Virus record (IMG/VR): IMGVR_UViG_3300047462_000030
Direction: 5' to 3' (one strand)
DNA: 64,000 nucleotides
Origin: an uncultured virus (IMG/VR IMGVR_UViG_3300047462_000030)
Lineage: Duplodnaviria; Heunggongvirae; Uroviricota; Caudoviricetes
In this document: positions 1-64,000 of the stretch, in pieces
How positions within the stretch are numbered: the stretch's first letter is position 1
How the letters are laid out: the number at the start of each line of letters is the position of its first letter
Position numbers and translations under genes: made by a program
The notes under the pieces: model-generated
Database searches by the model: none
Seen by the model: only the letters and a program-made list of their open reading frames with translations
What the model was told of the DNA's origin: nothing

Positions 1-105
1 GGTGTGGCTGTTAATGATCAAGGCGCAATTTTGGTAAGCGGTTTGTCAGCCGTAGCTACCAACGATGTACTTATTGTTAAGTATGTTGTTCAAGAACATT
101 TATAA
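1..105 (+). CDS. 3' end of an upstream structural gene (partial)
   Basis: Open frame from base 1 (GVAVNDQGAILVSGLSAVATNDVLIVKYVVQEHL) ending TAA at 103-105, just upstream of the capsid gene. Confidence 0.6.
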   Translation, partial: GVAVNDQGAILVSGLSAVATNDVLIVKYVVQEHL

Positions 106-130
106 TATTTAAAGAAAAGGATAGAATAAA

Positions 131-1420
131 ATGGCAACCGCAAATACGTTCGGGACCCCCAACAACACGGCTGGTACCCTTAACGGTTTTTTCAAAGAGT
201 CTTATGCAGATAAACTTGCTGAGCTGATTCCTGATGGAGTCAAAATCATGCAAAAGGTTAAATTCCTTGCAAAAGATAAACAACCTGGTAACTTGTACCA
301 TCAACCCGTTATTTTGGGTCTGGAACATGGTATCACCTTCGCAGCTAGTGATGAAGATGCTTTCAATTTGAACGCTCCTATCGCTGGTCAAATCAGGGAT
401 GCTCAAGTACGTGGTAACCCCGTCGTACTCCGATCAGTTCTTGGTTATGCTGCTGCTTCCCGAGCTGCTCTCGGCGGAGAAAAAGCATTTATGGACGCTA
501 CGAAGTTCCTAGTTTCCAATATGCTCCGATCAATGGCTAAAAAGCTCGAAATCGAAATGCTTTATGGTCAAGTTGGTTATGCAATTATCGCTGGTCTTCC
601 AGGTGGAACCGTTTCCAACGGAACTATCACCCGCGCTCTAGCTGTCAACGAGTATGCTATTCAGACATCTGAATGGGCTCCTGGTATCTGGGCCGGTGCA
701 GAAGGAATGCCAGTTGAAGTCCGAAGTGCTGCTGATACGATCTCTCGTGGTAACACGACTGTTCAATCAGTTGACTTTGACTTCCAAACTGTTTCTCTTT
801 TGAACCCCCTCCCTGGAATCGTTGCAACTGACGTTTTCTGGCATGGTGGCGCTCATGGTAATGAATTTCCTGGAATCCACAAGATTCTTACGATTCAAAC
901 CGGAACTCTCTTTAACATTGACGTGGGGACATATAACCTCTTCCGCGCTAATATCTATGACGCACAACTTGGCGCTCTCAGCTTTACAAAGTTGAATCAA
1001 GCTACAAGCCGCGCTGTTGAAAAAGGTCTCGACGGTTCAGTTCTTGCATTAGTTAATCCTCGTGCATGGGCTAATATGTTGAATGACCAAGCTGCTCTCC
1101 GACGATACGATTCTTCGTACCGCTCTGAAGAAGCTGAAACTGGTTCGCGTTCAATCAGATTCCACTCTCAAAATGGTGAAATCGAAATTGAACCTTCAAT
1201 CTACGTTAAACAAGGTTATTGCTATATTCTTTCAATGGAAGAATGGCATCGCGTAGGTTCGACTGACATGACGTTCAAACGTCCTGGTCAAGGCGAAGAA
1301 TTCTTCAGAGATCTTGAGAACTCTGCTGGATACGAACTACGTCTCTATAGTGACCAAGCGATCTTCTCGTTCGCTCCAGGTCGCAACGTAATCGTTGTAA
1401 ACATCGTTAACTCTCAATAA
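131..1420 (+). CDS. Probable major capsid protein
   Basis: 429 aa; N-terminal 'LNGFFKESYA' and C-terminal 'YELRLYSDQAIFSFAPGRNVIV' resemble HK97-fold capsid proteins; codon use richer in TTC/AAC/ATC than neighbouring genes, suggesting high expression; followed by a terminator and tail genes. Confidence 0.72.
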   Translation: MATANTFGTPNNTAGTLNGFFKESYADKLAELIPDGVKIMQKVKFLAKDKQPGNLYHQPVILGLEHGITFAASDEDAFNLNAPIAGQIRDAQVRGNPVVLRSVLGYAAASRAALGGEKAFMDATKFLVSNMLRSMAKKLEIEMLYGQVGYAIIAGLPGGTVSNGTITRALAVNEYAIQTSEWAPGIWAGAEGMPVEVRSAADTISRGNTTVQSVDFDFQTVSLLNPLPGIVATDVFWHGGAHGNEFPGIHKILTIQTGTLFNIDVGTYNLFRANIYDAQLGALSFTKLNQATSRAVEKGLDGSVLALVNPRAWANMLNDQAALRRYDSSYRSEEAETGSRSIRFHSQNGEIEIEPSIYVKQGYCYILSMEEWHRVGSTDMTFKRPGQGEEFFRDLENSAGYELRLYSDQAIFSFAPGRNVIVVNIVNSQ

Positions 1421-1447
1421 GTTAACCCTCCTTCCTAATAAGATACG

Positions 1448-1478
1448 GGCCCTAGGTTCTCTAGGGCCTTTATTTTTG
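1448..1478 (+). terminator. Rho-independent terminator after the capsid gene
   Basis: GGCCCTAG-GTTCT-CTAGGGCC 8-bp stem followed by TTTATTTTT. Confidence 0.85.
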
Positions 1479-1523
1479 TGTAAAATATAATAATTACATA
1501 TACTTACAATATAGTATAGATTG

Positions 1524-1542
1524 AATTAACAACTATACATGT
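1524..1542 (+). promoter_or_regulatory. Putative phage late promoter, copy 1 (AATTAACAACTATACATGT)
   Basis: Motif repeated at 12416 and 21982, each time at a gene boundary; here immediately after the capsid terminator. Confidence 0.65.
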
Positions 1543-1562
1543 GAGTAAGCCAAGGAGTTTTA

Positions 1563-2054
1563 ATGTCCATCCCTCTTAATATTCAAGGGACAATAATCAA
1601 TTTCCCTACCTCAGCCCAGAGTCCTGACTGGTCTGAACCCATTGTACAGTTTGCTCAAGCCGTAGCTCAAGCCCTTTCAACTGCAACTGGCCCCTATGAC
1701 GTTTCCCCTCAAATCTATACAATGATTTCTAATGTTAATACAAACGTACCGCTTCCTAGCTTAGCATTCCCTACGAGTGCTGTTAGAGGTGCTATTATAC
1801 AATACACAGTATATCGTAATACAACCGGTATTGGAGCCACTTCTGGTGCTCAAATAGGTGAATTACAAATAGTTTATAATCCCAATGGCCCAACTGGTAA
1901 TAAATGGGAAATATCTAACGAACACACAGGTATTGCCAATGTAAGCTTTTCTGTTACTGACCAAGGTCAAGTGACGTTTAGCTCTACATTTATCGCTGGC
2001 GCCAATTATACGGGCTTTATAGGCTATACTGCTAAAGCTTTACAGCAAGGTTAA
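1563..2054 (+). CDS. Virion structural protein (hypothetical)
   Basis: 163 aa beta-rich ORF with AAGGAG RBS, in the structural operon. Confidence 0.6.
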   Translation: MSIPLNIQGTIINFPTSAQSPDWSEPIVQFAQAVAQALSTATGPYDVSPQIYTMISNVNTNVPLPSLAFPTSAVRGAIIQYTVYRNTTGIGATSGAQIGELQIVYNPNGPTGNKWEISNEHTGIANVSFSVTDQGQVTFSSTFIAGANYTGFIGYTAKALQQG

Positions 2055-2057
2055 TAG

Positions 2058-4082
2058 ATGCTTAATATTCGACGTTTTGAAACAGGATTACAGATCGTAC
2101 CAAATGCCGTTGGTAATACTGCTCCCACCATTGAAGGCGAAATGGCAGTATGGAACACAGCAGATGGTGGTGATGGTAATATCTGGTATAATAATGGTAC
2201 TACAGTATATCCTATTACAGCAGCTATTGACGGTTTAACCGGTGATGTAAGTGCAACTGGTCCTGGTATTGTACATGCCACAGTTAATTTTGTTGGCGGT
2301 GTGAGTGCAGCAGCCATTGCAGCTTCCGTTGGTGCTACTGGTTCTGGAACTAGCCTAGATACCCCAAATACGCTCGTTTTAAGAGATAATACAGGTAGTT
2401 TTGCTGCTACAAACATCAATTTAACTGGTAGTTTAACCGGTGCAGTCATTGGTAATGCGTCTACAGCAACTCTTGCAGGTAATGTAACTGGTCTTGTATC
2501 TCCATTTAATGGTGGTACAGGCATTTCTAATGCCAATTCATCTACAATTACTTTAGCTAATCCATTTCCAATCACTTTAACATATCCAGCAGCTACAAAT
2601 GTAACACTTCCTGTAACTGGAACTTTAGCAACTTTAGCTGGTGTAGAAACATTTTCTAATAAAACATTCTCAACTGCTCAAACCTGGAATGAAGTTACAA
2701 CTCCAGGAACAAATCCTCCTGCTGGTTCAGTTGATATATATGCTAAATCAGACAATAATATTTATGTATTGAACAGTGCAGGTCTAGAATCACCTATTAA
2801 TGGTGGAGCTTCTCCTGTTGGCTCAATAACAATGTTTAGTGGTACTGTAGTAAATAGCTACACAGGAACATTTAGCACAAGTTCTGTAACAATTACTGCA
2901 AATTCCGCTAATAGTGGTACAATTACTTTAACTGGTGATGGTACAAGCTCTTTAAATACACTTATTTCTAATTTTAATACAGCAAATCCTTATAATACAA
3001 TTACTTTAACATCTGGTGATGGTACACAAGTTCCTACTTCAGGAGCTATGGCTACTTTAACTGGTTCTAAACTTCCTCCAGGATGGTTAGTTTGTGATGG
3101 TAGTGCTCAAAGTAAAATTACATATGCAGCTTTATATTCTGTAATTTCAGCCAATTATGGTGTTGGTCTTCCCGCTACTCAATCAGTAGCAACTTTAATG
3201 ACCACTCCTGACGTATCAACTGCAGCTTTTGCAAATATTGGTACAAATACTATAACTGCTGATAATCTTGGATTAATTGGTAATTCAATTGTTCTTACAT
3301 TTGATGGAACAAGTACAATTGACGCAGTAATTGGTGTTTGGAATACTGCTAATCCTTCAAATCAAGTAACTCAAGTCGGTAATGGATCTAATGTATATCC
3401 AGCTCAAAGTTTACAATTATCAAATGGTGCTTCTACTGTTGACGGTAAGTATTTTAAAATTTACGATGATACTGGGTTAGTAGTTCCTTGGGTTAAAATT
3501 GCAAGTACTACAACTCAACCTACCGTAGCAGGTGCAACAAGATATATTCAAATTAACGGAATCGTAGTTAATGCTACTTCAACACAAGTAGCTACAGCAA
3601 TTGCTGCTTCTCTTTCTGCAGATTCACAATTTACTCCAACGACTTCAACTGGTAATACAGTTACAATAATTAATACAAGTTATATTTCACATCCTGCTGG
3701 TAATGATGGTAATTCTCCATTTGCATATGCTCAAACAAATACTGGTGGATTTTCTACATTTAACCTTCCAGACTTTCGTGGTATGTTTCCACGAGGTACT
3801 GACCCAACTGGTATAAATGATCCAGATTACACATATCGTACATCTGCAAATAGTGGTAATACTGGTGGTAAAGTGGGTTCTATTCAAGCGGATGGTATGT
3901 CAGATCACACACATAGTATTACATTTAGAGCTGGTGCAGGAGCAACAACTCCAGAAGCTCCAGGCGGCGGTGGTACATATAATTATAATTCCAATGGAAT
4001 GAGTTCTGTTTCTGGTATTACAAATATAACCACTGAATCTAGACCTAAAAACGTATACGTTAACTTTATTATAAAATTCTAA
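2058..4082 (+). CDS. Tail fibre protein with interrupted tail-collar domain
   Basis: Collar motifs [10 protein letters not shown] / [18 protein letters not shown] / [14 protein letters not shown] and C-terminal [18 protein letters not shown]-rich fibre repeats. Confidence 0.8.
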
Positions 4083-4089
4083 GGAATAT

Positions 4090-4269
4090 ATGCCGCTTTC
4101 AAAAGGTAAATCACAAAAAGTTATAAGTCACAATATAAAAGAAATGGTGGATGCTGGTCATCCCCAAAAACAAGCTGTTGCTGCTGCTTATTCAAATGCT
4201 GGTAAGTATCAGAAAAGACGTGATAGATTTAAAAGAATAAAAAAGTTATGTTCTGGAGGAATGTCCTAA
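4090..4269 (+). CDS. Small basic phage protein (59 aa; not in ORF track)
   Basis: [39 protein letters not shown]...; AAGGA RBS; stop abuts the next ATG; resembles a widespread phage 'PQKQAVAIA' small-protein family. Confidence 0.75.
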
Positions 4270-4479
4270 ATGTCATTTAAAAGTCCAAAGCAAAGAGGAT
4301 TTTACTTTGCTAAAAAGAAAAATGCTCCCATAAATCCTTCTGGAGTTACAAAGAATGCAACAGTAGCCCCTGCGGCTCCTCCTGTAAATGCTGGAGCAGT
4401 TCCTGCATTCAAAGTTCCAGGTCTACCTAAAACAAATAAATTTGGTAGAATTAAAAAGAATTTTAAAACCACTTACTAA
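4270..4479 (+). CDS. Small basic protein
   Basis: 69 aa, starts MSFKSPKQR; tightly packed in the operon. Confidence 0.6.
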   Translation: MSFKSPKQRGFYFAKKKNAPINPSGVTKNATVAPAAPPVNAGAVPAFKVPGLPKTNKFGRIKKNFKTTY

Positions 4480-4488
4480 GAGGTTAAT

Positions 4489-4773
4489 ATGGCTGATACT
4501 ACAAAAAAGTTTTCATATAGAGATGCTGATCAAACATTACAAGCTAGTTTTAATGATGTTGACAGCACTTTAACTGTAAACGGTTACTTAGTAAGTAAAG
4601 TAGGAAGACGTATTGATCTTTCTCTTAGTACTACAAATGTTGCCGATGATACAGAAACGTATGTTTTTTCAGAAACTCAACCAGATAATAGTTTGAGTGA
4701 ATTATATACGCTCCAAATCGTATATACAGATGGAACTAGACAAACACTTTTATATTGCATCAGAATAGCGTAA
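4489..4773 (+). CDS. Hypothetical structural protein
   Basis: 94 aa, GAGG RBS. Confidence 0.6.
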   Translation: MADTTKKFSYRDADQTLQASFNDVDSTLTVNGYLVSKVGRRIDLSLSTTNVADDTETYVFSETQPDNSLSELYTLQIVYTDGTRQTLLYCIRIA

Positions 4774-4782
4774 GGAATAACC

Positions 4783-7700
4783 GTGGGCTTAAAATTTAAT
4801 CCATTACAGTTTGTAGGTTTTGATCTCACAGGTAATGGCGGTGGAGGTTCTGGGACTGTATACACTATATCCCTGTCTCCAATGTCTATCGGGACGATTA
4901 CAAATCCTACAACTGATCCAATTATAACAATAAATAATTCATCTACTACTCAAGATGGTTATCTATCTGCGGCAAATTTTACAATATTTAACAATAAACA
5001 AAATGCATTAACTCCTGGTAGTATTTCAACTACTACTTCAGGTCTTAATATTGTTAATGGTGCAAATTCTACAGTTGGTCCTAATGTTACTTTAAACATT
5101 TTAACAGCTTCTGCAACGCAAAATGGATTACTTTCTTCTACAGATTGGTCTACATTTAATAGCAAACAAGGATCTGGTAACTATTTAACCGCTTTAACCG
5201 GTGATGTTAGTGCTACAGGTCCTGGAAGTGCTACAGCTACAGTAAATTCAGTAGGGGGAGTAACTGCGGCAAATATTGCATCTGGGGCTAATACCGCAAA
5301 TGCTGGTACTTCTGCAAATACTCCTTCTACTTTAGTACTTAGAGATTCATCTGGCAATTTTTCTGCTGGAGTTATTACAGCAACTTTAATTGGGGGTTCT
5401 TCTTTAGATCTTCCTTTAACCGGTGGTACCATGTCTGGTGTCATCGCAATGGGTTCAAATAAGATAACAGGTCTTGCAAATGGTTCAAACCCTCAAGATG
5501 CTGTAGCTTTTGGACAATTAGCCAATTATGTACCTACTTCTGAAGTTGGTGCAGCTAATGGTGTTGCTTCTTTAGATCCTTCAGGTAAAGTTCCTTCTTC
5601 TCAATTACCTTCTACTCTATTAGAATATCAAGGTGATTGGAATCCTAATACAAATACTCCTACATTATCAGATGGTACTGGAACAAATGGATATACATAT
5701 AGAGTAAGTGCTGCTGATGCTGGAACAGTTCCTGGTTTAACTGATCCTTCAATGACTAACTTTCAAGTTGGTAATCTTGTAATTTATTCAGCTTCTGCTG
5801 GTAAATGGCAACAAAACGCTTCTGCTGATGGTGTTGTATCAGTAAACGGTGCTCAAGGTGCTGTAACTGTTAATGCTATTAATCAATTAACTGGTGATAT
5901 TGCCGCTGGTCCTGCTAGTGGATCTCAATCAGTAACATCAACAATTCAATCTATTCAAGGAAAAACAGTTGGCGGTACTACTGGTACTGGTAACGTTGTA
6001 TTCTCTTCTAGTCCTACATTAACTGGCACTTTAACCGGTGCAATGGCCAATTTCTCTGGCAATATATCTGCTTTAAACTTTAGCGGTTCTTCAAGTGGTT
6101 CAAACACTGGAGATCAGACAATCACTTTAACTGGTGATGTAACTGGTTCTGGAACTGGAAGTTTTGCAACAAGTATATCTCCTGCTTCTGTAACATTAGC
6201 TAAAATGGCTAATTTACCAGCAAATACAATAATTGGAAACAATACAGCAAGTTCTGCTACTCCAATTGCTTTAACTCAAGCTCAAGTAACTGCTTTTTTA
6301 AATCAATTTACAACTTCATTACAAGGTGTTGTGCCTCCTTCAGGTGGTGGAACTACTAACTATTTACGAGCAGATGGTACGTGGGCAGCTCCAAGTGGTG
6401 CTACATCCGGTACAGTTACAAGTGTAGCTTTTGAAGATAGTACTGGATTATTCACAATAACTGGAAGTCCTGTAACTTCTTCTGGTACATTAACACTTTC
6501 TTCTCTTAATAGTCAAGCAGCTAATACATTTTTTGCTGCACCTAATGGTTCTGCTGGAAGTCCTACATTTAGAGCAATTGTTTCTTCTGATGTTCCTACA
6601 TTAAATCAAAATACAACTGGTAATGCTGCTACCGCTACATTTGCAACAAGTGCAGGGTCTGCTACAACTGCAACGTCTGTAACTGGTACAAATGTAATAA
6701 CAAATTCTAATTTAGCCCAAATTCCTGCACATACTTACTTAGGTAACAATACAGGATCTACTGCAAATGTTATTGATGTTACAAATACACAATTAACTGC
6801 AGATCTTAATCAATTTACTTCATCTTTACAAGGGGTTGTACCTGGATCAGGCGGAGGAACTGCAAATTTCCTACGAGCTGATGGAACATGGGCTACACCT
6901 ACTGGAACTGTTGGCGCTAATACTTCTTTAAGTAATTTAACAACAACTTCAATCAATCAAAATTTATTACCACTTGTAGATGATACTTTTAACTTAGGTT
7001 CTACTTCAGATGCATGGCAGATTTTATATGCATATAACTTAACTGGGCCATCTACAAACACTACAATTAATTTACAAAGTTCTATTATACAAGATTCTAG
7101 TCTTGCTGTTTCTGTTGACTGGGGTAATAGACAATTAGATGATACTTCAAGTACACCACAATTAACGTGGTCAACAACTGGTATAGCAATTAATAAAGCA
7201 TTGGCTTTGAATGGTTCAACTTCTGGTGCTTTTACACAACAAGCATCAGCAACAACCACTCCTTATACCGTTATTTGGCCATCAGCTCAATCTAGTGGAG
7301 TTAAAGTACTTCAAAATGACGGTGCTGGTAACTTAAGCTGGGCAACTCCTGCAAGTTCTGGTGCTAATACAGCTTTAAGCAACTTAGCTAGCGTTGCAAT
7401 TAATACTTCTTTACTTCCTGCTAGTGCTGGAAGTGCAAGTGTTGGTAGCGTATCACTTCCATTTAATCAAATGGTTAGTCAAAGCTTTTTTGTACCAAAT
7501 ATTGCAGATACTGCATTTATTGGCGCATTAAGTAATGATGGATCTGATAATCTTAATTTACAATCTTTAAATAGTTTCTTATTATACACACAAAATAATT
7601 CAACTGCAAATTCCACTTCTACTGGTGGAATAGAAATTGTAACTGGTAATAAATTAGCCGGTACTGGTAACTCTGGTAATTTACTATTAAGAACTGGAGT

Positions 7701-10700
7701 TTCAACTGGTGGAACTCGTGGTTTAATACAATTACAAAATGGTTCTGAAGGTACTGCAGGTTATGTATGGACATCTACTGATACAAGTGGTTCAGGTTCA
7801 TGGCAAGCCCCTGGTGGTACTTCTAGTGTAACATCCTTAACTGGTGATGTAACTGGAACTGGTCCTGGTGCAACAGCAACAACTGTAGCTTTTGTTGGCG
7901 GCCAAACGGCTGCGGCAGTAGCTTCCGCTACTACAAAAGTAGCAGCAGCAACAAATCTAGATACTCCTTCTACCTTAGTACTTAGAGATTCATCTGGTAA
8001 TTTTTCTGCTAGTACAATTACAGCTAGTTTAGTGGGTAATGTAACTGGTGATGCTTCTCAAGATCTTCCTTTAAATGGATCTAGAGCAATGACTGGTGGA
8101 TTACAACTTGCTCAATTGGCAAGTGCTCCTTCTAGTCCTGTAAACGGTGAAACATATTACGATACGACTTTAGGTTATGCTAGAGTATATGAAGGTGGAG
8201 CTTGGATAAGCTTACTTTATAATAATAATACAACTCCTGTTGCTATTGTTGGTCAAATCATTCAAGTCGGTTTTGGAGCAGTTCCTCCTGGCTGTTTAGA
8301 ATGTAATGGTTCTGCCGTATCAAGAACTACATATAATCAATTATTTGCGGCAATTGGAACAAGTTATGGTATTGGAGATGGTTCTACTACCTTCAATTTA
8401 CCTGATTTTAGAGGTCTCTTTATCAGGGGCTGGAACCATGGATCTACTAATGATCCAGATGCAGCTACTCGTACAGAAGCTACCGCTCTTACAACTTTTA
8501 GTTTTACTGGTAATACAGATGGAATAACTGGAAATATTACTGGTATAAGTTCTTCTGATTTTGCTAATTTAGCTGTTGGTATGTCAATAAGTGCTGATAC
8601 TGGTTCTGCAATTGTTGCAGGTTCAGTAATTACCGCTTTATCTGGTGGAAATACAGCAACATTAAATAATCCTACAGTTTTAGCAGTTACTGGTGATGTT
8701 TTCACAACTACTGCTGGCGCTACTGGCGATTATATTGGTTCATACCAAGCAGATCAAAACCAAAGTCACACACACGGTTCTAATAAGAGTCAATCCGGTC
8801 CTAATGGTACTTTTTCTAATCCTGCATATTTAGGATCTAGTATAACTGGTAACTTTTACGGGGCTCTTGATATATACAATGAAGGGGGTAACCAAGCTAA
8901 CCCTCGTAACACTAACGCAATGTTTGTTATTGTATATGATAGTCAACTTGCTCTTCCTGTATCAACAGGTATTAGTGGAATAACTGGTGATGTAACAAGT
9001 CCTGCTACTGCCGGAGTTGCTACAACTACTGTTGTTCATGTTGGCGGACAATCTGCCGCAGCGGTTGCAAGTGCCGCAGTTGCTGTTAGTACTGCAACAA
9101 GTTCAAATACTCCTTCAACTCTTGTTGAACGTGATTCTTCTGGTAACTTTAGTGCAGGTACAATTACTGCAAGCTTAACAGGTCATGCTTCTTTAGATCT
9201 TACAATAGCAGCAAGCTCAAGTACTACATCTGGTAGCGCTGGATCTACTGTAATTGGTGATAATAACTCATATTATAACTTTACTCCTACTTCAGCTACA
9301 GTTAAAGGTGCTTTATCTGGTATAGATGCTGCATTATCCGGTGTTACTGGTTCTGCTATAACATCTTTAACTGGAAATGTTGTTGCAACTGGTCCTGGCG
9401 CAGCATTTGCAACAATTCAACCTAATGTTGTTACAAATAGCATGTTATCTAACATGGCTAATGATACAATTAAAGGTAATATTTCAGGAAGTACTGGAAG
9501 TCCACAAGACTTAACAGTCGCTCAAGTAAATTCAATTTTACCAGTATTTACATCTAGTTTAAATGGTTTAACTCCTGCTTCTGGTGGTGGGACTACAAAA
9601 TTCTTAAGAGCCGATGGCACTTGGACTACTCCTACGGGATCTGTCACAAGTGTTGCTCTCGCAGATAGCACTGGACTATTTAATATAACTGGTAGCCCGG
9701 TAACAGGCGCTGGTACATTAACTCTAGCTTCTTTACAATCTCAAACTGCTAATACATTCTTTGCTGCTCCAAATGGTTTAGCAGGTGCTCCTACATTTAG
9801 AGCCATATTACCCGCAGATGTACCTACACTAAATCAAAATACAACAGGTACAGCTTCTAATGTAAGCGGTATAGTGGCTGTCACAAATGGTGGAACTGGT
9901 GATAGTACTTTAACCGCTAACGCCGTATTAATTGGTAATGGAACTTCTCCTGTAACTTCTGTTTCTCCAGGATCTGTAGGTAATGTTCTTGTAAGTAATG
10001 GAACTTCTTGGACAAGTAATTCATTATCGTCAAGCAGTGCTTTTTCTGGATATACATCTAATCCAATTACTACATTAGGTAGTGTAACCACTAATACTTA
10101 TCAAACTTTTTCAAATAGTCCAGCATTTACAATAACTCCCACTATATCTGGAGTTTATAAAGTATATTGTAATGTTGTTGGTCAATGTGATACTCCTGGA
10201 CAAATAGCTTATTATAGAATATACAATACATCAGCAAATGCCACTTTACTAACTCAAAGTGGAAATTGGGTTGGTACTACTAGCACTAATATATATGCTA
10301 ATATTTCATTACAAAATACATATCAATTAACTGCTGGAACTACCTATGTATTTGATTTACAAGCATATGCCAGTACTGCAGCAAATGCATATTTACGTGG
10401 AGATCAACAAGAATTCTACATGTATGCAGAAGGTATTGGATTAATTGCACCTGCTGGTGCTGGTACTCCAGTATCATTTTCTACTTATTTAAATACAGCA
10501 GTTACAGCTCCAGCAAATGGTCCAGTTATATATGATACTGTTCTATTTGATACAAATTCTGGTTATAATACAAGCACTGGTTTATATACAATTCCTTACA
10601 CTGGTGATTGGCAATTTAATTTTTCAGGATCTTCTAATGGTACCAATATTAACACCTATCTTCAAATTAATGGTACAAATAACTATTTAATTGGTGAAAC

Positions 10701-11142
10701 TGGATCAAAATCTTCATCAGGATCTATTATAATACCATTAATAGCTGGTAATACAGTAGCTATTGTTCCAGATACAACAGAAGTTTTTTACGGTGCTTCT
10801 GGAACTACCATAGTAAACATGTTTTCTGGTGTTAAACTTAATTTAAGTGCTAGTTCTTCTGGAATAACTAGATCAGTAAATTCTATTAGTACTGCAACTA
10901 CTGCTGGATCTGCTTCAAGTACAGATTATGTATACTTGGTAAGTGGAACAACAACTTTAACATTACCAACTGCTGTAGGTAACACCAATTTATACACAAT
11001 TAAGAATGTTGGAACAAATACAATATCAATTGCTACAACATCTTCACAGACTATTGATGGTAGCTCATCACCCATAACTTTAAGTGTGGCTAATACATCA
11101 ATTGATTTAATTTCAAACGGTTCTAACTGGAATATCGTATAA
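4783..11142 (+). CDS. Long tail fibre/adhesin (2119 aa) with tail-collar and C1q-like domains
   Basis: Repeats LTGDV(S/T)xTGPG, STLVxRDSSGNFSA and SGGGTxx(Y/F)LRADGTW; intact collar motif [45 protein letters not shown]1q-like segment YDTVLFDTNSGYNTSTGLYTIPYTGDWQF; GTG start with AAGGA RBS. Confidence 0.85.
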   Translation: MGLKFNPLQFVGFDLTGNGGGGSGTVYTISLSPMSIGTITNPTTDPIITINNSSTTQDGYLSAANFTIFNNKQNALTPGSISTTTSGLNIVNGANSTVGPNVTLNILTASATQNGLLSSTDWSTFNSKQGSGNYLTALTGDVSATGPGSATATVNSVGGVTAANIASGANTANAGTSANTPSTLVLRDSSGNFSAGVITATLIGGSSLDLPLTGGTMSGVIAMGSNKITGLANGSNPQDAVAFGQLANYVPTSEVGAANGVASLDPSGKVPSSQLPSTLLEYQGDWNPNTNTPTLSDGTGTNGYTYRVSAADAGTVPGLTDPSMTNFQVGNLVIYSASAGKWQQNASADGVVSVNGAQGAVTVNAINQLTGDIAAGPASGSQSVTSTIQSIQGKTVGGTTGTGNVVFSSSPTLTGTLTGAMANFSGNISALNFSGSSSGSNTGDQTITLTGDVTGSGTGSFATSISPASVTLAKMANLPANTIIGNNTASSATPIALTQAQVTAFLNQFTTSLQGVVPPSGGGTTNYLRADGTWAAPSGATSGTVTSVAFEDSTGLFTITGSPVTSSGTLTLSSLNSQAANTFFAAPNGSAGSPTFRAIVSSDVPTLNQNTTGNAATATFATSAGSATTATSVTGTNVITNSNLAQIPAHTYLGNNTGSTANVIDVTNTQLTADLNQFTSSLQGVVPGSGGGTANFLRADGTWATPTGTVGANTSLSNLTTTSINQNLLPLVDDTFNLGSTSDAWQILYAYNLTGPSTNTTINLQSSIIQDSSLAVSVDWGNRQLDDTSSTPQLTWSTTGIAINKALALNGSTSGAFTQQASATTTPYTVIWPSAQSSGVKVLQNDGAGNLSWATPASSGANTALSNLASVAINTSLLPASAGSASVGSVSLPFNQMVSQSFFVPNIADTAFIGALSNDGSDNLNLQSLNSFLLYTQNNSTANSTSTGGIEIVTGNKLAGTGNSGNLLLRTGVSTGGTRGLIQLQNGSEGTAGYVWTSTDTSGSGSWQAPGGTSSVTSLTGDVTGTGPGATATTVAFVGGQTAAAVASATTKVAAATNLDTPSTLVLRDSSGNFSASTITASLVGNVTGDASQDLPLNGSRAMTGGLQLAQLASAPSSPVNGETYYDTTLGYARVYEGGAWISLLYNNNTTPVAIVGQIIQVGFGAVPPGCLECNGSAVSRTTYNQLFAAIGTSYGIGDGSTTFNLPDFRGLFIRGWNHGSTNDPDAATRTEATALTTFSFTGNTDGITGNITGISSSDFANLAVGMSISADTGSAIVAGSVITALSGGNTATLNNPTVLAVTGDVFTTTAGATGDYIGSYQADQNQSHTHGSNKSQSGPNGTFSNPAYLGSSITGNFYGALDIYNEGGNQANPRNTNAMFVIVYDSQLALPVSTGISGITGDVTSPATAGVATTTVVHVGGQSAAAVASAAVAVSTATSSNTPSTLVERDSSGNFSAGTITASLTGHASLDLTIAASSSTTSGSAGSTVIGDNNSYYNFTPTSATVKGALSGIDAALSGVTGSAITSLTGNVVATGPGAAFATIQPNVVTNSMLSNMANDTIKGNISGSTGSPQDLTVAQVNSILPVFTSSLNGLTPASGGGTTKFLRADGTWTTPTGSVTSVALADSTGLFNITGSPVTGAGTLTLASLQSQTANTFFAAPNGLAGAPTFRAILPADVPTLNQNTTGTASNVSGIVAVTNGGTGDSTLTANAVLIGNGTSPVTSVSPGSVGNVLVSNGTSWTSNSLSSSSAFSGYTSNPITTLGSVTTNTYQTFSNSPAFTITPTISGVYKVYCNVVGQCDTPGQIAYYRIYNTSANATLLTQSGNWVGTTSTNIYANISLQNTYQLTAGTTYVFDLQAYASTAANAYLRGDQQEFYMYAEGIGLIAPAGAGTPVSFSTYLNTAVTAPANGPVIYDTVLFDTNSGYNTSTGLYTIPYTGDWQFNFSGSSNGTNINTYLQINGTNNYLIGETGSKSSSGSIIIPLIAGNTVAIVPDTTEVFYGASGTTIVNMFSGVKLNLSASSSGITRSVNSISTATTAGSASSTDYVYLVSGTTTLTLPTAVGNTNLYTIKNVGTNTISIATTSSQTIDGSSSPITLSVANTSIDLISNGSNWNIV

Positions 11143-11151
11143 GGAGCTTAA

Positions 11152-12411
11152 ATGTCTTACAATCCAAATAACCCTAATGGTCAAGCATCTGCAGCAAATT
11201 CTGCTCCAGTTGTACTTGATACTACGGATTCGGGGTATTTATCAACAATAGCGACAAATACAGTTGCTGATTTGTATGTAACCGGAGCTTCTGCTCAAAC
11301 GGCAATTGTTAATAATATATTAACAGCAACTTCTGGAACTGCCGCAACAGATTTAGAAGGTTACCATTCAGGTTCTGTTCAAGTTACTTCAACTGGTACT
11401 GCTGGAACATTTATATTTGAAGGTTCTAATGATAACATAAACTTTCAAACAATCCCTGTATATAACCAGCTTATTTTAACTGGTACACCAATATCTGGTG
11501 CTATTACGGCTAGTGCTTCACAATTAATATATTCTTTTCCAGTTCACTTTAGATACATCCGCCTTAGAATTGCAACAACTATAACTGGTGGAAGTATACA
11601 GGCTTTTTCAAAATTTACCGCTCAAAATTGGACTCCGGCTGTATTTCAAGTAGCTCAAAACACTGCTGCTAACTTATTGACAACAGCCACTATTTCATCT
11701 GGTACGGTTACAACTGTTGCTACTGTTACAAACAGTAATAGCGGATTTCCCGCTCAAATTGCTGATGTTGCGTCTGTCGCCATAACTACTACTACCACTT
11801 CTGGTCCATTTACACCTACTTATGGTAATAGTTACCAAGTTGTTGTAGATGTTACTGCTGTTTCTGGTACAACTCCTACAATGGATATAGTAGTACAAGA
11901 ATCTAGAGATGCTGGTACTAACTATGTTGTAATTTATCAATTTCCTAGGATTACTGCTATTGGATCATATAGCTCACCTTTATTGCCATTAACTGGTAAT
12001 AGAGTTGAATATATTCAAACTATATCTGGTACTACTCCAAGTTTTACAAGATCTATTAGTAGAATGCAATCTTCTGCTGCTATGATCAACTTTGTTAGAC
12101 AAATATTTGATAGAACAGTAACTCTTACTACTTTATCAAGTACAACTGCTTCTTTAGTGGCAGAACAACAAAGTAAAAATATTATGATGACTATTAATAT
12201 TGGAGCTGCTACAACTGCTCCTGCTTTGCAAATTCAAGGTTCTGACGACCTTGGTGCTAGCTGGTATAATATTGGATCACCTTTAACTGCAGTAGCTTCA
12301 AGTTCTGTATCTACAACTGTTACAAATACTACTGCTCAATTGTTTAGGGCTATAGTAACAACGGCTGGATCTGCTGTAACTGCTGGATATGTAATGTTGA
12401 GGTCTTTTTAA
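11152..12411 (+). CDS. Structural protein with three repeated beta modules
   Basis: Repeats FEGSNDNINF / VQESRDAGTNY / IQGSDDLGASW; T/S-rich; AAGGAG RBS. Confidence 0.65.
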   Translation: MSYNPNNPNGQASAANSAPVVLDTTDSGYLSTIATNTVADLYVTGASAQTAIVNNILTATSGTAATDLEGYHSGSVQVTSTGTAGTFIFEGSNDNINFQTIPVYNQLILTGTPISGAITASASQLIYSFPVHFRYIRLRIATTITGGSIQAFSKFTAQNWTPAVFQVAQNTAANLLTTATISSGTVTTVATVTNSNSGFPAQIADVASVAITTTTTSGPFTPTYGNSYQVVVDVTAVSGTTPTMDIVVQESRDAGTNYVVIYQFPRITAIGSYSSPLLPLTGNRVEYIQTISGTTPSFTRSISRMQSSAAMINFVRQIFDRTVTLTTLSSTTASLVAEQQSKNIMMTINIGAATTAPALQIQGSDDLGASWYNIGSPLTAVASSSVSTTVTNTTAQLFRAIVTTAGSAVTAGYVMLRSF

Positions 12412-12415
12412 GCTA

Positions 12416-12434
12416 AATTAACAACTATAGGTGT
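12416..12434 (+). promoter_or_regulatory. Putative phage late promoter, copy 2 (AATTAACAACTATAGGTGT)
   Basis: Matches the motif at 1524 and 21982. Confidence 0.65.
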
Positions 12435-12436
12435 AT

Positions 12437-12916
12437 ATGAGCTTAACTAACCGAGATCCGCATCAAATTACCCAGTTCGAACATGATGATTCTAGCAACG
12501 CTAAAAGAGTTGTAGTTGTTGGACAAGAAATTAATATAGATTCATCTAAGATAGCGGAATCATTAGATAAAGCTTTAAGTAATATTAAACTTGATTTATC
12601 TAGACCTTCTGAAGCTCAAAAAGAGATTCAGATTGTAGAAATTGAAAAACAAGTATTTGTACCACAAATTGAGTATAAAACAATTGAAGTACCTGTTTTT
12701 ATTAAAGAAGTTCAAATTGTAGAGGTTGAAAAACCTATATATATTGATAAAATAGTAAGGGTAGAAGTACCTTTTATTGTTAAAGAAATCGAAATTAGAG
12801 AGTTTGAAGGGCAAAATACCAATCAAACTTCAATATTCGTAAAAATTGCTGCTATAATCCACACAATAGGTGTTGTAGGATTTAGTGTATATCAGTTTTT
12901 TAGCCATCTAAAATAA
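12437..12916 (+). CDS. Protein with V/I-E-K-P-rich repeats and a C-terminal transmembrane helix
   Basis: IEKQVFVP..IEVPVFIKEV..VEVEKPIY..VRVEVP followed by a hydrophobic tail. Confidence 0.6.
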   Translation: MSLTNRDPHQITQFEHDDSSNAKRVVVVGQEINIDSSKIAESLDKALSNIKLDLSRPSEAQKEIQIVEIEKQVFVPQIEYKTIEVPVFIKEVQIVEVEKPIYIDKIVRVEVPFIVKEIEIREFEGQNTNQTSIFVKIAAIIHTIGVVGFSVYQFFSHLK

Positions 12917-12927
12917 AGGAGAAATAA

Positions 12928-13377
12928 ATGGCATACCTAGTAATCGTAGTGGATTCGCCGAATGATTCAGTTTTGGAACTGAGTAATCGAATTCAGCATC
13001 CCACGAACGTTCATGAGAGTATTGACGCTTGTTCGCAATACCTCGAAAAAATCGATAGTGGAAACAAACCTGCAATAGTACAAGTTACTTGCACGTCTGT
13101 AGCTCCCATGTCTGGAACAAACATCAGTATTTCTACACCTAATTCGTTAGCTGTTGGATATCCTTATGTTATTTCTGCTGTTGGAACAACCACACAGAGT
13201 CAGTGGCAAGCAATTGGTCTTAATGCTGCTTTAACTGCTGCTCCTGGTGTTGCATTTATTGCAAGTGCTCCAATCAATCAATTTACGAGTGGAACTGGTA
13301 CTGGAACGGTACAAGCTTTAGGAGTTGCTGCTCCTTCTGATTCAGGTTCTTCACAAGACACGTATCGTAAGATCTAA
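12928..13377 (+). CDS. Hypothetical structural protein
   Basis: 149 aa, AAGGAG RBS. Confidence 0.6.
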   Translation: MAYLVIVVDSPNDSVLELSNRIQHPTNVHESIDACSQYLEKIDSGNKPAIVQVTCTSVAPMSGTNISISTPNSLAVGYPYVISAVGTTTQSQWQAIGLNAALTAAPGVAFIASAPINQFTSGTGTGTVQALGVAAPSDSGSSQDTYRKI

Positions 13378-13389
13378 GGAGAAACGATA

Positions 13390-13965
13390 ATGCACGCTAA
13401 AATGATGAAAATGTTGGCTGGGAAGAAAGATCTTTCCGACAAAGAAAAGAAAGCCAAAATGGATGTAGCTAGTTCGCTACGTGATGATATGGCTGATCAT
13501 ATGAAGCAAAAACTGGCTAAACCTATTAAAAAGGTTTCAGTTATGGCTGATTCTGATTCTAACCTTAAAAAAGGACTTGATAAAGCTAAAGAATTAGTTC
13601 AAAGTGGTCCTATGATGGATTCTGATGAAGATATGATGGCTGATGGTGGTGAAGTTGATATGGATTCAGATCAAGATAAACTTCAATCTGCCCAAGATTC
13701 TATGCGCAAAGCTTTTGGTTATGCCGAAGGTGGAGAAGTAGAAAATGATGCCAACGATCTTAATGATGCTGAAATGGAAGAGCCACATGAAGAGCAAATC
13801 CATGATCGTATGAGTTCTCCTGATGAAGAAGAAACAAAGTACGGCGATGAGCAAGAAGATGATTCAGACGAAGAGGAAAATGAGTTTCATGGCTTAGATA
13901 TGCACGAAGTCAATGATAAACTCAATAAACTCATGAAGATGAAATCAAAAATGGAATCTAAATAA
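13390..13965 (+). CDS. Acidic/Met-rich putative internal head protein with GGEV motifs
   Basis: MADGGEV and YAEGGEV motifs shared with 24221..28336; AAGGAG RBS. Confidence 0.55.
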   Translation: MHAKMMKMLAGKKDLSDKEKKAKMDVASSLRDDMADHMKQKLAKPIKKVSVMADSDSNLKKGLDKAKELVQSGPMMDSDEDMMADGGEVDMDSDQDKLQSAQDSMRKAFGYAEGGEVENDANDLNDAEMEEPHEEQIHDRMSSPDEEETKYGDEQEDDSDEEENEFHGLDMHEVNDKLNKLMKMKSKMESK

Positions 13966-13982
13966 TAGAATAGTAGGTTTAA

Positions 13983-16049
13983 ATGGGTACTCCCTATTTA
14001 ACTTCTGACGACTTAATTGCATCAGTTCAACGTAAAATTGCAGTTCCGTTAAGCCAAGTCACATTTACAAATGATGACATCTTAGCGTTTGCAAACGAAG
14101 AAATGATGATCTCGCAAGTGCCGAGTGTTCTTTTATATCATGAAGAATTCTTTGTACATCAGATCACAGTACCACTTATAACTGGAGTTAGTAGATATAC
14201 TATTCCAGATAGAGCCATTGGTATGCGTCTGCGTGACGTTAAATGGATGGATAACGCTGGTAACATGTTTGACATGACTCGCGTTGCGCCAGAAGATAAA
14301 GCATTCTTTCAATTAAATATAGGAGCTAACCAAGCTATCCACAAATTTTATGTGGAAGGCAATGATTTGGTATTAACTCCTTCTGTAGTTTCATTCCCTA
14401 CAGGTAATTTAATTTTAAGTTTCTTTTTAAGACCCAATCAGTTAGTAAGAAATGCCAAATCTGCTACAGTAGTTGGAATCAATCAAACTGTTACAATTAC
14501 TTCGAGTTTATTAACTCAAGGTGACACTGTACAGTTTTACGATCAAAAATACCAAGATATTGACGTTATACCTCGTCCATCGCCTCAACCGCCTGGATTA
14601 GATATATTTACGGCTATGGGTATACCAATTACAAGCATTGCAATCTCTGCTTTTGCCTCCTTTAGCGGTGTAATTGCTGGAACGGCAACTTCTGTAACAT
14701 TAACTGCTAATACTCAAGGTGCTGCTGGTAACAACATTGCTTTGACATTTACTGGTACAAATACTATATCCCAAGCAATAACTGCGTGGAATTCATCTAA
14801 CCCTAGTAATATGGTAAATTTAACTATTGGTGATGGAACTCAAATTCCTACAATAGGTACAATTTCATTAACTGGTGGAACTGATACTGTAATTACTGCG
14901 GCTAATCATGGGCTTATAGCTGGTCAATCTGTCACTATTACAAATAGTAATTCTACTCCTGTAGTTAATGGAACTTATGCTGTAACAATTATTGATGCTA
15001 ATAACTTCTCTATTGTTGCTCCTACTACTGGTTCTGGAACTTCTGGATACTTTACATTAGTAAATAGTGTTAGTGCAATTAGTTTTTACTCTAGTGGTAT
15101 AGCGCTTGTAACAACTGCTAGCCCACATTTTTTATCTAATAATCAAAGTGTTGTATTAAGTGGTACAAATTCTGTTCCTTCAATAGATGGAACGTATAAA
15201 ATCATTGGTATTCTATCTTCTAATGAGTTTATTATATTTGCATCAGTTGGAACTTCTGGTACTACTGGTACTTTTTCTAGTCCCAATCAATTTTTAATTG
15301 CTCCTACAAGCACTTTAACTGCTACAAATTTAAGCAATGGAATTAATAGTTTAGTATCTAGTGGTGGAAGTATAAATCTTTTAAGTGCTTCTGCGACAAC
15401 AAACGTAGTTATGTTATTGTATTCTGATATATATACACGTTTTTCTGTTCAAGCTTTAAATCCTGCTTCTATGGTTATACCAACTTCTACAATTGGTATA
15501 CAATTCGATGCTGTAGATGCTACATATACAGATCCTGATACCCAGATCACTACTCCTTTATTTGTAAATCAAACTCTTGTAGACTTTTTACAAACTGATC
15601 CAGGTCATAAGACTTATGTATATGATGTTCAAATACCTTTCAACGGTATAAGCGGAAATAGCATATTCTTTACACAAAATAGCTTAATGGTTCCTAGTGG
15701 ACAAATTCTAAACATTGGTGGTGGTCCTTGGACTGATGAAGGTCCTGGAGCAATATCTTATGTATTTGCAAACATTAAGGTTGGCGATTATATGTGTTTA
15801 GCTAATGAAGCTATTATTCCTCAAATCCCTCCAGATTTACATAGTGGACTTGCCGAAAGAACTTGTGCTAGAATTTTAGCATCATTGGGAGATCAAATGG
15901 GTCTTCAAATGTCTCAAAGCAAAATTCAAGAAATTGACGGTAAACAGGGTTCTTTACTCGATAATAGAGTAGAAGGAACTCCTCAAAAGATTACAGCAAG
16001 ACATTCCTTGCTTCGTTATGGTAAAATGGGCACAAGAAGGAGAACATAA
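13983..16049 (+). CDS. Putative head-tail adaptor (tail tubular protein A-like) with inserted beta modules
   Basis: Helical N- and C-terminal parts (DDILAFANEEM...; PQIPPDLHSGLAERTCARIL) typical of adaptor proteins, around FCCH-like repeats; position before the large tail protein. Confidence 0.55.
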   Translation: MGTPYLTSDDLIASVQRKIAVPLSQVTFTNDDILAFANEEMMISQVPSVLLYHEEFFVHQITVPLITGVSRYTIPDRAIGMRLRDVKWMDNAGNMFDMTRVAPEDKAFFQLNIGANQAIHKFYVEGNDLVLTPSVVSFPTGNLILSFFLRPNQLVRNAKSATVVGINQTVTITSSLLTQGDTVQFYDQKYQDIDVIPRPSPQPPGLDIFTAMGIPITSIAISAFASFSGVIAGTATSVTLTANTQGAAGNNIALTFTGTNTISQAITAWNSSNPSNMVNLTIGDGTQIPTIGTISLTGGTDTVITAANHGLIAGQSVTITNSNSTPVVNGTYAVTIIDANNFSIVAPTTGSGTSGYFTLVNSVSAISFYSSGIALVTTASPHFLSNNQSVVLSGTNSVPSIDGTYKIIGILSSNEFIIFASVGTSGTTGTFSSPNQFLIAPTSTLTATNLSNGINSLVSSGGSINLLSASATTNVVMLLYSDIYTRFSVQALNPASMVIPTSTIGIQFDAVDATYTDPDTQITTPLFVNQTLVDFLQTDPGHKTYVYDVQIPFNGISGNSIFFTQNSLMVPSGQILNIGGGPWTDEGPGAISYVFANIKVGDYMCLANEAIIPQIPPDLHSGLAERTCARILASLGDQMGLQMSQSKIQEIDGKQGSLLDNRVEGTPQKITARHSLLRYGKMGTRRRT

Positions 16050-19000
16050 TGTCTGCAACAGTTCTCTTAAAAGCTCTGGGACTAAATACTCAACCTAACC
16101 AACTAGATCCTGCCAGTGTTCCTCCAGGTAGTTTAACAATTGCCGATAACGTTATTATTAAACGTGATAACGTAATTGAATCCCGTCGTGGATATCATCT
16201 TTATGGAGATGCAGTAGGAAGTTCTTCTGATCGAGCAGATCAATTAGCAGTATATAGAAATCGCATATTAAGACACTGGGGAAGTACCCTAGAGTTTGAT
16301 ACTGGATCAGTTAATACAATAACTGGTACAGAAACCTTTGACGCATTTGCCGGTACATATAACAATGTAACTACTGGTTATCGTCCTAGATTTATTGAAT
16401 CTAAAGGTAATATGTATTTTAACACTAGTGAAGGTGTTCAAAAGATTTCTGCTAAAAATGCTTCACAATTCAGTACAGCAGATAGTTATATAACACAATC
16501 TGGCGGTATTAACGCTTTAGATTTTACAACTCAATTAGATGTAACAACTGGAAGTAATAGTGGTTTTTTAGCCCAAGATGCTTCTGTTGCATACAGAATT
16601 CTTTGGAATACTAATGATGCCAATGATAATTTGGTGTATGGTGCTCCAAGTCAACGACAAATCGTAACAAACTCATTACAAAGTCTTCTTTTAAGAGATT
16701 ATCAAAGATTTCTTGCTGCATTGGATAACGTAGCAAATAATACTGCATTTCCAAGCCTACTCACATATAATCAATTTGTTGCAACATACGGGTTACCTTC
16801 TAATGCTACTGCAATAGAATTACAAGCAAATTTAGTGAATATTGCTACTACTATAGATCAAAATATTGTATATGCAAGTGAAAATGCTCCTACAACGTCT
16901 ATTCCTTTGCAATTATCTGGTGCGAATTTAAATGGAACAGTTGTTACTGTTGCTTTTACTGATGCAAGTGGAAACCCTGCTAATTATTTATCTTCTGGTC
17001 AAGTTGTTGAACTTCAAGGATTTGCTCCTACTACTGGAACAATAAGTGGCACAAGTGCTGCTCCTATGGGTCAAACTATTGCCACAGTATATCCTTCTGT
17101 AACTTTAACTGGTACAACTACTACTGGTACTGCTGCCGCTCAAACGGTAACTACTGTAGCTGATATTAGTGATAATTTAGGCGGTAAATATTGGCAATTA
17201 TGGTCTGCTGACAATACGACTCAATATACAATTTGGTATAATGATGCCGCAAACTCGATTGGAAGTCAACCCACAGTTCCTGGTACTACAATATATGTGG
17301 AAGTTGTATATAACGAGAACGATACCGCAGCAGCAATTGCACAAGAAACTGTAACAACTTTAAGTGGTTATTCAGATTTTACAATTGCATATACTCCTAC
17401 TACTTCTACTTTTGTTGTAACAAACACAGCAGTTGGTGTTACAAATGATGCTTTACCTGGTAATACTACATTTTCTATTACTTCTACTGCTGGTACAGAT
17501 GGTAACATTATAAGCGGTTTATCAACTACCGATGGTCTAGTTCTTGGTGGACTAGTAACTGGTTCTGGAATTCCTGCAAACACTTACATAACTGCAATTG
17601 GATCTAATGGTCCTGGAACAATAACTGTAAGGAATAATTCTACAATTTCTCATTCAACTTCTCTTGTATTTGGATCTGCCTTTACTTTTATCCCCACTAC
17701 AACTACACCGGCTGTAACTGGTCCAATTACTTTAACGAATGCAACAATCAATAGCTATACTTTTGAATCTATAACACAACCTGCAGTTCCTGGTGATGTG
17801 GCTACGGATGCAGAACTTGTTGCATTACAAACATATCTTACACAGCTTATAACTGCAATACAACAAGAACCTTCTAGTGTTATATCTTCTGAGTCACAAA
17901 CTGCATTTTTTAACGGGTTTACTGTTACAACTTCGGCTAATGTTACCCTTACAATTACAATTCCACAAAACGTAACAACAAATTACTTTTTTCAAATCTA
18001 TAGATCTCAACAAGCATTAGCTACTGGGCCTTCGTCAATTAATGATATTGCTCCTAATGACGAATTACAAGAGGTTTATGAAGCATATCCTACTGCCGCA
18101 GAAATTGCAGCAGGAGTTGTCACTGTAACTGATATAGCTACAGATTCATTCCTTGGTGCTTATTTGTATACAGATGCTACAAATGGTACTGGTATTCTTT
18201 CTGCCAATCAAGTTCCTCCTGTTTGCCAAGACATGACGTATTTTGAAAACGTAATGTTTTATGCTAATACAAGAATTCAACATCAACTCCAATTGAATCT
18301 ACTTGGCGTTGCCAATATGATTACCGATTATAACAATGGCATTATCCCAACTATTGTTATAACGGATGGAGTTCAAACAAATACTTATACATTTGTTATA
18401 GGATTATCTGAATCAACTTCAATAACTACAAAAGCCGCCTCAACCCTTGCTGCTACTGGAACTGCGGACTATTTTAATATATATTCTGCTAATAATACTA
18501 CACAATACTATGTTTGGTATAAACTTGGTACATCTACAGATCCTTTGGTTAACGGAGCTACTGCGATAGAAGTTCCTATTAATGCTGGTGATAGTGCGGC
18601 TACCGTTGCTCAAAAGACAGCAAACGCTTTAAATGTATATAATTATGACTTTAATATTACATATGTACCTGCAACAAACGTTATAACAGTTGAAACAACG
18701 GGTCAAGGAACAACAAGTGCTTCTACAGATTCAACAACTGGTTTTACAATTACTCAAGTACAAGCAGGTCAAGGTGAGAATGCTGCTGCTAAAGAAGTAT
18801 TGCTTTCTACAAATCCATCTCCAGCTACTGCCGTTGACTTAACAGCTAGAAGTCTTGTTCATGTAATTAATCTTAATACAGATTCTTCTGTATATGCTTA
18901 TTATCTTTCAGATCCTACTTCAGTTCCTGGGCAGTTTAATTTACAAAAGAAAACTTTTAGTACACTTCCATTCTATATAATAGCTAATGATAGCAACACT

Positions 19001-21073
19001 GGAACGTCTTTTAATCCAAATTTAACTCCAGATGAGAATATATCTGCAATTACCATTGGTGCTGAATCTACAACAATAACCACTAACCTCCCTCATGGTC
19101 TTTTAAACCAGGATCAAGTTGTTATTGATGCTACTGGTACTACGCCTAATATCAATGGATTATATACAATAACTTACATAAGTCCTACAAGTTTTAGTAT
19201 TCCAGTTGTAATTACTTCTATTGGAACACCTATGGGAGGATTTTATGGATCTGTACGGGCAGCTTCTACTGCTCCAGTTTCAGATAATGAAGTACTTCCT
19301 AATAGAATCTATTATTCAACTTATCTAGAGCCTGAAGGAGTCCCAATCGTTAATACAATTGACGTTGGTGCTAATGATAAGGCTATTTTACGAATTATTC
19401 CTTTAAGAACAAGTTTATTTGTATTTAAAGAAGATGGATTATTTCGTATATCAGGATCTTCTGCTCCATTCAGTCTTGAAATCTTTGATGCAAGCGTTGT
19501 TATCGTTGCTCCAGATTCTGTTGACATTTCAAATAACTTAGTGTTTTGTTGGACTACAAAAGGAATACATACAGTATCAGAAGGTGGAGTTAACATTATC
19601 TCTAGACCTATTGATAACTTAATATTACCTTTAGCCACTCCTCAATACACAAATTTTAAAACTGCTACATGGGGTATTGGATATGAGTCAGATAACTCAT
19701 ATACTGTATATACTGTGCAAGCTTTAGATGATACTGTTGCTACAATTGGATTTAGATATAGTACTCTTACAAATAGTTGGACAAATTATCTTAAATCAAA
19801 TACTTGCGGTGTTATTAACTATGTTGATGACTTGCAATATATGGGTGCAGGTGACGTAAACTACATAGAACAAGAGAGAAAGACCTTCTCTCGTTATGAC
19901 TATGCGGATAGAGAGATTGACGTTAACCTGACACCTAATAACTATTTAGGTCAAGAAATCAATCTTACTAGCATAAGTGGTGTTGATATTGGTGATGTAG
20001 TTGTACAAAATCAATATATAACATTATATAGCTTTAATACTTTTTTAGAAAAGCTTGATCTTGATCCTCATTTAAGCGACAACTATGTTGCTACACAAAC
20101 TATTGCTGCTGGTATTAATTTAAGAACTGCTTTAGATTCACTTATAACCGCTATTGCAAACGATCCAGTTCGTTTATCACAGCCTTTCTTTACTCCAGCT
20201 AGTACTTACCTAGCATTGACTTCAGATAACAATGCAGGGGCTATTACAGCGATTGCTGCTACAAATCCTGCGACAATTACGTCTGCAGATCATGGATTGG
20301 AAAATGGTAGAATGGTTATTATAACTGGTACAAATTCTACACCTTCTATTGACGGTGAATATGCTGTTACTGTTATAGATGCTAATACTTTTTCAGTTCC
20401 TGTAGCTGTAACTGGTGTTGGTACAACTGGTCAATTTATTGTAGATAATCAAAATTACTTAGATATTCTTGCTTCATTTAATAATCTTGTAATAACACTT
20501 AATGCCGATACGGCTATTAGTTTTCACAATTATAGCCAAATTACTCAGCCTACAGTACAAGAGACTATCATTACTGATGTCACTTTAATAAACACTTTGA
20601 CAACTCAGATAACTACTGCGCTATTACTTGACTTCTTTGAAGGTCCATTAATTATTTATAAGTCAATTCCAACACTTATAGAATATGCTCCTCAAACTCT
20701 TGGAGACCCACTTGGTCTTAAGCATATGAGAGAAGCTACAATGATTTTTGAAAACAAAGCTTTTACTAATGCTGTATTGAGTTTTGCTTCAGATCTATTT
20801 CCTCAGCTCAATCCTATTACTGTATTTGGTGATGGTAATGGTATATTTGGATACAGTGGTAATAATTGGCAACAAAGAAACTTCGGATTTGGATCTAACT
20901 TCTTTGGAGGAGCTTCAAATTCTGTACCTTTTAGAACTTATATTCCTAGAAATAACCAACGATGTCGGTATATTACAGTACAGTTTAGTCATCAAATTGC
21001 TAGAGAACAATGGGCCATATTTGGTATAACCTTAACTGGCGAAATTAGTCAAAGCTCAAGAGCGTATAGATAA
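16049..21073 (+). CDS. Putative tail nozzle/stabilisation protein (tubular protein B-like), 1674 aa
   Basis: N-terminal ADNVIIKRDNVIESRRG, propeller-like NRIYYS...LFVFKEDGLFRISG, C-terminal RCRYITVQF; position matches podovirus nozzle genes. Confidence 0.6.
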   Translation: MSATVLLKALGLNTQPNQLDPASVPPGSLTIADNVIIKRDNVIESRRGYHLYGDAVGSSSDRADQLAVYRNRILRHWGSTLEFDTGSVNTITGTETFDAFAGTYNNVTTGYRPRFIESKGNMYFNTSEGVQKISAKNASQFSTADSYITQSGGINALDFTTQLDVTTGSNSGFLAQDASVAYRILWNTNDANDNLVYGAPSQRQIVTNSLQSLLLRDYQRFLAALDNVANNTAFPSLLTYNQFVATYGLPSNATAIELQANLVNIATTIDQNIVYASENAPTTSIPLQLSGANLNGTVVTVAFTDASGNPANYLSSGQVVELQGFAPTTGTISGTSAAPMGQTIATVYPSVTLTGTTTTGTAAAQTVTTVADISDNLGGKYWQLWSADNTTQYTIWYNDAANSIGSQPTVPGTTIYVEVVYNENDTAAAIAQETVTTLSGYSDFTIAYTPTTSTFVVTNTAVGVTNDALPGNTTFSITSTAGTDGNIISGLSTTDGLVLGGLVTGSGIPANTYITAIGSNGPGTITVRNNSTISHSTSLVFGSAFTFIPTTTTPAVTGPITLTNATINSYTFESITQPAVPGDVATDAELVALQTYLTQLITAIQQEPSSVISSESQTAFFNGFTVTTSANVTLTITIPQNVTTNYFFQIYRSQQALATGPSSINDIAPNDELQEVYEAYPTAAEIAAGVVTVTDIATDSFLGAYLYTDATNGTGILSANQVPPVCQDMTYFENVMFYANTRIQHQLQLNLLGVANMITDYNNGIIPTIVITDGVQTNTYTFVIGLSESTSITTKAASTLAATGTADYFNIYSANNTTQYYVWYKLGTSTDPLVNGATAIEVPINAGDSAATVAQKTANALNVYNYDFNITYVPATNVITVETTGQGTTSASTDSTTGFTITQVQAGQGENAAAKEVLLSTNPSPATAVDLTARSLVHVINLNTDSSVYAYYLSDPTSVPGQFNLQKKTFSTLPFYIIANDSNTGTSFNPNLTPDENISAITIGAESTTITTNLPHGLLNQDQVVIDATGTTPNINGLYTITYISPTSFSIPVVITSIGTPMGGFYGSVRAASTAPVSDNEVLPNRIYYSTYLEPEGVPIVNTIDVGANDKAILRIIPLRTSLFVFKEDGLFRISGSSAPFSLEIFDASVVIVAPDSVDISNNLVFCWTTKGIHTVSEGGVNIISRPIDNLILPLATPQYTNFKTATWGIGYESDNSYTVYTVQALDDTVATIGFRYSTLTNSWTNYLKSNTCGVINYVDDLQYMGAGDVNYIEQERKTFSRYDYADREIDVNLTPNNYLGQEINLTSISGVDIGDVVVQNQYITLYSFNTFLEKLDLDPHLSDNYVATQTIAAGINLRTALDSLITAIANDPVRLSQPFFTPASTYLALTSDNNAGAITAIAATNPATITSADHGLENGRMVIITGTNSTPSIDGEYAVTVIDANTFSVPVAVTGVGTTGQFIVDNQNYLDILASFNNLVITLNADTAISFHNYSQITQPTVQETIITDVTLINTLTTQITTALLLDFFEGPLIIYKSIPTLIEYAPQTLGDPLGLKHMREATMIFENKAFTNAVLSFASDLFPQLNPITVFGDGNGIFGYSGNNWQQRNFGFGSNFFGGASNSVPFRTYIPRNNQRCRYITVQFSHQIAREQWAIFGITLTGEISQSSRAYR

Positions 21074-21564
21074 TGCCAAGGTTTAGTAAGTTACGACAAA
21101 CTTTAGGCTTAGATGATACTTCTCCAAAAGGAATGGGAGATGTTCAAACTTCTGATGCATCTGGAAGAACTTTACCAGTTTTACAACAAGGTTGGGGATC
21201 TCCTGAGAATGATAATTCTGCATCATTTTTTCAAGGAATTAATAGAGGTTTAGCAAAACATGGTATTGATTCTAAAGATATAACTCCAGATGATATTGAT
21301 AATTATAATAGATCTAAACAATTAGGAATGACTGCTTCTGGAGGAATACAAAGTATTGCTTCTCAACTTCCAGAACTATCTATAGATGCAGTTAAAGCTA
21401 TGCAAAATTATGGTAGATCTACAGAAGCTTTAGGTCAGGGAAGTGCAGGACAAGCACCTCCTTCTGAATTAGAAGGTGATGATCTAGATGCTATACTTAC
21501 AAAAAACTTAGGTAATAATAGATCAGATCGTCAAGGTTCTGGTAGTAGAATTAGGTTCAAATAA
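21073..21564 (+). CDS. Hypothetical protein
   Basis: 163 aa, TAATG coupling on both sides. Confidence 0.6.
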   Translation: MPRFSKLRQTLGLDDTSPKGMGDVQTSDASGRTLPVLQQGWGSPENDNSASFFQGINRGLAKHGIDSKDITPDDIDNYNRSKQLGMTASGGIQSIASQLPELSIDAVKAMQNYGRSTEALGQGSAGQAPPSELEGDDLDAILTKNLGNNRSDRQGSGSRIRFK

Positions 21565-21980
21565 TGATTATACCCTCATTTAAACGCATTCTAAACACTG
21601 ATTACGCTCAACAATTCCAACAATTGATAGCTACCCTAGGCTTTACCTTAAATAACGCTATAGAGAACATTAACGACGCTTTAGACAACAATATATCGCT
21701 TGCTGATAACATTCTTTGTACTGTCAAGACTTTTAGTCTTCAAGTAGATTCTACAGGTAAGCCTACAACGTCTACTACCTTTCCATTAACGTTTACGGGT
21801 CAATGTCAAGGTTTAAGCGTAATAAACGTAACAAACACAACAAATTCAAGTACTTACCCAACTGGCGGAGTTACAATTAGCTTTGCTCAGACACAAAATG
21901 GTATTCAAATCAATAATATCACGGGTTTACCCACAAATAATACTTTCTCTCTCACGGTCATAGCCTGGGGAGCAGGGTAA
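21564..21980 (+). CDS. Hypothetical tail-associated protein
   Basis: 138 aa, helical N-terminus and beta-rich C-terminus; TAATG coupling. Confidence 0.6.
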   Translation: MIIPSFKRILNTDYAQQFQQLIATLGFTLNNAIENINDALDNNISLADNILCTVKTFSLQVDSTGKPTTSTTFPLTFTGQCQGLSVINVTNTTNSSTYPTGGVTISFAQTQNGIQINNITGLPTNNTFSLTVIAWGAG

Positions 21981-21981
21981 T

Positions 21982-22000
21982 AATTAACAACTATAAGTGT
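21982..22000 (+). promoter_or_regulatory. Putative phage late promoter, copy 3 (AATTAACAACTATAAGTGT)
   Basis: Matches the motif at 1524 and 12416; upstream of the internal-protein genes. Confidence 0.65.
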
Positions 22001-22026
22001 ATATAGTCTAAGGATATTTTACTGTA

Positions 22027-23889
22027 ATGGCACAAACAATAGGTTTTGGCGATTTAGAAGATCAGGATAATCAAACCCCTCAAAATGGTGGTTCTGCTTA
22101 TTCTTCGCCTTCCAATGCTCCTGGAGCTGGACAGGCTGGTACTTCGTCTGGAAACGGTGCTAGCTCCGCAGGAGGCAATTATTCAAATACTGGACAAAGT
22201 TCTGGTGTGGCTGCCGGTGGTGCTCCAAGTGGTGGTAACACAGCTTCCGCCGCTAGGCCCGCGACTTATAATCAGCAGAATCAAGGAACTGGTTTTACAA
22301 ACTTTCAAAATTATTTAAAAGCCAATAATCCTTCACAATTACAACAAACTGTAGCTAGTGGTTTAGAAAATCAGAATCAAAGCGTTCTGGGTAATTTAAA
22401 CAACGCTCAACAACAATTTAATACACAACAAAATGCAAGTCAAGCCAATACTAATGCAAATCAACAAGCTGTACAATCGGTACTTTCTAACCCTGATGCA
22501 TTTACAAATGTTAATACATCGTCTGCTGCAGTAAATGCTGCAGCCAATCCAACTGGTGCTGCTCCTAGTCAAGCTAATCTAACACAAGGTAACTTGTTTA
22601 GTCAATTGCTTGGTGGACAATACAGTGGACCAACTTCTCTTGCTGGTCAAACCGCATTAAATGGTCAAGCTCAAACTGCACAATCTGAAGCTCAAAATCT
22701 TAATAATACTGCTGGTAGACAACAAGTTTTACAACAACTTTTAGGAAGTCCTAATTATAATACTGGTGAACAAAACTTTGATGCTGCTTTACTAGGTCAA
22801 GGTGCTTCTCCTGCTTTAAATGCTGCTCAAACTCAAGCTAATGCATTAAATGGTATTGTTAATCAAGCTGGAGCCGGTGCTCAAGCTCAAGGTGCAGAAC
22901 AAACTAGTAATGCTCAACAATACGGGCAACAAGTACAAAATCAATTTACTAATACTGTTGGTAATTTAAATTCTCAATTACAACAACAAGCTGGTACTGC
23001 TCAGGCAAACCAGAATGCTGCTTATCAAACTCTTTTAAGTGCTGCTAATAGCGGTACATTAAATCAACAGCAAGCTAATTTACTTGGTGTTACAAATGGC
23101 GAACAAATTACAACTGATGATTTAGCTAATCTTCAAAAATTTATAACTGCTAATCCTTTAACTGCTACTGCACAAAATGTAGCAAATACTGGTAATTATG
23201 CAACTTTAGATGCTTTACAACAACTAGCTGGTTCTAATTCACCTGCTGCTGCTAATAGTATATTAAGTCAGTATCAAGGTCAACAAGGACAAGCTGGGGC
23301 ATTTGCTGCCGCTCCTCAAGCTGTTGCAAATACTACTGGTATAAATAATATGATTACTACAGATACTGGAGCTTATAATAGTGCAGAAAATGCAGCTCAA
23401 GGTACTGTTAACGCAGATCAATCTTTTGTTAATTGGGGACAAGGTATATTAAATGGTGGAGATTACGCAGCTTTAGAACAAGCTAATCCATTGTTATTTG
23501 CTGGTACAAATAATACTCAAGCTGGTTTAGATCAAGAAATACAAGAAGCACAAGCTGGTAATCAGAATGCAGCTAAAGATTTAGGGCAAGATGCTTGGAA
23601 TAATTATTTGTATAATGTATATGGTAATGGCCCAGATGCTGGTAATTCTAGAAATTTATCTGAAGGTTGGGCTCAAGGGCAATTACAACAAGCACAAGCC
23701 GCTTATAATAAAGAAGTTGCTAATTTAAATAGCACATATGGTGGTTTGAGTAATTTTAATGTAATTCCAGCTACTCCCACAGTTAATGCTTTAACGCAAT
23801 TGGCTGGGGCTCCTCAACTTGTAAATAGTACGGTAAACGCTGATCAACAAGAATTAGGCAACCAAGTGACAACAGGGACGAATTCATAA
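22027..23889 (+). CDS. Putative internal virion (ejection) protein, Q/N/A-rich
   Basis: 620 aa low-complexity helical protein after the nozzle-like gene. Confidence 0.55.
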   Translation: MAQTIGFGDLEDQDNQTPQNGGSAYSSPSNAPGAGQAGTSSGNGASSAGGNYSNTGQSSGVAAGGAPSGGNTASAARPATYNQQNQGTGFTNFQNYLKANNPSQLQQTVASGLENQNQSVLGNLNNAQQQFNTQQNASQANTNANQQAVQSVLSNPDAFTNVNTSSAAVNAAANPTGAAPSQANLTQGNLFSQLLGGQYSGPTSLAGQTALNGQAQTAQSEAQNLNNTAGRQQVLQQLLGSPNYNTGEQNFDAALLGQGASPALNAAQTQANALNGIVNQAGAGAQAQGAEQTSNAQQYGQQVQNQFTNTVGNLNSQLQQQAGTAQANQNAAYQTLLSAANSGTLNQQQANLLGVTNGEQITTDDLANLQKFITANPLTATAQNVANTGNYATLDALQQLAGSNSPAAANSILSQYQGQQGQAGAFAAAPQAVANTTGINNMITTDTGAYNSAENAAQGTVNADQSFVNWGQGILNGGDYAALEQANPLLFAGTNNTQAGLDQEIQEAQAGNQNAAKDLGQDAWNNYLYNVYGNGPDAGNSRNLSEGWAQGQLQQAQAAYNKEVANLNSTYGGLSNFNVIPATPTVNALTQLAGAPQLVNSTVNADQQELGNQVTTGTNS

Positions 23890-24221
23890 TGAGTGAAATG
23901 TACGCAGATTATTTAGAAGAGTTTGGTGTTAAACATATGTATCACTACGAAAAAGGCTTTGCTATATACGAAATTACAGGCCATGAGTGTTATATTTCAG
24001 AAATATATGTTAAACCAGAATATAGAGATCAAAACATTGCTAAAGAGCTTCAAAGTTCTGTGGCTAAAATTGCTAAAGAACATGGATGCACAAGACTACT
24101 TGGATCAGTTGTTGTGTCAACACCTAATTCATCTAGAAATTTAAGCATGTTATTTAAAGACGGGTTTAAGTTAGTAAGTGCTTCACCAAATTTTATAGTA
24201 GTTTCGAAAGGGATTGAATAA
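23889..24221 (+). CDS. GNAT-family acetyltransferase-like protein
   Basis: Motif A YISEIYVKPEYRDQNIAKEL, plus AKEHGCTRL and FKDGF. Confidence 0.75.
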   Translation: MSEMYADYLEEFGVKHMYHYEKGFAIYEITGHECYISEIYVKPEYRDQNIAKELQSSVAKIAKEHGCTRLLGSVVVSTPNSSRNLSMLFKDGFKLVSASPNFIVVSKGIE

Positions 24222-27200
24222 TGGGTTCAGCGATTTCATCTGCATCTTCTATCGGTGGTAGCATCGGTGGAGCAATTGGAGGCATAATTGGACAAGGCAA
24301 TGCTTCTGGTGATGCATCTCAAGCTCAAAGTCAAGCGGCATTAGCAAATCAAATAATGCAGCAAATGGCTTCAGTGCCAGATATATCAAAGCCTCTTGTA
24401 CTTGATCAGTACAGACAAGCTGGTGTATTAACTCCCGCAATGGAACAACAAATCAATCTTGGTGTTTCACAAGCTTCTCAAGTTAAAGCTAATCCTGCTC
24501 TTCAAGCTGCTCAAAATCAAGCCCTTCAACAAATGGCTACAAGAAGCCAAACAGGTCTTACTGCATCTGATCGTGCAGCATTTAATCAATTACAATCTCA
24601 AGTTGGAGCTAATACGCAAGGTAGAGAACAAGCTATCATGCAACAACAACAAGCTCAAACTGGTGGACAAGGTATTCAAGGAGCTTCTTTAGCTGCTAAA
24701 CTATCAGCTTCTCAAGCTGGTGCTAATACAGAAGCTACACAAGCTGACCAATTGGCTGCTCAAGCGTCTAATAACGCTTTACAAGCAACAACTCAATATG
24801 GTCAAATGGCTGGTCAAATGAATAGTCAACAATATCAGCAACAACAAGAAGCTGCTAAAGCTGCTGATGCATTTAGACAATTTGACGTTCAAAACCAAGT
24901 TGCTCAACAACAACGTAATATTACGGCTCAAAATCAAGCTCAACAATACAATCTTAATTTGGCTCAAAATACAAACAATGCAAACGTATCTCAAGCCAAT
25001 CAAGAAGCTAATAATCAATTGCAACGTGAAGCCCAACAATGGCAATTGCAATATCAACAAGCTGCTGGCCAATCTGCTGCGGCTGCTGGATATGGTAACG
25101 TTCTTTCTGGTCAAGCTCAACAGATCGCTCAAGCTGGTGCTAACTTAGGCGCTGGTCTTGGTGGTGCTGCTGGTTCTGCTGCTTCATACGCTGGTTCTTC
25201 TGGCGGTGGTGGAGACTCAGGTGGAGACTCAGGTGGAGATGATAGCTCTGATGATTTTTACCGAGGTGGTAGAGTTAAAGGTTATGCTGATGGCGGATCT
25301 GTAAATAATCAAACTGCTTTTAGTCAGTTAAATCCAATTCAATTGACTGGTTTAATGCAACAAGCAAAAGGCGGAGCTGCTCAATATAATCTTCCTCAAA
25401 GACAAGAAATGGCTGCTCTTCAAATACCTACAGTAAAAATTTCTGATAAAGATCCTGCTAAAAATGCAAAAGCTGTGCCAATGGGTACAAGCTCTGATTC
25501 AACAGATCCAAATATAACAGGTTCAAATAACCTATTAGTACAAAATGGCGATGCTTCAACTGGTCAAGTAATGGCTGGTGGATCTAATGATAATAGTGGT
25601 ATTTCTGATCCTGCTGGATTGGCTGGTCTATTAGATCAATACGGATCTGCTCCTCAGCAACAACAAACTGCTTACAATGGTGGTCAAATCCATAGACAAG
25701 ACTATCGCAATGGTGGTAAAGTTAAAGGTAAAGCTCCTGTAAAAGGTGATAGTCCTAAGAATGATATAGTACCTGCTAAACTTTCTCCCGGTGAAGTTGT
25801 ACTGCCACGATCTATTGCTTCTAAGCTTAAAAATGCTCCAGACAGTGATTTTCATGAACATTTGAATAAAATTGTTGGTCCATTCATTCGTAAATCTCAA
25901 CAAGAGATGGCTAAGGGTGGAGAAGTAGATTCTAAACCCGAACATGATAAACGTAATCTTAAAGAATTAAGTAAAGCTTTTGCTAACTTCCTTAAAGAAG
26001 AAGGTAATGAGAAATACGCCGATGGTGGAGAAGTTCCTACAAAAAAGAGTGACTTTGAAGCTCAAGAAGAAGCTATTGCTCAAAAGAAAGCAATTTTAAA
26101 ACATGCTGGTTATAATCCAGATCAATCTGATTTTGAAGTTGGTGAAGAAGCTGCTGAAGCTAATCGTCGTGCCAATCCAAGTGATGATCATAGTTCTAAT
26201 AATATTGGCTATGATGATGGCGGTGAAGTAGATGATAGTGATTCAGATGATGATTCTGATGATGGAATAAATGCTTCAGATTCCCCACTTTCTAATTTCT
26301 CAGGTAATAATCAAGGTATACAAGCTGCTGCTCAAGCCGATGCTGGTATGAATCCTAAAGTCATGAGTGGTGCTCCACCTCCCCGTGGTAACATGGTTGC
26401 TGCTCCTCCAAAACAACAAAGTTCTGGCGGTGGTGGCGGAGATGATAGTGGCATGGGTGATGCTATGAGCGCTATGGAATTCATGGCTGCTGATGGCGGA
26501 GAAGCTCCAGATAACGATGATGATACGGCTTGGGGTAGATTAAAGAAAACTCTCAAAGATCAATTCAATCCTCCACCCACTCCTCCCGCAAAAGATGAAG
26601 ATCCCGAAGCTACTCGTGAAAAGAATTATGCTGAAATTAGGCATCAAAACCTAGTTAATATGGGTGAAGCTGAAGGTGACAAGACTGAATATAAAGGTGG
26701 AGCTATAAAAGAACAAAAATTTGCTGATGGTGGTGAATCAATTGATGATTCTCAACCTGCTGAACCTGATACATCTGCAGATGATCAAGATGACGGTTCT
26801 GATGAAGATCCAATTTATGTTCGTGCTAAACCTAATTCTGATAAAGATATTGATGAGTTAGGTAAAGAACAATTTGAAGATGATAAAGATTCTCCTAAAG
26901 TAGAAGCTAAAGCAGATGAAGATGATGATAAAGATCGTTCTAAAGATCCTGCTGACTTAGAAGATGTTTCTAAAGAACTTGCTGATGATAAGAATCCAGA
27001 AGATGAAGATGCTAAAACTAAGAAAGTAATAGCAGATTTCGATAAAGCCGAACATCCAGAAGATGAACGTAAAGTCGCTTCTGCTGATGATGCTATTGCT
27101 TCTGATGCTGACATCACAAATGATGATGTTAAACAAGTTACTCAAAATCCAAATGAAGTGGATGATGATGAGCAACCTGTTAAAGCTCCAGAACAAAAGA

Positions 27201-28336
27201 TTTCAGACTTTCAACAACAATTGCGTCGTGCTCAAGCTCAACGTCAAGCTATTTTAGCTGGTGCTCAAGGTGCTAAATATGGCGCTTTAATTGCTGCTGG
27301 TCTAGCTGGACATGGTGCTAAACCTGCTGGTGCTGAATACTTTAATAATGATGCTTTAGCTCAGACTCCTGTACAAAATATTAAAGAACGTGCAGATGCT
27401 GAAATGAATGATCCTGATAGTGGAGTATCTAAGTTTTATCGACAAAGACTTAAAGAAAGTCTTGGTACAACTGTAGCCCCTGATGTATCCGCTGCTGGTT
27501 TAAAAGCTTTATTCCCTCAAGTCACTAAAGTTGTTGGTCAAGATTATGCTGCTTATCAAAAGCAACAAGATCGAGCACTTAAAGAACGTATTGCAAATCA
27601 GAATAATGCTACAAAGAGAGATGTTACAAACACCAGAGTTGGTGCTCAACGTGATATAGCTACTCAACGTAATGCTACCGCTAAAGATATTGCTGGTCAA
27701 AAGAACAGTCTTCATGTAAGTGATAAAGATAAAGCAGAACAAGATAAAATCACTAAAGAACTCAATAGTTTACAAGCTTCTTCTAGATCAGTTCTTGGAT
27801 CTGCCGCAATGACTAAACAACGAGTTCAAAAGCTTAAAGACATTGTAAACGATCCTAATGCAACTCCTCAAGACATGAATTTGGCAGCTAGTGAATTAAA
27901 TACTGCTGTTACAAATACAAGTACTGTTGCTGGAGCTAAAGGCTTAGAATACCATAACTTACAAACTGGCTTAGCTAACTTGATGCAAAAATATACAAGT
28001 AATCCTCATGCACCTAATGTTCCTGAGATTAAAAAGCATATAGCTGAATTAGCCGATAGAATGGCCAATGTATCTGATGATGTTATTAGTAATAATGCTG
28101 GAGCTATCAAAGCTGGACATACAGACTTTGTAAGCAAATATCCTGACAGATGGAATGATATGTTGTCTGCTAATACTGGATCTGGTATGCCCACTGTTCC
28201 TCAAGCACCTGGCGCACCTGTACCTGGACAAACTCCTGGTAGAACAGTAGTTAAAAAGGGTTATAACGCTAAGACTAACCAAACTCAATTCATCTATAGC
28301 GATGGCACAAAAGAAACGAAATCAGGTAAATTGTAA
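24221..28336 (+). CDS. Putative internal virion/DNA ejection protein with repeated GG motifs
   Basis: G/A-rich N-terminus (IGGSIGGAIGGIIG), Q-rich helices, about ten [YFMA]xxGG motifs, NDIVPAKLSPGEVVLPRS segment, acidic tract. Confidence 0.6.
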   Translation: MGSAISSASSIGGSIGGAIGGIIGQGNASGDASQAQSQAALANQIMQQMASVPDISKPLVLDQYRQAGVLTPAMEQQINLGVSQASQVKANPALQAAQNQALQQMATRSQTGLTASDRAAFNQLQSQVGANTQGREQAIMQQQQAQTGGQGIQGASLAAKLSASQAGANTEATQADQLAAQASNNALQATTQYGQMAGQMNSQQYQQQQEAAKAADAFRQFDVQNQVAQQQRNITAQNQAQQYNLNLAQNTNNANVSQANQEANNQLQREAQQWQLQYQQAAGQSAAAAGYGNVLSGQAQQIAQAGANLGAGLGGAAGSAASYAGSSGGGGDSGGDSGGDDSSDDFYRGGRVKGYADGGSVNNQTAFSQLNPIQLTGLMQQAKGGAAQYNLPQRQEMAALQIPTVKISDKDPAKNAKAVPMGTSSDSTDPNITGSNNLLVQNGDASTGQVMAGGSNDNSGISDPAGLAGLLDQYGSAPQQQQTAYNGGQIHRQDYRNGGKVKGKAPVKGDSPKNDIVPAKLSPGEVVLPRSIASKLKNAPDSDFHEHLNKIVGPFIRKSQQEMAKGGEVDSKPEHDKRNLKELSKAFANFLKEEGNEKYADGGEVPTKKSDFEAQEEAIAQKKAILKHAGYNPDQSDFEVGEEAAEANRRANPSDDHSSNNIGYDDGGEVDDSDSDDDSDDGINASDSPLSNFSGNNQGIQAAAQADAGMNPKVMSGAPPPRGNMVAAPPKQQSSGGGGGDDSGMGDAMSAMEFMAADGGEAPDNDDDTAWGRLKKTLKDQFNPPPTPPAKDEDPEATREKNYAEIRHQNLVNMGEAEGDKTEYKGGAIKEQKFADGGESIDDSQPAEPDTSADDQDDGSDEDPIYVRAKPNSDKDIDELGKEQFEDDKDSPKVEAKADEDDDKDRSKDPADLEDVSKELADDKNPEDEDAKTKKVIADFDKAEHPEDERKVASADDAIASDADITNDDVKQVTQNPNEVDDDEQPVKAPEQKISDFQQQLRRAQAQRQAILAGAQGAKYGALIAAGLAGHGAKPAGAEYFNNDALAQTPVQNIKERADAEMNDPDSGVSKFYRQRLKESLGTTVAPDVSAAGLKALFPQVTKVVGQDYAAYQKQQDRALKERIANQNNATKRDVTNTRVGAQRDIATQRNATAKDIAGQKNSLHVSDKDKAEQDKITKELNSLQASSRSVLGSAAMTKQRVQKLKDIVNDPNATPQDMNLAASELNTAVTNTSTVAGAKGLEYHNLQTGLANLMQKYTSNPHAPNVPEIKKHIAELADRMANVSDDVISNNAGAIKAGHTDFVSKYPDRWNDMLSANTGSGMPTVPQAPGAPVPGQTPGRTVVKKGYNAKTNQTQFIYSDGTKETKSGKL

Positions 28337-30504
28337 TGGGTAAAAAAGAACAACAAGAATTAGATAAAGGTTTTGAAGAAGTTCCTACAGGTCATGCTGA
28401 CCTAGATGAGGGATTTGAATCGTCTGAGCCTTCTAGAGAAGCTGCTTCTTCGCCTCAAGCCGGTGGTCCATCTCAATTGGATGCATTAGGTAGAGGTCTT
28501 GGTAAGGGTGTTACATTTGGCGCTCAAGCTCCATTAGCTGGCCTAGGAGCTGCGGCAACACAAGCAATGACAGGCAATCAAGGTCCTAAACCAGGACGTA
28601 ACCTACCTGCCTTATTGGCTGCATATGAAGAAATGAAAAATGAGCAAATGGCTAAGAATGCTGCCGCTCAAAAGGCATATCCTAAGACATTTGGTGCTGG
28701 TGAATTTGCTGGTGCTTTACCTACAGCAATTGCTACAGGTGGAACTTCTCCTACATTAGGAGCTAGTGCTACTCAAGGAGCTGCCGCAGGTTTAGGGAAC
28801 TATGTAGGTTCTACACAGAATCCTAACGTGAAAGATGCAACAATTAATACTGCCGCTGGTATGATGGGTGGAGCTGTATTACATCAAGCTGCTCCAGGTC
28901 TTATTGAAGCTGGTGGTGATGCATTAAATGCTGTTGGAGCTGGTGCTAAGAAAGTTAAAGATTTTGCTGGTAAATTTACTCCTCAATCTCTAAAAGAAGG
29001 ATACCAAGCGGGTAAAGAAGGCATTAATTTAATGTCTAAAGAAACTCAACAAAAGGTATTACCTGAAGAAGCAAATAAGGCTGCTGATAATTTTACAAAA
29101 CGTATTTTATCTGCTAAAGATGAATTACAAGCAGATGTTGATAAACACCTAACAGAAGCTACAAAAGGTGGAATGGTAATTGACCACGACACTCAACCTG
29201 AGATGCAACATTTTTCTCAAGAAGATGGCACAATTTCTCCTGATGACCAAATGCAAAGTGATATTGAAGGGTTATCAAATAAAGATCAATATGAAGGTCT
29301 TGGGGATGATGAGGGACAAAGTTCTTCTCTAGCTCAAGATGCTAATAATCCTCCTCCAAAACAAGTAAGTCCATTTCAAAAAGCTTTTAATGGTATACAA
29401 AAAGTAGTAGATTCTGATGCTTCTTACGGAGATCCTAATACAGAATCTGGTAAATTTGCTCAAAAGTTATTTAATAAGATTACACAATTTAAAGAAGCCG
29501 ATGCCGGAGCTGGAGAAACCCCTTCAAATCTAGTAGATCAATATGGAAATTCACTAAAAACTGCTGCTGATGAAGGTCCAGAATCTGAATTTAGAACATC
29601 TTTAACTCCCCTTGAAACTCGTAACCTTGCCAATGAAGTTGGTGATTATGCTAGAGTTTTAGGTAAAAATGGTGAGTCTAAGCTTGCTAAAGTTGCTAAT
29701 GAATTTCAACAAGAATTACGTTCTAGATTAAGAACTGAAGTTCCAAATTATGCCGAAGCTGCCGATAGATTAAGTCAATTTCAAAAGTATTTACCTGAAA
29801 CTCTTATGAGTGAAGGTGAACAAGCTTCTGATAGTGGAGTTAGATTATCTGATTCTGCTAGTCAATATCAAGATATTAAAGATCCTACACAAAACCTTAT
29901 TTCTAAACTTAGTAAACAAGGTCAATCAACTGATACTGCCAAACAGACTTTTAATAGACTTGAAGAATCTTTAGATACTTTAAATACCCTAGAAAAATCT
30001 AGAAAAGCTGTATCTGAGTTGAATAGTATTCCATTTGAATCTGTATTTGATAAAATGGGTATGACAAAAGATGAAATGTTACAATATCTTAGACAGAAGT
30101 CTCAACGTGCTGCTGCTTATGATATGATGAAAACTGGAGCCATCCCACTCCATACTCCGAAGACCTTTACACAAGCTGTTGCTGATACCGCCGGTAAAGC
30201 TGGCGTTATAGCTGCAAATGGTATTGGTAGAGCTTCACAAAACGTTGGTGGTATTGTTTACAATGCCCCTAAAGAAGTCTTGTATGCAATGGCAACAAAA
30301 CTTTCTAAGAATCCCGCTGTATCTCATTTAGCAGCAGGGTTACAATCTGCCGTTGCTTCTGGCGACCTAGTTAAACAGAACGCAGCGTTATTTGCAATCT
30401 TACAAAATCCAACTGCTAAAACAATCATTGATCCTGATATCAAAGATACAGAAAATCAATCAACGTCGCTTCCTAAACGAAGCCCCTATAACACGGAATT
30501 CTAA
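28336..30504 (+). CDS. Putative internal virion/DNA ejection protein
   Basis: RGLGKGVTFG and A/G-rich hydrophobic helices typical of podovirus ejection proteins. Confidence 0.55.
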   Translation: MGKKEQQELDKGFEEVPTGHADLDEGFESSEPSREAASSPQAGGPSQLDALGRGLGKGVTFGAQAPLAGLGAAATQAMTGNQGPKPGRNLPALLAAYEEMKNEQMAKNAAAQKAYPKTFGAGEFAGALPTAIATGGTSPTLGASATQGAAAGLGNYVGSTQNPNVKDATINTAAGMMGGAVLHQAAPGLIEAGGDALNAVGAGAKKVKDFAGKFTPQSLKEGYQAGKEGINLMSKETQQKVLPEEANKAADNFTKRILSAKDELQADVDKHLTEATKGGMVIDHDTQPEMQHFSQEDGTISPDDQMQSDIEGLSNKDQYEGLGDDEGQSSSLAQDANNPPPKQVSPFQKAFNGIQKVVDSDASYGDPNTESGKFAQKLFNKITQFKEADAGAGETPSNLVDQYGNSLKTAADEGPESEFRTSLTPLETRNLANEVGDYARVLGKNGESKLAKVANEFQQELRSRLRTEVPNYAEAADRLSQFQKYLPETLMSEGEQASDSGVRLSDSASQYQDIKDPTQNLISKLSKQGQSTDTAKQTFNRLEESLDTLNTLEKSRKAVSELNSIPFESVFDKMGMTKDEMLQYLRQKSQRAAAYDMMKTGAIPLHTPKTFTQAVADTAGKAGVIAANGIGRASQNVGGIVYNAPKEVLYAMATKLSKNPAVSHLAAGLQSAVASGDLVKQNAALFAILQNPTAKTIIDPDIKDTENQSTSLPKRSPYNTEF

Positions 30505-30505
30505 T

Positions 30506-30772
30506 ATGGATGAAAAACGAATCTTCGATAAACTCGAAAAAATTGAAGATCACATTGGTAAACAAGAGGTTAATCTAGGTCGGTTAACTGTTTCTGTTGA
30601 AGAACATGTGAAAAGATCAAATCTTTTGGAAGAAAATATAACAATTTTAAGATCTGAACTTGAACCAGTTAAAGCATCTGTTAATAAAATAGACGGTGCA
30701 ATAAAGTTTGTCTTACTCGTCGTTATTCCCTTGGTCGCCGCTGTTATTACGACCATGCATTTCATGAAATAA
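30506..30772 (+). CDS. Coiled-coil protein with C-terminal TM helix (holin/XhlA-like)
   Basis: MDEKRIFDKLEKIE... coiled coil, then FVLLVVIPLVAAVI; ATG 30506 follows the preceding stop. Confidence 0.55.
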   Translation: MDEKRIFDKLEKIEDHIGKQEVNLGRLTVSVEEHVKRSNLLEENITILRSELEPVKASVNKIDGAIKFVLLVVIPLVAAVITTMHFMK

Positions 30773-31237
30773 AGCATTAAGATCATTTAACTTTTCTCTA
30801 TAATCGTCCATAATTTTCTTTAAATTTTTATCTTTTTCGGCCAATGCTATTGCTTTTGGCGACTCTAATGCTTCTTTAAGTGTTTCTCTTTGCATTATAA
30901 GTTCTTCTGGACTTAAAGCTTCATTTGAAAACTTAATAGCTTCCAATCCATAAATTGTACCTGATGCCTTAGCTCTAGTTAAAATATCAGCATTTCTATT
31001 GTTATTACGTTGATATGACTCAAGTTCGTCTTTTTTCTTCTTATGGATCTTAGGACCTTTGTGTTTAAAAGCGGCATTAGTATACTCTTCAGTAAACCTA
31101 TTTAGCCAATCTTTTTCTTTATCACTCAATTGATCTACATAATCATAGTCAATTAATTCAAATCTAGTCCTGAGATTCAGGTGTGGAACTAGGGCTGGAT
31201 ACTTCTCTTTTGATCGTCTCGTTGACTTTTTTGCCAT
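30713..31237 (-). CDS. Hypothetical protein, last gene of the minus-strand arm
   Basis: 174 aa ORF overlapping the convergent + gene. Confidence 0.6.
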   Translation of the reverse strand: MAKKSTRRSKEKYPALVPHLNLRTRFELIDYDYVDQLSDKEKDWLNRFTEEYTNAAFKHKGPKIHKKKKDELESYQRNNNRNADILTRAKASGTIYGLEAIKFSNEALSPEELIMQRETLKEALESPKAIALAEKDKNLKKIMDDYREKLNDLNALFHEMHGRNNSGDQGNNDE

Positions 31238-31889
31238 GATGCTTCTTTCTAAGTTGTCGTATCTGTTTCATAGTGATAAATTCAAAAATTGACTTATCTA
31301 CCCCAAAAAATGCTATCCTACTATCATTTAAACGTTCTTGTTTAAAAAACAATTTACAAAAATTATAAAATTGGTTATAACCTAATGGTGCTCTTTTTCT
31401 AGTTTTACGAACAAAAGTTCTGTATAAATCAAACAATATATATGTTTCTAGAAATAAACTACCAGATTTAATGTTATAATAATTCAAAAACTTATCAAAA
31501 TGTTCTTTGTATGCTGGTACTTTTGTACGAGGATGAGATTTAGCTAAAATAAAGTTATATACTTCTTCTGATATATCTAAAGACTTTTTATTTATGTAAA
31601 AAAACTGATGAGCACCTTTTACATGAGGTTTAAAATATTGGTGCATTTCTTTTGTAAAATCTTTTTGTTCTAAAGGATTTGAAGACCAAAGAGAATATAA
31701 ACGATATAAAAGTTTTTTATTTATTAAATCTTTGCCGGATTTGATTTTGTAGAAAGCTAGAAACAGTGGAACGTCTGTTTCATATTCTTGTGTACTTTGC
31801 TCACTTGAAGGATATTGTTCCAGAGCTTTTAAAAGTTCATCATCGCTGTAATCTGTTAATGTTCGTTTGCGTTCCATCGCTGTTATCAA
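31164..31889 (-). CDS. Putative DNA-binding protein with two tandem winged-helix-like repeats
   Basis: Internal duplication FLAFYKIKSG..LYRLYSLW..PL versus FLNYYNIKSG..LFDLYRTF..PL. Confidence 0.5.
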   Translation of the reverse strand: MITAMERKRTLTDYSDDELLKALEQYPSSEQSTQEYETDVPLFLAFYKIKSGKDLINKKLLYRLYSLWSSNPLEQKDFTKEMHQYFKPHVKGAHQFFYINKKSLDISEEVYNFILAKSHPRTKVPAYKEHFDKFLNYYNIKSGSLFLETYILFDLYRTFVRKTRKRAPLGYNQFYNFCKLFFKQERLNDSRIAFFGVDKSIFEFITMKQIRQLRKKHHGKKVNETIKREVSSPSSTPESQD

Positions 31890-31895
31890 AGCTGC

Positions 31896-32303
31896 TTAGT
31901 GACCTGCTAACTTCTCTCCTGTATACGCTGCTGCCCCTGTAACTGCTACTCCCAATAGGAAATAGAGCCATTCGTTCTTCTTCTCTAGGTCATTAACTTT
32001 CTCTACACGGCTTTCTAACTTGGTCGAGGTTGCTATCCAATTCTGAATACGTTCTTCATCTGTCTGAATAGTAACTTGATATAAACTAATAGCTTTTTTA
32101 TCATCAGCAATCTGTACATCTTTAGCTTGACTATCTTTAATAATCTTTCCTACACAAATATGTAGGTTATCTGGATATGTTTTAGTTCCATCTTTATTAT
32201 TAATAATCTTAGAAAAATCACAAACTGTTCCATCATTTGTAGTAATTGTTGTTCCAAATGCAGAACTTGAAATTAATGATAATGCTATTAAGAATTTAAT
32301 CAT
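31896..32303 (-). CDS. Exported coiled-coil protein with C-terminal hydrophobic anchor (spanin-like?)
   Basis: Signal peptide MIKFLIALSLISSSAFG, coiled coil, WLYFLLGVAVTGAAAY. Confidence 0.45.
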   Translation of the reverse strand: MIKFLIALSLISSSAFGTTITTNDGTVCDFSKIINNKDGTKTYPDNLHICVGKIIKDSQAKDVQIADDKKAISLYQVTIQTDEERIQNWIATSTKLESRVEKVNDLEKKNEWLYFLLGVAVTGAAAYTGEKLAGH

Positions 32304-32593
32304 TGTATATTCCAATCATCTCCAGTTGGAGTTTCTTTAGAAGCGGCTGCATCACCATTGGCTACGTCTGTATTAGCTTGCTGCTCTGCTTGATCGGCTT
32401 GAGTGGCCAACGCAGCATCTGCTTTGTTGGCACTCTCTAAACCTTTTTTAGAAGATCCAATAATTAAATTAATCAGAATACTTCTATATTTAATAACACC
32501 TAAAATAATGGTAGTTAATGGAACAACTGAGTAAAAGAAAAACTTGTTAGATTGATATAATTGCTCTAACCAAGCTTTAATTTTAGCGTCCAT
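32300..32593 (-). CDS. Membrane protein with TM helix and helical tail (i-spanin-like?)
   Basis: FFFYSVVPLTTIILGVI followed by an A/Q-rich helix. Confidence 0.4.
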   Translation of the reverse strand: MDAKIKAWLEQLYQSNKFFFYSVVPLTTIILGVIKYRSILINLIIGSSKKGLESANKADAALATQADQAEQQANTDVANGDAAASKETPTGDDWNIQ

Positions 32594-33470
32594 TTACCAC
32601 AACTCCAACATCTTGACCATACAACATATTGTAAGCTTCAGTGGAAATCCAATAGAGTCTGCCATTGGCTTGACCAATAAAAGGAAGCTTTGTATTTACA
32701 TACTTCATAACACCTGGATTAACAAAAAGTTTTTCAGCGGCATTGCCACGAACAAACACAATATTGTCTGCATAATGGGTTGCAATAGCATTCTTAGCTG
32801 ATAACCACATTTCAACACCAGAATGAGATTTGTACTCTGCATATGACATGCCAGCACGAGTGGCTGCATTAAGTTCAAGATCTCCAATATATTCTTTTAA
32901 AGAACCAAGACGAGAATACATTTTATCAACTTCACCTTCAACACCACCAGTGGCTGGGTGAAACATAATAAAAGATCTATCAATCATAAGACGTTGAGTA
33001 CCATACGAATGGATCATTGCTGCCATTGATGCACATATCTCAACACACACTGTATTGACTGGACCCCTAGCGGCTTGCATTGCCGAGATAATCGCTGCAC
33101 CATCGAGCACAGAGCCACCAGGAGAGTTAATAAGGATAGTAATAGGACTAGGGTCCTTACCAAGTTCCAAAATTTGTTTAGCAGCGACAGGAGCACTATT
33201 TTCATCAATTACACCATAGATGTATACTTCGCGGTTGTTACTAAGATCTAATTCTTTAAGAGTTTTCTTTGCTGAACCTGATTTATCATATACAGGAGCA
33301 AGTGTTGCATTGGTAGTAACACTACTAGTTCCAAGACTACCTGTTGCAGTTGTAGCGGTAATATTGCCTCCATTGCCAGTATCATAGGTTTTAGTATTTC
33401 CTTTTGGAAAACCTACAGTTGTAGCGATTGCGAGAATAATTACTCCGCCAGCGAATAAAAGTTTAATCAT
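32583..33470 (-). CDS. clpP: ClpP-family (S14) serine protease with N-terminal signal/TM segment
   Basis: YIYGVID, ILINSPGGSV, CASMAA (catalytic Ser), FIMFHP (catalytic His), MWLSAKNAI; N-terminus MIKLLFAGGVIILAIATTVGF. Confidence 0.85.
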   Translation of the reverse strand: MIKLLFAGGVIILAIATTVGFPKGNTKTYDTGNGGNITATTATGSLGTSSVTTNATLAPVYDKSGSAKKTLKELDLSNNREVYIYGVIDENSAPVAAKQILELGKDPSPITILINSPGGSVLDGAAIISAMQAARGPVNTVCVEICASMAAMIHSYGTQRLMIDRSFIMFHPATGGVEGEVDKMYSRLGSLKEYIGDLELNAATRAGMSYAEYKSHSGVEMWLSAKNAIATHYADNIVFVRGNAAEKLFVNPGVMKYVNTKLPFIGQANGRLYWISTEAYNMLYGQDVGVVVNGR

Positions 33471-33705
33471 TAGACGTTGCTCCTTTTGCAAGATTGTCGA
33501 CATGTTGTTTAAGACTATATACACCACCTAATGCCGTTATGGCAGAGGCGAAATCCATTCCAGTAAATATTGCCAATTTAAACTGACCTATTGCTATTCC
33601 ACTAAAAATAAGCTTAAGTAGACATACAATAAACCCAACAACAAATGCAGTAAGTGTTACAGATTTATCTTTTGTTTTTGGATCAGTCATCCACATATAA
33701 AACAT
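33463..33705 (-). CDS. Two-TM membrane protein (holin-like)
   Basis: SVTLTAFVVGFIVCLLKLIFSGI and FASAITALGGVYSL hydrophobic helices; start uncertain. Confidence 0.5.
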   Translation of the reverse strand: MFYMWMTDPKTKDKSVTLTAFVVGFIVCLLKLIFSGIAIGQFKLAIFTGMDFASAITALGGVYSLKQHVDNLAKGATSND

Positions 33706-33728
33706 CCTACCACAAATTTGAATGGAAG

Positions 33729-34253
33729 TCAAGCTTTTTCTTTTAAAGTCAAGCCTTTTTTCTTATATTCTTCAAGAACTTCAGGATCTAGGCCACTTTT
33801 TGTATCTTTAAGACGAGGATCATTAAGATCTAAAATATAATCCTTTATTACGGATGTAGGCTTTACATCATTAAGCCAATGTTGAAAAGATAGGAATGAC
33901 GCACCTTTACGAATCTCTGCCCCATGAACATGATCATGAGGGATATTGACTAAATATCTATCAAATAGAGTTCCTTGTATGCTGTCACCAGATGGATATG
34001 GTATCTTATTAGATTCTAATGTGAATTCACCAGACATAGGTAGTTCATAGCTATCTACGTTAGGATGAATATGAAACTCAATCTTTTCTACTTTAAATGG
34101 CACCATAAAGAGTTCTGTTTGAAATTGACCATCACGATGTAATACAACTCCAATAGTGGAGCTATACATGTGCATACCATCTGCTGGTCCATTAAGGAAC
34201 ATAAACGGCATAGTCATTACAAACTCATAATATTCTTTAAGGTTTGTATACAT
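33729..34253 (-). CDS. Cupin-like protein
   Basis: H-x-H...E motif (FHIHPNVDSYE) and second motif IPHDHVHGA. Confidence 0.5.
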   Translation of the reverse strand: MYTNLKEYYEFVMTMPFMFLNGPADGMHMYSSTIGVVLHRDGQFQTELFMVPFKVEKIEFHIHPNVDSYELPMSGEFTLESNKIPYPSGDSIQGTLFDRYLVNIPHDHVHGAEIRKGASFLSFQHWLNDVKPTSVIKDYILDLNDPRLKDTKSGLDPEVLEEYKKKGLTLKEKA

Positions 34254-34262
34254 TATTCTTTT

Positions 34263-34697
34263 TCATTTTTTCTTTTTAGCCTCTGCTTTACGTTCTGCAT
34301 TATAAGCAGCACGCATTTCATCTTCTATCTGAGTCTTGGCATCATGACAATTAAGACAGATTACTTGAAAGCCTTCCTGGCCAACAAATAACCTTTTTAT
34401 AAAGATATTCCAATCAGGGCTGCCATCTTCTTGGTGCCAAGAGGATTCTATAGGTACAACTGGTTCTATGTGATCTAGATTGACTTCTTGACGTTTGAAA
34501 CTATCAACTTTGCATATAGCACATTGATATAGGCCTCTAGACTTCCTAGCAGCCACCAAGGCTTCATTTCTACCAGGCCAGCGATAGCTAGCCCGTCTTA
34601 GAGTATTTTTAATGAAATTAACGAATTTAGACTGTTCTTTTTTCTTTTCTTTATCTGTTAGGTCAGACATTATAGCACTTTCACGCGGAACTTGCAT
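34263..34697 (-). CDS. HNH endonuclease
   Basis: YQCAIC..VNLDHIEPVVP..FQVICLNCHDAKT. Confidence 0.85.
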   Translation of the reverse strand: MQVPRESAIMSDLTDKEKKKEQSKFVNFIKNTLRRASYRWPGRNEALVAARKSRGLYQCAICKVDSFKRQEVNLDHIEPVVPIESSWHQEDGSPDWNIFIKRLFVGQEGFQVICLNCHDAKTQIEDEMRAAYNAERKAEAKKKK

Positions 34698-34942
34698 TTA
34701 TCACATACAAGAAACGCTCTGTTGTTAAACTCAAATGTTGTAAAATTGCCTTCATTACATTTAGGACAATCTTTACGTTCAGTAATTTCTTCTATAAGAT
34801 CTTCCGATTCTTCTTGTGTTAAATACAAACTATCTTTTTCTAATTCTCTTATTCTACGTTTGAGACGTTTAATTTCAGCTTTTTGCTGACGGATAATACC
34901 TTTAAAGAACTCAGCTTCCCTGCCCTCGCGTTGCTTCGCCAT
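34670..34942 (-). CDS. Coiled-coil plus Zn-ribbon protein
   Basis: CPKC..CDKC. Confidence 0.6.
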   Translation of the reverse strand: MAKQREGREAEFFKGIIRQQKAEIKRLKRRIRELEKDSLYLTQEESEDLIEEITERKDCPKCNEGNFTTFEFNNRAFLVCDKCKFRVKVL

Positions 34943-35249
34943 CTGATGTTACACCTAATTCTTTGTCTATTAATAGTTTTTCATCTGCATTTGCTCTAGC
35001 TTTAATAGCTTTAAGCTCCTGATCTAAATATGAATAATCTATAGCTTTTCTAGATCTAGAGGATAATGCGACTTGTAATTCTTGTTTAAAAAAGGTTTTA
35101 GCTTCTTCTAGCTTTTCTTTAAACGATAGTTTTTCGCCATATACTCTATAAGCTTTTCTAATAGCTCTGTAATATTCTTTTGGAATAAACCAAAGTATTA
35201 AAAGAGGGTAAAATATAAAAGCGGTTAAAAATCTTTTAAGTGGATTCAT
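34911..35249 (-). CDS. Hypothetical membrane protein
   Basis: N-terminal hydrophobic segment. Confidence 0.5.
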   Translation of the reverse strand: MNPLKRFLTAFIFYPLLILWFIPKEYYRAIRKAYRVYGEKLSFKEKLEEAKTFFKQELQVALSSRSRKAIDYSYLDQELKAIKARANADEKLLIDKELGVTSDGEATRGQGS

Positions 35250-35381
35250 TAGTCCTCATAACCTAAGAAATGTCTCCATCCCTCAGTTCCAAAAAAATCT
35301 TCATAATCTAATTCATCAAGCTTTTCAATAAGCTCTAGAAGAAGCTTTTTACAATCTTTATCTGAAATCTTTTTAAGTAAT

Positions 35382-35768
35382 TTAAGATTCATTTTGTGCT
35401 CGTTTCTCGGCTTCCTTATTTTTCACTATAGCACGTTCTTCAGAAAAAGTCAAGCTATTTCCGTATCTAACTGATAATTTTTTATAATTCTTTTCCATTA
35501 CTTCTTCCAATGAGAAGCCCAAAGCATTGCAAGCAACGCCCATATACCATAGTAGATCGCCAATTTCATCAATAAAATCTGACGTTTGGATCTCTTTGCC
35601 ATACATAATTTTCTTTTTAAACAAATCTTGTACTTCACCAGCTTCTGTACCAATGCCTATTACAGCATGCATCAAACGAAGATTAGTGTCTGTTAGTCTT
35701 TCTCTTAGCTTTTCGAATTGTTTGTTTTCCAATTGATCTACGCTTTTTAGAAACTCTTTTGGGTTCAT
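35382..35768 (-). CDS. MazG-like nucleotide pyrophosphohydrolase
   Basis: HAVIGIGTEAGEVQDLFKK..DEIGDLLWY..NYKKLSVRY. Confidence 0.85.
   Translation of the reverse strand: MNPKEFLKSVDQLENKQFEKLRERLTDTNLRLMHAVIGIGTEAGEVQDLFKKKIMYGKEIQTSDFIDEIGDLLWYMGVACNALGFSLEEVMEKNYKKLSVRYGNSLTFSEERAIVKNKEAEKRAQNES
35425..35453 (-). promoter_or_regulatory. Sigma70-type promoter
   Basis: TTGACT-N17-TATAGT with extended -10 TG, inside the 3' end of the MazG-like gene. Confidence 0.55.
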
Positions 35769-36087
35769 TCTTATAGCCTTTCCATAAATCATCTTCACCA
35801 GAGTTATTTATTTCATACTCAAGTAATGCCATAATATTCCATGCAACATGAGCTAAATGAGACAAATGACTTTCTTTGTCAACTCTATTACCTCTATTAT
35901 AATCTAATAGATGTCTTTCTGCTGCGTCCATTAAACGGGACCATTTCATTCCACCACGCCAATTATGATCTGAATATTTGGCAGCGCCCATTGTAGCAAC
36001 TTTAGCGATTTCTAATATAGCATCAGAACTAAGAAGGGAAACCCTTGGCTTCCCCGAATCATATTTTTTACCTTTTAATTTTGCCAT
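35683..36087 (-). CDS. dATP/dGTP diphosphohydrolase (DUF5664-type)
   Basis: KYDSGKPRVSLL..GAAKYSDHNWRGG..AAERHL..DKESHLSHLAHVAWN. Confidence 0.85.
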   Translation of the reverse strand: MAKLKGKKYDSGKPRVSLLSSDAILEIAKVATMGAAKYSDHNWRGGMKWSRLMDAAERHLLDYNRGNRVDKESHLSHLAHVAWNIMALLEYEINNSGEDDLWKGYKNEPKRVSKKRRSIGKQTIRKAKRKTNRH

Positions 36088-36198
36088 TTTTACCTCATAA
36101 AAAAACAGTGTGGAGTAGGACGTCATCCCACCATAGCAACTGGCTGATAAACCAAGATCCGTTTGCTACCCTGCGACAGGCCACACTGAATCGGACGT

Positions 36199-36423
36199 TT
36201 AGGCGCTTGCGGATTGTTGAGTTTCACCGGATGCTGATGCATCTCCGCCAGTAGCACCAGATCCACTATCAGATACAGCAACTTCAGCCGTACCAGAACC
36301 AGGCAACTCTCGTGAGGTTTGTTGGATACCAGTAACAATGTCAAAAACTTCAGCGTATGGCTTAGATGCGAGATACGTTAAAATCTTTTGAAGCACTTCA
36401 CCTTTGACTACATATTCTTTCAT
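36199..36423 (-). CDS. Hypothetical protein
   Basis: 74 aa, GGAG RBS, downstream of a sigma70 promoter. Confidence 0.65.
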   Translation of the reverse strand: MKEYVVKGEVLQKILTYLASKPYAEVFDIVTGIQQTSRELPGSGTAEVAVSDSGSGATGGDASASGETQQSASA

Positions 36424-36452
36424 TTAACTCTCCTGTATGAATTGATAAATAC

Positions 36453-36481
36453 ACTATATCAAAAATTGACACAAATGTCAA
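36453..36481 (-). promoter_or_regulatory. Sigma70-type promoter overlapped by a palindrome
   Basis: TTGACA-N17-TATAGT; TTGACA-CAAA-TGTCAA inverted repeat at 36466-36481. Confidence 0.75.
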
Positions 36482-36488
36482 GTTATTT

Positions 36489-37475
36489 TTAACGTGTTGT
36501 GTTTCTTTTTAACGAAGCTCGTTTTTCTTTCGTCAAAAGATTCACAGATCCTCTACGTTCGTTACCACACTTACCACATACAAACTTCTGATACTTAGCT
36601 GTATTGGTGAAGAAGAAACCTTTACGAATATAAACCTTATTACCACAAGAACAAACGTTCTCGGTATTGTTATGATATACATTCAAATCAATTGTATTAA
36701 CCCATGGAGCTAATACATGATAAAGCTCTTCTAATGATAACACATCATATTTATTATAGATTTCCATTTCCTTCCAAGCTTCTTGATTGTTTTTTAAACA
36801 CTCAGTCCACATAGAATGACCTGCAAACTTCTTATGAGAAAGCTTTTTATACTTTGTACAAAGCTTATCGGTCATATACTCAAGCTTATTAGAAGTAAAT
36901 CCAAAATGCTTCTTAGCAATCAGAAATGTATCAATATGCTTATAGCTTGAAGGAGGATTCATTCCATTTAGAATAAATCTAGCATTGAGCTTCTTAGAAT
37001 CAAACTTAACGCCATTCTGAGTTATAACAACATCGGCTTCATCTAAAAGCTTCCAAATACCTTCTAAAAGTTTCTTGTCATCTTGAATGTTTTTTGCATT
37101 ACGTTGATCCATATACATAGTTTCTTCAGCGGGCGCATCTAACCATTTAGCACTCCAACTAAGAACGTGCCAGTCAGATACAATCTGATTAAGCCCAATA
37201 TTCTGATCCCAAAGATCCCAAACATGCCCAATAATTGGAGCCGTCTCAATATCAAATACAAGAACCTTAGCGACAGTATCATCATGTCCATAAAGTTCTG
37301 GTAATTGCTTGAGAGCCATCTTCTTTAAATTCTCAAAGCTATCAAAATGTTTATAAAGCTGACGCTCACTAGCTACATACTTTACTGCTTCTTTTACAGT
37401 GGGAAGTTTATTTAACTTCTTTGCAAGTTCTACATAATCTGCAAGAATCTTGCCACTTGCCTTAGTCGCTCTCAT
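36489..37475 (-). CDS. DnaQ/RNase H-like 3'-5' exonuclease with C-terminal Zn finger
   Basis: FDIET, QNGVKFD, HIDT, YNKYDV (DEDDy); CSC..CGKC. Confidence 0.85.
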   Translation of the reverse strand: MRATKASGKILADYVELAKKLNKLPTVKEAVKYVASERQLYKHFDSFENLKKMALKQLPELYGHDDTVAKVLVFDIETAPIIGHVWDLWDQNIGLNQIVSDWHVLSWSAKWLDAPAEETMYMDQRNAKNIQDDKKLLEGIWKLLDEADVVITQNGVKFDSKKLNARFILNGMNPPSSYKHIDTFLIAKKHFGFTSNKLEYMTDKLCTKYKKLSHKKFAGHSMWTECLKNNQEAWKEMEIYNKYDVLSLEELYHVLAPWVNTIDLNVYHNNTENVCSCGNKVYIRKGFFFTNTAKYQKFVCGKCGNERRGSVNLLTKEKRASLKRNTTR

Positions 37476-37890
37476 TTGTTCTCCTAATACGGTTAATACC
37501 GACACTATGATCTTGTATATCTAATTCTTTTAATATTTTAGCAAAATGTTTCATAATCTTAGCCTGTATATAAAAATGTCTAGGTGTATGTTCCCATTCA
37601 AGAACATGGGCTAACTCATGAGATAAATCCAATAGAATCTTCTCAATAGTTTCATATCTATGACGAGTATTATTATTTACAAGGCATTGTGTTTTTAATG
37701 TAATAACATATAGACCAGATCTTAGATACTTAGTGATACCAGCTTCTTTACGCTCTGTAAGCCCAGTGGCAACCCTGTATCCTCGTATTCTAGACACTTT
37801 TGACATAGGAACGATCCGACTTAAACCCTGTAAAAAGGGTTTCAAGAACAGAACATTCTTATTCAGCTTTGTTCTCTTCCTGGTTTTCAT
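37462..37890 (-). CDS. HExxH zinc metallopeptidase-like protein
   Basis: LSHELAHVLEWEHTPRHF (WLM/SprT-like). Confidence 0.6.
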   Translation of the reverse strand: MKTRKRTKLNKNVLFLKPFLQGLSRIVPMSKVSRIRGYRVATGLTERKEAGITKYLRSGLYVITLKTQCLVNNNTRHRYETIEKILLDLSHELAHVLEWEHTPRHFYIQAKIMKHFAKILKELDIQDHSVGINRIRRTNESD

Positions 37891-38104
37891 TTAGCTTATT
37901 CCTATGATTGTTAAGGTGGATCTCTAGTATTGTCTTAGAGTCTTTAATCTGGGATGCTAAATCTTTGACGGGTGCGTAATAACTATACAATTCTAAAAAT
38001 TGTGAAGTAAAATCTAGTATTTGGATAATAGCAGTTAATTCTCCAACAATAACTTTGGACTTTAACTGATCTTTGTATTCTTTTAAATCAATTGCCTGTT
38101 GCAT
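37859..38104 (-). CDS. Hypothetical protein
   Basis: 81 aa, in operon. Confidence 0.55.
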   Translation of the reverse strand: MQQAIDLKEYKDQLKSKVIVGELTAIIQILDFTSQFLELYSYYAPVKDLASQIKDSKTILEIHLNNHRNKLNENQEENKAE

Positions 38105-38630
38105 TAGATCCTACTCTAGTTGTTATTATTTGGATTTTTCTAGTATTATTATATAGTTTCTCTACATATGGTTTAATAACAATACCCAATTCTGCAAGAG
38201 TTAAACACTTATTGGCTACAATTCCACTATAAGGGCCACTGTAAAGCTCTGGTAGCCTCTCTAGGCCCATTTGAGCACACATTACAGGCATTAAGGGCTC
38301 CGGATTAATAGGCTGTCCCTCATACTCTGTACGGAAGTAATCTAAGTATTTCATTGTATCTGTATTACGAATATCTGATACGTAAATAGTGCCTTGATCA
38401 TCCCAAGCTCTAACACCTTGTATTGAATAACCTTTTGGAATTTTTGTTTTTAATAATTTCTCATCTCCATAAAAGTTATCACATACAAATTCATATGATG
38501 GTAACATACCAAAAATGTTTAGAACTTTATCCCATTTAGTGAGAATTCTATATGGATACCAACCAGCAACAAATTTGTCACCTTCAACAAGCTCTGATAT
38601 ATAAACTACTTCATATTCTTGAAACATCAA
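38088..38630 (-). CDS. Hypothetical protein with RNA-ligase-like C-terminal motifs
   Basis: GLERLPELYSGPY and GIVIKP recall Rnl2-type ligases; KxxG motif I not evident. Confidence 0.35.
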   Translation of the reverse strand: MMFQEYEVVYISELVEGDKFVAGWYPYRILTKWDKVLNIFGMLPSYEFVCDNFYGDEKLLKTKIPKGYSIQGVRAWDDQGTIYVSDIRNTDTMKYLDYFRTEYEGQPINPEPLMPVMCAQMGLERLPELYSGPYSGIVANKCLTLAELGIVIKPYVEKLYNNTRKIQIITTRVGSNATGN

Positions 38631-40762
38631 ACATTCTCCAATAGTGGTTTATTCTTCTTAAGCTTATAATTTGGAAACAATTCATTAACTGGTAATACTG
38701 TTTCAAATACTTTACTAGTCTGAAAAAGTTTATGCAACAATCTATCCTTATCGTACTTACCGTCAAAATGTTCTACAAGAGCCAATGTACCATCTTCTCT
38801 AAAAAAGAAATATGCACGATCACCTTCAGTATACTCTGTTCCTTGGATTGCGTCAAGTACTTTCTTCTCATTTGCTCTAGGAGAGCTATAAATCTTACTT
38901 GTTAGTGTTTTTCTTGAAACCCAACGTTTAATATCTTTAATTTGCTTAATCTCAGATACATACTTATTATAAATCTCTGTATAATGGTTTGTGTCGTTAA
39001 GTATTGAATCTATTATAGAATTAATAAATTCTTTCAATGCAGGCTCTTTTGTGGAAGCTTTAATTGCTGAACCCTTATACTTAAGCTTTTTACCATCCCA
39101 CAGAATATAATTCTTAGCCTTAACCACTATAACTTTTTTATAGAATCCGTCATGCTCGAATCTAATCCTTTGCGGGAATAGGGAGTTAAGGTCTGCAAGA
39201 AAAAATGACTGTGCATCTTCAGAGATAATAGACTGATCTGCCTTACAAAATGAAATAGAATCTGTGTCGGCATTGACAATCCGAAGGTCTTGATTGGTTG
39301 CCCAAGTAATTGCCTTGTTAAGAATTTCTCGCCCTTTTTCCGTAATAAATGCCGCATTACTCGGCGAGTTAAAAAGTAGACCTGTAGCGCCAAGGAATCC
39401 ATAACATGAGTTAATAAATATCTTGTAGGCTGATTGGAGGTCGTCGTAATACTTGTCTGTCTTAGCCATTTTTTTATATTTAAGCCGCTCTTCAGTAAAG
39501 GTATATACGAGTTCTTTAAAATTAGCTTTTGGATCTTTGGCCGCATCATATACTCCATAATTAATCATAATTGACGGATATAGAGATGCAACGTCAACCT
39601 TAAACACATTACTATAAATACCCGGATTACCTATTGAAATTGCACCTTCAAAGTCAATAGTATCACTAGCTTTAGGAAGTGAGTGGCCTTCTTGTAAATA
39701 CGACCGAATCATTATAGAGTTAATCTTTGAACCAGATGCAGAATAACAAACTGACTGAAAGGATTTAGGAATATTCTGACATGTATAAAAGAAGCTAGGA
39801 GCCATTAGATCAAATAAAGCTAATGCATCATCGCTATCATCTATACAATAAGCTTTAATCTTTTCCCACTCGACAGGATTTGTATAATTAGCTCGAATCT
39901 TAGATGCATCATAAAACACTCGATCTTTCTTTTCAAGACCTTCAGTCTTAATGATTGCTTTTAAACCATAGCTTTCATACTTCTTAGCCGCAATATCATG
40001 ATCTATTGCTAAGAACAATGTGTCTACAATTTCTCGTCCGTAAATGTGGCATCGCTTGTATCCAATTGATTGTGTTTGATCTTTTCGTTTATTAGACTCG
40101 AAACTGTCAAATCGAATTTCCGATCCATCTCTACCAAGTTTTAAAGAAGTTCCTGCTCGTTTTGCATTAAAACTTAAGTAAGGTAAATCATAACTAAAGC
40201 CGTTATGAAATACAAAAATATCTGGATCTATTTCACGAACCCAATTACACCAAGAATCAAAAAAATCTATATCATTTTTATAATCATTATATGAGAATAG
40301 TTTTTTAATTATTTCTCCATTACAAGTTCTATATGTATTAGATATTAAAAGAACTTTTGCAGTATCATTTAATTCTAATCCGGTAGTTTCTATATCAAAA
40401 GATAGAATCGAGATATCTTTTAATTTCATTCCTTTGAAGTATGTTATTCCTTTATTAACAAGAGCAGATTCTTTTGCATCATAAATACTAAAGATATCTT
40501 GTGATCTATAAATATTTTTATACTTAAAATAATCCAATCTAGCTTCAAATTGTCTACCCCATTTATAATGAAGTTCACCTTCTAATCTAATAAAATTCTT
40601 ATCTAATTGTTCTGAAGCTAAAATCCAATACTTATTAGAAATTTCTTCTGTTTGTAAAACACCATTAATTCTTTTAAAGATTTTTAATATTCCATCATGG
40701 GATTCTACTGAAATAACTCCTTCTGTATTATTTTTTCCAAAAAGTAATTTATTGTATGTCAT
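38627..40762 (-). CDS. DNA polymerase, family B
   Basis: Exo FDIET, HNGFSYD, YCIDD; polymerase DVASLYPS, KIFINSCYGFLG, NADTDS, KAKNY. Confidence 0.95.
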   Translation of the reverse strand: MTYNKLLFGKNNTEGVISVESHDGILKIFKRINGVLQTEEISNKYWILASEQLDKNFIRLEGELHYKWGRQFEARLDYFKYKNIYRSQDIFSIYDAKESALVNKGITYFKGMKLKDISILSFDIETTGLELNDTAKVLLISNTYRTCNGEIIKKLFSYNDYKNDIDFFDSWCNWVREIDPDIFVFHNGFSYDLPYLSFNAKRAGTSLKLGRDGSEIRFDSFESNKRKDQTQSIGYKRCHIYGREIVDTLFLAIDHDIAAKKYESYGLKAIIKTEGLEKKDRVFYDASKIRANYTNPVEWEKIKAYCIDDSDDALALFDLMAPSFFYTCQNIPKSFQSVCYSASGSKINSIMIRSYLQEGHSLPKASDTIDFEGAISIGNPGIYSNVFKVDVASLYPSIMINYGVYDAAKDPKANFKELVYTFTEERLKYKKMAKTDKYYDDLQSAYKIFINSCYGFLGATGLLFNSPSNAAFITEKGREILNKAITWATNQDLRIVNADTDSISFCKADQSIISEDAQSFFLADLNSLFPQRIRFEHDGFYKKVIVVKAKNYILWDGKKLKYKGSAIKASTKEPALKEFINSIIDSILNDTNHYTEIYNKYVSEIKQIKDIKRWVSRKTLTSKIYSSPRANEKKVLDAIQGTEYTEGDRAYFFFREDGTLALVEHFDGKYDKDRLLHKLFQTSKVFETVLPVNELFPNYKLKKNKPLLENV

Positions 40763-40908
40763 CTGGGTTTCCCATGGTTTCGGTGCTATCTCCAGACAAA
40801 AACTGGATAATCTGCTCCAAACGATTAATCTCCCCAATCAATTCATTCAACTTAATGAGGACTAATTTTTCACCTTCTATCCTATTAAGACTAGCAATAA
40901 CTTGTAAA

Positions 40909-41322
40909 TCAAGTGGTTGTGTCATAACCCTCCGCATCTAAAGCTGCTAAACACACAGCTTCTGGGATTGTGTTTCCAGTTGAAACAGACATACCAGGTC
41001 TATCTCTACGCGATGTTGGAAATTGACAAGTGTATTGACCATCTTTTGATTCTATTCTAAAATGTTTATAGTGTTCTATTACTTTTAATGTGTGCTCCAT
41101 ATCTTTACTATAAGCACCAACAATCGCCTGATAGAACAATCTACCCTGACCAACCTCATGAGGTGGGAATACAGCATTAGGAGGCATAAGAGCTATTGCA
41201 TCTTGTCCTTCAAACTTTAAAGCATCTTCTCCAACAATATGAATATGTCTAGGTACAACTTGCCATTGCCACCCTAATACATGTTCAGCAACAAGAAGAT
41301 CTAATTCATTACCAGCTTTCAA
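40909..41322 (-). CDS. Phage ABA-sandwich (BC1872-like) protein
   Basis: AGNELDLLVAEHVLGW..YSKDMEH..TIPEAVCLAAL. Confidence 0.65.
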   Translation of the reverse strand: MKAGNELDLLVAEHVLGWQWQVVPRHIHIVGEDALKFEGQDAIALMPPNAVFPPHEVGQGRLFYQAIVGAYSKDMEHTLKVIEHYKHFRIESKDGQYTCQFPTSRRDRPGMSVSTGNTIPEAVCLAALDAEGYDTTT

Positions 41323-41627
41323 TTTTCTTCTCCCTTATTGGCCTGTGGGAGACTATCTAAAATTACATCATACTCATTACGTTCAACAAGTATCTCAATA
41401 TATAATACTGTATCACGTCTAATGCACATGCTAACCTCAGTGGGGTTCTTACCTAAGTACATATAATCATCATCTAGATCTAATATAAATCCTTGAATAG
41501 AAGCTGGGGCTTGATTTGTAATTCTACTGTCCGCAGTTTCTTCCATATAATTTTGATAGAATCCAGCAACGATCTCAACCTTCTCGCCAATGAACGAATG
41601 ATGAAAAGTATCAGATAGTAAACTCAT
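41319..41627 (-). CDS. Hypothetical protein, possible LSm/Sm-like fold
   Basis: IGEKVEIV..IQGFILDLDDDYMYL..CIRRDTVLYIE. Confidence 0.4.
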   Translation of the reverse strand: MSLLSDTFHHSFIGEKVEIVAGFYQNYMEETADSRITNQAPASIQGFILDLDDDYMYLGKNPTEVSMCIRRDTVLYIEILVERNEYDVILDSLPQANKGEEN

Positions 41628-43576
41628 TCCCAACTCTTATCTTTCTCGGCTTGAATGCCCGCTAACTCTTTCTTGCGCTCAATCTTAAAGTCCTTGAATT
41701 TCTTAAAGAGCCTTGCTTGCTCTTCAGACATCTCAGACGTTTGGCCTTTGATACCGCTCCAGTCGAAATCACCTTGCCATAATTGACCAAATCTGTTTTT
41801 AACTGTAGCAAAAGAAATATACTTATCATAATTTTTCCATTCTGGACCATAGGCTTCCCGCCACAAGGTAATGATACTAGAACAACTCTGTTCAATAAGA
41901 CTTGACCCCTTAACACCTTTAAGACTCATTAGAGGATCAGATACATCAGGTGTTGAATGCTTTTGAGTTTGTAATAATAAAAGAACACATACCTTTAATT
42001 GATTTGCCATATCCTTTAACTGATTAGCAATAAACCCACTATTGGCTGTTGCATCACCATATGGACCTGCAATACATTCTAGATAATCAATAACTACAAA
42101 CCTAACAGGATTACCTTCGCCATTAAGTTTGTTCTGAGCTTGAATTGCTTTCTTAATATCAGCAACAGTTAAACCTGACTGATAGTTAAATGCAATGTTT
42201 TTAATTTTAGGATTAACTTTTTTAAACAAATCCCAAGCTTTTTTCGAATCTACTTTAATAAGATCCATTGCTTCTTTATATGGAATACCAACTTCGTATT
42301 GTAAAAGTTTAGCTGCGTAAATATCTTGACCCATATCCATTTCAAATAACATACTAGGAATGTTAGCCATTGAAGCATTTTTTAATAGCTGGGTTGTAAA
42401 AGCAGTTTTACCAGCACCAGGCTGGCCAAGTAAACCATTAAGAGTACTGGTCGATAAAATAACATTGTTATCAAAAGAAGGTAATCCAGTCTTAATCTGA
42501 TTCTTTTCAAACTCTTGTGCATATACGAGTAAGCTCTCCCACATCTTATCATGAGGTACAGAAGGACCCACTTCTTCTTCGTGATCCTTACAAGCTAAAT
42601 CCCCAAGTGATTCACAATAGCTATGAAGCCATGGATCTTTACTGCAAGTATATTGTCCACCTTGCCATCCGTCTCCAAATACACTTTCTTCAATAATGTT
42701 TTCCCAAAGTTCACTCTTAGAAAATTCATCTCGACCAGTACGTCCCGATTGTTTCTTTAGGGCCGACTTACACATATAATAAGTTGTGTCTTTATCATAA
42801 CCTAACCCACGACAAGTAGCCGCAATAATAAGAAGTGCATGGTGACGTTCACCTTGATCTTCTCCAAAATTACCTTGTAATAAACTCCACTTACAGTTTC
42901 TCCAACCCTCAGCTTTTGTATTCATATCGAATGTATATTTCTTTTTCTTTGCTTCAACATCGACTACAAATAATTCGCTTGTTGGATTGTTAATAACTGG
43001 ACCGTTTGGAAGTAATGCGTCTTTGGCACTTTCTTTAATCTCATCAATTGTAAGAGTTTCTAATTGTTCTTGAGTTAAAGGAATCTTATATAAACCACTT
43101 ACAGGATGTTTTGTACCTGGAACTCTAAAAATACGAGATGCATTATAAATCTTTTTATCAAGAGTTTGTAGACCAGCGCCAATCTTAGTTATAGCAATAT
43201 GGGCAGCTTGCTCTGGAGTAATTTCTTTATTAAGATATGCAACAAGAGAAAACCCCTTGTTACCAGAAAAGAATATTTGAACTTGATCTATTTTAAATTT
43301 CTTAAGTCGATCTATAGCCTCAATTGTATCAAACCTAGCAAGATCCAGATCATTAGCATTATCAAAATCAAACACCAACTCATTAGTGAATACATCTGTA
43401 ATACCAGCTACAGAACCTGTCTTATCAAATCGTATAGCTTGTTCATCATTATACTTAAAGATAGAATAATACTTATCTTTATCATAATTACCACCAATAA
43501 ACTTATCAAGATGCTCAGGCAAAATAAGCTTGCCTTTATCTTGTAAGCCATTAGTAACTCGAATATATTTACTCAT
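41624..43576 (-). CDS. Primase-helicase (AEP prim-pol domain fused to SF4/DnaB-like helicase)
   Basis: VFDFD, FSGNKGF, RIFRVPGTKH; Walker A GQPGAGKT, Walker B VVIDYL, VKNRFG. Confidence 0.9.
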   Translation of the reverse strand: MSKYIRVTNGLQDKGKLILPEHLDKFIGGNYDKDKYYSIFKYNDEQAIRFDKTGSVAGITDVFTNELVFDFDNANDLDLARFDTIEAIDRLKKFKIDQVQIFFSGNKGFSLVAYLNKEITPEQAAHIAITKIGAGLQTLDKKIYNASRIFRVPGTKHPVSGLYKIPLTQEQLETLTIDEIKESAKDALLPNGPVINNPTSELFVVDVEAKKKKYTFDMNTKAEGWRNCKWSLLQGNFGEDQGERHHALLIIAATCRGLGYDKDTTYYMCKSALKKQSGRTGRDEFSKSELWENIIEESVFGDGWQGGQYTCSKDPWLHSYCESLGDLACKDHEEEVGPSVPHDKMWESLLVYAQEFEKNQIKTGLPSFDNNVILSTSTLNGLLGQPGAGKTAFTTQLLKNASMANIPSMLFEMDMGQDIYAAKLLQYEVGIPYKEAMDLIKVDSKKAWDLFKKVNPKIKNIAFNYQSGLTVADIKKAIQAQNKLNGEGNPVRFVVIDYLECIAGPYGDATANSGFIANQLKDMANQLKVCVLLLLQTQKHSTPDVSDPLMSLKGVKGSSLIEQSCSSIITLWREAYGPEWKNYDKYISFATVKNRFGQLWQGDFDWSGIKGQTSEMSEEQARLFKKFKDFKIERKKELAGIQAEKDKSWE

Positions 43577-43667
43577 TATAACTCCTTAGCGTGAAATTGT
43601 TTACTGAAAAACGCCATCCTTGGCATATCAGTTGACTGTATAAAAGGAGGAGATTTAGGCTACAGTC

Positions 43668-43937
43668 TTAGTCTTCTTTTGCTACCGCAACGACTTGGAA
43701 ACGAACAAAGTCAGGGATCTTGTTGATACGTTCTTTAGCTGCTGCTGCGTTATCACCTGAAATCTTTCCAGCCGCAATTGCTGCCTCAAGAGAAGCTAAT
43801 TGGGTAGCTTTGCTCTCAAGGTTAAGAAATTGTCCATTGCTGAGCACATGGGAGCCAGTGACTTTAATATAGTCACCTTTTGAGGGATCTTTTGATTTAA
43901 CTACTGAACCGATTACTGTACGTTTAAACTTTGCCAT
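43668..43937 (-). CDS. Hypothetical protein (possible ssDNA-binding protein)
   Basis: 89 aa, AAGGAG RBS, immediately upstream of the primase-helicase; function inferred from position only. Confidence 0.35.
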   Translation of the reverse strand: MAKFKRTVIGSVVKSKDPSKGDYIKVTGSHVLSNGQFLNLESKATQLASLEAAIAAGKISGDNAAAAKERINKIPDFVRFQVVAVAKED

Positions 43938-44116
43938 TACTAGATACTCCTTCAATGATACCAGATGTATCACCATTTGTTACTAATATTCCATTGTTCT
44001 TTTCTTCATGTTTAATATATGCTAATACTTTATCAATACTATCAAAATACATCATACCCCAAATATGACTACCACTTAAAAGTAAGCCATTATTGATACC
44101 TTCGATATGATAAGTT

Positions 44117-44536
44117 TTATTGTTCACTCTTCACTTCCTCAACTTCAGATTTAGATTCTACCACAGGTTGGGGTGTTTTGTCAAGTGTTTTCTGCTCAGC
44201 AGCTTTCATTTGTGCTTGAGCGTCTGTCAGAATCAACATAACATATTTAGATGTAAGCAGTTGATCTCCAATTTGAAATGCATCTTGTTCAGTCTTAGAA
44301 CGAGTTTTAATTTCTTTTTCATTTAATGGAACTTCAACTAATGCTCCAATTAATCTAATCAAAGCTTTTTTATTAAGATTTTCTAAATGCCGCCTAAAAA
44401 TAGGCATATACATATAGAACATCTGAGCATGTAGATCTTCAGGATTCTGAGCTTCCGTTTCCGCTTTCTTGAGCTGGGTTGCTTCCGCTTTCGTTATTAG
44501 ATCCGTCTTGGGTGCTTGTTGCATTGGACTTGGCAC
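44117..44536 (-). CDS. Hypothetical protein
   Basis: 139 aa ORF in operon. Confidence 0.55.
   Translation of the reverse strand: MPSPMQQAPKTDLITKAEATQLKKAETEAQNPEDLHAQMFYMYMPIFRRHLENLNKKALIRLIGALVEVPLNEKEIKTRSKTEQDAFQIGDQLLTSKYVMLILTDAQAQMKAAEQKTLDKTPQPVVESKSEVEEVKSEQ
44155..44184 (-). promoter_or_regulatory. Sigma70-type promoter
   Basis: TTGACA-N18-TAGAAT with extended -10 TG. Confidence 0.6.
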
Positions 44537-44759
44537 TAGCTGCCTCCTTCTTGGCTTTAATTGCGTTAACTCGTTCTTCTAATACTTCTTTAATCTTTTC
44601 AATTGTTGGATACTCTACTTCAAAACCTTTAAATTCTTTACCAGATATAATGTTTGTCTTTTCAACTCGTTGTCCCTTAAGAACTTTTTGCCAAGTAGAA
44701 GTTTTACCAAATACTTCTTTAGATAGCGAATTCAAATGCAGACGTTCGTCCTTGGTCAT
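44439..44759 (-). CDS. Hypothetical protein
   Basis: 106 aa, AAGGAG RBS. Confidence 0.55.
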   Translation of the reverse strand: MTKDERLHLNSLSKEVFGKTSTWQKVLKGQRVEKTNIISGKEFKGFEVEYPTIEKIKEVLEERVNAIKAKKEAASAKSNATSTQDGSNNESGSNPAQESGNGSSES

Positions 44760-44979
44760 TATTAACTCCTTCTGCTATATTAAGTAATTGAGATACAAGA
44801 TCAAATGATTCATTAACAACAAAACTTTGATTGTCATTTGTATATATAAGTGTTTTGGTAATATCATCATAGGGTTGAATATAAACAATTTTATTTACAA
44901 ATAATCTAACTGGGATTTCAGTAGTTGCATTTGTGTTATAATCATAGCTAGATTTATGTAATACAATAGACTTACTCAT
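44719..44979 (-). CDS. Hypothetical protein (FlbD-like pattern)
   Basis: LFVNKIVYIQP..TLIYTNDNQSFVVNESF. Confidence 0.4.
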   Translation of the reverse strand: MSKSIVLHKSSYDYNTNATTEIPVRLFVNKIVYIQPYDDITKTLIYTNDNQSFVVNESFDLVSQLLNIAEGVNNDQGRTSAFEFAI

Positions 44980-45180
44980 TTTTCCTCCACACATTTTTCT
45001 TTATCTACAATAACTTTATCGTAGTTTCCTTCATAACCTTTTTCTTTAGCTTGTTTAGAAAAATCAATTAAATATCTATGTTCATTAGAAGCTAATACTT
45101 TACCTTCAACATTAGCTTGAGATACCCATCCAATTCCACTATTCATTACTACAACAGTAATTGCACAAACTACTAACATA

Positions 45181-45756
45181 TTACTCCCAACCAGAATTTG
45201 TAGATGATGTACCTTTACCGGATGCATCTCCAGTAACCCCAACACCTTTATTAGATGCTAAAGCATGATTAGAGCCACTAGCATTAATACCGTCTTGTAA
45301 CGCGTTATTGGCCTTTGTAGCAGGTTTTCTAAAAGAAGGCTTAACAACTGGTGCAACGGCAGGAGCTTCAGCTACAACCGCTAATGGAGCGTCTGCAAGG
45401 CGTGTACCTTCTTCAAAGTCTTGTTGAGCAAATTGAGTACCATATCCAAGATAAGCTAATGCACGACCTAACGATCCTGTTTCAGCTTTCTCAATAAAGT
45501 CTGGAAAGTCTTTCTTTGTTTCTTTCTTTGTGGCAGTAACTCGTTTTGTAGCACGACCGTCTTTATCAAAGATAGTAAGAGTAGTGTGAGCTACACAAGA
45601 TTCTTCAGTCAAAGTCAAGAAGTTTGTTTCTATTGAATAATGTGGCACTTCTTCTACAAACCAAAGCAATCTATTTGCAACAATCAAATAGTCTTTACCT
45701 TTAAGATTCATTAAAGCTAATTCTGTACCTTTAGTAGTTTTAAATGTTTTACTCAT
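45181..45756 (-). CDS. Rad52/Sak-like single-strand annealing protein
   Basis: KGKDYLIVANRLLWF..EKAETGSLGRALAYLGYG. Confidence 0.65.
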   Translation of the reverse strand: MSKTFKTTKGTELALMNLKGKDYLIVANRLLWFVEEVPHYSIETNFLTLTEESCVAHTTLTIFDKDGRATKRVTATKKETKKDFPDFIEKAETGSLGRALAYLGYGTQFAQQDFEEGTRLADAPLAVVAEAPAVAPVVKPSFRKPATKANNALQDGINASGSNHALASNKGVGVTGDASGKGTSSTNSGWE

Positions 45757-45940
45757 TTTTCTTTATCCTTTGTCAAAAATATAAGGTTACGTTCGCCAAT
45801 TAAACTAATAAGATATAACATAACAAGAGTTATTGCGTGCATAGGTGATAGCGTATACACTAAATGCAAGAATGTTAAACTCATAGCTAATCTTGCAACT
45901 AGGATAACTGCTGCTGTTGTAACTAAAGCAATTCTATTCA

Positions 45941-46168
45941 TTAGATCATTAACTCTTTTGCAACAGTAATACGAAACATTTCTTCGGCCATCATACGATA
46001 ACCGCCAGTGTGGACGTGTTCAATAACTTTAGCTTCACCCGAGACTGGATCATAAGCTACTTTAATAACTTCCCATTCAGATGTTTTTTGATTTTTAGCA
46101 ATGCCAAATGCAATCTCTGGTAATTTTACTTCTTCTAAATCATCACCATTGTTTTGTTTATCACTCAT
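45941..46168 (-). CDS. Hypothetical protein
   Basis: 75 aa, AAGGAG RBS, first gene after a promoter. Confidence 0.6.
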   Translation of the reverse strand: MSDKQNNGDDLEEVKLPEIAFGIAKNQKTSEWEVIKVAYDPVSGEAKVIEHVHTGGYRMMAEEMFRITVAKELMI

Positions 46169-46193
46169 TTATTTCTCCTTTTGATTATGAAAC

Positions 46194-46222
46194 ATCATAA
46201 CATAGATTTGTATAAATGTCAA
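46194..46222 (-). promoter_or_regulatory. Sigma70-type promoter
   Basis: TTGACA-N17-TATGAT, intergenic. Confidence 0.75.
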
Positions 46223-46225
46223 GAA

Positions 46226-46930
46226 CTATCTGTAACACATTTCTTGAACTAGAGATTTTGTATAAGCTGCGGTAGCTTGTGAAGTACCGCTCATGTATCC
46301 ATACTTGTTGCCTGGTAGTGTTGAGAATATCTTTTCTCCAACTGCCCATTTCATCTCAGGTATTCCGTAATCAGAAAAGCTAAGTTTATAATCATCTTGA
46401 CCTAATGCACCAACTGCTGTCTCATTAGGAAGTCTATAGCAAGCAGGGAAATATCCAAAGCAAGGAGATCCTAAATTCTTATCGTGATTACCAGCAGCTA
46501 CAACAATCTTGATACCAGCATCACTAACTTTCTTAAGAATTGCATACTCTTCATCTGAAGATTGATCTCCACCACCGGAAAAGTTAACAATATCAATATG
46601 TTCTTTCAGCGCACGATTAAAACAATATGTAAGTTTATCAAATTGTCCTGCACCTTTAAAGAAAGCTTTGCAAGAAATGATATGTAAATATGGACACTTA
46701 GCTCCCGCTATTATACCTGCGATATGAGTACCATGACCATAATCATCATCGTAATCTTCATACGGTCCATAAGGTTCTACATAAGGCATAAGATCTATAT
46801 GGTTACGATCAACACCTGTATCAACCACCATAACTCTTATATCTTTAGCTTGGCTATCACAAGAATGCCCCACTAAGAATAATATCATACCAAACATAAT
46901 TAAATAAATAGCTTTGTTACTGAGGCACAT
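46226..46930 (-). CDS. Subtilisin-family (S8) serine peptidase with signal/TM segment
   Basis: VVDTG (Asp), HGTHIAG (His), AAGN (oxyanion Asn), SGTSQA (Ser); hydrophobic N-terminus. Confidence 0.9.
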   Translation of the reverse strand: MCLSNKAIYLIMFGMILFLVGHSCDSQAKDIRVMVVDTGVDRNHIDLMPYVEPYGPYEDYDDDYGHGTHIAGIIAGAKCPYLHIISCKAFFKGAGQFDKLTYCFNRALKEHIDIVNFSGGGDQSSDEEYAILKKVSDAGIKIVVAAGNHDKNLGSPCFGYFPACYRLPNETAVGALGQDDYKLSFSDYGIPEMKWAVGEKIFSTLPGNKYGYMSGTSQATAAYTKSLVQEMCYR

Positions 46931-47429
46931 TGTCACCTTCCAAACATATCTTAGCACGAGTTACATCAAATGTCAAGTTTAATTGTCCACGTAATACTTC
47001 TACTTGTACAACACTACCAGGCTCACCGCGAATATTACCAGCATTTAATATGACATCGCCTGATTGTATACCCGCGTTTGCGGCGGGATATCCAGCATAA
47101 GCTTCATATATTTCTCCTCTACCATTGGCATATAATACTCCAATGCCTCCAAAAAATAACTTACAAGTTGATTTCTTTTTAGATTCTTTTTTCTTACCTG
47201 GACCTTTATCTTTATGTGCGGGTTGTTCTACAAGTGTAACTTCTGTAGGCTTTTCAACTATATGCTTACCATCTAAATCATCTGGAGGTAATCCACTTTC
47301 TTTCTTTGTTGGATCTCCAGTTTGCGGAGCGCCACCTTTACCACCATGATTTACAACGCTAATAAAACATAGAGCGTGTAAAATACCACTAACCACAAAT
47401 GCTTGCTTAATAGACACCTTGGTCCTCAT
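46917..47429 (-). CDS. Membrane-anchored PDZ-domain protein
   Basis: TonB-like TM SGILHAL; FGGIG carboxylate-binding loop, PAANAGIQSGDVI, IRGEPGSVVQVEVLRG as in CtpA-type PDZ domains. Confidence 0.75.
   Translation of the reverse strand: MRTKVSIKQAFVVSGILHALCFISVVNHGGKGGAPQTGDPTKKESGLPPDDLDGKHIVEKPTEVTLVEQPAHKDKGPGKKKESKKKSTCKLFFGGIGVLYANGRGEIYEAYAGYPAANAGIQSGDVILNAGNIRGEPGSVVQVEVLRGQLNLTFDVTRAKICLEGDNVPQ
46948..46976 (-). promoter_or_regulatory. Sigma70-type promoter upstream of the S8 peptidase
   Basis: TTGACA-N17-TAAGAT with extended -10 TG. Confidence 0.6.
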
Positions 47430-47638
47430 CTCTTCTTTTAAGAACAGAATTTTCTATTATTTCAATTTCCTTTAATGCATTATTTATTTCAAATAATGCT
47501 CCATCAATTATAGAATAACTTTCCATAGATTTTAAATGAACAGAACAAAATTTTAAAGCATCTGTTGCAATCTTTAATTGTTTTTCCATGCCTGGCAATA
47601 AATCATAAGCTAATTCCATAGCAACTTGTTTATACATA

Positions 47639-48625
47639 TTATCTTTCATTTGGTTCTCTTAAATCAACAAGACCCTCCATGTCTCCAGTTTCACAATACT
47701 TTTTATAAATACAAGGTCCAAACTTAGAATAACACCCATTCTCACCACATTTAAAATCACCTAACTCTATAGCATTATTGACTTTATCAAACTCACTTAT
47801 AACTCTCATTTCATCTTCTTCTTTGATTTCCGAAAAGATAATATCAATATCAACAGATGGTTTAATAGAATGCGTCCAATCGCCACAACAACGAGTACCA
47901 TTGACAATAGCATTACAAGTTTTGTGCATACCATTACCCCCGTGACCACATTTGACACAAACTTTACTCCTATTCTTATTAATGTTTTTATCCATTACAA
48001 TGAAACCACAACCATCTAATTTGATGTTATCCTTCTCAATGTAATGATACAAAGCCAATTGATTGCTTTCACGAACAGAATCTTTTTTATACTTAACTGT
48101 ACTTGTCTTGTTATCTATAAGATATGTCTTACCATTTTCCCATACTACAATAGCGTCAAGTAACCCATAAATCTCATCATCAGCTTCATTCTTAAGTGAT
48201 ACACGTTTTTGTACACTGATAACATCTTTTATCTTAGGCATAACTTTTTCATTGTAAGCCTCTAACATTAGCTTACCCTTTAGACATAATGAATCCCAAG
48301 CTTGATTAGGAGACCAAGCTCCTCCGAAGTATTGTAATAACTCTTCATCGTAATCTTTTTTTGTGTATGTAACTAGATCTGAATATTCAGCATTTACAAG
48401 TTTGCCATTAATATGAGTAGTTTGCATACAAAGTGAAAAAGTATGTTGGGCCTTATCTAAATCTCTTTCTAATAGCAATACGTTTAAAGCTTCATCAAGC
48501 GCGTGTCCAAATAGAAATGCTGATTTAGTTTTAGCAGGTCTAATCTTGCGAATGTAATGAAGAAAGTATTTCTTTGGTGCCTCTAAAAACATACTCATTC
48601 CAGTGTGGCTTAGTCTTGTTTTCAT
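47639..48625 (-). CDS. PD-(D/E)XK exonuclease (RecB/Cas4-like)
   Basis: RLSHT..FGHALD..IYGLLDAIV..IDNKT..QLALY..C-terminal Cys cluster. Confidence 0.85.
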   Translation of the reverse strand: MKTRLSHTGMSMFLEAPKKYFLHYIRKIRPAKTKSAFLFGHALDEALNVLLLERDLDKAQHTFSLCMQTTHINGKLVNAEYSDLVTYTKKDYDEELLQYFGGAWSPNQAWDSLCLKGKLMLEAYNEKVMPKIKDVISVQKRVSLKNEADDEIYGLLDAIVVWENGKTYLIDNKTSTVKYKKDSVRESNQLALYHYIEKDNIKLDGCGFIVMDKNINKNRSKVCVKCGHGGNGMHKTCNAIVNGTRCCGDWTHSIKPSVDIDIIFSEIKEEDEMRVISEFDKVNNAIELGDFKCGENGCYSKFGPCIYKKYCETGDMEGLVDLREPNER

Positions 48626-48813
48626 ATAATCCATTTCGTCATGTTATCAGCTAAAACAGGATTAGATTCCCTAATCCATTTTAATATCATATACTTATTG
48701 ATAGTGGGGTTTTGTTGTAAAAAGAATTGAACCTGTGCCACCATGTAACGTACATCTTGTGTACTTTTTGCAATCTTATTTATAATTGCTTCAGCTTCCT
48801 CATCTGTTACCAT
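48622..48813 (-). CDS. Hypothetical protein (paralog of 48813..48995)
   Basis: Shared P-x-[IL]-x-K-x-x-I-x-x-W-x-R-E-x-x-P-[VI]-L-A. Confidence 0.55.
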   Translation of the reverse strand: MVTDEEAEAIINKIAKSTQDVRYMVAQVQFFLQQNPTINKYMILKWIRESNPVLADNMTKWII

Positions 48814-48995
48814 TACACATATCCCTCAAGAGCATACGCTAATATTGGGTCAACTTCACGAGACCATTCAATAATTTGTTTTTTTGTAAGAGCCGGATAA
48901 CGTTTCATAAGTATTTTAAAACGTTTAACTGTGGCAGGTACGTTTGAACGTCCCGTGCTAGCAATATCCATTACAAGCTTTTTAACTTCATTCAT
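48813..48995 (-). CDS. Hypothetical protein (paralog of 48622..48813)
   Basis: Same shared motif. Confidence 0.55.
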   Translation of the reverse strand: MNEVKKLVMDIASTGRSNVPATVKRFKILMKRYPALTKKQIIEWSREVDPILAYALEGYV

Positions 48996-49278
48996 TTGTA
49001 ATACTTCTTACATTCCTATGCCAAAAATGTTGATCTGAAGTAAACCATATCATACCGCACCAGATACTCTCTTTTCATCCCAAGGTTGTAATTCTTCTTT
49101 ACCTTGTAATTCATATTCAATTGGATAATGGAAATATAAACCTTTAGATTTTTTATCTAATACTTTACATCGTTCTTCTGCCTCAAGTTCATTAGCCCAT
49201 GCCTCTACAATGTAATCACCGTTATTGTTCTCTGGGCACCACGCATCTTGGCAGTTAATAAGATATATTTTTTTCATA

Positions 49279-49620
49279 TTAAAAGTTCCACACTAAACTA
49301 AGTGTTTGTGAATCTGGAGCAGCTTCAATCTTTAATTGATCCACAAACGGTTTAACAGATGTTGCAATAGTTATTTTTTTACTATATACCATATATAATC
49401 CAGCGCCTACTACCCATGGTTTTTCTCCAGTCATATCAATAACTTTAGGTTGATAATACTTTTGTTGTTGATCTACAAATGTGTCAACACTTTGACCAAC
49501 ACCTGATTGCATTGCCGCAGACTTAGTGGCTGCCATACAAGCAGGTACAAATGCAGGGCTTTGAACTTGAGCATTTATATCGTTGCAAAATATAATTAGC
49601 AATGACGCGATATAATTCAT
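49279..49620 (-). CDS. Hypothetical exported protein
   Basis: Hydrophobic N-terminus; C-terminal beta-strand ending in Phe. Confidence 0.5.
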   Translation of the reverse strand: MNYIASLLIIFCNDINAQVQSPAFVPACMAATKSAAMQSGVGQSVDTFVDQQQKYYQPKVIDMTGEKPWVVGAGLYMVYSKKITIATSVKPFVDQLKIEAAPDSQTLSLVWNF

Positions 49621-49648
49621 TCATACCTTTTTGCTTAATGCTTTTTCC

Positions 49649-49676
49649 ATTATACCACAACAGGCGTTTATGTCAA
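49649..49676 (-). promoter_or_regulatory. Sigma70-type promoter
   Basis: TTGACA-N16-TATAAT with extended -10 TG. Confidence 0.7.
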
Positions 49677-50037
49677 GTGAATTTTTATAGGCGTCAATAT
49701 ATTTGACTAGATCTTCTATTCCATTGCCTGTTACTAATAACTTATCCATAGTGGCATTAGGAATAGGTATAGACAACATTGGTTCTATTTTAACTTCTGT
49801 ATTTTCAAAAATGTTCCAAGAATATTTTTTTCTCATTTCAAATATAGTGGTATCACTAGCTTCATCTTTAACTATATTTATACTTGTGCCGTAATACCAA
49901 ACTTCTAAAATATTTTTAAAACTATATCCCATATTTTTATCCCAAAGTATTCCAAGCGTGCTTGGGTCGAGCATGCCATAAGACATTCTCATAAACCCAG
50001 CCCAACCTTTCTGACAATTTAAAACAGTGACTATTAT

Positions 50038-50637
50038 TTACTCTATTGACCAATCTATAGGCTTATGGCCAAACAGCTCTAGATACTTATTAGTTCTGCT
50101 AAAAGGCTTAGAGCCTAAGAAACCTTTGTTGGCGCTAAATGGACTAGGATGTGTTGATGTTAATACAGCATGTGTATGATAGTCTATTAACTCTTTTTTC
50201 TTTTTAGCTTTGTTACCCCACAATAGGAATACAATAGGCTGTGTCTTATGAATGATGCTACAATCGCTTATAAGCTTGTCTGTTACACTTTCCCATCCTA
50301 TGTCAGCATGTGACATGGGTTTACCCTTCTCGACTGTTAGGATAGGGTTTAAGAGCAATACGCCTTGTTCTACCCATTTAGTTAGATCACCATGCGTAGG
50401 CATTGCACACCCTATATCTGATACAAGTTCTTTATATATATTACGAAGGCTAGGGGGTATTGGATAACCTTTGTTAACAGAGAAGGCTAAGCCATTAGCT
50501 GCACCTTCTGTGTGGTATGGATCTTGACCTAAGATAACAACCTTGGCGGCATACAAAGGACAAAGTTCTATAGCTCTATACACAACATCTTTGGGCGGAT
50601 AAACATCTGGATGCGCATAAAGATAATTAAGATCCAT
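50038..50637 (-). CDS. ung: Uracil-DNA glycosylase, family 1
   Basis: GQDPYH, GLAFSV, PPSLRNI, QGVLLLN, LWG, HPSP. Confidence 0.95.
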   Translation of the reverse strand: MDLNYLYAHPDVYPPKDVVYRAIELCPLYAAKVVILGQDPYHTEGAANGLAFSVNKGYPIPPSLRNIYKELVSDIGCAMPTHGDLTKWVEQGVLLLNPILTVEKGKPMSHADIGWESVTDKLISDCSIIHKTQPIVFLLWGNKAKKKKELIDYHTHAVLTSTHPSPFSANKGFLGSKPFSRTNKYLELFGHKPIDWSIE

Positions 50638-50863
50638 TACTTACGTCTCTTTCTTTTTTTAGGTTTTATAGATTCATTATCATATACAAAAAATATTGCA
50701 GATATAAATAATATTAAAAATAAAGTGACACCTAATCCAATTTCAGGATTTAAATAAGTACTGGCTAAAACAAACGTACCTATCATAATTCCACATATAG
50801 TAAATAGAACAATCAAACTAACTATTGAAAGTAAAAAAGCTAATCCTATATTTTTTAAATGTT

Positions 50864-51145
50864 TCATTTCTTCTTACCTTTCTTTTTAGGATAATAAATA
50901 CATGAATCATTTAAACATAACTGTAATTCATCTGCGCTGAAGTAATGATTATCAACGTCAACGTTTCTATAGTTACATTCAACTTCAGTTACATTGTACT
51001 TATCTGTACCTATCATACCAGTTACAACACCATTACAATTACCATAGAAGTCATCATATCTAAATGATACCTTATCACCGAAATGAAACTTAAGCGTACT
51101 TGCATTAGCAGTACAACACAATAACAATAAGAATAAGTATTTCAT
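50864..51145 (-). CDS. Exported SH3/KOW-like hypothetical protein
   Basis: Signal-like N-terminus followed by KFHFGDKVSF. Confidence 0.5.
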   Translation of the reverse strand: MKYLFLLLLCCTANASTLKFHFGDKVSFRYDDFYGNCNGVVTGMIGTDKYNVTEVECNYRNVDVDNHYFSADELQLCLNDSCIYYPKKKGKKK

Positions 51146-51156
51146 AATAACTCCAT

Positions 51157-51280
51157 TGGTATAGGGGGCGGGATTGGAGGCCCACCCCCATAGTTAATTC
51201 GTGGTTGGATAACATTACATTAGCATCGCACACGCTTATGTTTACACGTTACCTAAGTTGCAACCACACTTCGTACCCCA
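51157..51280 (-). ncRNA. Putative structured RNA
   Basis: Minus strand GTGGTTG/CAACCAC stem and GGGGGTGGG/CCCGCCCCC hairpin; ends in ACCA; no ORF. Confidence 0.4.
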
Positions 51281-51290
51281 CATATCTCTC

Positions 51291-51375
51291 TACCTAAGCA
51301 CGGACTTGAACCGTGGTCTTCCAGTCGTGGCACTTGACCTTCGACGTGGTATGCTTCCCACTTACATCACTAGGC
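51291..51375 (-). ncRNA. tRNA-like RNA with an enlarged anticodon arm
   Basis: T-arm CACGG-TTCAAGT-CCGTG, D-arm ATGT-AAGTGGGAA-GCAT, acceptor GCCTAG/CTTAGGT with a bulge; anticodon arm 29 nt rather than 17. Confidence 0.65.
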
Positions 51376-51408
51376 GGGGGTAAACTTAAAATGGCAATTG
51401 ACAATGTA

Positions 51409-51564
51409 TTAAAACTGTATAACATAATAACCAACAATCAATGGACCAAATGCCCATCCTAAACATAGACAAATTATAAATGTAAATAGATCGTGTGAAC
51501 CCGTTTCAACCTTTACAAAATAATATGTACTAAGAGAAGATGCTACCCAATAAATAAAAAACAT
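51409..51564 (-). CDS. Small membrane protein (51 aa; not in ORF track)
   Basis: MFFIYWVASSLSTYYFVKVETGSHDLFTFIICLCLGWAFGPLIVGYYVIQF. Confidence 0.45.
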   Translation of the reverse strand: MFFIYWVASSLSTYYFVKVETGSHDLFTFIICLCLGWAFGPLIVGYYVIQF

Positions 51565-51823
51565 TATATCTTCTAGAAGATCTTCAGATACTTTTAATCT
51601 GAACTTTAAAGACTTACGTCTTGGTATCTTTTACTTTATCTCCACCAAGTTTATATATTCTTTTATTCATAGTATCTCTTTCTAACAGCTAGCTTACCAT
51701 AAGCTTCTGTTATATCTTTAGGAGAATTCTTTGTACCTTTAATAACTCTATATTCATAATAAATTATATTGAATAAAAGTAAAGCAATAATTAATAATAA
51801 CATACAATCTCCTTATAAGATAT

Positions 51824-51915
51824 ATGGCGGCTTAGAGCCTTCAGTCTGGGAGACAGCTCCTTCTTTCCTTACCCTATTTCATCCCAATTAAGAGTGCATT
51901 TCTGCACACCGCCAT
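51824..51915 (-). ncRNA. Putative structured RNA
   Basis: Closing stem ATGGCGG/CCGCCAT, GTGCA-GAAA-TGCAC GNRA hairpin, GAGC/GCTC and GTCT/AGAC helices. Confidence 0.5.
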
Positions 51916-51931
51916 TACCTTTTAAAATACA

Positions 51932-52072
51932 ACCGTGAATTACACACGGCACCCACTTTGTAAATTGTACGCGTCCAATTAACATTAGTATCTAGGTTGT
52001 AGGTTATAGTAGCTGCCACCATAGCTGTCCTTACGACTAACACTATGGCTCAATCCTGCTACACATCACGGT
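51932..52072 (-). ncRNA. Putative structured RNA
   Basis: Nested stems ACCGTGA/TCACGGT, GTAGC/GCTAC, CCATAG/CTATGG, GTC/GAC. Confidence 0.45.
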
Positions 52073-52087
52073 AAACTATAATAGAAA

Positions 52088-52155
52088 TGTATGAGCTAAA
52101 ACTTCCCCTCTGCATTCCAGATATCACTCGGAGAGACCAAGTCCTAACTCATACA
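52088..52155 (-). ncRNA. Long hairpin RNA element
   Basis: 17-bp stem TGTATGAGTTAGGACTT/AAGTTTTAGCTCATACA, fully paired only with G-U pairs on the minus strand. Confidence 0.5.
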
Positions 52156-52158
52156 AGA

Positions 52159-52392
52159 TTATGAAACCTTTGAACTATCTCCACCTACAAAGTTACCGAT
52201 CTCACTAACACTAAGTCCAGCGGCAGCATATTGCAATACAGGAATGATAGCTCCGAATGCTACACCCAATCCAACAATACCACTAATAAGGATACCGCCT
52301 ACAAGGCCAAAGCCCAATAGCGCAGTAACACTAGTAGTAACAAAGGTTGTACCAAGAACAGACAACAGACCAACAGCAATTAATTTTAACAT
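52159..52392 (-). CDS. Small hydrophobic membrane protein
   Basis: G-rich TM segments; AAGGAG RBS. Confidence 0.6.
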   Translation of the reverse strand: MLKLIAVGLLSVLGTTFVTTSVTALLGFGLVGGILISGIVGLGVAFGAIIPVLQYAAAGLSVSEIGNFVGGDSSKVS

Positions 52393-53406
52393 TATATATT
52401 CTCCTTTTAAGTTATTGATTAAGCAGCATTTCCAAATTTCTTAAGACGGGCTTTACGATCTTTATATACAAGATACTTTGAAATCAAAAGGGCTGTACCC
52501 TCTACAATGCCGTATGGGATATAGACAACGTACAACGGCCATAGCAATCCTTCAAAGTATTCTTTTACATATGTATTCTTATTAGAGCTAATATCAACCG
52601 CTCTATTATAGGCAGCTAAAATATAAGCAACAAATAAATATACACCAAGACCAACTAGAAACCAGTTCATAGACTTCACTCCTCTCCTTTGTTAAATCGT
52701 TCTACAAGATCATCTGTATACTCATCGCTTGCGGCGTAAGCTTCACTAAGACATTGTGGGTTATTGCATAAGTCAATTTCTAAATGACTATCAAAGTGTG
52801 CTGTGTCATCTCCACAATAAAAACATATACCTAGCTCTCTACTATCCGTACCTCTATGATACCACTCAGACATTGAATGCCTCCTTTAAGTTTATATCTG
52901 ATACCATTGTAATAATTGTTTCTGGATTAACATTTGTATGTGTTGCTATATCTTCAGCTATAAGCTTTCTAATAGCTTCATGATACTGAGATATAACATC
53001 ATCATGAAAAATCTGTGGAACTGTATTAAATGACATCTCTTTAAGATTCTTAATAGGTTCTATCTTAGCACAGATATGTTCAACGTTATCCCATAGATAT
53101 GTAAGAACAACTAACTCATCGTCCACTAACAAACTCTCCTCTCCTAATACAATCTAATACCAATATAGCTACTTCATATAATGAATCTTTACTAAGTTCT
53201 TTACGTTTATATCTATCCATTCAATGTCTTTCATGTTTCTTCCTAATATCATAACCACTTTTAGGTATGCTAGATGTATCTACATTACCCTCTACAATAT
53301 CTTTCATAGCTTGTAAAGCTTCTTCTTTTGTATCTGCTATGACTGTCATACGAGATACAGGTAAATAAGTACCTACATTTTCTAATACTAACATCCAAGC
53401 CATACA

Positions 53407-54261
53407 TTACCATCCAAACATTGTATCATAGATTGCTTTGATATCCTTAACTGTTATATCCTCACCAATGATCTTATCCTTAATCATATGGTTACGAAGT
53501 ACAACTACAGTTGGTTTAGTATCAAACTTACGATTAAGATAATACCTAACATGATCTGCTAGTTGCATACGAGCTTTGAACTTCTTAATCTTTAATTGTT
53601 TCTTAGAAGGTTTATCATACAACTTAAAGATTGAATACTTAAACCTATCACCATCTCGTTCTGAGATATAAACATAATCATTTTCTACGTGAGATACAGT
53701 ATACATAACTCCAAATGATAACCTAGAATTTTCTCTAAAGCATTTAACCTTATCACCGACCTTGAAAGGATTATTATTAGACTTAGCATTACGTTTCTTA
53801 AACATTAGATTAGAATTAGGTACAGATATAATCCAACCAGCTTTAAGTTGTATATGAGATACATGCTCATACGCTTTAACTACTCTATAAGTAGCACCAA
53901 CATAATCATTAGGTCTGTATGATAGTGGGTCTTGTCCTTCAGTAGTTGATATGTTTGTTGCACCTACAGAACTATTGAATACAACATCATCTAATACCAT
54001 GAAGGGACCATGAGTAATACTCCTAAACATTGTTGTAGGTACTTCAGAGTAATTACCATTATCATTCATTACAGATAACATATCGTTAGGTTCTACTTCT
54101 TCAATCTTATAAATACATCCAACAGTAAATTCTTCTTCGTGATTAACATTAGAGATACACTCAATATAAGTTCTACGCATAAAGTTAGAACCTTCTAATA
54201 CATTAGGTATCTCAAGATCTTGGATATCATCTACAGATATTAAGATAGGTAAGTTAGACAT
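53407..54261 (-). CDS. Protein with several SH3/KOW-like modules
   Basis: FTVGCIYKIEEV, FMVLDDVVF and FKVGDKVKC modules; AGGAG RBS. Confidence 0.55.
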   Translation of the reverse strand: MSNLPILISVDDIQDLEIPNVLEGSNFMRRTYIECISNVNHEEEFTVGCIYKIEEVEPNDMLSVMNDNGNYSEVPTTMFRSITHGPFMVLDDVVFNSSVGATNISTTEGQDPLSYRPNDYVGATYRVVKAYEHVSHIQLKAGWIISVPNSNLMFKKRNAKSNNNPFKVGDKVKCFRENSRLSFGVMYTVSHVENDYVYISERDGDRFKYSIFKLYDKPSKKQLKIKKFKARMQLADHVRYYLNRKFDTKPTVVVLRNHMIKDKIIGEDITVKDIKAIYDTMFGW

Positions 54262-54334
54262 ACATATACTCCTATTGTCTGGTACGGGAAGTTAAGCAAT
54301 ATTTTCTTGCAAATTAATTGTTCTTATAGAACTT

Positions 54335-54363
54335 AGGTTATCACATTTCAATACAAATGTCAA
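54335..54363 (-). promoter_or_regulatory. Sigma70-type promoter
   Basis: TTGACA-N17-TAACCT with extended -10 TG, intergenic. Confidence 0.65.
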
Positions 54364-54364
54364 G

Positions 54365-54538
54365 TTAAATCTTTTTAATAGCAGAGTTTAAAACTTCTAA
54401 GCTATCTCCTGATTCATCAAGGAATACAATCCATACAGGTTCATGATCTTTACCGTAGCTCATTAACACATGAGCTTGACCTGTACCGTGTCCTTTAACA
54501 TCTACCGGAACACTAGGACTTAGTTGTAGCATATCCAT
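54365..54538 (-). CDS. Small hypothetical protein (57 aa; not in ORF track)
   Basis: MDMLQLSPSVPVDVKGHGTGQAHVLMSYGKDHEPVWIVFLDESG...; AAGGAG RBS. Confidence 0.55.
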   Translation of the reverse strand: MDMLQLSPSVPVDVKGHGTGQAHVLMSYGKDHEPVWIVFLDESGDSLEVLNSAIKKI

Positions 54539-54778
54539 TATTTACTCCTTGTTGTTCGGACTTCATCATAGAACTTGGCACCAAGCTTTGTTAACTCTCT
54601 CTTGGCTAATCGTTTAGCAGCGGTAATATTCTTTGCACCTTTGACAACTACATAGTCATGAGCTGCACTTTGTATAACAACATTAAGCATAGGTATACTA
54701 ATGAATGCAATACATAAGTCTTTACCGCATAAGAAAGGTCCAGCTACTAACTCATTGTTTGCTTTATACCATTTCAAT

Positions 54779-54943
54779 CTAGTCATTTACAATCACCTCT
54801 AATTCGTTTGCACGATAACCTTGAATACATTGTAACTCAATTAAACGTACAACGATAACTTCGCCATCTATCTTTTCAATGAACCCTTCTAGTCCACGAT
54901 AGACTCCGAAGTCGATAATCTTAACCTTGTCTCCTACGCTCAA
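54779..54943 (-). CDS. KOW-motif protein (54 aa; not in ORF track)
   Basis: TTG start; SVGDKVKIIDFGVYRGLEGFIEKID. Confidence 0.55.
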   Translation of the reverse strand: MSVGDKVKIIDFGVYRGLEGFIEKIDGEVIVVRLIELQCIQGYRANELEVIVND

Positions 54944-55113
54944 GAGATAACCTCTAGCTCACTCATATAGAAGTTTTTAGGATCTGCATTCTCGTCTGGT
55001 TGAACTGTAACAACTTTGTCTTTACTATCTAGTATATTTGTAATAGCTTTAACGTGCCCAATAGCCCCGCTGTACTCTCCTGATATAACTTTAACCTTAT
55101 CACCCTTCTTCAT
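54940..55113 (-). CDS. KOW-motif protein (57 aa; not in ORF track)
   Basis: MKKGDKVKVISGEYSGAIGHV, a close match to the uL24/NusG KOW pattern. Confidence 0.65.
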   Translation of the reverse strand: MKKGDKVKVISGEYSGAIGHVKAITNILDSKDKVVTVQPDENADPKNFYMSELEVIS

Positions 55114-55698
55114 TTAACCTTCTCCATTCTGCATGTCGTAAGCATTTAGCATCTGGCTCTAAACACTTATGCCATTTGAATACATCTTGTTTCTTTATAT
55201 CAAACTTAAGATCAATAGCTAATGGATATGATTCAATATAACCCATGTTGATACAAGTAACCTTCATCTTATACTTCTTACCTGTATCCACCATACCTAT
55301 AACCATATAGCATACATCCATGTTACGCTCATGTCTAATTATTCTACCATGAAGTCCTAGCATAATCAATCCTCTACCCTAACTTTCTTTTGAACTTTAC
55401 GATTGTAGTCTTTGATAGACTTATGTCTTATAGATGGTTTAGCAGTTGGTACTCTTACGCCGGGTCTATGGTCATTACGCTTTACCCTTACCTTCATCAC
55501 TGTCATTTTCATCAAATGCCTTATCCATTTCTTGCATCTCAATAGCCATCTGTGCTATCTCTTGCACGACCATACATATAAGATCTAATGGAGTATAACC
55601 TGTAGCTCGACCATCGTCAATAGCTTTTGTTATAACTTTCTTAATTTCATTTAAGATAGTTTCAACAGCGGCTTTTTTATCTATTACAATATCTTCCA

Positions 55699-56169
55699 TT
55701 AGTAACCCTCATCTTCCTCTTGCATGGTATCATCAAGTATCAATGGAGCAGGTTCATCATCTTGGTCATAAGATCTAAGTGTAGTGTTAACTCTAATAGC
55801 ATCTAAAGATATACCAGAACGTAGTAGGCTACCAGATGTAGGTCCACCATCATAGTAAACTCTACCTGCATCTTTAAAATTACCCTTAATCTTATCTAAA
55901 AAATTTACTTCATCCTTAAGTGTAACAGGTTTAACTTCAGCAACTTTAGATGAACCTTTCTTTCTTAACGCTCTAAATTGTTGTGTCGTAAAGTTAATTA
56001 AACCGTGTGGAGTTTCAAGCTTGAATGCGTGCTCTCCAGCAACTTCTCCCATGTCTGTTACAATAGGAAAGATCTTACCTTTAAATAAGTCTATATCACC
56101 ATTTGAAAATGATTGCCAAGCAGTTGGATATACGTCTAATATCTTAACTCGTTGTCCGACTTTAAACAT
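55699..56169 (-). CDS. SH3-like protein with the shared 'WLDRV-NF' motif (internal, divergent)
   Basis: MFKVGQRVKI...LKDEVNFLDKIKGNFKD followed by an acidic tail. Confidence 0.65.
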   Translation of the reverse strand: MFKVGQRVKILDVYPTAWQSFSNGDIDLFKGKIFPIVTDMGEVAGEHAFKLETPHGLINFTTQQFRALRKKGSSKVAEVKPVTLKDEVNFLDKIKGNFKDAGRVYYDGGPTSGSLLRSGISLDAIRVNTTLRSYDQDDEPAPLILDDTMQEEDEGY

Positions 56170-56172
56170 ATT

Positions 56173-56925
56173 TTATACCCTCGCTAACAAAGGCAACACA
56201 GCTTGTTTATACTTCTCAAGAGTAGTACCTTCTAAAGCTGGTGCAGTATTAACTTCTAATACAATAGCTTTATCTTTCTTAGTCCAGATGATATCTACGG
56301 CACCAAAGTCTAACCCAAGAGCAGCAACAGCTTTGATTGCTTGTGTCTTAACTTCATCAATTTCTTCAATATTATCTCGACAAAATACCCAACCATTGTT
56401 ATAACTCCTAATGTATTTATTAAACTCTGTGTCAGCTAAACCTTCACGTTTCTTTTTCTGAACGTAATCAATTACTTGACCACCAAATACATGGACTCTA
56501 AACTCAAACTTCTTACGATAATATCGTACATAAACCTTAGCTGGAATAAGATCCTCAACAGTCTTACACACTTTAATACCTTGACCACTATGCCCATCAA
56601 GTTTTGTTCTAGCTAACACAATATACTCATCTGCAATCCATGACTTAGCAACTTCTATATCTTGGGTATAGTCTGGAATACTAACCTCGGCAGCTTTAAG
56701 CTTATCAAAGGCTAACAATTTATTAGCCGCTAGCTTAACATGCTCTGGTTTATTAAGCCAAGTACACACAGCACGAGGCTCAACCTTTGTACTGCCCCAG
56801 TTCATCACTAGCTCGCGACCACGAGGAGTTTTAGCTGGGTCTACAACGCGAAAATATCTAAAAGGAAACGCTCGTCTTAGCGCTGTACATGATTTACTAA
56901 AACGCTTGTAAGGTCTTATTTTCAT
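56173..56925 (-). CDS. ATP-grasp ligase (RimK/phiEco32-like)
   Basis: AANKLLAF, GHSGQGI, EFRVHVF, IRSYNNGW, ALGLDFGAVDI, VLEVNTAPAL. Confidence 0.9.
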   Translation of the reverse strand: MKIRPYKRFSKSCTALRRAFPFRYFRVVDPAKTPRGRELVMNWGSTKVEPRAVCTWLNKPEHVKLAANKLLAFDKLKAAEVSIPDYTQDIEVAKSWIADEYIVLARTKLDGHSGQGIKVCKTVEDLIPAKVYVRYYRKKFEFRVHVFGGQVIDYVQKKKREGLADTEFNKYIRSYNNGWVFCRDNIEEIDEVKTQAIKAVAALGLDFGAVDIIWTKKDKAIVLEVNTAPALEGTTLEKYKQAVLPLLARV

Positions 56926-57389
56926 TAGTCATTCTCCTTTAAATAATTAATAGCTTTAGTTAATAATTCAATTGAATCTTTTAATTTACCTATACCACTG
57001 TTACATTCTAAACAAAGTAATCCTCTAACTTTACCTGTTGTATGGTTATGATCTATAGCTAAACGTCTAAGCATCTTTATTCTTTGATCAAAAGTTTTTT
57101 CTGGTTGATTGCAAATTGCACATAAATTATTTTGTTTATTAACCATATTTATAAATTGTTCATGGCTTAATCCATAACGTCTAGACATTTTATAATTTTT
57201 TGTAACTTCTACATGATCGAATCTATATTGTTTATTTTTTTCTCTAATTAATTCTCGATTCTTTTCTTTATAAGCAGATCTAACTTTAGAAATTCTTTCT
57301 TTATTTTTTGCATAGTAAGAAAGTTTATATTCTTTATAGTGTTCCTTGTTTTCTGCTCTATGTTTTTTATTATATTCTGAATCTGACAT
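56925..57389 (-). CDS. Endonuclease VII-like homing endonuclease
   Basis: K/E/R-rich helical N-terminus; CAIC..LAIDHNHTTGKVRGLLCLECNSGIG. Confidence 0.9.
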   Translation of the reverse strand: MSDSEYNKKHRAENKEHYKEYKLSYYAKNKERISKVRSAYKEKNRELIREKNKQYRFDHVEVTKNYKMSRRYGLSHEQFINMVNKQNNLCAICNQPEKTFDQRIKMLRRLAIDHNHTTGKVRGLLCLECNSGIGKLKDSIELLTKAINYLKEND

Positions 57390-57462
57390 TATTTTTTACC
57401 AACAGTATGTTTACATATACCTATTGGCAATCCACAATAGTAACATTGTCCTACAACTTTTT

Positions 57463-57723
57463 TCATGATTTAAAATTCTCCTTTACTCTATCAAGCCATT
57501 CAATTTCTGTCCTAGGCGGGTCTGAAATAAATTTCATATACGGTTCACATAAACAATTTGTTTGCCAAAAACTTATACTACCAGTCCTAGTATTCATTAT
57601 CTTAGTTACAATACTACGATGATCTTGTACAACGACCATAATTATATCATCTTTTTTAAATAAAAAACCATTTGTCTCGTAATGTTGTAAAGCTTTAAAC
57701 TTATGTCCTACTTTATATTGCAT
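57463..57723 (-). CDS. SH3-like protein with C-terminal EIEWLDRVKENFK motif
   Basis: MQYKVGHKFKA...TEIEWLDRVKENFKS; GAGG RBS. Confidence 0.7.
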   Translation of the reverse strand: MQYKVGHKFKALQHYETNGFLFKKDDIIMVVVQDHRSIVTKIMNTRTGSISFWQTNCLCEPYMKFISDPPRTEIEWLDRVKENFKS

Positions 57724-57724
57724 A

Positions 57725-57964
57725 TCAGTTAACCTCAATTCTAGAATGATTATAAAATTCATCTAATAAAGCATCAACTGCTTCATCCTCTATGTCTGAA
57801 AAGAATTCTTTATTGTATTCTATATCCATAAGCTCATCATCTTTATCTAAGAACTTAAAGCTTAGATCTAATACAGTTGTACCTATAATAGACTTACAAT
57901 ACGCTACTACATTAACCATTGTATCTGTTGCTGGAAGAAATGTTGTAAATTGAACTTGATACAT
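57725..57964 (-). CDS. Acidic hypothetical protein
   Basis: 79 aa, AAGGAG RBS. Confidence 0.6.
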   Translation of the reverse strand: MYQVQFTTFLPATDTMVNVVAYCKSIIGTTVLDLSFKFLDKDDELMDIEYNKEFFSDIEDEAVDALLDEFYNHSRIEVN

Positions 57965-57967
57965 ATA

Positions 57968-58267
57968 CTACTCCTTGAAGTTCTGTTGAACTCTATTTAA
58001 CCAATCTATTTCGTTCATTGGCATGTTAATGATTTTTTTCTTTGATAGTTTAAAACAAGTATGACCCCAATTGGCTTGTTTACCTAATCTTATATTGTTG
58101 TTGTAACCACTAGATAGCTTAGGACAATGTATTCCTATAGAATAGTCTGTATTATATAGTTTCTGTATTGATTTAACTTCATACAATTCACCCTTCTTAG
58201 GACCACCACTACCAACTGATATAGATTCAATACATTCTACAATATCACCTATTTTAAATTGTATCAT
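57968..58267 (-). CDS. SH3-like protein with C-terminal EIDWLNRVQQNFK motif
   Basis: MIQFKIGDIVEC...NEIDWLNRVQQNFKE. Confidence 0.7.
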   Translation of the reverse strand: MIQFKIGDIVECIESISVGSGGPKKGELYEVKSIQKLYNTDYSIGIHCPKLSSGYNNNIRLGKQANWGHTCFKLSKKKIINMPMNEIDWLNRVQQNFKE

Positions 58268-58268
58268 A

Positions 58269-58559
58269 TCACATCCTAAAGTTATCTCTAACTCTATCAA
58301 GCCATTCAATTTCTGTCAATATTCTATCTTCATCTAAAGATTTTAAACAATAATCTGGTATATACCATCCCTGTATTTCTTGAATAAAAACTTTTTTAAA
58401 ACCAACTTCTGATTGAATATCGTAAACAGTTAATACATCACCCAATTTTAATTCTCTAGGGTTATAATAACTTCCATTTGTGTAATTAACATAGTAGGGT
58501 TTTATGTTATGGGTTTCCGCCCAACCAACTAACTTAACTTTTTTACCAATTTTTATCAT
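58269..58559 (-). CDS. SH3-like protein with C-terminal EIEWLDRVRDNFR motif
   Basis: MIKIGKKVKL...TEIEWLDRVRDNFRM; GGAGG RBS. Confidence 0.7.
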   Translation of the reverse strand: MIKIGKKVKLVGWAETHNIKPYYVNYTNGSYYNPRELKLGDVLTVYDIQSEVGFKKVFIQEIQGWYIPDYCLKSLDEDRILTEIEWLDRVRDNFRM

Positions 58560-58634
58560 ATTAAAAAACCCTCCCAAAACTTTACACACACGCGCCTTGG
58601 AGACTATTTTTTGTCCTCAGCCGTGCATTAAGTC

Positions 58635-59840
58635 TTATCTATTAGATGCGCTACGTTTATGCCAAACACCAACAGAGTCTTGTTCAAAGTCTTGCTCCCA
58701 CACTTGACGCTTATCTTTTGTTACGCCATCACCAATAGACTTGACAGCATCATTAGGAATAGGTGTTGTAACTTTCTTACCATCCTTATATTCTATAACC
58801 TCATAACCATCATAGTTAGGTATCATATCACCTTGTACTAACATGCGCTCAAGCTCATCTTCTTTTTGACGCTCAGTGAAGTTAGCCATATTCTTGTGGT
58901 CAGCTCCACTTGCACCGAACACATTAGTAAACTTATCTAGTACACTACCATGCTTATCTAATACAGTTAATGAACCGCCACCAACATTGCCGCGTCTATT
59001 GTTCTTACCTTTGTAAGCGCCGTCAAAGTCTACAACCTCAATCACTTCCCCAGTCATAGCATTGATGCGTACAGCTTTACAATTAGGAATCTCATATTCC
59101 TCAGTTATAGTGAAACTAACATCACGACAAGCACTTGTGATAGGTCCGTATTGCTCACTGTGTCCAGTCGTACCGAATACAACTTGACCTAATTCTTTGA
59201 TATAGTAGCCACGAAGTTTAGCTACGTTATCTTTAAACACATCAATAATCTTTGTGCCATCAGCCATCTTGCTAATGATACCGCACGCATAATAACCATC
59301 AAGATTTGCTACAACCTTTTTAAGATTGCTAAGATTGTTAGCTACATTAAACTTAATATATTCATTAAGAATACATTCACTATCACAAGTAGACACTTTG
59401 TTTGTTAACTCTTTTGTATTATGAATAACACCATTATGAATTAACGCTGTGTCTCCGATAACAAAGGGATGCAAGTTCTCCATAGTCTTAGCGCATGTTG
59501 CTTTACGAGCATGAAGGATTGCACACTTAAGTTTATCATCAACCTTAACATCTCCAAACGAATTGTAACCTCCAGCTTTAGGTAACTTAGTAGCTTTGAT
59601 AAAGCCTTTGAACTTACTCTCTACTACATGCTCAATAGGAGCTTCCTTATTTCTATTAAGAAATGCTTCCTTTGGGTTATACCATCGTTCACCAAACATA
59701 TTACCTTCACTATCTAACGCGGCATATCCAAAGCCATCATCATCACTGAAGGTCATCTCTTTACCTAGGGCTTTAATCAAGCGCCATGCCTGACTTGAAG
59801 TCTCATCGGTGATACCAGGAATTACTGCAATCTTACACAT
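58635..59840 (-). CDS. Class II (Ntn) glutamine amidotransferase
   Basis: Likely start MC at 59840 (AAGGAG RBS) places Cys at position 2; DGFG, HARKAT, ENLHPF, HNGVI, CDSE. Confidence 0.9.
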   Translation of the reverse strand: MCKIAVIPGITDETSSQAWRLIKALGKEMTFSDDDGFGYAALDSEGNMFGERWYNPKEAFLNRNKEAPIEHVVESKFKGFIKATKLPKAGGYNSFGDVKVDDKLKCAILHARKATCAKTMENLHPFVIGDTALIHNGVIHNTKELTNKVSTCDSECILNEYIKFNVANNLSNLKKVVANLDGYYACGIISKMADGTKIIDVFKDNVAKLRGYYIKELGQVVFGTTGHSEQYGPITSACRDVSFTITEEYEIPNCKAVRINAMTGEVIEVVDFDGAYKGKNNRRGNVGGGSLTVLDKHGSVLDKFTNVFGASGADHKNMANFTERQKEDELERMLVQGDMIPNYDGYEVIEYKDGKKVTTPIPNDAVKSIGDGVTKDKRQVWEQDFEQDSVGVWHKRSASNR

Positions 59841-59889
59841 GTTTTTATTCTCCTTGTTTTGTCTATTCAATAGCTTTCGAATTCTAAAC

Positions 59890-61251
59890 TCAAGCTGCTC
59901 CTCGTTCTTCAATCTCACGTTTATCCTCACCTACAAACATAGCCATACGACTTGCAATATACATACCAAGCTCTGCATCAACATCATACTGTTTGATAAA
60001 GCCCCTGAGTGTACTAGCTGCACGCTTAATAGCTTCCTTCTTGTTTGTGATTAACAACAATAACTTAATCCAATTGTTAATCTTACTTGCTTGCACTGTA
60101 CCTGAGTGTATGCGTACTTCAATTGTATTGTGCTTAGCATGCGCCGTAGCATTGATACCAAAGTATCGCATATCACGACCACCACCATTGATTGCCTCAT
60201 TGAATACTTTTGTCTCTTGACGTTTACAATAGCTACCTGATTGTCTTGAGAAAGGATTCATTGCAAACAAAATATTCTGTGCAGATACAAGGTTATGGAA
60301 TGCAACAACGTGATCTCTGTTACGCATATCTAAGTGAACGTGCATACCACAAGACTTGTTAACCTTAGCATTAGCTGCTAACAATACTTTACTAACTTGC
60401 TCAATAACTTCATAGATATCTTTTTCTTTAGCTAAGATAGTAACCTCATGTGGATACATACCATCTTCAGTACGAATAGAACCGTCTGTCTTTAAACAAA
60501 CATTCTTACCTAAGCCATGCTCAAACAACTTAAATGATAAATCTTCTTGATTGAGATCACAAAAGAATTCAATCTCACATCCAATGTAGTTATCTTTTGT
60601 TTGAGGCTTTTTCTCTTGAAAGACAATCTGTTTGTCTTTACTCTTTAAGAATTTCATAAAAGCTCCCATTTCTTTATTCATATAATCTCGTGGAGATTCG
60701 CCACGTTTAAATACAGGTTGCATTCTATTATGCATTACTCCGCCACAAACTTCATAGGCTATGTTAATACCAAGCTTACTAAGATGTTTACTTCTACGAT
60801 GTACGCGCATCTTTCTAGCATCACGTCTAGCTTGTTGAAACTTTTCACGTATATTCTTTTTAAAATGTTTAAGCTGTTCAAACTTTGTAGCTTTGTCTGA
60901 TAGTTGTATCAATCCTTTGTGAAGCTTTAAGTGACGGACATTGTTAACAATAGACTTATCAAGTGGGGCAAGAACTTCAAAGTCATAGTTAACTTTACCA
61001 ATCATTTTCTTCCATGTACGATTTTTAATATCGTAATCAATCTTGTAAACAGACCTAACTTCTTTCTGTTGATAACGAAAGTCTTTAATCCATTTCTGCA
61101 TCTCAGCACAAGCATACTCAACATTCTTAATAGACTTAACAACTTCTTTGTTCTTGTTGTACTCAGCTAACAAATGCCTGACAGTTTTATACCGAATGAA
61201 ATCGGCTGGCATGGCTTTCTTAGCTAGATTCTGTACGGTTATTTTATACAT
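59890..61251 (-). CDS. Putative amidoligase (COOH-NH2 ligase, glutamine-synthetase-like fold)
   Basis: IGCEIEF, KTDGSI, HEV, NKSCGMHVHLD, RYFGIN, TIEVRIHSGT. Confidence 0.85.
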   Translation of the reverse strand: MYKITVQNLAKKAMPADFIRYKTVRHLLAEYNKNKEVVKSIKNVEYACAEMQKWIKDFRYQQKEVRSVYKIDYDIKNRTWKKMIGKVNYDFEVLAPLDKSIVNNVRHLKLHKGLIQLSDKATKFEQLKHFKKNIREKFQQARRDARKMRVHRRSKHLSKLGINIAYEVCGGVMHNRMQPVFKRGESPRDYMNKEMGAFMKFLKSKDKQIVFQEKKPQTKDNYIGCEIEFFCDLNQEDLSFKLFEHGLGKNVCLKTDGSIRTEDGMYPHEVTILAKEKDIYEVIEQVSKVLLAANAKVNKSCGMHVHLDMRNRDHVVAFHNLVSAQNILFAMNPFSRQSGSYCKRQETKVFNEAINGGGRDMRYFGINATAHAKHNTIEVRIHSGTVQASKINNWIKLLLLITNKKEAIKRAASTLRGFIKQYDVDAELGMYIASRMAMFVGEDKREIEERGAA

Positions 61252-61486
61252 ATCTATCTCCTTCCAATATCGTTTTTAATTTGATAATACATATCCAAAA
61301 TTTCTGCATAGTTATGCTTAACATGAAACCAGATTAGTTTCTTTTTGTGATCTTGGAAGTTAGTCTTGATGTGTGTAATGTTACTCCACTTATCATCTGG
61401 CTTAATACGAAGGATACAATGGTGCGGCAATTGCAAAGATGTATCCCATATCGATTTAAGCTTTAAACGTTTCATAACACCCTCTA

Positions 61487-61515
61487 ATTATAATTGATGC
61501 GCACATTTCTGTCAA
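61487..61515 (-). promoter_or_regulatory. Consensus sigma70 promoter upstream of the amidoligase cluster
   Basis: TTGACA-N17-TATAAT. Confidence 0.8.
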
Positions 61516-61629
61516 GCAATTTACTAAACAGATCTAAAGCTAATGATAAATCAGTAACAGGAATACTAGGATAATCTCCATTCCTATCACTGTATGTAAC
61601 AACATACAAGTGATCGTGCTGTGATAGCT

Positions 61630-62154
61630 TTACCTTATATCCTTTTTTGTTATCGGCGATTTCCTTGATGACCATAACGCTTCCTCCATAGTTTTAATAC
61701 AATCATCTAAGGATAATTGTACCATAGGTTCAAAATGTATTGGCTCATATTGTGAATTTACCCATTGCATTTGATTTAACATTTGTAATGAATATGGTGT
61801 ATTATTTATTATATATGACTGTTGTAATCCTTGATTTGTTAATATTGGAGTATTATAACCTAATTGTGCTGATGAACCACTAGTTCCTTGTATGCCATAG
61901 TTAATATAATTAACCTGACCCAACTGTTGTTGCATTAAATCTTGTGCACTAATATTCGCCGCTTGTTGAATCATTCCACTATGTAATGCTAGGTGTTGTT
62001 GAAAGCCATCATGGTTAGGCATAGGTGTTAGAGTTCTCCTAAGTTCTACAGTTTCTCTATCATGCTTCCATATATCGTAGAAGGAATAGAATAAGAATAA
62101 CAATAAGATTAGTATTGATACTCCTAATATAATTATAAGTATATGATGTATCAT
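61630..62154 (-). CDS. TM-anchored Gln-rich protein
   Basis: N-terminal TM helix, Q-rich low-complexity body. Confidence 0.55.
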   Translation of the reverse strand: MIHHILIIILGVSILILLLFLFYSFYDIWKHDRETVELRRTLTPMPNHDGFQQHLALHSGMIQQAANISAQDLMQQQLGQVNYINYGIQGTSGSSAQLGYNTPILTNQGLQQSYIINNTPYSLQMLNQMQWVNSQYEPIHFEPMVQLSLDDCIKTMEEALWSSRKSPITKKDIR

Positions 62155-62997
62155 TAGAAGCCTCTAAACTTTTTAATAAACCTCATGTTAGCTTCACGAC
62201 GTTTTAAGAATAAGCATTCAACATTGTCTGGTTTATATTCAACTTCAAACTCTGTATCTTTAAGTAAGAACATTGCATCCATTTGTTCAGTCTCAAAGTC
62301 AACACCATACAAGATACCATCCTCTATAGCATAAAGGGTAAACCTTTGACCTGATACTGTAATAACATCACCCGGTTTAAGATTACATATTTCCATACTT
62401 GCTATCCTTTGTTATGATGCCACCATTGGCAGACCTGATATACATTGTAAATGTCTTGTAACCCATATCAGCAAATGCCTCTTGCATTTGACTCATGATA
62501 TAAGATGCTAGATCAAAGCTCGTAGTCTTAATGATAACGTGTGGAGCTTGCACATGATTCTTTGTCTCAAGCAATAACTCCCACTCACCACCAACAATCT
62601 TAGATAACATATCATCCTTACCTTTCATTGGTTCATCAAGACCTAATTGATCTACAGTAAATAACATCTTATCTTTATACCATAGATATGCAATACACAA
62701 AGCACTTACTACAATCATCCACATAATATATTCCTTAACCTTCTGGATAAATATCATATTGAGTATCATCGTTAAAGTAATTGGTGACAACTCTACTGTC
62801 TATAAATTCATTACCGAATCTTTCACGAAGTAACTTAAGACCTACATTAGATACAAAATAATCTATTCCATTTAGATATAGTATATCACCATCTGAAGGT
62901 TCACACTCGTGCATAGTGATAGGACATAAACCTAATTGAGCTTCAAGTGTTTGCATCTTGTATGCTGTCATATCCATTTCTTTATTACGTCTAGGTA

Positions 62998-63459
62998 CTA
63001 CCATCTGCTATCTCCATTGTTGGTGTAAGCCATCTCAGCTTCATCCAGTAATCTTTCACGTTCATCTAATAAACAATCAGGACATCTATGCTCATCATAA
63101 TGAGTAGAACAATCTTGACATTCAAATCTATCTGATCCATAAACATCTGGTATCATATAGTTACCATACTTATCTATACGCATACCAACATACAATGGTA
63201 TGTATCCACACCACCACTTACGTTTAATAAACTTAACTTTAAGTGGAGTATGTTTACGATAAAAGTTAACGCTACTAGCTGACTTAGAATAGAATGTATA
63301 TTCATTTAATGAATTGATAGTTAATATAGTATTACGACCAAGAAAAATATAAGCAGCATCATTCATTATAATTATACGATAAGAATAATACTTAGCCCCA
63401 TCCCATCTATTAGTAGATTTTTTAAATAGGTCATTAGCTTTCTTGAATGTTATCGCCAT
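62998..63459 (-). CDS. Hypothetical protein with C-terminal Zn finger
   Basis: CQDC..CPDC. Confidence 0.55.
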   Translation of the reverse strand: MAITFKKANDLFKKSTNRWDGAKYYSYRIIIMNDAAYIFLGRNTILTINSLNEYTFYSKSASSVNFYRKHTPLKVKFIKRKWWCGYIPLYVGMRIDKYGNYMIPDVYGSDRFECQDCSTHYDEHRCPDCLLDERERLLDEAEMAYTNNGDSRW

Positions 63460-63616
63460 ATTCTAACTCCATATCTTGTTCAATGTAGATAGAAGGTTTA
63501 TGTCCAAACTCTATGAATGCTTCACTAGCTGCATACTCAGCTTCTTCTCTTGATGAGATACAGTTAGCATAAGTAATTGCTTTGCCACTAGAATGTTGTA
63601 CCGTTATTTTATACAT
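63434..63616 (-). CDS. Small protein sharing the N-terminus MYKITVQ with the amidoligase
   Basis: AAGGAG RBS; identical first 7 aa. Confidence 0.6.
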   Translation of the reverse strand: MYKITVQHSSGKAITYANCISSREEAEYAASEAFIEFGHKPSIYIEQDMELEYGDNIQES

Positions 63617-63625
63617 AGTATCTCC

Positions 63626-63985
63626 TTAATGTTTAAAGTTTTCTTGTACTCTATCAAGCCATTCAATATCATCTTTAGGACTTGAGTATTCAACTACTTC
63701 AAAGTTGTGTTTAAAAAGATATACCGTTTGCATATCACCTTCATTGTCTAATACTTCTACAGCATATACATTTTCTTCTGTGCGATTATCTTCTTCTGAC
63801 TCATCATTGTAATTATAATAGTCATCATCTTTATAATACTCATGGTCAATGTCGCCTGTCAACACACCAATCTTACCAAGATAATTTGAAACTGCATAGT
63901 CATAATCATCTGGATCTTCATTAATGTTAACTTTATATTTTAAGTTTTTGATATGAACCTTGCTACCTTGTCTTAACTTTTTCAT
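63626..63985 (-). CDS. SH3-like acidic protein with C-terminal DIEWLDRVQENFK motif
   Basis: MKKLRQGSKVHI...DDIEWLDRVQENFKH. Confidence 0.7.
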   Translation of the reverse strand: MKKLRQGSKVHIKNLKYKVNINEDPDDYDYAVSNYLGKIGVLTGDIDHEYYKDDDYYNYNDESEEDNRTEENVYAVEVLDNEGDMQTVYLFKHNFEVVEYSSPKDDIEWLDRVQENFKH

Positions 63986-64000
63986 TTGACTTTATCCTCA

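Follow-up and report, generated by a model that had tools for sequence, protein, structure and literature searches.

A Predicted Family of Small SH3-like Phage Proteins with a Conserved Helix, Interleaved with a phiEco32-Type Amidoligase Cassette

Introduction

The amidoligase cassette of phiEco32/LUZ24-type phages (PF14395, PF12224, PF13522) was reportedly described by Iyer, Abhiman, Burroughs and Aravind in 2009, and we know of no substrate that has been assigned to it since. RimK acts on S6, LysX acts on LysW, and graspetide ligases recognize leader helices. Short terminal targeting peptides are known from the capsid-targeting sequence of T4 internal proteins and from the cargo-loading peptides of encapsulins. 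The adaptor SspB combines a small β-barrel body with a flexible linker and a C-terminal peptide that docks on ClpX. The protein eL21 belongs to archaeal and eukaryotic ribosomes; to our knowledge, bacteria have no eL21.

The window analyzed here is a stretch of 64,000 nt from an uncultured phage of 86 kb. Like the phiEco32-type cassette, it contains genes for an Amidoligase_2 protein, a class-II GATase, and a RimK-like ATP-grasp ligase in the same order beside replication genes. In contrast to that cassette, the enzyme genes are interleaved with genes for SH3-like proteins that share a helical motif and with a gene for an acidic 79-aa protein, whereas the small protein (LDNPVVTR...GIKV) encoded after the GATase in five of seven cultured cassettes is absent.

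Results and Discussion

The locus contains the following features.

63626..63985, minus strand: family member 1, 119 aa, with an SH3-like barrel, an acidic insert, and C-terminal DDIEWLDRVQENFKH; motif at 63632-63670; profile match P0004
59890..61251, minus strand: amidoligase, 453 aa, with the Amidoligase_2 core in the C-terminal half
58635..59840, minus strand: class-II (Ntn) GATase; ORF open to 59930, likely start MCKIAV
58269..58559, minus strand: family member 2, 96 aa, with C-terminal TEIEWLDRVRDNFRM; motif at 58275-58313
57968..58267, minus strand: family member 3, 99 aa, with C-terminal NEIDWLNRVQQNFKE; motif at 57974-58012
57725..57964, minus strand: acidic conserved 79-aa protein without a family match
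57463..57723, minus strand: family member 4, 86 aa, with C-terminal TEIEWLDRVKENFKS; motif at 57469-57507; the member that was modeled
57389..57466, minus strand: Cys-rich micro-ORF of 25 codons (CYYC...C.HT); its start overlaps the stop of member 4
56925..57389, minus strand: Endonuclease VII-type nuclease (Endonuclease_7) inside the enzyme/motif block
56173..56925, minus strand: RimK-like ATP-grasp ligase, 250 aa (PF08443, phrog_2599)
55699..56169, minus strand: family member 5, 156 aa, with a barrel, a longer linker, internal DEVNFLDKIKGNFKD, and an acidic tail ending in EEDEGY; motif at 55873-55911

The starts at 57723, 58267, and 58559, as chosen in the earlier note, are internal ATGs of longer ORFs; each lies behind a GAGG/AGGA-type ribosome-binding site and is a plausible predicted start. 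The acidic 79-aa protein is encoded among motif genes in five of the seven contigs that carry the motif. The Endonuclease VII-type gene is missing at the corresponding place in a syntenic relative (L003) and is probably a mobile insertion. A stretch resembling that of the micro-ORF also occurs in a 54-aa ORF of another relative, L011.

The earlier note had called the three enzymes an ATP-grasp ligase, a class-II GATase, and an amidoligase, and all three score above the Pfam cut-offs. The ATP-grasp ligase matches PF08443 (E 7.5e-7, 29.4 bits, cut-off 21) and phrog_2599 (E 1e-73); it retains D211, E224, and N226, which are invariant in 26 relatives, and has homologues in 315 cultured-phage records. 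The GATase ORF (58635-59930) matches GATase_6 (E 2.4e-9, 37.7 bits, cut-off 27). Ntn amidotransferases require Cys1, and the in-frame MCKIAV start corresponds to the MCKICI start of the L003 orthologue; for these two reasons we place the GATase start at the Met preceding this Cys. The amidoligase matches Amidoligase_2 (PF12224; E 2.6e-12, 47.6 bits, cut-off 22) and phrog_2443 (E 1e-20), and is 50% identical to its L003 orthologue over the whole length. Its basic and helical N-terminal region of about 220 aa matched no family. The amidoligase and the GATase have diverged strongly from other phage copies, and the enzymes of the cassette keep the residues that are invariant in their relatives. 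Judged by these matches, the cassette is of the known phiEco32 type. PF14395, the phiEco32-like COOH-NH2 ligase type 2, was not found among the window ORFs scanned; L003 encodes it at 2569-3957 (E 5.8e-12), and the equivalent place would fall past the window end at 64000. None of the 75 minus-strand window ORFs searched for GGCT/AIG2 (22 and 53) gave a match at the thresholds used.

We then consider the motif itself. A six-frame regular-expression scan of the 64 kb found exactly five in-frame copies, all on the minus strand, and not one match in any of 300 base shuffles of the window. Four of the five copies stop one residue short of the stop codon. The fifth lies inside the 156-aa ORF at 55699-56169, where an acidic tail of 53 residues comes after it. 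These results bear out the earlier statements that five ORFs share a motif of about 14 aa and that it forms the C-terminal end in four of them; the motif peptides and N-terminal strands quoted there also agree with the ORF translations. The consensus, [TN][ED][ILV][ED]-W-L-D-[RA]-[VI]-Q-x-N-F-K, describes a 14-residue amphipathic acidic helix. Its amphipathic character, likewise claimed before, is reflected in a hydrophobic moment of 1.48, compared with 0.78 ± 0.39 for shuffles, 5% of which score as high.

This helix is far better conserved than the domain that precedes it. Over 210 pairs from 21 members, identity averages 61% in the motif (minimum 36%) versus 20% in the barrel (maximum 42%), and the L, N, and F of the motif are invariant. 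Among the window copies the codons differ synonymously (Ile ATT/ATA/ATC, Leu CTT/TTA, Arg AGA/CGT, and others), which indicates that selection acts on the peptide.

The earlier note had described the five ORFs as otherwise dissimilar. This description does not hold, as the proteins align as one family with an invariant G6 and a nearly invariant G48. We conclude from this alignment that the five are paralogs that have diverged within a single, undescribed family of small phage proteins. Members are typically about 75-120 aa long, with a few longer ones (up to 156 aa in the window), and consist of an SH3-like β-barrel, a short Pro-rich linker (typically PPK), and the 14-residue helix. By prediction, the barrel is of the small, five- to seven-stranded kind that superposes on solved SH3/Tudor/KOW domains; KOW, Tudor, and CarD domains are among its structural neighbors. 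A profile built from the five window proteins recovers SH3-like repeats elsewhere. Family members matched nothing in Pfam or PHROGs, and the scans of cultured-phage loci and reference genomes turned up none. Among long genomes, the window carries five copies, and a complete relative of 85,261 bp also carries five in the same synteny.

An exhaustive profile search returned 833 library proteins at E ≤ 0.001. Among the best 150 of these, 103 are no longer than 200 aa, and 93 of the 103 contain the motif; on any other domain type it was never seen among these 150 relatives. The idea of a portable tag on unrelated proteins is therefore not sustained: among these relatives the motif forms the conserved end segment of a single domain family. 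A plain conserved domain end would likewise be confined to one barrel type.

This restriction to a single type of barrel favors the reading that the helix is no tag at all. It may be the last conserved element of the domain, acting in cis or in contact with nucleic acid or the ribosome as in eL21, and the proteins would then be small SH3/KOW-like binding proteins. A profile of 96 family members matches eL21 over positions 4-84 of 90, helix included, with a weak best score (E 4e-4, 24 bits); chains match at E 4e-4 to 7e-3, and 11 distinct eL21 sequences have E ≤ 0.01. The eL21 segment EFLERVKxN aligns to EWLDRVQxN of the family. As in eL21, an SH3-like barrel is followed by a helix, and the match across both hints that the two may form a single structural unit. 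With a median pI of 8.8 (60 of 97 above 8), the mildly basic barrels could pair with a helix of net charge -2. The KOW, Tudor, and CarD neighbors of the fold also agree with this reading, as do CarD_TRCF_RID proteins encoded beside family members in relatives. Several observations stand against it. No family member scanned singly matched Pfam Ribosomal_L21e, and the eL21 match is both weak and to a protein not known from bacteria. Between the final strand and the helix, linker length ranges from about 4 to about 20 residues, a four- to five-fold variation. Four members have the helix at an internal position, ahead of a long tail, and it is therefore no obligatory component of the barrel. Residues of the surface type (E, D, R, Q, N, K) are kept in the helix although the barrels are only 20% identical. 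In AlphaFold2 models of member 4, a 96-row alignment gave pLDDT values of 86-95 for the barrel and 73 for the helix; a deeper alignment raised the predicted confidence of the barrel but not that of the helix. We regard a plain domain end as unlikely, though not negligible.

The variable linker and the lower pLDDT of the helix give it the look of a tethered docking element. With somewhat less than even confidence, we tentatively propose that the helix of this SH3-like family is such an element and binds one common partner per genome. The flexibly tethered helix of every paralog in a genome would engage this partner, and the diverging, fast-evolving barrels would supply different second contacts. 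The result would be modular adaptors, produced as a set in the early phase of infection. Docking in trans and a single partner for all paralogs are what we infer from the pattern of conservation; candidate partners would include proteins of this phage clade, such as the neighboring ligases or the conserved 79-aa protein, or a host hub. SspB with its ClpX-binding tail offers a similar design: the body is SH3/Sm-like, the linker varies, and the short peptide at the end is strongly conserved. Unlike SspB, to which they have no sequence relation, the phage proteins form a multicopy family and end in an acidic amphipathic helix. Of the docking tag suggested in the earlier note, the conserved helix on a variable linker, outdoing the barrels in conservation, is thus retained, but its specific tie to the ligases is not.

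This tie deserves closer inspection, since the helix could be a recognition tag that the ATP-grasp ligase or the amidoligase binds in order to modify the tagged proteins or to use them as carriers. Motif genes interleave with or directly follow enzyme genes in five of the seven motif-bearing contigs (the window, L003, L004 and L011 at the GATase, and L056 at the ATP-grasp gene); the other two, of 1.1 and 2.9 kb, are too short to show adjacency. A family member is the next gene after the ATP-grasp gene in all three cases seen, with gaps of 2-9 nt. Member 5 of the window begins 3 nt past the ATP-grasp stop, and its orthologues follow the ATP-grasp gene in L003 and L056. At 19 of 33 IMG/VR ATP-grasp loci the next gene encodes a small protein that is compact in its N-terminal part and carries a conserved or acidic tail at the C-terminus. 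Of these 19 proteins, eleven have Cys4 together with an acidic tail and six belong to the '...QLYRKQEFQFKGV' type; L064 and L065 supply the last two. This arrangement, in which a RimK-like ATP-grasp gene directly precedes a gene for a small protein whose C-terminal region is conserved, recalls the pairs RimK/S6 and LysX/LysW. The intact invariant residues of the enzymes also suit this reading.

The wider distribution of the motif argues against it. The cassette lacks the motif in seven of seven cultured-phage loci (best score 8.7 bits, versus at least 27 for true members). The other IMG/VR ATP-grasp loci lack it too, in 32 of 32 cases, with scores of 7.7 bits at best. These counts do not support the specific tie to the ligases that had been supposed. 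All motif-bearing contigs share their gene order. Because adjacency is seen only inside this one clade, it counts as a single observation and not as independent evidence; what links the helix to the ligases appears to be clade-restricted synteny. Some copies also lie away from the enzymes. L003 has one next to its UDG gene, downstream of the ATP-grasp gene at a distance of about 3.6 kb, and member 1 of the window lies 2.4 kb upstream of the amidoligase with eight small ORFs between. Motif genes had been said to flank and sit between the enzymes; they are indeed interleaved, but this copy at 63626-63985 flanks them only loosely. No relationship to the SH3-like family could be demonstrated for the small proteins that are encoded downstream in other lineages (hhalign probability 24%), and the Cys4 proteins of those lineages, used as queries, gave no relation to LysW by sequence.

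The termini differ from those of known ligase substrates as well. RimK/LysX-type substrates have an acidic tail ending in Glu, whereas in 95 of 97 small motif-bearing proteins only one to five variable residues follow NF (KE, KEGV, KD, KYG, and others), and no conserved terminal Glu or acidic end was found among the 97. Acidic tails occur only on the long members adjacent to the ATP-grasp gene; in the two genomes where such tails were seen, the last residue is Y or R. In contrast to graspetide precursors, the family alignment contains no repeated or conserved core segment besides the helix. The likeness to a RiPP follower peptide drawn in the earlier note is unsupported for the same reason, as the proteins are folded domains (75-156 aa) without a recognizable core peptide. 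We consider ligase recognition quite unlikely. Our expectation is lower still for a fuller version, according to which the motif-bearing SH3 proteins would be the natural substrates or carriers of the phiEco32-type cassette in this clade, with one ligase docking on the helix and adding an amino-acid or peptide modification, and the small tailed protein after the ATP-grasp gene (Cys4 acidic-tail, 'QEFQFKGV', and SH3 types) would serve likewise in many phage lineages. If true, it would give a cassette that has been without a substrate since 2009 a directly testable one.

By analogy with the T4 and encapsulin peptides, the helix might also be a virion-loading signal that directs the small proteins to the capsid, from which they would be ejected into the next host. 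Such a signal would explain why several proteins of one phage share a short terminal peptide that is better conserved than the remainder, and this phage does encode very large virion proteins (2119, 1674, and 1371 aa). We nevertheless find this extremely unlikely, since the motif genes belong to the replication/early strand and the structural block at 1-30500 to the opposite one. The T4 and encapsulin peptides occur on unrelated folds, whereas here all carriers share one fold.

Finally, the helix could drive homo- or hetero-oligomerization of the paralogs, either as a helix bundle or by binding to the barrel of another copy, so that each genome would form one mixed complex. The presence of several copies with the same helix per genome is consistent with this, as are the opposite charges of acidic helix and basic barrel and the amphipathic helix with its invariant Asn at the edge of the hydrophobic face. 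However, 14 residues are probably short for a stable bundle, and we hold oligomerization to be very unlikely. The tails after NFK, which otherwise vary, are alike within a contig (GV in three of three L015 copies, [NS]V in three of four L025 copies). This likeness would suit a mixed complex, and it fits either one partner per genome or gene conversion. Two of the window motif copies share an identical stretch of 26 nt, and gene conversion alone can explain both this identity and the likeness of the tails.

Five members of one family carry the motif

A six-frame scan of the window returned exactly five copies of the 14-residue motif, all on the minus strand and each where the earlier note had located it; 300 shuffles of the window contained none. 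The C-terminal placement described for four of the ORFs is also borne out, since a single residue separates the motif from the stop there. The fifth copy is internal to a 156-aa protein (55699-56169, minus strand), which starts 3 nt past the ATP-grasp gene and has an acidic tail after the motif. We compared the window's five copies with four from one relative; across these nine, the codons of the conserved residues differ (Ile ATT/ATA/ATC, Leu CTT/TTA, Arg AGA/CGT, Val GTA/GTT and Asn AAC/AAT). With these synonymous differences we can rule out that the motif is a DNA element such as a promoter, a recombination site or a regulatory site. Promoter-like sites between 55000 and 64000 are not enriched (54 versus 45.6 ± 6.4 in shuffles), and TTGACA-17-TAGAGT is present in one copy (58319-58291) and absent from the others. 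Two copies in the window have 26 identical nucleotides in common, a sign that the paralogs have undergone gene conversion or exchanged sequence recently.

The five ORFs had been called otherwise dissimilar. This description must be abandoned, because they align as one family together with 14 proteins from related contigs and two database proteins. The alignment features an invariant glycine in the first strand (FKxGDKV) and a nearly invariant glycine in a turn; it also includes a hydrophobic last strand, a proline-rich linker (PPK) and then the helix. AlphaFold2 models of the 86-aa member (57463-57723, minus strand), the sole member modelled, show seven short strands plus a helix spanning residues 73-85, with a mean pLDDT of 80.8 from 21 alignment rows and 87.5 from 96 rows. 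Among the Foldseek matches listed, all are SH3 domains, none at E ≤ 0.001. Since the fold comparisons agree, we consider the predicted SH3-like barrel a sound assignment; such a fold names no function for the family.

Pfam and PHROGs contain no family matching the single members scanned. Exhaustive HMMER searching of 1.84 billion representatives gave 833 matches at E ≤ 0.001 and 91 at E ≤ 1e-10, a number that a word-index search, with 7 proteins only, had largely undercounted. This is a sizeable protein family, with hundreds of library matches, for which Pfam and PHROGs gave no match. Among the best 150 of the 833 matches, 93 of 103 proteins of up to 200 aa fit the motif expression, and the other ten are mostly near variants. 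The motif comes in two flavours, ...EWLDR[VI]QxNFKE and ...D[WFY]LDA[FIV]QxNFKEGV, and of 97 small proteins with the motif, 95 have only one to five residues after NF. The 49 long proteins among the best matches are tandem SH3-like repeat proteins that match in the barrel only; the motif occurs in none of them.

About 100 library relatives derive from ENA and Logan assemblies. Ten that we checked, on contigs of 934 to 85,872 bp from these assemblies, are singletons or pairs; the 85,872-bp contig carries two relatives (P0097 and P0118), and two others (P0041 and P0075) lie on 12-kb contigs. Four scans of IMG/VR identified a single contig with members, the complete 85,261-bp relative; a further candidate genome (L146) reached 14.9 bits and was discarded, and two metagenome candidates (L054 and L008) were put down to chance. 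A pattern scan of 185,579 reference genomes found no family member. Mimicry of a bacterial protein end was considered for 46 stretches in these genomes, 22 of them in frame for the motif core; all were judged to be chance, including one match at a MarR-like C-terminus. Nine in-frame matches belong to one Clostridial family of ~360-aa TIM-barrel glycosidase-like proteins with NTEWLNRVQDNF at an internal position (L104-L106, L108, L122, L124, L125, L130 and L131), where it adjoins a WDLWNEPG segment. The likeness of this stretch to the phage motif is accidental and illustrates that pattern scans can mislead.

The helix is conserved and appears tethered

Over 210 protein pairs, identity averages 61% in the 14 motif columns versus 20% in the barrel, and L, N and F of the motif are invariant. 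The helix is thus the most constrained part of the protein. It also looks tethered: the linker ranges from ~4 to ~20 residues, and a deeper alignment of the 86-aa member raised the AlphaFold2 pLDDT of the barrel up to 86-95 while that of the helix stayed at 73. The contrast in conservation between helix and barrel, the variable linker, the tailed internal copies and a helix that is modelled with low confidence lead us to favour a tethered docking element over any other single function, at somewhat less than even odds. The helix could instead be the conserved end of the domain. We regard this reading as rather unlikely; it is sustained by two results, namely that only a single type of barrel carries the motif and that a weak family match to eL21 extends across barrel and helix. 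The helix is amphipathic (moment 1.48 versus 0.78 ± 0.39 in shuffles) and acidic (net -2); the barrels are mildly basic, with a median pI of 8.8. A role as an oligomerisation element strikes us as improbable, and a signal for loading into the virion as very improbable indeed.

The ligase cassette mostly occurs without the motif

The earlier note had also placed an ATP-grasp ligase, a class II GATase and an amidoligase in this region. Pfam and PHROGs agree on these three enzymes and on a nuclease:

56173-56925, minus strand: RimK-like ATP-grasp
56925-57389, minus strand: endonuclease VII-type nuclease
58635-59930, minus strand: class II glutamine amidotransferase (GATase)
59890-61251, minus strand: Amidoligase_2 enzyme

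The start of the GATase is probably the Met-Cys at 59840. Cassettes of this phiEco32 type are found in hundreds of phages, and the ATP-grasp alone in 315 cultured records. Where PMC10580990 discusses the cassette, its function is treated as unexplored, and the suggestion of cell-wall modification is credited to Iyer et al. 2009. A literature search found no experimental study of the cassette.

That the helix is a tag recognised by these ligases is, in our estimation, unlikely. Co-occurrence of motif and cassette, which the earlier note had proposed as a check by motif HMM, was not observed in other loci: true members score 27-52 bits, seven cultured-phage cassettes score at most 8.7 bits, and 32 other IMG/VR ATP-grasp loci at most 7.7 bits. 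Hence, the cassette occurs without the motif almost everywhere, and the sole motif-positive locus in this converse test is the known relative. Complex prediction for the ATP-grasp, the amidoligase and a 79-aa acidic protein (57725-57964, minus strand) with the 86-aa member as partner returned ipSAE values of 0.00 and 0.00, which we count neither for nor against a ligase tag. A conserved small protein of the cultured cassettes (LDNPVVTR...) is absent from the window, from the complete relative and from the 32 other IMG/VR loci. Unlike other cassettes, those of this clade come with additional multi-copy small folded proteins, of which the best-conserved part is the tethered 14-residue helix. If the helix were a ligase tag after all, it would reveal the substrate of the cassette. 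Otherwise, the partner of the helix could be a new hub that the phage targets with a modular set of adaptors.

Motif-bearing relatives form one clade

The complete relative (L003, 85,261 bp with terminal repeats) encodes five members in the order member ... PF14395 phiEco32-type COOH-NH2 ligase ... amidoligase, member, GATase, member, a 76-aa homologue of the 79-aa acidic protein, ATP-grasp, long member, ... UDG, member. Further members are found on five short metagenome contigs. Two of these (L004 and L011) contain the GATase, then a CarD_TRCF_RID-like small protein, then members around a homologue of the 79-aa protein. In another (L056), a member comes directly after the ATP-grasp; a 1.1-kb contig (L015) holds three members and the 79-aa homologue, and a 2.9-kb contig (L025) four members in tandem. 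A ligase gene lies beside members in five of the seven motif-bearing contigs, that is, in every one long enough to show a neighbour. Because all seven are plainly one clade with a shared gene order, this adjacency counts as a single observation, which weakens the case for a ligase tag.

The CarD/TRCF RNA-polymerase-interacting domain proteins (PF02559, 33 bits versus a cut-off of 23; 81-88 aa) of L004 (1158-1403, minus strand) and L011 (765-1031, plus strand) are encoded between the GATase gene and that of the first member; the window has no CarD-type gene at the equivalent place. These neighbours hint that the small barrel proteins of the clade may aim at host RNA polymerase. In the complete relative, a further five small ORFs form a second tandem set (503-2116, plus strand; 67-115 aa); they share an N-terminal L.PG.K.K strand and a different ending, ..FTLD[IL]E / FSLDLESL. 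Paralog families with terminal motifs may be a habit of this clade.

Small tailed proteins follow the ATP-grasp in other loci

In 19 of the 33 IMG/VR loci, the gene directly after the ATP-grasp encodes a small protein that is compact in its N-terminal part and has a tail that is conserved or acidic, an observation that keeps the ligase tag alive at low odds. Eleven loci encode a Cys4 protein of 56-74 aa whose long acidic tail often has Glu as its last residue. Six encode ~108-aa proteins of a family that ends in ...QLYRKQEFQFKGV; QLYRK...F.F is invariant at their C-terminus, and the last residues are FKGV or FQGA. One locus encodes SH3-like FKIGQRV proteins that end in LLLEENV, and one is the known relative.

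Cys4 acidic-tail protein, directly after the ATP-grasp: L073, L081, L084-L086, L089, L075, L091, L093, L095, L074
~108-aa family, overlapping the ATP-grasp stop: L071, L072, L078, L083, L090, L092

RimK pairs with S6, and LysX with LysW, the carrier of LysX-type ATP-grasp ligases. The small proteins after the ATP-grasp are reminiscent of these pairs, and the architecture of the Cys4 proteins may resemble that of LysW; by sequence, a PDB search for this likeness gave no match below E 0.05. A relation between the motif family and the "...QEFQFKGV" (~108-aa) proteins is unsupported (hhalign probability 24%).

Other features of the phage

The window covers most of the genome of an uncultured phage (full contig 86,378 bp), with virion genes on the plus strand from 1 to ~30,500 and replication and early genes on the minus strand. 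Megablast found no cultured phage with near-identical DNA, the family-B DNA polymerase reaches a best identity of 29.6% with Salinibacter phages, and the MCP had no match in the PDB.

The endonuclease VII-type gene (56925-57389) separates a member from the ATP-grasp in the window and, it seems, in L004; the complete relative lacks it at this place, and the gene looks like a mobile nuclease insertion. A Cys-rich micro-ORF of 25 codons (57389-57466, minus strand; ..CYYC..C.HT..) extends from the stop of the 86-aa member to the start of the endonuclease gene and overlaps both. In L011, the corresponding position (1523-1687) is taken by a Cys-rich ORF of 54 aa with a similar CYYC...C.HT stretch. 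The product may be a conserved zinc-knuckle micro-protein. The C-terminal tail of the GATase (58635-59000, minus strand; orthologues in L003, L004 and L011) has two conserved segments beyond the catalytic domain, [FW]S[ED].QK[DE].[ED]L[ED]R.L and ..W[HR][KR]K... The first is faintly motif-like (L-[ED]-R-hydrophobic), probably by chance.

Motif-free SH3/KOW-like small proteins are encoded at 53407-55113 (minus strand), among them 54779-54943 and 54940-55113 (KOW-type matches, E 1.8e-5) and a 284-aa protein with SH3-like modules (53407-54261, phrog_4927). At 35382-36126 (minus strand), a protein with a dATP/dGTP diphosphohydrolase N-terminal domain (PF18909, E 5e-34) adjoins a MazG-like pyrophosphohydrolase (PF03819). 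Together, the two suggest that the phage removes one of the canonical dNTPs; a replaced base in its DNA is a possible reason. The replication strand also encodes, away from the virion block, a ClpP-family protease (32583-33527, minus strand; PF00574, E 1e-23) and, at 46226-47429 (minus strand), an S8 subtilase (E 3e-24) with an adjacent PDZ-like protein.
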